Origin: a virus
Lineage: Duplodnaviria > Caudoviricetes
IMG/VR virus record: IMGVR_UViG_3300032243_000123
Span: 1-39,630 of that record
Length of the DNA stretch: 39,630 nucleotides
Strand: one strand, 5' to 3'
The notes below the pieces were generated by a model that did not search any database, had not been told where the DNA came from, and saw only the letters and a list, made by a program, of their open reading frames with translations. Below are positions 1 through 39,630 of this stretch, piece after piece. The position numbers and the translations under genes are program-made. The number at the start of each line of letters is the position of its first letter. Position 1 is the first letter of the stretch.

Positions 1-317
1 AGCAATGCCTTCAATTGAGTAGGAGTTCTATGTTTCTCTGCTTCTATTGCCAGCTTATACGCCTCTACTTCCGTTTGTATTCGGGTATCACGGCTCAGGC
101 GACAAGCATTATCCCCTTGGGTCTTGACACTTGCCTTAGTGTTATAGCTCTCTCTGTAGCTTTGTGCCTTAGTCTTACCTAGTGCCAGATTGCGGGCGAA
201 TTCTCTTTGCTTACTGGTGAGATTGGCTTTTTTGTTAGCTCCGCTACTTAGCAAGCTCTCTATTGGGATCTGTTCCAACCCTTCTTTGATTTGCGCGCGC
301 GTTAGTTTCTGTGGCAT
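1..317 (-). CDS. terS: Terminase small subunit (5' part, runs off left edge)
   Basis: Hand translation MPQKLTRAQIKEGLEQ...NLTSKQREFARNLALGKTKAQSYRESY...; LTxKQxxFA...G..xxxAY pattern of the TerS N-terminal HTH; open to the window edge; absent from ORF track. Confidence 0.75.
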   Translation of the reverse strand, partial: MPQKLTRAQIKEGLEQIPIESLLSSGANKKANLTSKQREFARNLALGKTKAQSYRESYNTKASVKTQGDNACRLSRDTRIQTEVEAYKLAIEAEKHRTPTQLKAL

Positions 318-352
318 CGTGTTTCCATAGGTATATCTGAGGAATAACCACA

Positions 353-381
353 AGCATAACCAAACGCGGGCTCGAATGCAA
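353..381 (-). promoter_or_regulatory. Sigma70-like promoter for terS
   Basis: Minus strand TTGCAT-17 nt-TATGCT, about 35 nt upstream of the terS ATG. Confidence 0.5.
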
Positions 382-436
382 TGCACCCTTACATTTGCTT
401 GGCTGATCAGTCTATATCTATGTAACTGGAGTAACC

Positions 437-604
437 ATGATCTATCTAATCTTTCTCATTGCCTATCTATCCTTCGCGCTCTGTGCTCTTGGAGCTGTAC
501 TGTCTAATGACCACGACCGACGCCAAACTGAGATCCGCGCGCGCGCTCAGGCTGAGTTGGATGCACTCACACGCGATAGAGATGAGTTCGCTCGCACCCT
601 ATAA
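437..604 (+). CDS. Small membrane-anchored protein (55 aa)
   Basis: GGAG-taacc-ATG; MIYLIFLIAYLSFALCALGAVLSNDHDRRQTEIRARAQAELDALTRDRDEFARTL: hydrophobic N-terminus and charged helix. Confidence 0.6.
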   Translation: MIYLIFLIAYLSFALCALGAVLSNDHDRRQTEIRARAQAELDALTRDRDEFARTL

Positions 605-694
605 CTGCAAACCCGAGCATTACAAAAAGCGCTGCAAACTGGCACTTGTTCCACCCCAAAAGTATTACAGGGTAAGTCCCTATAAAAATAATGC

Positions 695-724
695 TTGACA
701 AACCATGTCAACGCCATACATGAT
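695..724 (+). promoter_or_regulatory. Early sigma70-like promoter with overlapping palindrome
   Basis: TTGACA (695-700)-18 nt-CATGAT (719-724), AT-rich upstream tract; TTGACA-aacca-TGTCAA inverted repeat. Confidence 0.6.
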
Positions 725-776
725 AGAGGCGTTAGTCATGTGTTGTGCCTAACAAACCTACCTTAAAGGAGTTTAG

Positions 777-965
777 ATGTATACCGCCCAGTCCAATAGA
801 AATGGCAATGTCATTGTCTGCAAAGACGAGACGCCACGCCAGTCTTACGAGATCATTCACACAGGCACCTATCAGGAATGCCTAGAGATCAAAGTCCGCT
901 ACATGGCACACATTGAGTCTGCTAAAGCCCTCATTGCAATGCACTTTGGGAGCTACAACGCATGA
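777..965 (+). CDS. Hypothetical early protein
   Basis: AAGGAG RBS; first gene after the promoter; ATGA overlap with the next gene. Confidence 0.75.
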   Translation: MYTAQSNRNGNVIVCKDETPRQSYEIIHTGTYQECLEIKVRYMAHIESAKALIAMHFGSYNA

Positions 966-1144
966 TCACGATCACTATCAAAACCGACAACGACGCATTC
1001 CAAGACAACCTATGCGCTGAGGTGGCATACATTCTTGAGTCCATGGCTACTAACCTATTGGAAGAAGGTGACATGGCACTCAATCGCTCTGTCTATGACA
1101 GCAACGGCAACAAAGTAGGCGCGATCACTATGGGAGACGAATAA
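962..1144 (+). CDS. Hypothetical early protein
   Basis: Coupled start; TDNDAF...DSNGNKVG pattern typical of small phage early proteins. Confidence 0.75.
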   Translation: MITITIKTDNDAFQDNLCAEVAYILESMATNLLEEGDMALNRSVYDSNGNKVGAITMGDE

Positions 1145-1145
1145 C

Positions 1146-1460
1146 ATGATCACACGCAAGCTCACATTCCACGCTGATCCTGCACATGGCTGGTTAGAAG
1201 TCCCCGCGACTGATATACACGCCTTGCACATCATCCCCACGCACTATTCCTACATCCATGGCGACAAAGTCTTTCTCGAAGAAGATTGCGACGCCAATAC
1301 ATACCTCGAGCGCGCCAAGTCCGCGGGCTGGGTGATCAACATCACTGAGAAATACACCGACCGCGATTCAGTGATCCGCACTTATGACCGCATCACTACT
1401 GAAATGTTTTGGGTTTTGAATTGGAATACACACCAACTGGAGGCATCCAATGAAAATTGA
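1146..1460 (+). CDS. Conserved phage hypothetical protein (DPxHGWL...LEEDCD type)
   Basis: GGAG RBS; motifs ADPAHGWLEVP and FLEEDCDA. Confidence 0.75.
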   Translation: MITRKLTFHADPAHGWLEVPATDIHALHIIPTHYSYIHGDKVFLEEDCDANTYLERAKSAGWVINITEKYTDRDSVIRTYDRITTEMFWVLNWNTHQLEASNEN

Positions 1461-1731
1461 TAGAAACAATATCGTTATCACCACGACGATAACCCTTCAC
1501 CTAACCCCGCGCCAATGGCACTTGTACACGACTATGAAGTTCGTCGAGCTGGTAGCTGACTACCTAAACAAACATGTTGCCGACGCATTCAACCAGTGCG
1601 AGACACGGAGCGAAGCGATAACGCAAGCTGAGATCGCGCTCGAAAATGTCAGCGACTTTGGTGCCAGCGACACGGAACCGCGCGAAGTTCTTTATTGGTT
1701 GGCCGATAAATTCTACGGAGAAAAATCATGA
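1450..1731 (+). CDS. Hypothetical early protein
   Basis: GGAGG RBS; tight operon packing. Confidence 0.7.
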   Translation: MKIDRNNIVITTTITLHLTPRQWHLYTTMKFVELVADYLNKHVADAFNQCETRSEAITQAEIALENVSDFGASDTEPREVLYWLADKFYGEKS

Positions 1732-1940
1732 TCATCACAGGCAAAGACAACATCGAGCTGTTCCGACTCATGACATTGCGCCAAGGCCTAAAGCTCGAGC
1801 TCCATGGCATCAAAGTTTCTCGAGGTGTATCAATACTCAAGATACTGAAAAAGATGGGATACACAGGCACACGCCAACAAATCCTTGCCCAGCTGGACGA
1901 GATCCACGCGCAAATCCACAGGACAACTGACGAGGCTTAA
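1728..1940 (+). CDS. Hypothetical basic early protein
   Basis: GGAG RBS, ATGA overlap; its stop codon lies in hammerhead loop II. Confidence 0.7.
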   Translation: MIITGKDNIELFRLMTLRQGLKLELHGIKVSRGVSILKILKKMGYTGTRQQILAQLDEIHAQIHRTTDEA

Positions 1941-1972
1941 TTAGCCGAAACCGCAGAGATGCGGTCTTGTTC
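1921..1972 (+). ncRNA. Hammerhead ribozyme (type I topology)
   Basis: Stem I GGACAA/TTGTTC; core CTGACGA; stem II GGCT-TAATT-AGCC; GAA; stem III ACCGCA-GAGA-TGCGGT; GTC cleavage triplet, cut after C1966. Confidence 0.9.
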
Positions 1973-1990
1973 AACACAAAGGAGTTTTAA

Positions 1991-2197
1991 ATGGAATTAA
2001 AGTTAATCAGAGGCCTGATACAGGCAATGACATGGATGCTGGTGGGCATGATCGTGATGGCGCGCACATATTGCCACGACCTTGCAATACCCGAAACCAG
2101 TCCCCTCTACATCGGCTGGGATACTGTCGCAATCACAGCTGGCGCGCTGGTGATGTTTCAATTGTTGTTATGGCTTGATCCTTCATTCAAGGAGTAA
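1991..2197 (+). CDS. Small membrane protein (2 TM)
   Basis: AAGGAG RBS; two hydrophobic segments. Confidence 0.7.
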   Translation: MELKLIRGLIQAMTWMLVGMIVMARTYCHDLAIPETSPLYIGWDTVAITAGALVMFQLLLWLDPSFKE

Positions 2198-2199
2198 TC

Positions 2200-2388
2200 A
2201 TGATTTACACAGAGCACGATTACTTCCAAGCTGGCTACAAATACGAGCGCGGTCACCCGACTATCGCGTTCATTATTCGATCCATGCTGGAAAAAGAAAA
2301 ACCGCACGACCGCACAGAGGCGCGTCACTTGATCTCAGCTGGACGCGCTGAAGCCCTCCTCACACCCAAATTTAAGAAAGCAGCCTAA
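2200..2388 (+). CDS. Hypothetical early protein
   Basis: AAGGAG RBS; operon packing. Confidence 0.7.
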   Translation: MIYTEHDYFQAGYKYERGHPTIAFIIRSMLEKEKPHDRTEARHLISAGRAEALLTPKFKKAA

Positions 2389-2555
2389 TGCCAACCAAAC
2401 AAGAAATCCACGAGTTTTTACTCGAGCTCCGCGACTCAGGCGAAACCAATATGTTCGGAGCTGGCTCATACCTCCAAGAGGAATTTGGTATGACTCGCTA
2501 CGAAGCAAAAGACGCGCTACTCGAATGGATGCAATCATTCAGGACGCCAGCCTGA
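2388..2555 (+). CDS. Small conserved phage protein (55 aa)
   Basis: Hand translation MPTKQEIHEFLLELRDSGETNMFGAGSYLQEEFGMTRYEAKDALLEWMQSFRTPA; TAATG and TGATG coupling at both ends. Confidence 0.75.
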   Translation: MPTKQEIHEFLLELRDSGETNMFGAGSYLQEEFGMTRYEAKDALLEWMQSFRTPA

Positions 2556-3199
2556 TGCGAGTGATCTCGATCAAGACCGCTCAGGCGGTCTGTGGTTCGC
2601 TCACACAAACGAGCAAGATGCCATGCAAGTCTTACAGTCTCCCAACTGAGGCCTGTAAGACTGGCTACAAAATGGCTCAACAAGCTGGCTCCGTGTGCGC
2701 CAGCTGTTACGCTGACAAAGGCCTGTATGCGCTTTACGCTAACCGCGTAAAACCCGCTCAGTTCGCTCGGCTCGACTCACTCAGCGATCCCAGCTGGGTT
2801 GACGCAATCGTTAGCTTGATTGGTGCTGACAGCTACTTTCGGTGGCATGACGCTGGTGATCTACAGGGGCTTTGGCACTTGGAGAAAATCGCTTGCGTTG
2901 CCGAGCTGACACCGAAGACCAAGCATTGGCTACCGACTCGGGAATACGCTGTAGTTAAAAGCTACATCGCAAAGCATGGCTCGTTGCCGAAGAATCTAAT
3001 CGTTCGGCTTTCGGCTATGTTTCCCGACAAGTTGGCACTTGTTCCAGCATCGCTCAAGGGCATCAGGAATGTGACTGTCTCGAATGTCCATACTGATAAA
3101 CCCTTGGGCAAAGAATGCATGGCACCAGCACAAGGTGGCGAATGCCGAGACTGTCGCGCTTGCTGGAGCTCTGCAGTTATTTCTTACAAACTTCACTAG
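2555..3199 (+). CDS. GP88-family Cys-rich, radical-SAM-like protein
   Basis: SKMPCKSYSLP, CASCYA, YFRWHDAGDL, HWLPTRE, C-terminal CxxCxxCW; start moved to the coupled ATG at 2555. Confidence 0.75.
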   Translation: MRVISIKTAQAVCGSLTQTSKMPCKSYSLPTEACKTGYKMAQQAGSVCASCYADKGLYALYANRVKPAQFARLDSLSDPSWVDAIVSLIGADSYFRWHDAGDLQGLWHLEKIACVAELTPKTKHWLPTREYAVVKSYIAKHGSLPKNLIVRLSAMFPDKLALVPASLKGIRNVTVSNVHTDKPLGKECMAPAQGGECRDCRACWSSAVISYKLH

Positions 3200-3207
3200 G
3201 ATTTTTT

Positions 3208-3396
3208 ATGACGAAATACAAAGTGACGCACAAGGAAAACAACCAAATATGGTTGTGGACTGCAACAAAATTGCTAGATGTAGTTAATGCCGATAGATCA
3301 CACAATTGGATTGACTATGACTTGCAAGATTTAAAAGAACACCCCGACCAAGTATTTGCATGGTTGCCCGAACTAAACATTAAGGAGACAGCATGA
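3208..3396 (+). CDS. Hypothetical early protein
   Basis: AGGA RBS before ATG 3208 (MTKYKVTHK...). Confidence 0.65.
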   Translation: MTKYKVTHKENNQIWLWTATKLLDVVNADRSHNWIDYDLQDLKEHPDQVFAWLPELNIKETA

Positions 3397-3566
3397 GATG
3401 CGATCACACAAAAGAAGAGAGCTGGTGGGAAAACGACGGACGAGGCATACCGCTAGCGCGCGTTTGCTTTAAGTGCAAAGACGAAGTGCTTTCCACATAC
3501 GACAAGAGATTTTTAAGCTATTACACCCAAGCAGATACAGACGAGCGAATTGAGGAGGAGGAATAA
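3393..3566 (+). CDS. Small Cys-containing protein (57 aa)
   Basis: AAGGAG RBS; MRCDHTKEESWWENDGRGIPLARVCFKCKDEVLSTYDKRFLSYYTQADTDERIEEEE; below the ORF-track cutoff. Confidence 0.7.
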   Translation: MRCDHTKEESWWENDGRGIPLARVCFKCKDEVLSTYDKRFLSYYTQADTDERIEEEE

Positions 3567-3568
3567 CC

Positions 3569-3892
3569 ATGGGAACACTTTTTATACACACCGCAGAGAG
3601 CGCGAAACAAGTTCTAAAAGAATACCGCGACCACAACATGCATGACACGCTATCCGATGCACTCGACAGCATGGAGGAGTGTTATGACGACTTGGACAAT
3701 GAGGAGCGTAGCGCACTCAATAAGATTAAAAACAATCCCGCGCTATTGGACTGGGCGCGCAACACAAAGCCACTAGAAATAGAGGATTGGTGCGTTGTTG
3801 TGACATGGTCAGACGGCACAAGGGAGTCCAAGACCGATGTTGATTTGCCCAAGGGAACAATTGCTTCTTGGGAAATGGAAAGGAATGAATAG
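3569..3892 (+). CDS. Hypothetical acidic early protein
   Basis: GGAGG RBS; operon packing. Confidence 0.7.
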   Translation: MGTLFIHTAESAKQVLKEYRDHNMHDTLSDALDSMEECYDDLDNEERSALNKIKNNPALLDWARNTKPLEIEDWCVVVTWSDGTRESKTDVDLPKGTIASWEMERNE

Positions 3893-4187
3893 CATGACAC
3901 AACTATATGGAGGCTGGTCAAACCACGCCACGCAATTTATCTTCTTTAAGCTTTTTGATGGATTTGATCCCTACGACCATTTCTCCGACGATCAAGCCAA
4001 TATGCGTGATTGGCTATGGGAAGAGCTAAGAATGTACGCTGAAATTCAAGTGCGTGAATCTACCAAATTTACGAAGAATTTAGCCAATGACCTAGCGTTG
4101 CTGTTTCTTTTGGATGTCAACTGGACAGAGATTGCCAGCCACTTGTACGAAACTTATTCTTTGCAAGAAGATGGGGGCGTTAAGTGA
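3885..4187 (+). CDS. Hypothetical early protein (YxGWxNxxT type)
   Basis: YGGWSNHAT start and VNWTEIA end; start at 3885 or 3894. Confidence 0.65.
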   Translation: MNSMTQLYGGWSNHATQFIFFKLFDGFDPYDHFSDDQANMRDWLWEELRMYAEIQVRESTKFTKNLANDLALLFLLDVNWTEIASHLYETYSLQEDGGVK

Positions 4188-4594
4188 GAAAGCTATTTCT
4201 GATTGCCTGTTCCGAGTCTAAATTGAGCTATCCCGCGAAAGCTGTGGATTTGTATCAAGGCCAAGCTTTTAAGCTCGCGGTTAAATCCGCGTTCCGAGCT
4301 GATGCCGACATACTGATTCTCTCTGCCCAGCATGGGGTAGTTCAACCCGACCAAATGCTTGAACCTTACGATTGCTCACTTTTGCGTCGCTCGACCAGCT
4401 GGCGCGCAGAGTGGGCAAAGACTACAGCCAAACAGCTGTCGAAGTACAAAGACCGCCCGACCACGATTCTCGCGGGCAAATTTTATGCATCGGCTGCGAC
4501 TGGTTTTACAAACAAGAGCACACCGCTAGCTGGCTTGGGCATAGGCCAACAGCTTTCAGTGCTATCCAAAATGTCGAAAGGTACCAATGAATAA
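4184..4594 (+). CDS. DUF6884-like protein
   Basis: LIACSxSK, AVDLYQG, ILSAQHG, EPYD, LAGKFY, PLAGLGIGQQL motifs; GTG start. Confidence 0.7.
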   Translation: MRKLFLIACSESKLSYPAKAVDLYQGQAFKLAVKSAFRADADILILSAQHGVVQPDQMLEPYDCSLLRRSTSWRAEWAKTTAKQLSKYKDRPTTILAGKFYASAATGFTNKSTPLAGLGIGQQLSVLSKMSKGTNE

Positions 4595-4772
4595 ATACAA
4601 AATCACGGCCTCTAGCTTGAGCTATTACACGCTCGAGATCGAGGCTGAGTCTGAAGACGAGGCATTTGCGCTAGGCAAAGAAGCTGATGGCGGTAGCTTT
4701 AAGCCCGACGGGCAAGCTGACTGGGTGATCACTAATGTGGAACTTGTTACAACTTTAAAGGAAACAGCATGA
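4587..4772 (+). CDS. Small protein, DpnD/PcfM-like
   Basis: KYKITA...EIEAESEDEA pattern. Confidence 0.6.
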   Translation: MNKYKITASSLSYYTLEIEAESEDEAFALGKEADGGSFKPDGQADWVITNVELVTTLKETA

Positions 4773-5026
4773 AATATTACATAGGCGAAATACATGAGCG
4801 CAATGGTGATTTGGAATACGACACAAAGTATTTATTTGCCACTGCGGGTAACCCTAGTGAGTACGCAGAGAGGGTGGCTATGACGTGGCGGGGTGGTGAT
4901 GAGAGTGATTGGGATGAAGACCAAGAGGGGTATTGGTCTGACTGCTCATTGATATTTAATTCGGGTAAAACAGAGATACCCAAAGAAGACTTTGATGTGT
5001 TAAGCAAGTATTTATCAGTTCTTTAA
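4769..5026 (+). CDS. Hypothetical acidic early protein
   Basis: AAGGA RBS; ATGA overlap. Confidence 0.7.
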   Translation: MKYYIGEIHERNGDLEYDTKYLFATAGNPSEYAERVAMTWRGGDESDWDEDQEGYWSDCSLIFNSGKTEIPKEDFDVLSKYLSVL

Positions 5027-5035
5027 GGAGGCACC

Positions 5036-5230
5036 ATGAGCGTTCACCTAAACACAATCACCAACATCCAAGAGATGTATTTCGATGTATGCGATTTGCT
5101 CAGGGGCGAATCCTACCAATCCATGGGCTACACAAACCGCAAAGAAATGCTTGAGGAATTTCAGGAAAAGCTTGCGCGCGTAGAGTCTGAATTCAAAGCC
5201 TTGACTGGCTTACAACACGCAAACGATTGA
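5036..5230 (+). CDS. Hypothetical early protein
   Basis: AAGGAGG RBS. Confidence 0.7.
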   Translation: MSVHLNTITNIQEMYFDVCDLLRGESYQSMGYTNRKEMLEEFQEKLARVESEFKALTGLQHAND

Positions 5231-5236
5231 GGCAAC

Positions 5237-5494
5237 ATGAAAACCATTATTACCATGAGAGCCGACCTAGCCGAAGAGGGGCTAGCTGTGCCAGCATCCA
5301 CTACTTTCAGCAATTACGACACCCTAGATGATGATATTTTTATCACCGCAGAAGAGCTGGAAGGCGCAACCTATGGCGACGATCCCGCTCACCCTGACGA
5401 TCATCCATTTTGTTATGTCGAGCTAAAAGACGGGAGATCCCTGTACTTTATGAGTGTTGATTTGGATTTTGAATACGAAAAGGAGCAATTATGA
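5237..5494 (+). CDS. Hypothetical acidic early protein
   Basis: GAGG RBS; strongly D/E-rich. Confidence 0.7.
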   Translation: MKTIITMRADLAEEGLAVPASTTFSNYDTLDDDIFITAEELEGATYGDDPAHPDDHPFCYVELKDGRSLYFMSVDLDFEYEKEQL

Positions 5495-5715
5495 AACTAT
5501 CAGTAGAGATGCTTGACAACAAGGTCAAGAGCGCAGTTATCAATGTTGGCGAAGCCAGCGGATATGTCGAGGCATATTTAGGCAGAGAAGACTTAGCCTT
5601 GTATGTATTTGACAAGAATGGGGAAGTTCTGCTCGAGCGATTCATTCCCATAGCATCCCTGAAAGCCAAGAATGGTAGCGGTTGGACGGCACCAAAATTT
5701 GAAACGAAGGAATAA
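5491..5715 (+). CDS. Hypothetical early protein
   Basis: AAGGAG RBS; ATGA overlap. Confidence 0.7.
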   Translation: MKLSVEMLDNKVKSAVINVGEASGYVEAYLGREDLALYVFDKNGEVLLERFIPIASLKAKNGSGWTAPKFETKE

Positions 5716-5717
5716 AT

Positions 5718-5930
5718 ATGAATCAAGAAGAACGCGAAGCATTTTTGGATGCTTACGAAAACAATGTAGGGCATTTGCCAAGAAACCTTGTCGAAGACTT
5801 TGTTACGCGCTACGAGGCGGGCGAAGACATAGACTACAGTAGCGAACACACGGCCACCATGGACGCGCTGGGTGTGTGGCACGAAGGCGTCAAGTACGCT
5901 ATCAAGAAGTACGCAATCAAAGCAATCTAG
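5718..5930 (+). CDS. Hypothetical early protein, last of the operon
   Basis: AAGGA RBS; stop overlaps the convergent primase stop within CTAG. Confidence 0.7.
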   Translation: MNQEEREAFLDAYENNVGHLPRNLVEDFVTRYEAGEDIDYSSEHTATMDALGVWHEGVKYAIKKYAIKAI

Positions 5931-6718
5931 AGAAACCCACGCAGAGATTCGGCAACCTCCACAGTTCCGAGTCTCTGTTCTGTATCGTTGAAGTCTTCCC
6001 CAGCCTCGCCTAACCAATAGGTCGAGGCTATTTTTTTGGCACTTCTTACGCCCGTCTCATCGTTATCCGCGATAACCAGCGGATTTACCAAGCTCGAGGC
6101 TATATCTACCATGTTGTTTGCCGAGAAACACACATGGATTCGAGCTGGAGCGCGCAAATGTTTCATCGCACGACGCACTGACATCCCTGTCGCCAGCCCC
6201 TCGCACACGATATCGCGCCCTTCTTTCCCGATCACTAGGCTAGCTCCCTTGGTTATCTGTCCTGTCAGGAATCTCTTAACACCATCTGGCGCGATTAATT
6301 GGCAACCTACTAGCAAAGAGCCAACGCGCATTGGCACCACAAGTAACTCTTTCCACACCGATAAGTTCATATCGAAGCCCTTCCTAACCATGTAGGGGTG
6401 GCGGGACTGGGTGGTTTGGCTGATGATGTAGGACGCTTTTCGCTGGGCTTTCTCCTGTCGCTCGAGGCGTTCCTTCTGCAGCTGCTGGCGGATTGCTACA
6501 GCATGAGGGTCGTAAACATAGTTTGATGTTGACTTGTAGATTTGGTGCTTGTCGTGTACTGCGAAGTTAATCACCGCGCCAGCTTGACCATCGAAGATGT
6601 ACGCGCCATTCTTCTTTTGTGGGTGGTCTACTGTGCCAACTCTGATCCATCTGTTTAGCTCGAGGCCATTTATCAGTAGGCCATGCTCAATTGCAAAGCT
6701 CTCAAAACTCATCTTCAT
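5927..6718 (-). CDS. TOPRIM-domain primase
   Basis: CQLIxxDGxKRF, VCEGLATG, IADND and DFND TOPRIM motifs; downstream of the helicase. Confidence 0.85.
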   Translation of the reverse strand: MKMSFESFAIEHGLLINGLELNRWIRVGTVDHPQKKNGAYIFDGQAGAVINFAVHDKHQIYKSTSNYVYDPHAVAIRQQLQKERLERQEKAQRKASYIISQTTQSRHPYMVRKGFDMNLSVWKELLVVPMRVGSLLVGCQLIAPDGVKRFLTGQITKGASLVIGKEGRDIVCEGLATGMSVRRAMKHLRAPARIHVCFSANNMVDIASSLVNPLVIADNDETGVRSAKKIASTYWLGEAGEDFNDTEQRLGTVEVAESLRGFL

Positions 6719-6899
6719 GCTCCAATCTCGCTACTTCCTGTGCAAACTGTTTCAAGGCTATCAAATCGCCCTCCAGCACATGACAATCGAAGACAAACTT
6801 CTTAGACCTTACATCGAAGACCATCTTTGTGAGCACCAAGATGCCACAGTCGTAGGCTAAATCTGCCAGCTCTCTGTTACTCATCTCGGTGGCTCTCAT
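6702..6899 (-). CDS. Hypothetical protein
   Basis: ATGA-coupled to the helicase stop; fills the gap to the primase. Confidence 0.6.
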   Translation of the reverse strand: MRATEMSNRELADLAYDCGILVLTKMVFDVRSKKFVFDCHVLEGDLIALKQFAQEVARLEHEDEF

Positions 6900-8371
6900 A
6901 CACGCGCCTTTGCTTTTGACCACGCTATATTCCTTGACTTAATAAAGTTCGCGGTGGTAACTGAGGTGGGGCGGGTGGTCTTTTGTAAGCCATTAGGAAA
7001 GTATCCGTACTTCTCTTTGTACTTATGAGCAGCCCATCCATCTTTGTAGTCTCGAGACTTTGCGTAGTGCAGGAGCTCTGAGTAGAAGTTCTGATTCTCA
7101 GCAAGAGCCTGTCTACTTGTCATGCCCAGCTCATGGAGCTCGCCAGCCACAGTAACTACTTGCTTGAGGCGTTTTTCATGCCCACAGAAACCGCAGACAT
7201 TACTAGGCCAAATCCACAGGGAGCTACAAGCTGGACACTTGGCTGATGCCTTCTCTTTCTCTGTCAGCTCCTTCTTGGTCTTTTCTTCACTGTCATCCAG
7301 ATCAGTCACGCCCTCGCTGAATAGCTTGTCCCAATCGTTACGAAACCTCAGATAGTTGCCTGAATGGTCTAGCCAGACGCCAAACTTCTTGCCTTCAAAC
7401 GGGCGCATGATGCGTCCCATCTGTTGGACATGAGAACTAAAGGACTTAGAAAAGGGTCTGGCAGACACTCCAATCATCACATCAGGGACGTCAAAACCTC
7501 TAGTTAGTATGTCCGTGGCTATCAGACCATGAATATCGGAATCAGGCTTGCTGAATTCCTCGATAGCGTCGGCTTTGAACTGGTCATCCTCTTTATACGA
7601 GATGGCTACGAAGTTAAAACCCTGTTCTTTGAATTGACGCTCGAGGTCACGACCATGATCCACACCAGCACAAAACACCACAGTCTTTTTCGGACCACCA
7701 AAAAGCTGGTTGGTATTTTTAATCCACTCGCTGACGATATCCCCCGTGATCTGCATACCACGCTTGGTTACCTCTTCTTCCTTCCACTCGCCGAATGCGT
7801 TTTTGTCGGCGCCTGTCATGTCGATCTCTTTGGCAATAAAGATCTTGAGCGGTGTGAGCCAGCCACTCTCAATCAGGTCACCCGTGGACTTTGCTCCCAC
7901 TACATTCGAGTAAGTTGTTCCAAGCCCCTTGGTGAACGGGGTGGCAGTCAATCCGATTACCTTGAGGCTAGGATTCTTCTTGACATAGTCAATCACGCTT
8001 TTGCGCTGGACATGGCACTCATCGATGATCATGAGGTCGATGTCAGGAAAGGTATCGCGCTTCTCAAGGGTCTGTGCAGAGCAAATCTGAATGCGCTCCA
8101 TGGGTCGATACCGCCAATGGTCTGACTGCATAACGCCGTGATTTATGCCGTAGCGCGCCAATCGCGTACTGGTTTGGTTCACCAGCACGATGCGATCAAG
8201 CACCATGGCCGTCTTTTTATACTTGGTAGACAGCTCTTTCATGATAGCCATGGCTACCTCTGTCTTGCCAAATCCAGTGGGAGCATAAAGCAGCTGGCAC
8301 CTGTGTCCATCTGCAAACCCCTCGTCTATTTTCTGCACCACATCTAATTGGTGAGGTCTGAGTTCTAGCAT
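6896..8371 (-). CDS. Superfamily 2 DNA helicase (DExH, YejH/RadD-like) with C-terminal Zn finger
   Basis: APTGFGKT, IIDECH, GLTATP, RGFD, QQMGRIMR; CPAC...CGFC. Confidence 0.92.
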   Translation of the reverse strand: MLELRPHQLDVVQKIDEGFADGHRCQLLYAPTGFGKTEVAMAIMKELSTKYKKTAMVLDRIVLVNQTSTRLARYGINHGVMQSDHWRYRPMERIQICSAQTLEKRDTFPDIDLMIIDECHVQRKSVIDYVKKNPSLKVIGLTATPFTKGLGTTYSNVVGAKSTGDLIESGWLTPLKIFIAKEIDMTGADKNAFGEWKEEEVTKRGMQITGDIVSEWIKNTNQLFGGPKKTVVFCAGVDHGRDLERQFKEQGFNFVAISYKEDDQFKADAIEEFSKPDSDIHGLIATDILTRGFDVPDVMIGVSARPFSKSFSSHVQQMGRIMRPFEGKKFGVWLDHSGNYLRFRNDWDKLFSEGVTDLDDSEEKTKKELTEKEKASAKCPACSSLWIWPSNVCGFCGHEKRLKQVVTVAGELHELGMTSRQALAENQNFYSELLHYAKSRDYKDGWAAHKYKEKYGYFPNGLQKTTRPTSVTTANFIKSRNIAWSKAKARV

Positions 8372-8374
8372 CGA

Positions 8375-9196
8375 TTAAGCCTTTTCTGCCTTCTCTGCAC
8401 GGCGTTTCCAATATGTAACTTGTTTCAATAGGTCAGCATTCTTTTGCTGGTAGTCATTCCTCGATGAGGTAACGGAACGCAACTGTGCCTCGAGGTTTGA
8501 GACTTCTTTACGCAAAGAGCCAAGCGTGGACTCAATCTCTGCCTTGGCTTCTTGAGTAGCTGGAAGCTGTTTGATGGCCAGCTGGTCTTTGAGCTTGGTG
8601 TTCTCTTGCGCCAGCTCTTGATGCTCTGCAGCCATTTCTTTCAGCATATCTTCGTTGTGGTCGTATGCTTGAGGCTTTGCTGGCTTTGCTGGCGGAGCTG
8701 GTGGTGGCTTGGGGGTTGCTGGCTTACCGCCTTTAGGAGGCTTGGGTGGCTTGGGGGCTTTCTGTAAATCAAACTCCTTGCGAAGGCGACCGACAGTCAT
8801 GTGACTCACATTACAAATCTTGGCTATCTTCCTGTCGTCCATCTCGCATATCTCAGGATCAGTCAAAGCCGTGATGACTGTATCGCGCTTCTCTTCATTA
8901 GTACGAGGCATACCATGGGTGGCATTTGCGCCAAGAGAGAAAATGAAAGCGGCGCGTTTTGTGCCATTTATTTGTTCGCACTCGATCTCTTTGAAGCCAG
9001 CCGCCTTGTGTGCGTGATAGCGGTGGAATCCGTCGGCTAGCCAGTAGTGCTTGCCGTCAAAGAAAACAGTAACAGGAGGCATTTTTACGCCGTCTAACAG
9101 AACTTCCGTGTAGTTCCTTACCGCCTCTTCACTAATGCTCTTGCGGGGCTGAGTACCGCCATCCAACCTGATCTTGCTCAGTTCCAGTTTGATCAT
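8375..9196 (-). CDS. ParB/Srx-like N-terminal domain protein with HTH and coiled coil
   Basis: PPVTVF, LADGFHRY, NATHG, HTH DRKIAKICNVSHMTVGRLR, Pro/Lys linker, coiled coil. Confidence 0.8.
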   Translation of the reverse strand: MIKLELSKIRLDGGTQPRKSISEEAVRNYTEVLLDGVKMPPVTVFFDGKHYWLADGFHRYHAHKAAGFKEIECEQINGTKRAAFIFSLGANATHGMPRTNEEKRDTVITALTDPEICEMDDRKIAKICNVSHMTVGRLRKEFDLQKAPKPPKPPKGGKPATPKPPPAPPAKPAKPQAYDHNEDMLKEMAAEHQELAQENTKLKDQLAIKQLPATQEAKAEIESTLGSLRKEVSNLEAQLRSVTSSRNDYQQKNADLLKQVTYWKRRAEKAEKA

Positions 9197-9417
9197 TTTC
9201 TTTCCTTTAATTTGTTATAAAAGTCTCTTGCCTTGATCCATTTCTGAATCACCTCTGCGCGCTGTGGTCGGCTCTTTTTGTGCTGTTCCCATGATAGGAA
9301 TGCGTTAGGAGCTGCATCCCAAGCTGCTTGCCACTTAGCCTCATGAATTCGCAGATTTGCTACTGAGGCCATGTAGGCGTTGTAGGCTTCATCGATTGCC
9401 TGTTTCTTTGTTCTCAA
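9193..9417 (-). CDS. Hypothetical protein
   Basis: GGAGGAG upstream of the TTG start; coupled to the ParB-like gene. Confidence 0.6.
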   Translation of the reverse strand: MRTKKQAIDEAYNAYMASVANLRIHEAKWQAAWDAAPNAFLSWEQHKKSRPQRAEVIQKWIKARDFYNKLKERK

Positions 9418-9568
9418 TCTTCTCCTCCACTTTAATAATTGGTGATTGTTTTATTGCTTCGTACTTAGCCTCTTCGTACCCAATGTCAAAGGCATTCATG
9501 GCCAAAGTAACAGCGTTATCGTCTACGCCAGTTAGTCTTAACAGGCTTGCTAGGTCTTCTTTCTTCAT
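9389..9568 (-). CDS. Hypothetical protein (59 aa)
   Basis: Hand translation MKKEDLASLLRLTGVDDNAVTLAMNAFDIGYEEAKYEAIKQSPIIKVEEKIENKETGNR; ATGA coupling. Confidence 0.6.
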   Translation of the reverse strand: MKKEDLASLLRLTGVDDNAVTLAMNAFDIGYEEAKYEAIKQSPIIKVEEKIENKETGNR

Positions 9569-9666
9569 TCTTCGCTACTCATCATAAATATTGCTACACC
9601 AATAATCACAACGACTGCCCCACCCATGACAAGTAGCATTACTGCCCATGCAATTGTTTCAAGCAT
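9565..9666 (-). CDS. Single-TM micro-protein (33 aa)
   Basis: AAGGAG RBS; MLETIAWAVMLLVMGGAVVVIIGVAIFMMSSEE. Confidence 0.6.
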   Translation of the reverse strand: MLETIAWAVMLLVMGGAVVVIIGVAIFMMSSEE

Positions 9667-9844
9667 TGTTCTTCTCCTTTAACTGTTTCTCCGCCCACCT
9701 TGCACCATGCAAGAAGTCTTCTGATTTAGTTTTGTCTTCGGGTACTTCGCCCCAGTCCAAGCCACGCCAAGGTTTCACATAGTCTTGGATGTCATCATCT
9801 TCTTCTGCTTTTAATTCGTACTCTATTTCTATGCGTTTAGTCAT
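9659..9844 (-). CDS. Hypothetical protein
   Basis: MTKRIEIEY...PWRGL...LKEKN small phage protein; overlap-coupled. Confidence 0.6.
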   Translation of the reverse strand: MTKRIEIEYELKAEEDDDIQDYVKPWRGLDWGEVPEDKTKSEDFLHGARWAEKQLKEKNNA

Positions 9845-10004
9845 CTTCTGTTTCTCCCCACATTGCTTCGTCAACTAACTGACGCTTTACTAACTCTAAT
9901 ACGCCAATCACAGTGGATGTGTACAGCGTCTCGTCATACTTGTGTATCACTTCAAGCAGTTCTTCTGCCAAACCGCCAGCGACTTTGCCTTGGTTAAGAA
10001 TCAT
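9837..10004 (-). CDS. Hypothetical protein
   Basis: AAGGAG RBS before MILNQGKV. Confidence 0.6.
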   Translation of the reverse strand: MILNQGKVAGGLAEELLEVIHKYDETLYTSTVIGVLELVKRQLVDEAMWGETEDD

Positions 10005-10171
10005 GCGTTCTTCTCCTTGTTTCTGTCCCACTGTTCTCCAAACAGTTCGTCACCCATAGCCCACTGCAAGAGCATGGTGTACATAAGGTGTTCAGAGCCA
10101 GCGTTGCAAGCCCGCTCTGCCCAGTACAGGCTGTTGTTCTTTGCGCCTTCTATGTATTGCTCTCTAGTCAT
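10001..10171 (-). CDS. Hypothetical protein (56 aa)
   Basis: Hand translation MTREQYIEGAKNNSLYWAERACNAGSEHLMYTMLLQWAMGDELFGEQWDRNKEKNA; ATGA coupling at both ends. Confidence 0.6.
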   Translation of the reverse strand: MTREQYIEGAKNNSLYWAERACNAGSEHLMYTMLLQWAMGDELFGEQWDRNKEKNA

Positions 10172-10527
10172 GTGTTTTTATTCATGAGTTTTTCTTGTAC
10201 TGCGACCAGCAAACTAAATGAATTGTCTTTATGTTTTACACACAACTCAAAACATTCTTCCTTTGTCAAATCAACCCAAGGCTTCTCCAACCTAGATAGT
10301 CGGTCACCCAACTCGCGTATACATACCCTAGCGATTGCTAGTTCGTCCATCAGCCTACGCACATGGTCTTGATGCGATGCAATCATGCGGTTGTTTGCTG
10401 GCACTTCATACACGGCAGGACGGCTTATCTTTTCCTCCCGTGTTGTCTTACGCATAGCCCTGATGTACTCTTGCTTAACGCGAGACTCCATCTCTATGCG
10501 GTTGAACTCTTCGTCTTCTGGTGTCAT
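10168..10527 (-). CDS. Hypothetical protein
   Basis: GAGG RBS; ATGA overlaps. Confidence 0.65.
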   Translation of the reverse strand: MTPEDEEFNRIEMESRVKQEYIRAMRKTTREEKISRPAVYEVPANNRMIASHQDHVRRLMDELAIARVCIRELGDRLSRLEKPWVDLTKEECFELCVKHKDNSFSLLVAVQEKLMNKNT

Positions 10528-10727
10528 GCTTCCCTCGCTTTCATCATTGCGTCTGCAACTGCGTAAGCAAACTGTGCAAGTTCTTCATTGAGATACCTAA
10601 TGCCTGAGTTTTCAGACAACATACCTTGCATAGCCTTAGCCGCAAAGTAATCACGCATGGTCATGCCTTTGTGACCACGCATAGTTTCACCATTGTCTAT
10701 TTGCCACGGGAATGCTGATTCATTCAT
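10524..10727 (-). CDS. Conserved small phage protein (AFP...GMTxRDYFAAKAMQG type)
   Basis: Motifs AFP, GMTMRDYFAAKAMQG, AYAVADAMMKAR. Confidence 0.8.
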   Translation of the reverse strand: MNESAFPWQIDNGETMRGHKGMTMRDYFAAKAMQGMLSENSGIRYLNEELAQFAYAVADAMMKAREA

Positions 10728-10870
10728 GGTTCGTCCCTTTCAAGTATTTGTTTATGGCCGCATGTGTCGCAGAACCAGTAGCTCCAATGCGGTTGTGTTG
10801 CTAGCTCTCCGTTACAGACGGGACAAGTAGGATACTCATCGTCGTCCAGCTCGTTATCAGAATATACCAT
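10724..10870 (-). CDS. Small zinc-ribbon protein (48 aa)
   Basis: GAGGTG RBS before ATG 10870; CPVC...CDTC; the longer track start at 10984 lacks an RBS. Confidence 0.65.
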   Translation of the reverse strand: MVYSDNELDDDEYPTCPVCNGELATQPHWSYWFCDTCGHKQILERDEP

Positions 10871-11202
10871 ATGCACCTCATGTAAATGTTGTAAGTCATC
10901 TGTGATATCACCAAGTCTGAAACTCCTTACCCGTTGACCCTCCCTCCCATAGGAGGCGGGCCAAGGCTCTTTATCAGCGAGCATTGTTGAGTTTTTAAGT
11001 CAACTATCGGACTGCCAATCCGCCTCCCTTGCATTTTTGGATGCATCCATGGGGTATGTGTAACAAGTTACATCGCTGTTTATTCTTTTCGATTTCTCTA
11101 CTCAGAGGCGCGGGTCACGCCGAGGTTCCGTGTTTTCTTCCGCGCAGCCCATACAGGCTCTTACTAACGTGCGGAGTACGGTTGGCGTAGAAAATACAGA
11201 CG

Positions 11203-11325
11203 AAAAAAAGCCGCTTACAACTGCGTCCGGTAGGAACCTTACCTAAATACACCACTCGGTACTTAGGTAAAGCGGAACGCATGTGTAAACGGCTTTAACT
11301 ACTCTGTCGCTTCCTACGGCAACAG
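11203..11325 (-). ncRNA. Structured leader/small RNA with loop-bulge complementarity and terminal U-tract
   Basis: 5' hairpin CTGTTGC-CGTAGGAA-GCGACAG; long nested stem AAAGCCGTTTACA/TGTAAGCGGCTTT, TGCGTTCCG/CGGACGCA, CTTTACCTAAGTAC/GTATTTAGGTAAGG with a TTCCTAC bulge; ends in T7. Confidence 0.7.
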
Positions 11326-11330
11326 TTCGG

Positions 11331-11358
11331 ATTATACACAAAAAAATCCCCAGCACAA
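11331..11358 (-). promoter_or_regulatory. Sigma70 promoter of the replication operon
   Basis: TTGTGC-16 nt-TATAAT on the minus strand; predicted start about 11324, at the first hairpin. Confidence 0.65.
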
Positions 11359-11367
11359 GCTAGGGAT
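11340..11367 (-). terminator. Intrinsic terminator after ruvC
   Basis: ATCCCTAGC-TTGT-GCTGGGGAT hairpin followed by a T run; overlaps the -35 of the downstream promoter. Confidence 0.75.
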
Positions 11368-11398
11368 AAGTACGGCAACTGCGATCACCTGTACGAGA

Positions 11399-11863
11399 TT
11401 ATTCTATCCCGTAATAAGCGATCAGAGCTGCGTCAGCAAGAGCTTGGCCGGCGCCCTTTTTATCGAGCTCACGCCACTCTGGCCACATCTGTATAGCGCG
11501 CGATCTAGATGCATCTTTGTCTGTACCGATTAACCCAGCCCGCTTTTTCCAAGCTTGAGGTGGAACAAGTTCCACTGGCATCTTGAATGCCCCCAATATG
11601 CCGGCAATTACTCCGCAGGAATGCCCAAAACTAAACATCGATGAAACCCCTTGCCCCGGCATTGCCCCTACTTGTTCTACATACACCTGTACAGGGACAT
11701 AACTGGCTGAGTAAGGCCTGAGCATAGCCGCCAACGCGCTTGCGTTTACTCTGGAACTCTTACCAATCTTCATGATGGGCATACGAAATGCGTCCGATGG
11801 TTGGCCGTTGTAGAGCACAACGATAGCCCCTGAAATGCCGGGGTCGATACCTATTTTTCGCAT
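11399..11863 (-). CDS. ruvC: RuvC-like Holliday junction resolvase
   Basis: IGIDPGISGA, VYVEQV, QGVSSMFSFG, PQAWKK, ADAALIA; start trimmed to MRKIGIDPG. Confidence 0.88.
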   Translation of the reverse strand: MRKIGIDPGISGAIVVLYNGQPSDAFRMPIMKIGKSSRVNASALAAMLRPYSASYVPVQVYVEQVGAMPGQGVSSMFSFGHSCGVIAGILGAFKMPVELVPPQAWKKRAGLIGTDKDASRSRAIQMWPEWRELDKKGAGQALADAALIAYYGIE

Positions 11864-11889
11864 ACTTTTCCTTGGTAAATAAAAAAAAC

Positions 11890-11919
11890 TTGCAAGACAT
11901 GACAGAACATGGGTACAAT
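11890..11919 (+). promoter_or_regulatory. Sigma70 promoter of the recombination operon
   Basis: A-tract, then TTGCAA-18 nt-TACAAT; AAGGAG RBS downstream. Confidence 0.65.
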
Positions 11920-11950
11920 GTGTTGCCATTCTACATTAAAGGAGCAAATC

Positions 11951-12829
11951 GTGATTATCACGAACAAGTTCAACCTTCCCCAGACCTTCGTGAACATCAT
12001 GAAGCGTCCCACATACTCTAAGGGCAGAGCACACCTATCAGCCACAGAGATCATCAACAGCCCGCGTATTGTGCTCTTGCGTAAGAAGCATGAGGACAAG
12101 ATCGAGAGCGACGTAACAGAGATGGTTTGGTCTATCTTTGGCACTGCGATCCACGGCGTCCTCGAGCACGGCAAGGACGACAACCACCTAGTCGAAGAGC
12201 GCATCAGCACAACGCTAGACGGCTGGAACATTTCTGGTGCCATCGACCTACAGATCGTCAACGAAGACGGCAGTATCACTATCAACGACTACAAGACCTG
12301 TGCCGCTTGGTCGGTCATGAATGAGAAGATTGACTGGGAGTACCAGCTCAACATCTACGCATGGCTGGTTGAGAAGGTTAAACAAGTTCCAGTGACCAAA
12401 CTAGAGATCGTAGCCGTGATCCGCGATTGGAGTCGCCGTGATGCAGCTGTCAAGCAAAACTACCCAGACGCCCCGATCAAGGTTATACCGATCAATCTGT
12501 GGCCGTTTGAGCAACGCGAGAAGTTCATCCAAGACAGGATCACCCTCCACTCCAATGCTCTATTCGAGTCAGAGACAGGCGAGGAACTCCCACCCTGTAC
12601 ACCTGATGAGATGTGGGAGAAGCAAACCACCTACGCCGTCAAGAAAAAGGGCGGTGTCAAGGCTAGGAATGTATGCCCCACAGAGGAAGAGGCCAACGCC
12701 AAGCTGGCTGAGTACGGCAAAGATTACGAAATAGAAGTGCGCCTTGGGGAGAGAACCCGTTGCGCTAACTTCTGCTCGGTTCGTCCATTTTGTTCACAGT
12801 GGGAGGAATATGTTCTTCAACAACAGTAA
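11951..12829 (+). CDS. PD-(D/E)XK exonuclease (Cas4/RecB-like)
   Basis: GTAIH, SGAID, INDYKT, QLNIY, C-terminal RCxxFCxVxxFC; GTG start after AAGGAG. Confidence 0.85.
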   Translation: MIITNKFNLPQTFVNIMKRPTYSKGRAHLSATEIINSPRIVLLRKKHEDKIESDVTEMVWSIFGTAIHGVLEHGKDDNHLVEERISTTLDGWNISGAIDLQIVNEDGSITINDYKTCAAWSVMNEKIDWEYQLNIYAWLVEKVKQVPVTKLEIVAVIRDWSRRDAAVKQNYPDAPIKVIPINLWPFEQREKFIQDRITLHSNALFESETGEELPPCTPDEMWEKQTTYAVKKKGGVKARNVCPTEEEANAKLAEYGKDYEIEVRLGERTRCANFCSVRPFCSQWEEYVLQQQ

Positions 12830-12989
12830 ACCTGATTGTCAAAAGATATGGAGGCTCCAAGGATGGGTGCCTTCGACAGAGTACAGAACGGACTATCTGT
12901 TCTTACACAAGTGGGGTACCAAATTAGCTGGCACCCCGAAACGTAAACCCGGCCCAAAAGGGCCATGGAAATATGGAGTGAAAGCATGA
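12810..12989 (+). CDS. Small basic protein
   Basis: GGAGG RBS before ATG 12810; GTPKRKPGPK tail. Confidence 0.55.
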   Translation: MFFNNSKPDCQKIWRLQGWVPSTEYRTDYLFLHKWGTKLAGTPKRKPGPKGPWKYGVKA

Positions 12990-13351
12990 TTGAAATAGAG
13001 TTAACAAAAGCCGAAGCCCTCTTGTGCATGGAGCTTATCAGGCACAACACCGACGAACTGCTTGAGCAAATTTCTCGAGGGATAGACGATGAAATTACCC
13101 TATCAGAAATGGAGGGGACTGCTCAAGAAAACTACCAAATCAACCTGAAGAACGAAGCCGACAAAGTGCCAAAACTTGAGGCCGAGATTAAGCAACTGCG
13201 CGCCAAGATAGATTCAGAGAATTTGTCATCTAAGTTGAACAAGATTAAGTTTCCAGAAATTAATCTAAACCTTGCCCCCTACGGCTACAAAAAAGATGGC
13301 ACACCTAAAAAGCGCGCTGGTCGTCCACGCATTGACGATCTTCCTTTCTGA
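12986..13351 (+). CDS. Coiled-coil protein with AT-hook-like tail
   Basis: GGAG RBS; APYGYKKDGTPKKRAGRPR; ends DDLPF. Confidence 0.7.
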   Translation: MIEIELTKAEALLCMELIRHNTDELLEQISRGIDDEITLSEMEGTAQENYQINLKNEADKVPKLEAEIKQLRAKIDSENLSSKLNKIKFPEINLNLAPYGYKKDGTPKKRAGRPRIDDLPF

Positions 13352-13572
13352 TGGAAGTCAGAGAAATGCGACCCGACTACGCCATGAAGTTCACTAACCC
13401 AGAGGGACAGATCATTGGAACATTGGACTTCAATGGCTGGGTTATGACGTTTGATGGCGCTGCAGAAGAGAGCGCTATTAATTTCTTCCACCTAGTCTCG
13501 CAGATGTTCTCGAAACGTCTGGACGAGGAATATCAACGCGGTCTAACAGAAAGAAAACATGACAGTATTTAG
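13351..13572 (+). CDS. Hypothetical protein
   Basis: TGATG coupling. Confidence 0.65.
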   Translation: MEVREMRPDYAMKFTNPEGQIIGTLDFNGWVMTFDGAAEESAINFFHLVSQMFSKRLDEEYQRGLTERKHDSI

Positions 13573-14239
13573 AAAACTACAAGCCGTGAGACATGAGCTG
13601 GTCAACTCGGGAATCAAGAAGACCGGCCACAACGCATTTGGCGGTTGGAACTATTACGAGCTGGGTGACTTCATCCCTACAGCCCACAAGCTGTTCGATG
13701 CGGTAGGCCTGTGCGGTGTTGTTCGGTTTGGCGATAACGCAACCCTGACAATCTACGATACAGATGATGGCTCATCCGTTGTCTTCACAACTCCCATCGT
13801 CTATGCAGAAGCAGCTAAAGGCCAGCCTATCCAGCTCCTTGGTAGCACACATACCTACATTCGGAGGTACCTCTGGTTGCTGGCGCTCGAGCTGGTCGAA
13901 GCCGATTCAGTGGACGCTGAGAAGCAAGTAGAGAAAAAGGAAACGATCAAGATCGATCCACCCAAGCCTAAGCAAAAGCCTTTACCTATCCCTCCGCCAT
14001 TCAAGAACGACATGGTTCAGTGGGAGATCAAAGTAACTGAAAGCACCGAAGCCAACTGGGGCGACATCGTTATGGATGCAGCCAAGGTTTGCTTGGAGCT
14101 AACCAAATCGGCTGAAGATGTGCAGAACATTTTCAAGACAAACCGAACTCTCTTTGACAAGCTCAAAGTTGATCACCCTGAGCAGTACGACGAACTGCTT
14201 GAATTGTTTAAAAAAGAAAAACTGTCCTTTAAGGAGTAA
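13559..14239 (+). CDS. erf: ERF-family ssDNA annealing protein
   Basis: KKTGHNAFGGWNYYELGD and QLLGSTHTYIRRY ERF motifs; in the exonuclease operon. Confidence 0.85.
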   Translation: MTVFRKLQAVRHELVNSGIKKTGHNAFGGWNYYELGDFIPTAHKLFDAVGLCGVVRFGDNATLTIYDTDDGSSVVFTTPIVYAEAAKGQPIQLLGSTHTYIRRYLWLLALELVEADSVDAEKQVEKKETIKIDPPKPKQKPLPIPPPFKNDMVQWEIKVTESTEANWGDIVMDAAKVCLELTKSAEDVQNIFKTNRTLFDKLKVDHPEQYDELLELFKKEKLSFKE

Positions 14240-14242
14240 ACC

Positions 14243-14503
14243 ATGGACTATCCAAATCGCGGCACCTTGTGGATGAACAAGTACAAGAAGAAAGATATTC
14301 AGCCTGACATGACGGGCGATATCAAGATTGAGCTTGAGCTCATGAAGCAACTCATGGAGAGCGCTGAGTCAGATCACGTTGTCATCAAGCTTGACGCTTG
14401 GGTGAGCAAAGACAAAGACGGCAATCGCAAGGTTGGTTTGAAGATCAACACCTACAAGAAGGAAGGCGAGGCATCTTCTGCAAAGGATCCATGGGATGAC
14501 TGA
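14243..14503 (+). CDS. Putative ssDNA-binding protein
   Basis: NRGTLW...QPDMTG...AW pattern, acidic/aromatic tail DPWDD; follows erf. Confidence 0.6.
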   Translation: MDYPNRGTLWMNKYKKKDIQPDMTGDIKIELELMKQLMESAESDHVVIKLDAWVSKDKDGNRKVGLKINTYKKEGEASSAKDPWDD

Positions 14504-14921
14504 TAACACCATTCAGTTTGAAGGTGTCAAGATGGGTTTGAAACAATCCAAGGACGGCTATGTGTTGACCTTGGCTGTTCACCCCGATGAGCTACCAGAC
14601 GCGATGATGCGAGACTTTGTTGGCTCGCGTTACGTTGTTGTGATGGTTCGTCTGGGTGATGATGAGCAACCCATGACCCGAGAGAACGAGTTCCCCGGAG
14701 ATCACGCTGTGAAGATGGCTGGTATCCTCTGCCGAGATCCTGAGTTCTGGGACTGGCTACACGCCAAAGAGTGGCTTATGGAAAAGAACGAGAAGGCTTG
14801 CTCTGAGTGGATTTACTCCTACATTGGTATCGAGTCCCGCAAGGAGCTCAAGACCAATCAAGAGGCGCGCGAGTTATTTAACAGACTAAAAGCCAGTTTT
14901 GAGGCTTGGAGAAACCAATGA
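14496..14921 (+). CDS. Hypothetical protein
   Basis: Coupled ORF; AGILCRDPEFW...GIESRKEL pattern. Confidence 0.7.
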   Translation: MTDNTIQFEGVKMGLKQSKDGYVLTLAVHPDELPDAMMRDFVGSRYVVVMVRLGDDEQPMTRENEFPGDHAVKMAGILCRDPEFWDWLHAKEWLMEKNEKACSEWIYSYIGIESRKELKTNQEARELFNRLKASFEAWRNQ

Positions 14922-15190
14922 AAAACCTAGTACCCTATAGCGTGTACTTACCAGTTGAGTACTACGACAAAATTAAAGAGCTGGCTAAAGAACGAAAGGC
15001 CTCTAGCACTGTTAGAGACGCCATTTGTATGATCTTGGACGGCGACGATAAATTCCAAGCTGGCTATAACAAAGCCATCAAAGACGCCATAAAAGAGATT
15101 GACGCCATTAAGGAGATCGAGCATATTGCCATACGCGGGAAGTACTTAAACGACCTGTTGGCAACTCAGCTCAAACAATTGGGGGCATAG
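14918..15190 (+). CDS. Ribbon-helix-helix-like DNA-binding protein
   Basis: YSVYLP beta strand followed by helices with SSTVRDAI. Confidence 0.6.
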   Translation: MKNLVPYSVYLPVEYYDKIKELAKERKASSTVRDAICMILDGDDKFQAGYNKAIKDAIKEIDAIKEIEHIAIRGKYLNDLLATQLKQLGA

Positions 15191-15382
15191 ATGCCAGACC
15201 ACGACCAAAACTTGCGGGATTTGGCTGCCATGTTTGCCATGGTTGGCCTTATCCAAAAGAACTCAGATCCATTTGAGGTTACGAAAGATGCTTTTATTTA
15301 CGCCGATCATTACATGGACGCACGAAAGAAAGATGAGGAGGGAATTGTTGCCATCCCAAAACGAAGAAAGGCCGAAGCTTAG
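15191..15382 (+). CDS. Small protein resembling the 10524-10727 product
   Basis: LRDLAAMFAMVG...AFIYADHYMDAR. Confidence 0.65.
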   Translation: MPDHDQNLRDLAAMFAMVGLIQKNSDPFEVTKDAFIYADHYMDARKKDEEGIVAIPKRRKAEA

Positions 15383-15533
15383 AGTCTACGGAAAAAGGTT
15401 CTGCGCCACTTGCGGGTACTCTAAGAACTTAGATACTGGTAGGGTTGTAGATTACAGAACAGACCGATGGGTTTGTTTCCCATGTTTAGAGAATCCACCA
15501 CCCAAAGATGTATCGGAACAAGAAACTGACTGA
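15348..15533 (+). CDS. Possible small Zn-finger protein (start uncertain)
   Basis: CATC...CFPC fills the gap 15383-15507; GGAGG upstream of TTG codons near 15345-15348. Confidence 0.45.
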   Translation: MPSQNEERPKLRVYGKRFCATCGYSKNLDTGRVVDYRTDRWVCFPCLENPPPKDVSEQETD

Positions 15534-15795
15534 CGCTGCCCGCTTGCTACCTTGCCAACACTGCGGAACAAGTGACGGCACTGTAGTAGCGGCGCACTCC
15601 AACCAGCTGCGCGACGGCAAGGGGCGTGGGCTCAAAGCTCATGATTATCGAATCGCATCTTTATGCTACAGATGCCACGCTGATCTAGACCAAGGAGCCA
15701 AGATGTCCAAGCAAGAACGTGTTGATATGTGGGAAGAAGCCCATCGCAAAACGATAGGCCTCTTTTTTGAGCAGGAGATTATTGGGCTACTTTAA
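15508..15795 (+). CDS. YbcO/DUF1364-like HNH-type nuclease
   Basis: PCQHCG, VVAAH, GRGLKAHD, LCYRCHADLD. Confidence 0.75.
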   Translation: MYRNKKLTDAARLLPCQHCGTSDGTVVAAHSNQLRDGKGRGLKAHDYRIASLCYRCHADLDQGAKMSKQERVDMWEEAHRKTIGLFFEQEIIGLL

Positions 15796-18700
15796 CTTGC
15801 TCGTTGAATTTCTTCATCATTGCAGTTTTACGATCCTTCATTTTTTGTATTGTTTCTTCAGGCCGATCTCTTTCTTGAGCAACTTTTATTTGCTTGTTGA
15901 TTTGAGAGATTTGGTTCTCTAAGTAGTTAGCCCTGTTGTAGTATCTCCATTCTGGATGCTCAGACTTGTATTCAGCAGTAGGTTCCTTGTTTTTGATCAG
16001 GCTCTTGATTTCATTCTCATGCTTTGCTAGACGGGTTACGTTGTCATAGAAGTTAGCTGAGATTGCCGCAGGAGAACCAGTCTCTCCCAAGAATTTACCA
16101 ACGATTGGAACTTTATACGTTGGCACTTCAGCTGTCTCGCCTTCAACAACCGCGCCGGCATACTGAACTGCTTTCATGATTTCACGACCAACACCGCCCG
16201 TTGCTTGCCCAATGAGGTAGTCAATTTCGTCAGCCGTATAGTCTAGAAAGTTAGGGCCTTTTGTGTATTTAGTTCCAGCTGGAGACGATACATAGTTTAA
16301 GAACTCAGAAATGAACTGACCGACAGCGCTTGCACTTTCGCGTGAACGCATGTAACCCGGAGTCGGATTGGTAGCGCGATCCTCTTTGTAGATCGGACGT
16401 CCAAACGCATCCTTGTTTACAGCAATCGCAGCAAATGGATCTGCAACAGTAGGCATAGCCATCTGCCACAAGCTTCCAGAACCAAATGGGTTAAACGCTT
16501 CTACAGTCATTGACATGATATCGACCACTACATCAGAAGCACCTTTTTTACTACTGATGGCGCCATTTTGAGCCAGTATGTATTCTGTGATCAGACGACC
16601 AATTCCGGGGAATATGCTGTAGCCCAAAGGCATTGGGAATACCTTGTAGGTGCCGTCGCCAGTTGGGAAGATAAAGTTCTTTGCCTTGATGAACTCAGGA
16701 GGATCATCATCATCAAACCCTGCCATGGCCATGGCCAGCGCCTGCATAATGCCGATTACTACGCCACCGACCATGATCTTGCGACCAGCTGGACCAGCGA
16801 GAGTGCGGCCAACTTTCAATCCACCTTGTACAGAAGCGTTAAAGAACGCATACAGAACTTGAATCCACTTGCTAGCTGCACCCTTGCGGTTGAAGTTAAC
16901 AGTCAGGTCTTTAGCAATAGCCGCGCCTTCTTGCTCGCTTAAACCTAGACCACCATCTGCAACTGACTTAGTTGCAATATCAAAAGCGGCTAGACGGACG
17001 GCATTTTCCATGGTGTCGTTGTAGTCCGACAACCAACCAAATAAACTATCCGCCATCTGTCTGGCGTTACCACGATCAAGCTTTTCAAGCTCTCTCTCAA
17101 CAATGGTTAATTTGTTTTGGCCTTTGCTGAACTGATCTTTAAAGCCAGTTTTACCACCAGCGTGTCTGTATCTGTTGTAGGCATCAACCCAGTATGAGCT
17201 GACAGCCTTGCCCTTACGGGTAGCGCGCAACTCCCTGTATATGGCGGCCATGGCAGGCATGGTGTTTAGAAGCACTTGCGCTTGTTTTCCAGCAAGAGGT
17301 GTAGCTGTTAAATTAATCGTGGCAGAACCAACGTCGCGTAAGAAGTTCCATGCTCCGAACACTGGGTTGTACTGGGTATTAACCGCAGCCATCCAGCGAG
17401 TTGCACTACCAACAATTCCTAAAATAGTTCCAAGTTGCTCAGACTCTAAGTTCTTAATGGTCTTAGCCATACGCAAAGCGCGTGGATCATTACCATTAAA
17501 AAAGACGTAGCGGTCTTTGCCATTCACGCGAATAGCAAACACGTTGTCACTCTGACGCATCAAAGGATTAACTTGGTACTTAACAAGACCAGTCTTAGGA
17601 TCAATGCTTGGAGTCTTAGGCTCTTGGAATAAGTTCTGTGCATCAATTGGATTTAGCCCAAGGTTGATCAACTCATCTTCAAGCTTCTTCTTGTTCTTAA
17701 TAGCATCAGGGTTAACGGCCATCCAGAAGCCGGGGTTTGGATTGGCAATAACCAGACCATACAGAGCGCGACCAACACGGGCTGCTTCTGCATTGACGAT
17801 TGCTTTCTCACGCTGGACAGCGATGTTAGAAAGAATATCAACGACGTCTTTCAACGAACCCATGGCTCTCTTGTTGAATGCGCCTTTAGTTTGAAGCCCG
17901 CGAGCTATTCCGCTACCAGTATGGACATAATCCAAGTCTGCGCGTTTTAAAGGAACATAGTTTTGATATGTCTTGTTCCAAACGTCAACAGTCTCTTGAG
18001 TTTCTAGACCACCATCCACCACAACTTCTTGAGTTCTTTTTACGATGGCATCAACTTCTTTAGCCAGCGCCTCGAACTTATCCTTCTGGTCTTGGGTTAG
18101 ATTGTTTAGATAAGTGTTTGCGTCATCAGTAAAGATTCCAGATCCACCATCAGGCATAGTTAGATTGATTTTGGCAACCTGAATGTTGTACTCTTCAGCA
18201 TGACGGTTATGGAGATACTCTTCCAGCTCGGCCAGCGTAACTTTTTTCTCACGCATGTCTTTCAGGACGGGTAAAAGTTCCTTGTTGAGGAAATCCTGTA
18301 TGGCCTCTGACGCCCTACCGTGCATTAACGTCTCTTTTGTATAGGCGTCAAAGTTCTCCTGAATTGTTCCAGCACCCTTCTCAATTTCACGAATAACGTG
18401 CTTGAGGTCAACGAACTTGTCGGCCAACTGATACTCAATATCAGTCATGGTTGTTGAGTCTGGCGATGACCACTGAGCTAAGGGGGCTGCGCCACCTTGG
18501 TAGTTCTTAGAGTAAAAAGGCTCTGGAGTTCCAAACAACTTAGGTGCAGAGTCTGCTGCAGCTGCAAACTTCTCTGCGTTCTTGAGCAAAGCCAAGATAT
18601 CGCTGTCGGAGAACTTAATCGTAAAGCCTGCATCTCTGAGCCACCTACGCACAGCTTGGATCACACGCTGTACTAAACCACCATATAAACCACGCTCCGC

Positions 18701-21700
18701 CATGACGGCAACTATCTCTTTAGCACGGCGCTCGTCAGACAGGCCGGGTTGTGTGCGGTCTACTTGGGCTGCAATGTTTTTAACTAGCTTAGAAGTTTCT
18801 TCTAGCGTCAGGACGTTCTTAACCAAGGAACCCATTAACTGTTTGCCAAGCATTGCTTCCAACGCGGCGTGACCGATAGCTTCATGCGCCAGCACCTCTT
18901 GAACACGCTGGGCATTAGGTAAGTTGTCAGCTACAAGGTAGACAGTATTGCCCGAGTACCACACGCCCTCAACATCAGACGGCGCGCACTGGTCTGGCAG
19001 ATCATCAGAAGATTGAACGACGTTAACAGTGATACCTTTGATTGGTACGATTTGAGACTGAACATCTTCAACGCTCTGGCCGCCCTTGGCTACCGTGCGA
19101 GAGAACATGCCCTTCTTAGATTCGCTGTCATCAAATTCAACCTTCATCACCTCGCGGGCAAGTTGACCAAAGTCAGCTTCCACAGTGGCTGGGTAACTTT
19201 TATGCAACTGCTTGATGAGTGAAACTATCTTGGCTGGGTCTGATATAGATGATCCACCAGACATCTCATAGCGCCCACCCTTTTTAGCCATGGGGATGTC
19301 TTTGATGGACGTAACAAACTTCTTGGGCGCGTCACCAGATACAGACAACCTAAAGCCAGTAGGCCTGTAGCTATCTAGACTTAGAGTCCATAGATTCTGT
19401 GTGCCACGGATAACGACGTTGGTATAGGTACTCTTTTGAAGATCAATAAACGTCTGGAAGTCAGGCAGATTTGGCAGCAATAATGGTTTGAGCTGATCTG
19501 AAATAGCTTGGTATTCTTGTACGCCAGTATCGTCAGCCTTCTTCTGCACAATCTTTTGCCAAGCCGACAATGTGTATTGCACGGCAGCATTAGGATTACG
19601 CAAGCGTACAGGCTGTGCGCTGATAGCTACAGGCTGGTACTTGGCAGGCATGATCACACCAGAGACTGGCTCTGTCTGATTCATCAGGGTGAACTTAGCA
19701 ATCTCACCGCCGTCTTTGTCAAACAACTGTGCCGCTCTCAAGATGTTTCCAAGAGCAACGTATCGAGTAGTGCGACCACCAGTTACTGACTTGAGAGCAA
19801 ACCACTGATCCAACGGAGGATTGCGCCATGAAGAGCTTTGGTCAATGCTCGGACCTTCCAAGGTAGCCAAGGTAGGAGCAACCCTTCCCTCTGGAATGTT
19901 GCGCTTGAAGATGACTTGGAAGTTAGATGGTGAGTATGGGTTACCAGTCTTGGACTTTCCAATCCTAGTTTTGTCTACCTTGATACCAATAACAACCGCG
20001 CTTGCTGGAACATTATTTAGCATGAACGATTCAAAGCCAGTACCAATTGCATACTGGTTTCTTAACTCGCTCAAGGTTCTTTCTCTACGCTCACCAAGAG
20101 TTGCAAACTGCAAGTCCAAGGCTTCTTTTTGCTTTGTCAGTACTTCAATGTCTTTTTCAGTAGCTTCAGGCGCTGCAATTGCTGCGGATAAAGTTCCTTG
20201 CTTCAAGATAATCTGGTTTCTTACCTCAACAAAAATTGTATTGAGCTCGGTGTCAATCTCTTCTACAACCTGTTGAGCAGTACGGCCGTTCAAAGCTTGG
20301 GCAATATCGTCCTCAATGTTTTGCTGGGTAGGTATCGAACCAATAACGTCCACGTTCAACTGAGCCATCACCACATCAGTTAGGAATGGGTTGGAGCTGT
20401 CCAAACCTTCCTCGATAAGGTTCTCTTTAATCATCTCTGCATTGAGCGGGAGGACGCGGCGCTCTAGGGCGTTGGTGCCTGTAGAGTTGCGTAACTCAAT
20501 CTCAGCCAAGTAACTAGCCTCAATAGAGTCAAAGAACTCCTGTTGATCTGCTGAAGACAGTAGACCAGCTGTGCCAGAGGCTTTGTGAGCCAAGTCTGTG
20601 CCAGCTTGTTCTGCGGGATCGTTAAACAAAGGCTGGCCTAAAAACTCGCGGATGTCAGCATGTTCGTTCAAGTACTCAGCAGTAGCAACGTCACCATATC
20701 TATTGATAAAGTCAACGCCGTTTACCTTGGTGCTACTAGAGCCGCCAGAAGTATTGGACTTCAAGCTGGATAACTTTTTACGAAGCATAGCCAAGATGCG
20801 TCTCTCAGCTGGGATGCCAGTAGCCAGCATGGTGAACGATGGCCACTCTACTTGACCAGTGCGGTGGATACGACCCAGCAACTGGATAAACACGCTGATG
20901 TCTCCATGAGGCTGGAGCACAACCATATGGCGTGGACGCTGATCAAAAGCCTCGGTAGATGCGTGTAACGAAATACCAGTCGCACCGGCAGAGTTAATAA
21001 TCAATACATCGATTGGGCCGTTTTGAGAGTCTTCACCGTTCTGGAACGAGGAGATCATCGCAACCCGCTCTGGGTTGTTTAGCGCCATGTACTTAGGAGT
21101 ATCGCCACGGTAATCTACCGCAGTGTTGCGTCCAGTGATCTCTTTGACCACCAAGTGTCTAGCTTTAACTCCGGGTGGAGGATCATTTCCAACTTGAGTC
21201 TTTCCATCAACTATCCAAACATATTTGTTCTCTAGCTGAGTACGCATGTAGTCAATAGGAGCTACAGGCAAATCAGACTGGAAGTCCTTGAGCATGTTGG
21301 CCAAGTTGTCGTAGCCGGCCCTGACTGAAGGAGGCATCATTGAATATGGAACTTCAATCTTGATGTTGTCCTTCTTATTGCCAGTAGCCGACTTCAGCGT
21401 GACTTTTCTAGTCGAGTCAATCGCGCGCTGGAGGAGAGTTTGCCAACCAAAGTTAGGAATCTCATCGCCTACTTTGATGCCGTTTTTTGTAACAAAGTCA
21501 TCTAGCGCACTGCCGTTTGTGTTCTGCAGACCAACAACAACTTTTTCATTGTTGTTCATCTTGTCCACCACCATGTCTACGGCGGTTTGAGTCTTGGTAG
21601 ACAGCAGCAGGGTGCCAATGTAGTTGTGAACTACAGAGGTAAACATGTTGGCTTTGGCTTCTGTAAACGCAGTGGGGCCAATTTTTCCAAGCATTGAGCC

Positions 21701-24700
21701 GGGTGGGCCAAACGTCTTAATAAGCTCTTCTTGAATTGCAGCCGACTTCATCCACTCTTTGAGCGCGCGATCAGCATTGACCAAAGCTCTTAGGATGGTT
21801 GTAACTTTATCCACTTCACGGATATCGCGTGGAGCGTTGGCCTCGTCTGTAACAAAATCCATCGTCACGCCTTCATACGATCTTTCGCGGCGTAGCATTG
21901 AACCAGACTCAACCAGCATTTCAGATGAAACTTGTTGTAAGACGTCTGTCTTCACGCCCTTACCAAACAAGGCTGTTAACTCTTCTGGAGTGTTAGCCGC
22001 ATAGCGTAAGTTGGTGTGGATGTACAAAGGCATGTTGTCTGGGCGTTTTGCAAACGTCGCAGACAAGTACACGGCAGGAGGTGGCTGCCAATCTTCAGGA
22101 GCATCCTTGTCTTTGCCAAGCAAGTTAATACCTGTGAGCAGAGACATAAAGAATGCGTTCTGACCCATGGAGTCTGGGTTAGTTGGAATACCAGCCGCGT
22201 TGTGAGCTTCGTCCATGATGAGGACGGCTTTGCCAGCGGCTACCAAGGAAGCTATTGCACCCTGTCTAGCTGGAGAGCCTGCCCCGCCATTAAGCTGGGA
22301 ATATGCTGTAAACAATACGTCCATGCCTTTAGGCAGCTCACCATTCTTGGTGATGTAAGACATCAAATCTGGGCCGGCCTTGCCCTTGTTCTCAAATACA
22401 ACCTTAGTCTGGCCGTTACCAATGTTCTTTTGAATCATTGATTCATTGTTGGTCATGCCAATCTTGATATCTTCATGGCCAATGTTGCTCAAGTCTTCAT
22501 ACATCGCGGTGTATAAAGAATCACTGAGTGTCACAAAGATTGGTATCTTCCCGTTCTTTTTAGCCCAGACAATCATGGCAGCTGCAGCACGGCCTTTACC
22601 CACGCCGGTGTCGTCACCAATGATGAAGCCCTTACCAAGCTTGTTAGCCTGAATAGCCAGAGCCAGTCCGTCTATCTGGTAACCAGCTAATCCTTTAGCC
22701 ATCTTTTCAACTGATGGGTATCCAAGTTCGTTAGCTACAAACTCATCAATGCTTCCGACTTGAGCTTCTAGTCTCTCTAGTGCTGAGTAAGCGTGTTGTG
22801 ACTGAGCGCGTGGCAGGTATATGCCATCGCTAGAGAAGCGTGACTTGCCAAGGTAGACAACGCGGGATTCAGTATCAATAGGTTCGGCTTGGACTGGGGT
22901 TTGGTTTTTGGGGCGGCGTTGCACCACTGCGCGCAGGCTGTCCACAAACGTGCGTAGGTGAGCCTTGATTGCGTCACCAAATTTGGTAACCAGCAAGGCA
23001 TAGACTTGCTTGATGCGCTGGCTTGCATCGCTAACCTTTTCTCCAATGGCATTCCATACCTTCTGGATGATTGGTTGGACGTTGGCGTAATCTTGGTCAC
23101 CTTTTCTAGAGTACAACCCGCTGTTTGGGTCATCGCTAGTGTTCTTAGTGTTCTGGGCAATACGACCCATAGCTTCTTCAGCTTGCTTGTCTAAGCGCGC
23201 TTGGCTATCTTCTGGTGTAGTTTCTTTTACTACCTCGGGAGCTTTGCCGTTCAGGGCAACATCTAACTCATCGAGTAAAGCCTCAAGACCTAAGCCTTCC
23301 AACTCTTTTGGAATAACTGTTGGGCCTTTAGCTGTCGGTGTTCTTGGCGCTCTTGGAGCACCAGCTTCTTTCGAAGCTCCGCGAGGTGCGCGTGGGCCAC
23401 CTTTAACTTTTTCTGGTTTACCTAGTTCATCAAAGATGGAGTCTAGGTCTACGTCAGAAAGTCCTCCCAGTTCATTTTCTGATCCTCTACCGCTATCAGC
23501 GCCTCTTTCTGAGCTGCCGGCTTCGCCACTGTTGGATCCCCCTCGTTTATTTTTTCCAATATCCGGCTGCTGTTCTCCAGCACCAGCTGCACCAGCTGTT
23601 CCTCGTCCCCCACCGGCGGTAGTTCCAGCGCCCCGTCCTGTTGCAGGTAGTTGTTCGCCGACGCCAGCGACCTCTCCAGCCCCCACTCCTCCGCTAGGCT
23701 CTCCATTTTCCAACGTACCGCCTGTTGGTACTCCTCCGGCTGGTCGATTTGCACCGCCAGTAGCTGGCTGTTTTTTTCCGGTACCCACCACGACTTGTTG
23801 GCTACGATCACTGGTTTGAACATATCTACTCCAAAGTTCATCAAATGTAGTTATCCGACTGATGTTGAAGTCACTTGGATAAGCGTTTTCCGTTTGGTTA
23901 CGACCGGCAATAACTAGGACGCGCAACGGCCAAGACGCACCCTGTTTACGATATAAATTGCCGGCGATTTCATAATGGTCTACTACGTTGTAGTTGCCAT
24001 ATAACCAGTTCAAGAATACACGGTCTGTGGAAGTTACTGTTCCAGCTTTAGGATGTGCTCCTAGTATTAATACAGCACGGCCGTTATTAGCCATAGCGCG
24101 TAAAGACTTGGCCGCAATCAATTGATCCAAAGTGCCAATCTTGTAGTTCTGGCCAGTCCAAGATGGAACTTGTTCCGGAGTTGACAAAGCACCAAACGGA
24201 GGGTTAGTCAAGACTACGTCAACTTCTTGATCTCTTAGGTCATTGATTTTCTCAAGAGCATCACCTTCAATCACGTTGCCAATTTGCATCAGCTCCATGT
24301 TTTTAGCACGGTGTGGGTCTAGCTCAATCGTTGTGACGTTCTGTGGGTTGGCCGCAACCACCAGCATCCCGTTACCACCCGTGGGGTCAAGGACTGTAGT
24401 GGTGGACTTAACTTGTGCCAGCATACCGGCTAAGTAACCGATAGGCAGGGGTGTGGAGTAAGCGTTGTTTGTCTTACTTAGGACAGATTGAACGTCCAAT
24501 GTGGGTTGGGTTTGATACAGGCCAACGATGTGATCGTAGATAGCCTTTGTATCTGATCCCTCAGTTCTCATGTCAGTAATGACTTGACTGACAAAGCGTA
24601 CAGCTGCGGCCTCAAAGTCTTCTTGAGTTTGCTTGAGTTTGACGCGGTCGCCCTCAAAGTCGGCAATCTTGTATCTTTCTATCTCGCGCTGATCTTTGGC

Positions 24701-27700
24701 CGGGTTAAAACCAAGCAACTCAGGGTTCTGTAAATAGGCTTTGATGCCGTACTCTGCCAGCTCGCGGTTGTTCTTTGGCCACCAGCCTTGACGCATGTGA
24801 TAGAACATGGACTCAGCCATTGAGCCGTTCTTAATCTCGGGCCACTTGAATAGACCCATCTCTTCCATGATGACATCAACGCGCTTTGCCATGTCAATGA
24901 TTTGCTGATTGACTTTGCTCAACTGCATCATTTCTGGTGTCAATACTCTCTCTTCACCATCACGTTTAGCCTTGGCTTCTTTAGCGTCGTCTTCGTTCTT
25001 AAACCACTGCAGGCCACCATAGGAGCCTGAATCTAAGTTGTACTGATCCAAGACGGCATAGCCTAAGTCTTCAATAAAGACAATCTTGGTTTCCATTTTG
25101 TAAGTCTTGACTGCCAGAGTCTCTGGGTCAATCTGTTCAAGCATCTGCTTGTAGACTTCATTAAGAAGTGGGCGCTCCTTGCCTGCTGGGTAGGCTGTTC
25201 CGCCGTAACCATTCTTCTTTGATATGTATCCATCAGCAACAGTAGGGCCGACTAGATATGGTGATCCACCCTTGGATGCATCGAACAACATAGCCTCAAA
25301 TGCGCGAGACAAAAGCTCTACGTTGGAACTCCAGTAGGCAGGGGTTTTACCTTCTTTCTCGTCTAAAGCGCGGGCATCTCTAAAGTATTGAGTTTGTTTA
25401 AATGAGTTTCTAAAGATTGGCGCTTGCTCATAGTAAGAGCGGTTTGTAATAGCAGCAAAGAACGCTTTCTTAGGAGGTAGATTGCGGTTGTCGGTGCTGT
25501 TAGCCGTGTCACGCAAAATAGCTTTTAGATTGTTCTCTACTGTCTCAGGGTCTATCGTATTTTTAAGGACGCTGACTGTTCCATCCATCAGCTTTTTGCC
25601 ATTAGCTTCCTGCTGAAGATTCCAATCTAGGCCGTGCTGCCACTCATGGCCTAACGATCCGTCGCCTTTGGTCTTGGTAAGGTTGATCTCGTTTAACTTA
25701 GGATAGTAATGAGCTGCAGTTCTGCCGCCCCTACCCTGCGCTCCAATAGCCATCTTGAGCTTCTCGCCCAAGCCAAGCATCTTTGGAGAGATACCAGAGA
25801 CATCCGCCAAGTCGTACATGGCGTCATAGATAGCATTCAGATGAGCCGCGCGCTCGCTTTGGTTAACCCAGTTACCAAAGTCAATACCGCCGGGGAACAT
25901 TCCAAACGTATCTACAAAGTCTTTTGTATCAACGTCACGGCCTTGACGGTGATCACGCATACCACGGCGAATGATGTTGCCTAACTCTGGTGGTACTTCA
26001 GCGTCCTTTTTAACAACGCGGTTAGTTTGGTCAGTAGAGTCTTGAGTATCGGCTGGAAATAACTGATACAACCTATTAAATAGTCCGGTTAAGTTATTTG
26101 ATTTTAACTTGTCGCGCAACTCACGACCATCTATGGTGTATTTTGCTGAACCACTTGCATTTTCATCTTTAACGTACTTTTCTCTTAGCGCAGTATCAAG
26201 TTCAGTTATGCGGGAATGAGAGTCAAATACTTTTTGTAGATCTTGAAGTGCTTCTACATAACTTTGTAAATACTGCTGAACTTGAGTTTCCCCACCATTG
26301 GTTAGGGCAAACTTAATAGCCTGACGGCTACCCATTCTGTCTGATATGCGAAACCCACTTTTTTCTTTAATAGCTGAAAGTAAATAGTCAGAGGCGGGCA
26401 TCACAACGCTTAAAACGCCTTCTTTGTACAGCATTGTTCCAAACGAGTTGTCTGGGTTTGAATTGATGTCAAGCAACTTGTCTAAAGACACGGCATCCAG
26501 CATCTTGCTGATCTGGGCGTCTGTGGCGTCTTTAGGTACTGGAGGAGCGGTAATTAAACCTTTGCGGTTTTTAACAAACTCAGCACCACCGCCTTGGATA
26601 CTTACCTTCTCAGGCTTGTATAGCGCGGAAATAGTTATAAGCTCAGGGCCTGTATAAGATGGGTCATCTGTAGTCGCTTGGACTGACCGATCTGTAATAC
26701 GAAACTTATACTTACTTAAAGCCGCTTCAATATCCGATACATTGCTTAAATAAACGGGGATGCGTAACAACATCTCATCAGGGAAGATGACGGGCATCAG
26801 GTCTTCGGCTACGGCATTTCCATATAGAAGAGACGCAACAGCATCCGCGTTGCCCTCTTCCATGGCAACCTTCATAGGATTTTTATTAAATTCCTCTACC
26901 TTTTTCTTTTGCTCTTCAGCCTTAGCTTTTTCTTCCTCAGCTTTAGCTTTCTCTTCTTCAGAGACTTCTACCTTTGGAGGCTTAGGCGCTTTAGGTGGAG
27001 CAGCAGGTCCGCCTGTAGGCTTCTCAGGCTCTTTGACAGGCGCAGCTGGGCCAGTTACAGGAGCAGGCTCTGCAGGCTTCTCTGTAACTTCTGCTGGTTT
27101 CTCAGTAACTTCGGCAGGCTTTTCTTCTGCTGGTGCAACTTGTTCCGGTGCAAGACTATTACGCAATGCTTTAATAGTTCCAACGGGGTCAGTTCTTAAA
27201 CCCTCGTTGATTTTCATTATTTGAGCAGTGCCTAGCCTCTTGCCAATTTCAGATTGAGCAAATCGCTCAGGACTCATTCGTCCTTTGTTAGCGCTGTCTT
27301 CCAGAGCTTCTAATTCAAAGTCGGCGTCTTCCAAAGAAAGCGGATCCAAGCCTTCGTAAGCAGGACTTTCTAACAACGTATATTTAAATCCTGTTGGTAC
27401 GGGAGATTCCGGTGCGGGAGCTTCTTCAACTTTAACTGGTTCAGTTGGGCCAGCTGTAACTTCAGCAGGCGCTTCTGGTGCAGCAGGCTCCGCTACTTTT
27501 TCAGGAGCAGCTGGGCCGGCAGTTGGAGCCGTTGGCTTGATGTTGAATAGCTCTGGATATTTTTGAACATATTGGCTAACACCTCTAGGAGCTTCCTTCA
27601 TTCCTTCAGCCAAAGCCACGGCTTCATTTATACCAATACCGCCCCTGCGTATAACGGTTTCTAAAGTCTGTCCTCCAAACAAAGGTATTTTTGTATTTAA

Positions 27701-29413
27701 ATCAATGCCTTTGAAGTAACTTATAGGAACAGCAAACCCACCATAACCAAACTCACCATGAATTGGGACTAGTCCATTTTTTGGATCCTTAGCCTTTTCA
27801 TGCAACGCTTGATCGGCTTTAACTTCTTCTGGCGTTCTTGCTGGCGTTACAAGAGCGGCAGGTTGAGCCACTTTAACAGGCGCAGATGGGCCACCTGTAG
27901 GAGTGATCGGAGCGGCTGGCACTTCTGGCTGGGTAACTTTAACTGGTGCAGCAGGGCCTGCAGTTGGAACTTGTTCCACTTGAGGGGCTGCTTCTGCGGG
28001 TTTACCCTCGATCTGCTGCTCAAGTTCAGCCAGCATGGCTTCGTAGTCTTGGCTTGTATCTGCCTCTGGGATAGTCTGTTGGACTAGGTCGGTGCTTGGT
28101 GCTTCGGCAGGCGCAACGGCAGGCGCAACGGCAGTTGGGGGTACAACCTGCACTCCATCAATGTCTACACTACCGTCTTGTCTTGTAACTTTTGTTCCAA
28201 TATTGCCGCCAACATCTACTTGCATAGTGCTAACAACTGGGCTGTTAGATGGAGGCGCAGGTGAAACGGCAGGTGGTTGATTGCCTGCCGGAGGAGTGCC
28301 AAGTATTTGTTGATTCTGTTGAACCAGTTGCTGGATGCCTTGTGGCTGTTGACCAGCCGCGCCAGCACCACCGCCTAGCAAGCCCATACCGAAACCAGTG
28401 ACGGCTCCCATACCCATGGCTTCTGGAACACCCTCCATCAAAGGACGATCTGTGGCGTAGTTCATCCACATCTTTTCCTGACCAGACTGTGGCATCTCTT
28501 GGAATACACCTTCAGAGATTCCTGAGCCAACAGCGCGGCGAGTAAAGTCAACAACTGACTTGGCTGGGCCTAATGAAGAGCCAGTTGCAAGCATGGTTTG
28601 TACGTCATCAAGGCCAAGCTTCTGAGCCAGACGACCGCCAGCTATACCAAACGCGGCAGTTCCAAGACCACTTCCAGCTGCAGCCAATGACTGTTCTGTT
28701 GTGAGTAACTTGTTTGCGTTCTGTGCGCGGATGTCTTCAGCTGCAGAACCTGCGCCCAAGATACCTTCGCCAAGACCACCAGCAATTGCACCGCCAACTG
28801 CAGGAGCAGCTTTTAATATTCCCCTAGCTATGCCAGCGCCACCAATCATTTGAGGCAGTGACTCGCCAATAGATGTGGCAATAGTGCTTGGGTTTTGTAA
28901 AGCGGCTTGGACTGTTGGAACAAATCCTTTGGCCTCGCTTACTTTACGATTGGCCGCTTGCTGTGCTTCAGACAAGTAGGTGTCTAAGATTGCACTAGCT
29001 TCTTTGGGCTTATAGCCGTTTTGTTCAAGGAATTTACCTAGCGCGCCTCGAGTTGGGATATCGGCCAAGCCAACAAATGACTCGGGCAGGCCAATAGCAC
29101 CTTTGAGAAGAGTAATACCAGCATCAACTGCGGTGCCGGAGACTGTGCGCTCTGGTGTTTCTTGGTTACGCTTTTCTAGTGCTGCCTTGTATGCTTGGGC
29201 ATCCATCACATTAGGAGCCATTGGAGCGGCTGGCTCGGCTGGGGCGGCCTGAGCTACGGGAGCTGGCTCTACAGGCGCAATAGATGGCAATCCAGCTTCA
29301 GGAGATTGCGTCTTGGAAGCTGTGTATTTGCCATAACGTGCCAGTAATTCTGTTTGTGTAGTACCTTCTGGGACACCAGTAATTGTGGTGCCATCTGGCA
29401 TTAAGACATCCAT
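15779..29413 (-). CDS. Giant DarB-like polyvalent virion protein (LPD1-like zincin, amino-MTase, strawberry-notch-type SF2 helicase, second zincin, LPD38-like C-terminus)
   Basis: FGNWV...GSLGHEWQHGLD (~25640); DPTGGNG (~24380) and TNPPF (~24200); GDDTGVGKG (~22600), DEAH (~22205), GRIHRTGQ (~20860); LAHEAIGH (~18880); TVNFNRKG...YAFFNASVQG (~16870); last gene of the ejection-protein block. Confidence 0.85.
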   Translation of the reverse strand: MDVLMPDGTTITGVPEGTTQTELLARYGKYTASKTQSPEAGLPSIAPVEPAPVAQAAPAEPAAPMAPNVMDAQAYKAALEKRNQETPERTVSGTAVDAGITLLKGAIGLPESFVGLADIPTRGALGKFLEQNGYKPKEASAILDTYLSEAQQAANRKVSEAKGFVPTVQAALQNPSTIATSIGESLPQMIGGAGIARGILKAAPAVGGAIAGGLGEGILGAGSAAEDIRAQNANKLLTTEQSLAAAGSGLGTAAFGIAGGRLAQKLGLDDVQTMLATGSSLGPAKSVVDFTRRAVGSGISEGVFQEMPQSGQEKMWMNYATDRPLMEGVPEAMGMGAVTGFGMGLLGGGAGAAGQQPQGIQQLVQQNQQILGTPPAGNQPPAVSPAPPSNSPVVSTMQVDVGGNIGTKVTRQDGSVDIDGVQVVPPTAVAPAVAPAEAPSTDLVQQTIPEADTSQDYEAMLAELEQQIEGKPAEAAPQVEQVPTAGPAAPVKVTQPEVPAAPITPTGGPSAPVKVAQPAALVTPARTPEEVKADQALHEKAKDPKNGLVPIHGEFGYGGFAVPISYFKGIDLNTKIPLFGGQTLETVIRRGGIGINEAVALAEGMKEAPRGVSQYVQKYPELFNIKPTAPTAGPAAPEKVAEPAAPEAPAEVTAGPTEPVKVEEAPAPESPVPTGFKYTLLESPAYEGLDPLSLEDADFELEALEDSANKGRMSPERFAQSEIGKRLGTAQIMKINEGLRTDPVGTIKALRNSLAPEQVAPAEEKPAEVTEKPAEVTEKPAEPAPVTGPAAPVKEPEKPTGGPAAPPKAPKPPKVEVSEEEKAKAEEEKAKAEEQKKKVEEFNKNPMKVAMEEGNADAVASLLYGNAVAEDLMPVIFPDEMLLRIPVYLSNVSDIEAALSKYKFRITDRSVQATTDDPSYTGPELITISALYKPEKVSIQGGGAEFVKNRKGLITAPPVPKDATDAQISKMLDAVSLDKLLDINSNPDNSFGTMLYKEGVLSVVMPASDYLLSAIKEKSGFRISDRMGSRQAIKFALTNGGETQVQQYLQSYVEALQDLQKVFDSHSRITELDTALREKYVKDENASGSAKYTIDGRELRDKLKSNNLTGLFNRLYQLFPADTQDSTDQTNRVVKKDAEVPPELGNIIRRGMRDHRQGRDVDTKDFVDTFGMFPGGIDFGNWVNQSERAAHLNAIYDAMYDLADVSGISPKMLGLGEKLKMAIGAQGRGGRTAAHYYPKLNEINLTKTKGDGSLGHEWQHGLDWNLQQEANGKKLMDGTVSVLKNTIDPETVENNLKAILRDTANSTDNRNLPPKKAFFAAITNRSYYEQAPIFRNSFKQTQYFRDARALDEKEGKTPAYWSSNVELLSRAFEAMLFDASKGGSPYLVGPTVADGYISKKNGYGGTAYPAGKERPLLNEVYKQMLEQIDPETLAVKTYKMETKIVFIEDLGYAVLDQYNLDSGSYGGLQWFKNEDDAKEAKAKRDGEERVLTPEMMQLSKVNQQIIDMAKRVDVIMEEMGLFKWPEIKNGSMAESMFYHMRQGWWPKNNRELAEYGIKAYLQNPELLGFNPAKDQREIERYKIADFEGDRVKLKQTQEDFEAAAVRFVSQVITDMRTEGSDTKAIYDHIVGLYQTQPTLDVQSVLSKTNNAYSTPLPIGYLAGMLAQVKSTTTVLDPTGGNGMLVVAANPQNVTTIELDPHRAKNMELMQIGNVIEGDALEKINDLRDQEVDVVLTNPPFGALSTPEQVPSWTGQNYKIGTLDQLIAAKSLRAMANNGRAVLILGAHPKAGTVTSTDRVFLNWLYGNYNVVDHYEIAGNLYRKQGASWPLRVLVIAGRNQTENAYPSDFNISRITTFDELWSRYVQTSDRSQQVVVGTGKKQPATGGANRPAGGVPTGGTLENGEPSGGVGAGEVAGVGEQLPATGRGAGTTAGGGRGTAGAAGAGEQQPDIGKNKRGGSNSGEAGSSERGADSGRGSENELGGLSDVDLDSIFDELGKPEKVKGGPRAPRGASKEAGAPRAPRTPTAKGPTVIPKELEGLGLEALLDELDVALNGKAPEVVKETTPEDSQARLDKQAEEAMGRIAQNTKNTSDDPNSGLYSRKGDQDYANVQPIIQKVWNAIGEKVSDASQRIKQVYALLVTKFGDAIKAHLRTFVDSLRAVVQRRPKNQTPVQAEPIDTESRVVYLGKSRFSSDGIYLPRAQSQHAYSALERLEAQVGSIDEFVANELGYPSVEKMAKGLAGYQIDGLALAIQANKLGKGFIIGDDTGVGKGRAAAAMIVWAKKNGKIPIFVTLSDSLYTAMYEDLSNIGHEDIKIGMTNNESMIQKNIGNGQTKVVFENKGKAGPDLMSYITKNGELPKGMDVLFTAYSQLNGGAGSPARQGAIASLVAAGKAVLIMDEAHNAAGIPTNPDSMGQNAFFMSLLTGINLLGKDKDAPEDWQPPPAVYLSATFAKRPDNMPLYIHTNLRYAANTPEELTALFGKGVKTDVLQQVSSEMLVESGSMLRRERSYEGVTMDFVTDEANAPRDIREVDKVTTILRALVNADRALKEWMKSAAIQEELIKTFGPPGSMLGKIGPTAFTEAKANMFTSVVHNYIGTLLLSTKTQTAVDMVVDKMNNNEKVVVGLQNTNGSALDDFVTKNGIKVGDEIPNFGWQTLLQRAIDSTRKVTLKSATGNKKDNIKIEVPYSMMPPSVRAGYDNLANMLKDFQSDLPVAPIDYMRTQLENKYVWIVDGKTQVGNDPPPGVKARHLVVKEITGRNTAVDYRGDTPKYMALNNPERVAMISSFQNGEDSQNGPIDVLIINSAGATGISLHASTEAFDQRPRHMVVLQPHGDISVFIQLLGRIHRTGQVEWPSFTMLATGIPAERRILAMLRKKLSSLKSNTSGGSSSTKVNGVDFINRYGDVATAEYLNEHADIREFLGQPLFNDPAEQAGTDLAHKASGTAGLLSSADQQEFFDSIEASYLAEIELRNSTGTNALERRVLPLNAEMIKENLIEEGLDSSNPFLTDVVMAQLNVDVIGSIPTQQNIEDDIAQALNGRTAQQVVEEIDTELNTIFVEVRNQIILKQGTLSAAIAAPEATEKDIEVLTKQKEALDLQFATLGERRERTLSELRNQYAIGTGFESFMLNNVPASAVVIGIKVDKTRIGKSKTGNPYSPSNFQVIFKRNIPEGRVAPTLATLEGPSIDQSSSWRNPPLDQWFALKSVTGGRTTRYVALGNILRAAQLFDKDGGEIAKFTLMNQTEPVSGVIMPAKYQPVAISAQPVRLRNPNAAVQYTLSAWQKIVQKKADDTGVQEYQAISDQLKPLLLPNLPDFQTFIDLQKSTYTNVVIRGTQNLWTLSLDSYRPTGFRLSVSGDAPKKFVTSIKDIPMAKKGGRYEMSGGSSISDPAKIVSLIKQLHKSYPATVEADFGQLAREVMKVEFDDSESKKGMFSRTVAKGGQSVEDVQSQIVPIKGITVNVVQSSDDLPDQCAPSDVEGVWYSGNTVYLVADNLPNAQRVQEVLAHEAIGHAALEAMLGKQLMGSLVKNVLTLEETSKLVKNIAAQVDRTQPGLSDERRAKEIVAVMAERGLYGGLVQRVIQAVRRWLRDAGFTIKFSDSDILALLKNAEKFAAAADSAPKLFGTPEPFYSKNYQGGAAPLAQWSSPDSTTMTDIEYQLADKFVDLKHVIREIEKGAGTIQENFDAYTKETLMHGRASEAIQDFLNKELLPVLKDMREKKVTLAELEEYLHNRHAEEYNIQVAKINLTMPDGGSGIFTDDANTYLNNLTQDQKDKFEALAKEVDAIVKRTQEVVVDGGLETQETVDVWNKTYQNYVPLKRADLDYVHTGSGIARGLQTKGAFNKRAMGSLKDVVDILSNIAVQREKAIVNAEAARVGRALYGLVIANPNPGFWMAVNPDAIKNKKKLEDELINLGLNPIDAQNLFQEPKTPSIDPKTGLVKYQVNPLMRQSDNVFAIRVNGKDRYVFFNGNDPRALRMAKTIKNLESEQLGTILGIVGSATRWMAAVNTQYNPVFGAWNFLRDVGSATINLTATPLAGKQAQVLLNTMPAMAAIYRELRATRKGKAVSSYWVDAYNRYRHAGGKTGFKDQFSKGQNKLTIVERELEKLDRGNARQMADSLFGWLSDYNDTMENAVRLAAFDIATKSVADGGLGLSEQEGAAIAKDLTVNFNRKGAASKWIQVLYAFFNASVQGGLKVGRTLAGPAGRKIMVGGVVIGIMQALAMAMAGFDDDDPPEFIKAKNFIFPTGDGTYKVFPMPLGYSIFPGIGRLITEYILAQNGAISSKKGASDVVVDIMSMTVEAFNPFGSGSLWQMAMPTVADPFAAIAVNKDAFGRPIYKEDRATNPTPGYMRSRESASAVGQFISEFLNYVSSPAGTKYTKGPNFLDYTADEIDYLIGQATGGVGREIMKAVQYAGAVVEGETAEVPTYKVPIVGKFLGETGSPAAISANFYDNVTRLAKHENEIKSLIKNKEPTAEYKSEHPEWRYYNRANYLENQISQINKQIKVAQERDRPEETIQKMKDRKTAMMKKFNEQVKVAQ
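23449..23823 (-). CDS. Probable nested (+1 frame) gene inside the giant protein, 124 aa
   Basis: GGAG-tagat-ATG; globular-looking acidic helical product; coincides with a Gly-rich linker in the host frame. Confidence 0.6.
   Translation of the reverse strand: MFKPVIVANKSWWVPEKNSQLLAVQIDQPEEYQQAVRWKMESLAEEWGLERSLASANNYLQQDGALELPPVGDEEQLVQLVLENSSRILEKINEGDPTVAKPAAQKEALIAVEDQKMNWEDFLT
26920..27965 (-). repeat. Pro/Ala/Glu-rich peptide repeats in the giant protein
   Basis: About six (A/G/T)GP(A/S/T)(A/E)PxK units; tandem EKPAEVT x2-3 and EEEKAKA x2. Confidence 0.7.
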
Positions 29414-29422
29414 GCCCGCCCC

Positions 29423-31024
29423 TTATTTTGGAAGTTGGTCGAATGGTACCGCGTTTGAAGACGAAGAACCACCCATCCATGACGGCAAACTCCAAGAAAA
29501 AGATTTTTTAGTTGGGGTAGGCGTAACTTCTCCTTGAACTTCTGCGGGAGGAGGTAGGCCAGCTTCTATGTAGTAAGGTTTGGCAACTTCATTAATTCGT
29601 TTAAGTGCATCATAGTACTCTTGAGTACCGGGCGTTATCATGCCTTGTTTAATGGCATCAGCAAGACCTTTGACCACTGGGTGAGCATTGACTGTAGTTT
29701 GAACTTTGAGTAGCTTTTTGTCATCTGCGGAAGGTTTTGTTTCTTCAGCAATGTCAGCCATCCTATTGTGATAGTCAAGCATACCCTTCTGATATGAAGC
29801 CGTATTAGCATTTGCCGCCCGTTGGGTTGCTGCAGTTTCTGTTGTATTAAATATGTGAGAAGCCAATGTGCCACGGTCATTTTGAACTTTGGCTGCATCA
29901 AACTTGAGTTTCTCAAAATCAGATTGGGCTTTTTCTCTAGCAGAAACAGCGGCATCAATAGCAGCTGCATTACCGCGGCGTTTGGCATCTTCTTCTTTAG
30001 CCAAGCTTTTGTGGAACTCAATAGCGGCAGTTTCTTGTTTGTCGCGCAAAAGATCTTGTTCTTTTTTAAGAGCTTGCGATGCTTCAGCGGATACAGAAGC
30101 TTGATAGCCAATACCACGGGCTGGATCAGCCTTAGCAAACGCGCTAGCTTGGGCTATCAAACGATCAATACCGCCCTGCTCATAAGCTTGCTGTTCACGC
30201 TTTTCTTTTGCTGCTTGGCGCTTGGTTACTTCTTCATATGGATTTTCTTGGACGCCGGCTAAACGCTGGCTTTCTTTAATACCCTCATAGGCTTGCGCTC
30301 TATTGATAGGCTCAGGAGCCGCCATGGTTAGCTCTGGGGCTGGAGGTAGTGAAGCAAGGATTGACTCATATGAGCCGGGCTTTGGCGCTGGGCGAGCAGG
30401 CGCGGCTACAGGAGCTGCCTGAGATTTTGCTAACTCTGCTGCAATTTGAGCATCATTTAAAACTTGTTTGTTTGGACGTTCTTGTGGGAATGAAACAAGT
30501 TGCTGTTCATCTGGGTTTAATTCTGGGCTGCCAAACGCAACAATGCCACCACCCGCGTAGCTGTTTTCATTGAAGTGGCTTACAGGCAAAGACATTAATC
30601 CACCCTCTGCAGCCATTACTGGTTGTCTTGCAGGAGAAGGTTGCTGTACAGGAGGAGCTTGAGTTAAGTCTGCGCCTTGCGGTAATTGAGTGATTCCTTG
30701 GCCAAATGGCGAGGCTGTAGGATTAACTGAGTTTGGTGCGGCAGCTGGGTTAACTGAGTAAGGATTAGCAGTTGGATTGATTCCAGTAGGAGCCGCCGTC
30801 AGTGATCCAGCAACTTGGTCTTTAATAGTCCCCTTACTGGAGTTTTGAAATGCCGCAGTTGAATCTTCGATTTGTTTGCGACGATTCATTTCAATCAAAG
30901 CAAGGAATGCTGGCACCTCTGGGTTTGAACCATTGGCGTACTTGATTAGGTCTTCGTTCTTAACCGTTAATGGGTCTTGAAGACTGCTCTGAACTTGGAT
31001 TAAGTTTGATGGTTCGATTGCCAT
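29423..31024 (-). CDS. Probable internal virion / DNA ejection protein
   Basis: Ala/Gln/Pro-rich with coiled coils and AxGG motifs; lies between the tail genes and the giant protein. Confidence 0.65.
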   Translation of the reverse strand: MAIEPSNLIQVQSSLQDPLTVKNEDLIKYANGSNPEVPAFLALIEMNRRKQIEDSTAAFQNSSKGTIKDQVAGSLTAAPTGINPTANPYSVNPAAAPNSVNPTASPFGQGITQLPQGADLTQAPPVQQPSPARQPVMAAEGGLMSLPVSHFNENSYAGGGIVAFGSPELNPDEQQLVSFPQERPNKQVLNDAQIAAELAKSQAAPVAAPARPAPKPGSYESILASLPPAPELTMAAPEPINRAQAYEGIKESQRLAGVQENPYEEVTKRQAAKEKREQQAYEQGGIDRLIAQASAFAKADPARGIGYQASVSAEASQALKKEQDLLRDKQETAAIEFHKSLAKEEDAKRRGNAAAIDAAVSAREKAQSDFEKLKFDAAKVQNDRGTLASHIFNTTETAATQRAANANTASYQKGMLDYHNRMADIAEETKPSADDKKLLKVQTTVNAHPVVKGLADAIKQGMITPGTQEYYDALKRINEVAKPYYIEAGLPPPAEVQGEVTPTPTKKSFSWSLPSWMGGSSSSNAVPFDQLPK

Positions 31025-31036
31025 GTTATTTCCTTA

Positions 31037-32242
31037 TTAAGGCGCATTGGGATCAAACTGAACATCTGGCACCGTTTGATTTGGATCATAAATAGGTGAT
31101 TCAGTAGAACCCATCGGCACAGCTTCTCCGCCAGCACCAACCGTGTATCTTGTTCCTGATTGATCAGTCATATAAGTTCCGTCTGAAGATAACGAATATC
31201 CTGAAGGAACTTGATTGGGATTAATTTGATTTTGGTTATTCAAAGTATCTGGATTAATACCAATGCTCTTCAATATGTTGTTAATAGCTGGAACATCTTT
31301 ACCAGCTGCTTTAAGGTTTTGAATAAGTTGAGCCGTGCCTGCAGTAGTACCAAGGGCATTTTGTAAGAAGCTTGGCTTGGCGTTGAACGTGCTTGCAGTA
31401 GATCCGCCAATACCTTTGATGAGGTTGGCTTGGTTTGCCAGCAAAGTGCCGGGGTAATTTCTTTGCTCGAGGTACTGGTTGTACAGAGCATTGAGGCCAG
31501 CTTGGTTTTGACCTTGCTGAGTATTTCCAGCAGTTCCCAAAGCTGTAAGATTTTGCAATCCATACTGAGCTTCGTTTGTACCGACGTTTCCTGCTGCTTG
31601 ATTTGCAGTAGTGGCTTGGGATAGACCTTTGAGGCCTACGTCTGTACCGTACTGGGCTTCCTGAATCTTGCGGGCTTGATCAGCATTGAACTGAGCCGTT
31701 GCTTTATCAAAAGCAGTGTTGTAGCCCTGACCGGTAATAGCGGCCAAATTAGTTCCTAGATTGCGCTGAGTCTCGGTGTCCATCAAAGCTTGTCTAGAGC
31801 CGCCATAAGCGCCAGCTTGTGTGGCCTTGGCGTTGTTTGCTAACTGAGTAATTTGAGCTTGACGGCGGGCTTCTTCCAGTTGTGGATTAAGTGATGCCTG
31901 CAGATATGGGTTCATGTACTGCTGGGCGGCGTTTGCATCAAATGCACTACCAACAGGGTTGTAACTTGTTCCAGCTGCTTGGTTACCAAGGTCTAAAAGA
32001 TTAGTTCCAGCCGTTGTCATGGTTGACGGCAGTGTCAGGTTTGACAATCCTTGCCACGCTTTATTCTGAAGCTCAGAAGTGCCGGCAGTTAATTGACCCG
32101 TGTATTGAGGAGCAGGATTATTAAGAAGCGCCTGACCCTTACCCAGTACGTCTTGAACGTAAGGTTGCGTAAAGGTGCTTGGTCCCGTTACCGTTGCCGA
32201 GCTGGGCGTATCGGTAAGTCCTGAAGATGATAGTAGTGCCAT
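31037..32242 (-). CDS. Probable DNA ejection/pilot protein
   Basis: Q/A/G/N-rich; QQYMNPY and AGAYGGSRQA motifs typical of podovirus ejection proteins. Confidence 0.7.
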   Translation of the reverse strand: MALLSSSGLTDTPSSATVTGPSTFTQPYVQDVLGKGQALLNNPAPQYTGQLTAGTSELQNKAWQGLSNLTLPSTMTTAGTNLLDLGNQAAGTSYNPVGSAFDANAAQQYMNPYLQASLNPQLEEARRQAQITQLANNAKATQAGAYGGSRQALMDTETQRNLGTNLAAITGQGYNTAFDKATAQFNADQARKIQEAQYGTDVGLKGLSQATTANQAAGNVGTNEAQYGLQNLTALGTAGNTQQGQNQAGLNALYNQYLEQRNYPGTLLANQANLIKGIGGSTASTFNAKPSFLQNALGTTAGTAQLIQNLKAAGKDVPAINNILKSIGINPDTLNNQNQINPNQVPSGYSLSSDGTYMTDQSGTRYTVGAGGEAVPMGSTESPIYDPNQTVPDVQFDPNAP

Positions 32243-32251
32243 GGTATTTCC

Positions 32252-34279
32252 TTACTTAGGAATGAATTTGTGTGGGTTAATTTGTTTGCCCTGCTTAGGA
32301 TTTCCCGTGCGGGCTCTGCGAACTTGATCCATCATCTTATATAAGACTTTAGCTCCAGCATCTGTTGAGCCGTTCCCAAGATGAGATACCACATCAGCAG
32401 GAACTACAAACTCACCGTCAGCCAATCTGGCCGGCTGTTTATTACTGATTGAGGCTGGGATATTGTCTGACATGCCATCTCCGGGGCCTTTGAGTAAACG
32501 ACCGCCGTCTGAGTAACCGCCCAAAGAAGATACGCCTCCCCCATGAGCTAAAGACATTAGACCACCGTGAGCAGCAGATACAAATCGTGGATCAAGCATG
32601 GCCTGACCTTGAGCCGCACCATCAATAGGAGCTTGAACTGGTCGAGCATTCCAGTTAAGAACTTGTTGCCTGTAAGCGGCCGCTTGTGCAGCTGGAGTGG
32701 AGTTCTCTTGAGCCAAAGCGCCCAAACCTAATGCAGCGCCGCCAAGCAAGGCCGCATTGCCCAAATTAAATCCTGAAGAAGGTGTCACGGGCGTTGAGGT
32801 TGGTGTGCTTGTCAATGATTTTGAAAGCTCTGCCAATGTTGGTTGTTGAGTTACAGGAATAATATCTGCCAATGGATCTGTTTGCTGGGCTGGCATATTT
32901 GATACGGAGTTGGGATCTATACCAATCGCATCCCAATAAGCCTGATCGCTAGCTGTTGTTTGAACGGGCGGAGTAGTAGGTGCTTGTGTTATTCCAGCCA
33001 ATGGATCAGTCTGTTGAGCTGGCATTTCAGATACGGAACTTGGATTAATACCAATAGACGCTAAAAAGTCTTCTTGGCTTGTCTTGAGGTCTGGCGTAAA
33101 TTCCGTATCAACTATGGGAACTTCATTTGGTTTGACTGGTATTGCTCTTTGTTCAGATGGTGTTTCTGTTTTAACTTCTGGCTCTTTCATTAAAGCCTGC
33201 TGTAACCCAGCCACAGATTCATTGTCAGGAGCTAGCCATGCATTGGTCGTAGGATCGTAAAAAGATCCAGCGGGCTTATCCTCGGCTTCTTTAGTAGAAA
33301 GCAATCGATAACCAAATGGGGGCTTGTATTCTTTTGCCGCAGGACTCTCGGCATAGATTGGTGCGCCAGATACATCTACTCTATTAAGAGATGCGGCATC
33401 TAATGGACCAGCAACTTGTACGCCTTTTGGCAATACTTGATCCGCCAAATCAGCCGTAGTTGTAGGCGCCGTGGTTGGCATTGTTCCAGCAAAGGTTGGA
33501 TCAAATATGCTCTCAGCTTTACCTGTATCGCCAGCTTTTAAACCAGATGCGCTGGCTTCCTTGTATTGGGATTTTGCTTCACCAATACCCGCATTAATTG
33601 CGGCGTTTACCAAAGCTTGAGATGGGTCACCGCCCATCAAAGTGGATGCGACAACAGAATTAATCGCCGCCTTTTGACCGGGAGACAAATTTTCAAAGCC
33701 GGGTATTTGATCTGTAATAGCAGCTGTTCCAGCCGATATGCCAGAGTTTGTTAGGGCTGTTAAAGGGTCTTGACCACGAATAACACCTGCAGCTGTGCCA
33801 CCAGCAATCTTGCCGGCTATGTTTCCAGTCACATCGCCAGCCGTCCCCATGCCAGACTCTTGGGCAGCCAGCATATTGCTTTGCTGGGACCCTACGTCTG
33901 TGCCATATGTGTTGGCTGCAGCCGTGCTATCTACGGCAGAGTTAACGTAATTGCTAACGCCTTGGGCTACGCCTTGGGCTACATAAGTGGTGGCAGCAGA
34001 CTTTAGGCCGTCTTCAATGCTTCCACCGTGAGCAATTGTGTCAGCTGCAGAAACAAGAGGGAGGAACTCAGGAGCAACAATTGCAGTAGTTATTTTTGCA
34101 ACTGCACCTATTGGATCAGCTTCAACTGCTTTAATGGTGTTATCTACGGCCTTTACTACAGGCTCAACAACTTGCGTAACAACAGCATTTCCAACATCGG
34201 AGACAACATCTCCTACGGAAGAGACTACGTCACTTACCGCATCGCCAACACTGGAAACTGCATCTGCTACTGCACCCAT
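32252..34279 (-). CDS. Probable ejection protein with amphipathic Met-Gly N-terminus and C-terminal GPGDGMSD..IPA..LADGEFV domain
   Basis: MGAVADAVSSVGDAVSDVVSSVGDVVSDVG; Gly/Ala hydrophobic stretches; C-terminal motif also seen in tape-measure-type proteins. Confidence 0.7.
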   Translation of the reverse strand: MGAVADAVSSVGDAVSDVVSSVGDVVSDVGNAVVTQVVEPVVKAVDNTIKAVEADPIGAVAKITTAIVAPEFLPLVSAADTIAHGGSIEDGLKSAATTYVAQGVAQGVSNYVNSAVDSTAAANTYGTDVGSQQSNMLAAQESGMGTAGDVTGNIAGKIAGGTAAGVIRGQDPLTALTNSGISAGTAAITDQIPGFENLSPGQKAAINSVVASTLMGGDPSQALVNAAINAGIGEAKSQYKEASASGLKAGDTGKAESIFDPTFAGTMPTTAPTTTADLADQVLPKGVQVAGPLDAASLNRVDVSGAPIYAESPAAKEYKPPFGYRLLSTKEAEDKPAGSFYDPTTNAWLAPDNESVAGLQQALMKEPEVKTETPSEQRAIPVKPNEVPIVDTEFTPDLKTSQEDFLASIGINPSSVSEMPAQQTDPLAGITQAPTTPPVQTTASDQAYWDAIGIDPNSVSNMPAQQTDPLADIIPVTQQPTLAELSKSLTSTPTSTPVTPSSGFNLGNAALLGGAALGLGALAQENSTPAAQAAAYRQQVLNWNARPVQAPIDGAAQGQAMLDPRFVSAAHGGLMSLAHGGGVSSLGGYSDGGRLLKGPGDGMSDNIPASISNKQPARLADGEFVVPADVVSHLGNGSTDAGAKVLYKMMDQVRRARTGNPKQGKQINPHKFIPK
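32861..33060 (-). repeat. Internal duplication of about 23 codons
   Basis: IGINPSSVSEMPAQQTDPLAGI versus IGIDPNSVSNMPAQQTDPLADI, about 129 nt apart. Confidence 0.8.
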
Positions 34280-34280
34280 A

Positions 34281-34712
34281 TCATTGTCCTAAGTTCAAAA
34301 CAATCCGCCTGCCGCCGGACTTGAGCTTGTACTCTTTGAACCCCATGCCGGGCATCGGAGGCTTCTTAGAGATGGCGTGGAACAAAGTACTTATTGCTGG
34401 ATCTTCAAACTCTGTGACCAGCATGTTCATACCTAGCTTCTTGGCATAGACTACATACTGGCGGCTATTCTCTACAAAGTTACGAGCCTTATCAGCATTC
34501 AGTGCTTTGAAGAATCCTTGGCCTTTATTCCCTTTATGTAGGATAAATACCGTGTTACCCATTTGCTTTACGTCTGTATTAGGCTGGGACATCTCTGTAA
34601 GTATGGCGGGGAATGCCACTTTAGGAGAATGCTGAGAATGGGTATTTTCCAACGCGATATTAGCTATATCAGCGATGTTGAGCTTTTTCTCCCTGCTATC
34701 CACCATTGCCAT
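34281..34712 (-). CDS. Hypothetical protein; candidate divergent GNAT-like acyltransferase
   Basis: 1-nt gaps to both neighbours, GGAG RBS; alpha/beta pattern and size fit GNAT; occupies the slot of P22 gp14 / T7 gp13. Fold is inferred only. Confidence 0.6.
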   Translation of the reverse strand: MAMVDSREKKLNIADIANIALENTHSQHSPKVAFPAILTEMSQPNTDVKQMGNTVFILHKGNKGQGFFKALNADKARNFVENSRQYVVYAKKLGMNMLVTEFEDPAISTLFHAISKKPPMPGMGFKEYKLKSGGRRIVLNLGQ

Positions 34713-34713
34713 A

Positions 34714-35802
34714 CTAGATCTCCAGAATTGCTGCAGAATACACGTTACCCATGCCAGCGGCCAAGCTGAGAATCAACCCACCGGGGTTAGACTCATCATA
34801 GGAAAGAAATTGGTTGTCATGTCTTGTGCGATTTTCTATCTTCGGCACAATGCCACGTTTTAAGTCATCAATTAACAAACATGTCTCGAGCAAGCCACTG
34901 GCGCCCATAGTGTGTCCGATTTTAGCCTTGTATGACGTTGCAATGTAACTTCCTAAGCAGTAATTTAGGGCGGCCTTTTCAGCTACGTTATTGGAACTTG
35001 TTCCAGTGCCATGGGTTTTGACTACCTTGATCTGCTCGGCAGTAGCGCCAGATACATGCAAAGCACCCTCAATAGCACGGACAAAACCCTGCCCATCCTC
35101 TCGCTGGCCAATAGCATTTGAGTGGTCTTCGCTAGCTGTGTATGCACCTTTGAGGGTGGCCAGTGGGTTGTTAGAGTCAGCTTCAAACACCGCCAGTACA
35201 GCGCCTTGGCCTACTCTGAAGCCGTAGTTTTCATCATCAAATGCCGAAGGTTTTATACCGGCTTCTTCGTCTTTGAGCGTAAGGGATGCTCTGGCCTCAC
35301 CAAAGAACTCCAGTACCGCATTTGATACGGCGTCTTCTACTGACAGAACAATGACCCGAGCAAACCCATAATGGTTAATCAAGGTCTGTACATCCATCAA
35401 TGCTTTAAGACTGGAGGCGCAGGCCGTGGCATCGGTAACAACATGATCCGTAGCACCCAGAGCTTGGGCCGTTCTTCCAGCGTAGACCTGAGTAAGGGAA
35501 AAGGGGAGGAACTTATATTCATAGGACAACCTTGTTGGCTTTTTAGAGCGTGGGTTGATGCCGGCAAAGTGAGCGTTACCTGAAGCAAGAATAAATGCAG
35601 TCTTACCAACGCGGTTTTCGCGTAGGGATTTAACCAGCTCAGGGTCTAGGACTTTCTCAGCTATACGGTGAGGGGCATAGAACATTCCAGTACTTACGCG
35701 AGCGTATGTCTCTGGAAACCAGTGAACCTTTTGAGGAAACGGCCCCTCCATTAGCTCCACAGTAGATGAGTAGGCTGTGCGGTAGTGGGTTAGGTGGATC
35801 AT
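34714..35802 (-). CDS. fabF: Beta-ketoacyl-ACP synthase (FabF/FabB-like)
   Basis: TACASS (Cys ~35420), KTHGTGT (His ~35012), KAKIGHTMGASG (His ~34913), AFD..NYGFRVGQGA. Confidence 0.9.
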   Translation of the reverse strand: MIHLTHYRTAYSSTVELMEGPFPQKVHWFPETYARVSTGMFYAPHRIAEKVLDPELVKSLRENRVGKTAFILASGNAHFAGINPRSKKPTRLSYEYKFLPFSLTQVYAGRTAQALGATDHVVTDATACASSLKALMDVQTLINHYGFARVIVLSVEDAVSNAVLEFFGEARASLTLKDEEAGIKPSAFDDENYGFRVGQGAVLAVFEADSNNPLATLKGAYTASEDHSNAIGQREDGQGFVRAIEGALHVSGATAEQIKVVKTHGTGTSSNNVAEKAALNYCLGSYIATSYKAKIGHTMGASGLLETCLLIDDLKRGIVPKIENRTRHDNQFLSYDESNPGGLILSLAAGMGNVYSAAILEI

Positions 35803-36080
35803 TTAATTTGCTCCAGAGCCCATTCCATGGATTCAGGATCGCGCGTCTTGTGCAGCTGGATAAAGTCATAAAGTTCTTGCACGGTCTCAGGCTGGAATTC
35901 TTTGGATATCTCGTCGTCAATGTCGTAGATCATCCCCATGAACATGCCGATCATCAGCATGTCTAGGGAGTCAAAGCAGGTTTCCTCAAACTTCTCGTCC
36001 ATCCGCTCAATAGGGACAAACTCATGGTGAGCCGGGCGGGCAACTCTGGCTACTTTGTTAAGCAGTTCTATAAAGTTCAT
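35799..36080 (-). CDS. acpP: Acyl carrier protein
   Basis: 93 aa, acidic; FDSLD phosphopantetheine motif (Ser ~35968); ETVQELYDFI terminal helix; ATGA-coupled to the KAS. Confidence 0.85.
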   Translation of the reverse strand: MNFIELLNKVARVARPAHHEFVPIERMDEKFEETCFDSLDMLMIGMFMGMIYDIDDEISKEFQPETVQELYDFIQLHKTRDPESMEWALEQIK

Positions 36081-36427
36081 CCGACCTTCCAGTTTGTTCC
36101 ATCTGAATATACAGGCGTTTTAACTGCACCACCTGTAACCACAGTTGAACCAAATGCCGGAGCCAAAGCATCAGACACAAACGCCCTAGCCCCAATTCCA
36201 GAAGTTGCAGCACTTGGCAGTGTAGCCACCGTGTAAACGGTAAGGGCTGGGATTATCCCGCTGTCTGTACTAAGTTGATCCAATATGCCTTGTATACGAT
36301 TGAAGTACAAACGCAAAACATTATTAAACTGATTTTGGTATAGAGGGGAATACTCTTCCCCGCCAAGAGGCAGTGCTGGTGCCGCAATCTTGTTAATCTC
36401 AGATTCAGAGGTAACAATGTATGTCAT
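36077..36427 (-). CDS. Small tail-associated protein (needle/tip position)
   Basis: Follows the gp10-like gene; VYTVATLPSA...AFVSDA...PVYSDGTNW tail-fibre-type C-terminal module. Confidence 0.65.
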   Translation of the reverse strand: MTYIVTSESEINKIAAPALPLGGEEYSPLYQNQFNNVLRLYFNRIQGILDQLSTDSGIIPALTVYTVATLPSAATSGIGARAFVSDALAPAFGSTVVTGGAVKTPVYSDGTNWKVG

Positions 36428-38559
36428 CGTCTGCCGTCCTGTCTAATGTCTAGACGGGGCGATCCTAGTTGCCAAGTTACTCCTGCGGCAGTAGACCTGA
36501 CTTCCATAGCCATTTGACGGCCTCTAACCCTTGTATAGATCTGCCCCGTGAATTCTTCAATTGGAAGAGTTGCCGTGCGGGTAATAGTGGCCGAGGCATC
36601 GCCACCTACAGACGCTGGGCTGTTATACCCAGAGCCTGAGTTCTGCATGGGTTTTAAGTACATAGTGACTTGCGGGCTAGTTGCCGTAGATCCTCTAAAG
36701 GTAATGTCTGGTACTACACGCCATATAAACCCAAACCTATCGCCGTCATCAATATCAAACTCAGCAGATGTGATGTAAGCCTCAATAGGTAGAGTCGTAC
36801 CCGTAGTCTTATCGTCAACACCAATTTCATGGTTGACTAAGTTGTAGTCATAAGTGGCTCCAATTGGGTAATCGCTTAGACCAGAATCCAACCATGCTGT
36901 TCTGCCCATAGAGCCGTAGTACCAAACGCCTGTACCGCCTTTACCGTCTGGCTCAAGGTAGTTATAGACAACATAAGAGTCGACAACAGTAGAACCAAGC
37001 GAACAATAGAACCACCAGATTTCATTGAAACCTTCGTTAGTTCCAGACATAACTTGGTCAAACTGGTCTTTGTTGATGTTCTCGAATACATGCTGGCGCA
37101 GATCACAAGACAAGGTTTGAGTGCGGCCGTCGTACTTGTAGAACTTATCCACACCCATCCAATAAGCCACGCCACCAGCATAGCCCACAGCGTTTTCACC
37201 AGCGATAGATACGTTATCGCCTACTAGTTGAGAACCCCAAACTACAGGAGCACCCACATATTGAAGGGAGTACAAAGATGAATCAGTCCACACCAATATC
37301 TCTTGGCGAGCCTGCATGGCCGTGACGATCTTAGAGCCATGAGACAAGCGGAGATCACCGGCCGTATTAGTGGCTGATGGCGTCCACTCCACTACTGACT
37401 CTTGGTTAGACCAGCGGATCTGCATAGGGTCTTGGGTAGTCGATCCAAGCGCATTACATCCAAAGGCAAATACATATCTACTTGTATCAGAGACAAGAAG
37501 GTAGTTTTGTACTGTTGGGCAGGCGGATGCGCTGGCTAAACTGGCGATGTTTATGCCCCGCGAGGACACAGAATGAATACCTGACTGAGAAACGCTTGTG
37601 TTGATGTTTGCTCCGCCATAGGTAGCCGTCAGGTTACAAGTTGATCCAGAAGAGTTGGCTACATAGTAGACAGTTCCCACGGATAGTCCTGTAGGCAATG
37701 CGCCCGTGGTAGTCAACTGGATTGCTGTGCCATTAGGAACGCCAGTCAAACTCCCAAACGTAACCACTGCTGGAGTAGCAATCGTGACCGTGAAATTGGA
37801 ACTTGTTACACCTAGATTAGCGTTCCAAAGATAAATAGCACCACCCCTTGGGCCAAAGATAAGGTCTTGCCCAAAATTACTTTGACTCCACAAGCGCATA
37901 GCATCTGTAGATGCCGCACCAAAGCCCCATGTTCCATATCCCCATAGGCCAGTTCCCCAGCCGCTCAAAGGGACTGCATAAGCGGGGCCGGTGTTGATTT
38001 GATATTGGGCAATCACAGTTCCACCGCCGGGCGATCCTGATGCATCCGTTGCATTAGCCGTGGCCGAGACAGTGATTGTGTATGTGTTTACTGTAATGAC
38101 TGTGACTTTGAACTCGCCGGTCAGCACAGCGGCGGTAATGTTTCCACCCAAACTAGTAATGCCTGCACCACTGAAAGTTACATAGTCGTTGGTTATGCAT
38201 CCGTGCGCTGTGGCAGATACAGAGATTACGCTAGAACTAGCCGTAGCCGTGAAAGGATTGGTTAAGGTGGCTGTAGCCCTGATCGGGGTTACATCGTTAT
38301 AAACACCACCACGCTCAATGTAGAACTTTAAGTTAGTGCCTACACCGATTAGGTTAAGTGCGGAGAGAGTAACCCAATTCCACAGGGATCGGCATATGCC
38401 TAGAAACGTGTCAGTGGAGATGCGTTGCCAGCCGCCTATTTTCTCAGGTGTGCCTTGGCGGAAACGGATTTTGTCGCAGTCGTACCAACCGTTCTCATTG
38501 GTATAGCGAGTGTTCTCCTTATTGACCCCCGGCCTTAGAGCTAGTTTTTTTAGTGGCAT
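36424..38559 (-). CDS. Tail nozzle / DNA stabilization protein (P22 gp10-like) with Thr/Gly-rich inserts
   Basis: RPGVNKENT, PEKIGGW, IRWSNQE, NTAGDLRL, EIWWFY, YVVYNY, RVRGRQ; beta-propeller-like composition. Confidence 0.75.
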   Translation of the reverse strand: MPLKKLALRPGVNKENTRYTNENGWYDCDKIRFRQGTPEKIGGWQRISTDTFLGICRSLWNWVTLSALNLIGVGTNLKFYIERGGVYNDVTPIRATATLTNPFTATASSSVISVSATAHGCITNDYVTFSGAGITSLGGNITAAVLTGEFKVTVITVNTYTITVSATANATDASGSPGGGTVIAQYQINTGPAYAVPLSGWGTGLWGYGTWGFGAASTDAMRLWSQSNFGQDLIFGPRGGAIYLWNANLGVTSSNFTVTIATPAVVTFGSLTGVPNGTAIQLTTTGALPTGLSVGTVYYVANSSGSTCNLTATYGGANINTSVSQSGIHSVSSRGINIASLASASACPTVQNYLLVSDTSRYVFAFGCNALGSTTQDPMQIRWSNQESVVEWTPSATNTAGDLRLSHGSKIVTAMQARQEILVWTDSSLYSLQYVGAPVVWGSQLVGDNVSIAGENAVGYAGGVAYWMGVDKFYKYDGRTQTLSCDLRQHVFENINKDQFDQVMSGTNEGFNEIWWFYCSLGSTVVDSYVVYNYLEPDGKGGTGVWYYGSMGRTAWLDSGLSDYPIGATYDYNLVNHEIGVDDKTTGTTLPIEAYITSAEFDIDDGDRFGFIWRVVPDITFRGSTATSPQVTMYLKPMQNSGSGYNSPASVGGDASATITRTATLPIEEFTGQIYTRVRGRQMAMEVRSTAAGVTWQLGSPRLDIRQDGRR

Positions 38560-38567
38560 TTCTAATC

Positions 38568-39044
38568 CTATGACAAGAACAGGGCGCGTTCATCATTTCG
38601 TCTTGTGACTAAACCTTTTAACACTTTACCCCCAGCCTTAGTGTATTTCAAGAATTCGTCTGCCGCACCTTCAATATCCCCGCGAAGAACCTTCTGACGC
38701 AGGGTTGAGCGCTGTAGTGTTCCCAAACCAACATTAAAGCTAAAAGATACAAGACCATCGAAGTTGCCTTGGGTAAGTTGAACTGGGCATAGGGTTGATA
38801 CGCCCCGCTCAAAACGAGCCAGATCTGCTCTAAGAATTGCATCGACCTCCTCCATCGGGTACACACGGTTATCTTCTGGAAGCAGTTGAACTGCCGCCCT
38901 TTGGTCTACAGGCAACCTAGCCTGTGAGTCATACATCAAGTGTCCGCAACCAACCGTCCAGAGGTATACCGAGTCCCGATAAGGCTTTTGCCTCACCCCC
39001 TCATGGTGTTTTATATCCTCAATACAAAGGGCGCTTATCTTCAT
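38568..39044 (-). CDS. Endolysin, GH24 lysozyme
   Basis: HEG..PYRD...WTVGCGH (E-D-T triad), FDGLVSFSFNVG, GLVTRRNDERALF. Confidence 0.93.
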   Translation of the reverse strand: MKISALCIEDIKHHEGVRQKPYRDSVYLWTVGCGHLMYDSQARLPVDQRAAVQLLPEDNRVYPMEEVDAILRADLARFERGVSTLCPVQLTQGNFDGLVSFSFNVGLGTLQRSTLRQKVLRGDIEGAADEFLKYTKAGGKVLKGLVTRRNDERALFLS

Positions 39045-39547
39045 TTCTTACCAAATGCTTGTGTACCAAACCAGAATGACACCACAGATGCCCAAATGAT
39101 CTGTGTCTCGTTATCCCACAGCAGGTTTAGCGCCACATCAAACGGCACTTCCTTGTGATATGCAAACCAAAAGCCAAAAATCTCCACAAAGGCAAACAAA
39201 ATAAACATGCCGTAGGTTATGGCTGGACGCACCATAGCGCGTGCGTTAATTACCCACAGGCTAGCCCCTTGACCGATAGCAATATCGTGCGCATACAGGG
39301 CTTGACGCTCTTGCATGGCAGTTTGGTTATTGGTCACTTCAGCATTGATCTGCACCTGCTCCGTCTGTATATGCTCAATGCGCTCTTGGGCTTCTAGGCC
39401 AGCCTTCTTCAAGGTCAACTCACGCTCAGTCTGCATAGCCGCTAGAGCTAGTTCATGCTTCTTATCAGCACGGTCTTGGAAGAAGTCCATCAGCTTGGGT
39501 AGCCCGCCCATCAGGAAAGACAGTAGAGTTGAGAATAGTGTCATCAT
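39041..39547 (-). CDS. Holin-like membrane protein (3 TM)
   Basis: N-terminal hydrophobic helix, coiled coil, VRPAITY, two TM segments, SFWFG end; coupled to the lysozyme. Confidence 0.65.
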   Translation of the reverse strand: MMTLFSTLLSFLMGGLPKLMDFFQDRADKKHELALAAMQTERELTLKKAGLEAQERIEHIQTEQVQINAEVTNNQTAMQERQALYAHDIAIGQGASLWVINARAMVRPAITYGMFILFAFVEIFGFWFAYHKEVPFDVALNLLWDNETQIIWASVVSFWFGTQAFGKK

Positions 39548-39630
39548 TTGCTTTCCTTTAGTTCACGTTTAAGTTTGCGTAGCTCTTTCATCTCTTGCTT
39601 GAGCTGGGCTTTCATATACAAGGTTTCCAC
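39544..39630 (-). CDS. 3' end of an upstream gene (partial)
   Basis: Open frame ...VETLYMKAQLKQEMKELRKLKRELKESK* overlapping the holin start. Confidence 0.55.
   Translation of the reverse strand: METLYMKAQLKQEMKELRKLKRELKESK

Follow-up and report, generated by a model that had tools for sequence, protein, structure and literature searches.

Within the late structural operon of the window (the whole stretch analysed, a 39.6-kb incomplete virus record), genes for an acyl carrier protein (ACP), a ketosynthase (KAS) and a small protein with a predicted GNAT fold directly follow one another. These genes and their neighbours all lie on the minus strand and are given below from upstream to downstream.

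36424..38559, minus strand: virion structural protein of 711 aa, likely tail tube/nozzle (phrog_3287, E 3e-55)
36077..36427, minus strand: ORF of 116 aa with no assigned family, its stop overlapping the ACP start
35799..36080, minus strand: phage ACP of 93 aa, with the likely phosphopantetheine site Ser38 and an extra C-terminal helix
34714..35802, minus strand: short FabF/FabB-like KAS of 362 aa, with Cys128/His264/Lys292/His297 and a GMGN gate loop
34281..34712, minus strand: predicted GNAT-fold protein of 143 aa in the IVP-A position (structure model and position)
32252..34279, minus strand: candidate acceptor of 675 aa, starting MGAVAD, with an ejection role suggested by position
31037..32242, minus strand: DNA ejection protein of 401 aa (phrog_4287, E 4e-8); context and alternative acceptor
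29423..31024, minus strand: likely internal virion protein of 533 aa (operon position; Pfam match sub-threshold only); context
15779..29413, minus strand: polyvalent protein of 4544 aa with LPD1, Strawberry-notch helicase and LPD38 domains (Pfam); context

The three junctions linking the 711-aa gene, the 116-aa ORF, ACP and KAS are 4-nt ATGA overlaps, while 1-nt gaps separate KAS from the 143-aa gene and the latter from the 675-aa gene. The preliminary description had placed an ACP with a DSL serine and a KAS with intact Cys-His-His amid the late structural operon, and both were confirmed (Ser38; Cys128/His264/His297). The overlaps, the gaps and the chain from ACP through KAS and the 143-aa gene to the 675-aa gene also stand; however, the tail protein does not touch ACP as had been described, since the 116-aa ORF lies in between. 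This ORF has no match in Pfam, PHROG or NCBIfam and falls outside the conserved unit, being missing at many loci where ACP, KAS and GNAT are kept. The counterpart of the 711-aa gene in MW202545 is annotated as 'phage stabilization protein', and in many relatives this tail gene is replaced by another. Pfam scans of the 61 ORFs of the window (28 + 33) found no capsid, portal or terminase in this incomplete record and, as described earlier, matched no reductase, dehydratase or PPTase family. In five related genomes that are at least 90% complete, PPTase (PF01648) and FabG-type (PF13561) genes were each found in 0/5 with positive controls, in a search covering these two families. Promoter and terminator scans did no better than random expectation (5 hits for 12.7 expected, and 12 for 10.5), and therefore no private promoter is claimed. 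Host-takeover genes of the window sit in the early region, outside the virion operon.

The 93-aa protein is identified as an ACP by its predicted helical-bundle fold and by the conserved DSL serine at the start of helix II. Its AF2 model (pLDDT 87.8), in which a helix begins at residue 38, is best matched by the ACP 1vku (Z 8.4, rmsd 2.6, 75 aligned residues), and nearly all of the 50 structural matches listed are carrier-protein chains or entries containing one. A profile match to the spinach-type ACP 2ava was also obtained (E 5e-4). The motif D37-S38-x-D40 is invariant in 93/93 aligned homologues, and Ser38 is likely the phosphopantetheine attachment site. The protein has a net charge of -12 and an additional, non-standard C-terminal helix (residues 85-92).

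The KAS matches PF02801 (E 5e-18) and PF00109 (E 3e-9), and its aligned sequence indicates that the catalytic residues are intact: Cys128, His264, Lys292 and His297 are invariant in 29/29 aligned homologues, and in 132/132 after inspection of four motif variants. KAS I/II enzymes have a GFGG gate loop with a gating Phe (PMC7138838). This loop of FabB/FabF is replaced by GMG[N/S] in 132/132 phage KAS copies (GMGN here). With TIGR03150 (fabF) the protein scores 103.5 bits against a curated cut-off of 493.75, each of its 19 NCBIfam matches is under the family cut-off, and in the KAS tree the phage copies make up a separate clade with a very long branch. This tree and the other two used in this study are quick trees. 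The GMGN-gate ketosynthase is an enzyme class so far unstudied. At the bacterial loci L138 and L139, inspection of the ORFs and a scan of three L138 neighbours showed no protein-lipidating acyltransferase nearby. The 39 further bacterial hits are distant KAS, mostly with a standard GFGG or AFGG-type loop; a single pattern-based scan, of a kind that could miss loci, gave no phage-type ACP hit for them.

A GNAT acyltransferase fold is predicted for the 143-aa protein. Its AF2 model (pLDDT 91.6) is best matched by the GNATs 8iym (Z 11.3, rmsd 2.2, 118 aligned residues) and RimI 5isv (Z 11.2), the PDB matches given by Foldseek are GNATs, and further GNAT-fold matches include TofI (3p2h, Z 9.7), SbzI-SbzG (8zt4, Z 9.6), the NcdE acyltransferase domain and Rv1347c. 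Ser6, Gly52, Asn53 and Asp74 are invariant in the family. GNATs usually carry an acetyl-CoA pyrophosphate motif, R/Q-x-x-G-x-G/A, after strand 4, and none is recognisable in our GNAT alignments. In the model, a 3-residue loop joins strand 65-72 to helix 76-92 (strand 4 to helix 3) and leaves no space for this motif, which fits an ACP-borne donor; the absent motif could equally mean that this GNAT is non-enzymatic. Sequence searches with this family against Pfam, PHROG and PDB yielded nothing credible, hhalign against the single sequences of T7 gp13 and P22 gp14 gave a probability of 0.2% or less, and the nearest named Atlas cluster, PF11039 (0.92, 139 shared features), is a lead only. A viral 'internal virion protein A' model is matched in Foldseek with E 1.4e-4. 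IVP-A (T7 gp13, P22 gp14) is encoded by a small acetyltransferase-like gene between the tail tube and ejection genes; it is a non-virion morphogenesis protein, required for morphogenesis in T7 (PMC4819975). The 143-aa gene likewise lies downstream of the likely tail tube gene and ahead of the likely ejection genes, and its predicted fold together with this position bears out the earlier suggestion of a small GNAT-like gene in the T7/P22 slot.

The 675-aa protein, which follows the GNAT, has an amphipathic N-terminal helix (residues 2-37), a moderately hydrophobic segment around residues 57-78, a low-complexity middle and a conserved C-terminal domain. Its position and anatomy make it a candidate ejected protein. 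No known ejection family was matched in Pfam, PHROG or NCBIfam, and an HMM of its family scored only 2.2 bits against T7 gp14; the neighbouring 401-aa protein does match phrog_4287. The preliminary description had proposed a myristoylation-like Met-Gly signal and had named a non-conserved Gly2 as evidence against it. Gly2 was seen in 30/56 of the first N-terminus set examined and, among 120 distinct N-termini of post-GNAT proteins, in just 42 against 54 with Ser (Ala 11, Pro 8, other 5), so that the proposed signal has to be abandoned on its own terms. Residue 2 is nevertheless A/G/S/T/P in 117/120 post-GNAT proteins as compared to 652/1094 control ORFs, and the N-terminal consensus after Met removal is [S/G/A]-A-V-[V/A]. 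The eight proteins with Pro2 occur within full cassettes; proline at this position is a poor N-acylation site.

Chance could not plausibly produce the arrangement of ACP, KAS and GNAT. In loci L001-L069, the gene immediately before KAS is ACP in 67/67 of those with sufficient DNA, and the gene immediately after it is an intact GNAT in 58/59, the exception (L024) having a frameshifted GNAT. The genes travel with the N-terminal part of the 675-aa protein, and random genomic positions, which the preliminary description had named as evidence against its proposal, were thus not found. At five loci which mark the module boundary, ACP (70-89%), KAS (75-79%), GNAT (66-69%) and the 675-aa N-terminal part (37-47%) are kept beside another tail gene (7-14%), with no homologue of the 401-aa or 533-aa protein within 6.9 kb or more. 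The ACP-KAS pair holds its place directly before GNATs down to ~25% identity and through tail-gene swaps. No cultured phage among 50,697 records has the cassette; the uncultured MW202545 is the only full match, and the remaining 17 KAS hits are 24-32% identical, partial and from unannotated records.

Three natural states of the cassette are present. GNAT loci were fetched as the best 80 of 403 and the best 80 of 315. Of 226 locus records with GNAT, with some contigs counted twice, 192 have ACP+KAS+GNAT, 9 ACP+GNAT and 18 GNAT alone, while 7 are cut by contig ends (130/7/14/4 for the 155 distinct GNATs); KAS+GNAT without ACP was not found among these records where the DNA is complete. Since kin share traits, these counts are not independent events. 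At least five ACP/KAS changes are forced on the GNAT tree, and KAS may have been lost only twice in all. In a close relative (GNAT 87% identical) ACP is deleted and KAS reduced to a 78-bp scar with GNAT and the 675-aa gene kept, and a complete 60.7-kb genome has GNAT without ACP and KAS; the pair is dispensable. On KAS loss, ACP stays with GNAT. Six of the KAS-less ACPs group in a single clade (support 100), have 49-75% identity with pN of 0.14-0.32 against pS of 0.57-0.95, and share a 1-nt overlap with the start of GNAT; DSL is kept in 7/7 KAS-less ACPs. Five contigs with such an ACP, two of them 96-100% complete, were searched for KAS without a hit (positive control 3/3). An ACP clade under purifying selection and joined directly to GNAT in the absence of KAS suggests that ACP is tied to GNAT. 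In two bacterial MAGs, ACP+KAS occur without a GNAT homologue; these copies are nested among phage ones and one has a host-like GC3 of 0.80, indicating that the pair can persist without GNAT.

The GNAT core (E40, G52-N53-T54, H59, N72, D74, N78) is identical in 9 ACP-less representatives and 97 with ACP, and the net charge is the same in both. A partner-specific signature or charge shift was therefore rejected. After ACP/KAS loss in L072, GNAT has 11 private changes against 2; a speed-up of GNAT was rejected, as the tail gene shows 20 against 2 and 13 against 6.

Our main reading, to which we give a probability of roughly 0.4, is that ACP and KAS form a private but optional source of acyl donors, with which the GNAT would N-acylate the first ejection-type protein in a manner not specific for Gly. 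The earlier proposal, a dedicated acyl chain passed to an ejection or tail protein, is retained in its GNAT fold, its IVP-A position and its genes travelling as a unit; it loses the Met-Gly signal, and the dispensable ACP+KAS also speak against it. As the phage has no PPTase, Ser38 would be armed by a host PPTase. KAS would then charge Cys128 with an acyl chain taken over from a host carrier, and would either lengthen it in a single round, using malonyl on the phage ACP, or merely pass it on. Since the phage lacks a reductase, a 3-oxoacyl chain would result, or its 3-hydroxyacyl form should host FabG take part. During assembly, the GNAT could move this chain onto the 675-aa protein at an amine, the simplest target being the alpha-amine after Met removal, ahead of the amphipathic helix, and the chain might aid this protein in entering the host envelope or in loading into the head. 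In KAS-less lineages host enzymes would load ACP, and in ACP-less lineages a host donor would be used.

It is also possible, if somewhat doubtful, that the GNAT works like any IVP-A-type assembly factor, either using acetyl-CoA or having no catalytic role, and that ACP+KAS form a separate late-expressed module. This module would make an unusual acyl-ACP with which host lipids or the envelope are remodelled, and only operon coupling would keep it here. The repeated deletion of the pair, also in close kin, the unchanged GNAT core in its absence, its persistence in the two MAGs and the lack of an adjoining ACP or KAS at the IVP-A genes of T7 and P22 would all be expected. However, operon coupling leaves unexplained the KAS-less ACP clade, under purifying selection and re-fused to the GNAT start, and the fixed place of the pair before such divergent GNATs.

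Alternatively, though we consider this improbable, the three proteins may cooperate on a non-virion acceptor. This could be a molecule of the host envelope, or a small amine that would be turned into an AHL-like signal or N-acyl amino acid. This explanation shares all genomic links of the virion-acylation reading, its GNAT-fold matches include small-molecule and carrier-protein-dependent enzymes (TofI, SbzI-SbzG, NcdE), and a variable residue 2, Pro included, suits a non-protein target; yet the same N-terminus type follows GNAT in all three cassette states and the IVP-A slot is linked to morphogenesis (PMC4819975). Less credible still is an ACP acting as decoy or adaptor instead of donor, which would soak up host PPTase, malonyl or acyl chains late in infection (with KAS draining) or serve as a structural cofactor of GNAT. 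The invariant catalytic residues and strict gene order exceed the needs of a sink, and the host-takeover genes belong to the early region instead of the virion operon, although retention of ACP without KAS, its non-standard C-terminal helix and the altered KAS gate loop would be compatible with such a role.

We found no published description of an ACP-KAS-GNAT cassette in a literature search outside supplementary gene tables, which possibly list such genes as AMGs, and no report of an IVP-A donor or substrate. The cassette places a carrier and a chain-building enzyme directly ahead of an IVP-A-position GNAT in natural three-, two- and one-gene versions, and so suggests a named donor, a candidate acceptor and built-in controls for the IVP-A question. 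If true, N-acylation of the ejection-type protein would be the first case, so far as the literature was searched, in which a tailed phage itself encodes the lipidation of one of its virion proteins, and the cassette genes would leave the 'auxiliary metabolic' category. A wider version, which we regard as rather unlikely, is that a large aquatic podophage group encodes a complete protein-lipidation pathway: ACP and the re-gated KAS would make a dedicated, probably 3-oxo/3-hydroxy, chain, the IVP-A GNAT would put it on the N-terminus of the first ejected protein as a host-envelope anchor, and IVP-A of T7, P22 and most podophages would be the donor-borrowing version.

Among known systems, the type II FAS pair AcpP and FabF/FabB shares with the phage proteins the ACP fold with a DSL serine and a Cys-His-His ketosynthase. 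The phage KAS differs from FabF/FabB in its low fabF score (~104 bits, cut-off ~494), its 362-aa length, its GMG[N/S] loop and its own long-branch clade, and the phage system differs in having no FabG or PPTase in the five near-complete related genomes. Rhizobial NodF/NodE/NodA are a dedicated set of ACP, ketosynthase and acyltransferase, and FeeM/FeeL and MbtK are carrier-dependent GNATs; all of these come from bacteria, and their acceptors are sugars, amino acids or siderophores. By description, the cassette resembles NodF/NodE/NodA in that a putative N-acyltransferase has a carrier and a condensing enzyme of its own at its side, while host enzymes would do the rest. Fatty-acid genes within phage sequence are also known as acpP-fabF-fabG in Rhodobacteraceae prophages, where they were read as auxiliary metabolic genes; those have the host-type order fabG-acpP-fabF, and the available part of that report ties them to neither virion genes nor a GNAT (PMC8224337). 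T7 gp13 and P22 gp14 (DUF2824/PF11039) are alike in gene position and in the predicted GNAT fold of the 143-aa protein, which in contrast has no sequence match to either or to Pfam families; there is no ACP or KAS at the IVP-A site of T7 and P22, and the next gene encodes 675 aa here (~440-2000 aa in relatives) as compared to the 200-230-aa IVP-B. Our searches with the cassette proteins gave no match to the CdiC/RTX activator family, whose members are acyltransferases lipidating proteins, CdiC adding 3-hydroxydecanoate; they modify internal Lys residues and the available part of the source mentions no private ACP/KAS, but as proposed here they put a fatty chain onto a protein that engages the Gram-negative outer membrane (PMC8510554).

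In the window, the genes for an acyl carrier protein (ACP), a ketosynthase (KAS) and a 143-aa protein with a predicted GNAT fold lie in a late operon of the following order.

Late operon, 5' part, minus strand: endolysin, 711-aa virion protein (phrog_3287), 116-aa ORF, 93-aa ACP (35799-36080)
Late operon, middle, minus strand: 93-aa ACP, 362-aa KAS (34714-35802), 143-aa ORF (34281-34712), 675-aa ORF (32252-34279)
Late operon, 3' part, minus strand: 675-aa ORF, 401-aa DNA ejection protein (phrog_4287), 533-aa ORF, 4544-aa polyvalent protein

The gene coupling described earlier is present as stated, with ATGA overlaps at three junctions and 1-nt gaps at two. In the chain said to run from tail protein to ACP, the actual neighbour of the ACP is the 116-aa ORF, which has no family match. 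The window spans the entire 39,630-base virus record, which is incomplete: the scanned ORFs include no recognised capsid, portal or terminase. The 4544-aa polyvalent protein (15779-29413, minus strand) combines LPD1, Strawberry-notch helicase domains and LPD38 and bears an apparent methyltransferase motif (NPPF); in several relatives its slot holds a wholly different gene. An A-A-x-G-G-L-M-S motif is common to the 675-aa protein (residue 569) and the 533-aa protein encoded at 29423-31024 (residue 138), and may mark both for sorting or processing.

From the observed genes, motifs, gene order, co-transfer and loss pattern, and from predicted folds, we infer a mechanism in which the ACP would be armed by a host PPTase, a chain would be loaded or extended on it by the KAS, and the GNAT would pass this chain to an amine of the 675-aa protein, where it would help envelope entry or head loading. 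To this reading, in which ACP and KAS feed a GNAT that acylates a candidate ejection-type protein, we assign a probability of roughly 40%. A hitch-hiking accessory pair of ACP and KAS seems somewhat less likely, a non-protein acceptor of the acyl chain improbable, and a decoy or adaptor role of the ACP very improbable. Since PPTase and FabG-type genes were absent from all five related genomes that are at least 90% complete, host enzymes would be needed.

The window ACP is too divergent in sequence to find a match in Pfam. The profile of its family matches solved ACP structures, and its predicted structure resembles carrier proteins (1vku; Z 8.4, rmsd 2.6, 75 aligned). D37-S38-x-D40 is invariant in 93/93 homologues. 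Cys128, His264, Lys292 and His297 of the KAS are kept in 29/29 aligned sequences, and in 132/132 once four variants were inspected. Identity of the KAS with FabF was ruled out: at 104 bits it falls far short of the 494-bit cut-off, and it forms a separate clade on a very long branch. All 132 phage copies have GMG[N/S] in place of the GFGG gate loop; in FabF, the Phe of this conserved loop governs reaction order, according to PMC7138838. A distinct KAS on a viral contig (L070:7656-8807, 29% identity) has an AFGG-type loop and no adjoining phage-type ACP or GNAT, and as an unrelated enzyme without partner genes it was left out of the synteny counts.

No credible sequence family was found for the 143-aa protein, whose own family comprises 421 clusters at 50% identity. 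Its predicted structure (pLDDT 91.6) has the GNAT fold (best Z 11.3, rmsd 2.2, 118 aligned); the RimI and Ard1 N-terminal acetyltransferases tie as top match, and Foldseek gives the same picture. Only three residues join strand 4 to helix 3 in the model, and the acetyl-CoA pyrophosphate motif usual in GNATs is therefore absent; as modelled, this fits an ACP-borne donor or equally a GNAT without catalysis. Fold and Atlas features hint at homology to T7 gp13 or P22 gp14, the acetyltransferase-like podophage protein (IVP-A) encoded between tail tube and ejection genes; sequence comparison of the 143-aa family with these two proteins did not show it.

The KAS search yielded 70 viral loci. Where enough DNA was available, the ACP lies immediately 5' of the KAS in 67/67 loci and an intact GNAT immediately 3' in 58/59. 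At L024 (9118-9551) the GNAT gene is frameshifted, by sequencing error or decay, beside an intact ACP and KAS. Among the 62 loci nearest by GNAT, L023, L025-L027 and L039 differ in the tail gene and lack the 401-aa and 533-aa homologues, and retain the ACP-KAS-GNAT run together with the section of the 675-aa gene that encodes its N-terminus; these elements recombine as one block. Full cassettes with phage-like neighbours also occur in MAGs of the unrelated taxa Polaromonas, Balneolaceae and Pseudomonadota (L140, L141 and L142); these contigs are probably misbinned, and so the MAG taxa do not identify the host.

Searches from the GNAT side covered the best 80 of 403, the best 80 of 315 and 16 of 16 matches. 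Three states were seen among 226 locus records, a set that counts some contigs twice and is skewed to full cassettes by the 70 loci fetched by KAS: ACP, KAS and GNAT (192), ACP and GNAT (9) and GNAT alone (18), with 7 cut. KAS and GNAT without ACP was found in 0 of the 226 where the DNA is complete. The GNAT-only lineages are dispersed on a quick tree (at least 5 forced changes). A near relative of the window has lost ACP and KAS except for a 78-bp scar, and a complete 60.7-kb genome has a GNAT with both absent. The scar at L073:5907-5999 (also in L072) is a 30-codon frame from a decayed KAS fragment, through which the 116-aa gene stays translationally coupled to the GNAT. An apparent speed-up of the GNAT in the deletion lineage was discounted, as the tail gene speeds up too.

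Of the seven distinct ACPs without a KAS, six group in a single clade (support 100), in which DSL is kept, pN is 0.14-0.32 against a pS of 0.57-0.95, and the ACP end and GNAT start share one base. A search run with a control found no KAS in five contigs with a KAS-less ACP, two of them 96-100% complete, and in one KAS-less genome none of the 69/79 called ORFs scanned (overlapping frames dropped) gave a fatty-acid enzyme hit. The strongest pointer in this analysis to an ACP that serves the GNAT is its long retention beside the GNAT with the ketosynthase gone. Against such a link, the conserved core of the GNAT is identical with and without ACP (97 and 9 representatives), and ACP and KAS (61-64% KAS identity) occur in two betaproteobacterial MAGs, one of Rhodocyclaceae (L138:7720-9128) and one of Nitrosomonadaceae (L139:441-1843), without phage genes beside them and with no GNAT homologue in either assembly. 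The L138 pair, with host-like GC3, sits on an 89-kb contig amid ordinary bacterial genes and the L139 pair on a 2.6-kb contig. Since both nest, separately, within the phage copies and lack a GNAT, the pair was passed by phages to bacteria and is able to persist on its own. The L138 pair occupies a slightly lower-GC stretch 3' of two genes without NCBIfam match. A KAS-less relative (L280:17968-18198, genome G008) encodes an Acb2/Tad1 hairpin anti-defence domain (PF24729, E 3e-14).

The 675-aa protein starts MGAVAD, which had been taken as a Met-Gly acylation signal. Residue 2 of the gene 3' of the GNAT, in 120 distinct N-termini from full cassettes, is Ser in 54, Gly in 42, Ala in 11, Pro in 8, Thr in 2 and other in 3; with Gly2 in only 42/120, myristoylation that requires glycine cannot be the rule in this family. 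A small residue 2, the kind allowing Met removal, is present in 117/120 compared with 652/1094 control ORFs, an enrichment that does not represent 120 independent trials because the N-termini are kin. Mostly A-V-[V/A] follows and then an amphipathic helix, the amphipathic moment of the 675-aa protein being 1.65 at residues 2-37 and at most 1.12 in the rest. This N-terminus (34279-34050, minus strand) is a strongly amphipathic, acidic Val/Asp helix of variable repeat number; some relatives have a Pro-started hydrophobic leader in its place, and the gene reaches about 2000 aa. The Pro2 cases are hard to square with acylation of the alpha-amine.

Literature searches of main texts turned up no description of the cassette. 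The terms 'acyl', 'acetyl' and 'myrist' are absent from the body of an ejection-protein review (PMC8954989), and prophage acpP-fabF-fabG genes, in host-type order, have been reported as auxiliary metabolic genes (PMC8224337). The cassette lies in the IVP-A slot and belongs neither to FabF nor to Gly-specific myristoylation systems. Judged by its genes, it may work like a private set of ACP, ketosynthase and N-acyltransferase. NodF/NodE/NodA and FeeM/FeeL offer analogies. A bacterial precedent for lipid-aided engagement of the outer membrane is CdiC, which puts 3-hydroxydecanoate on CdiA (PMC8510554).
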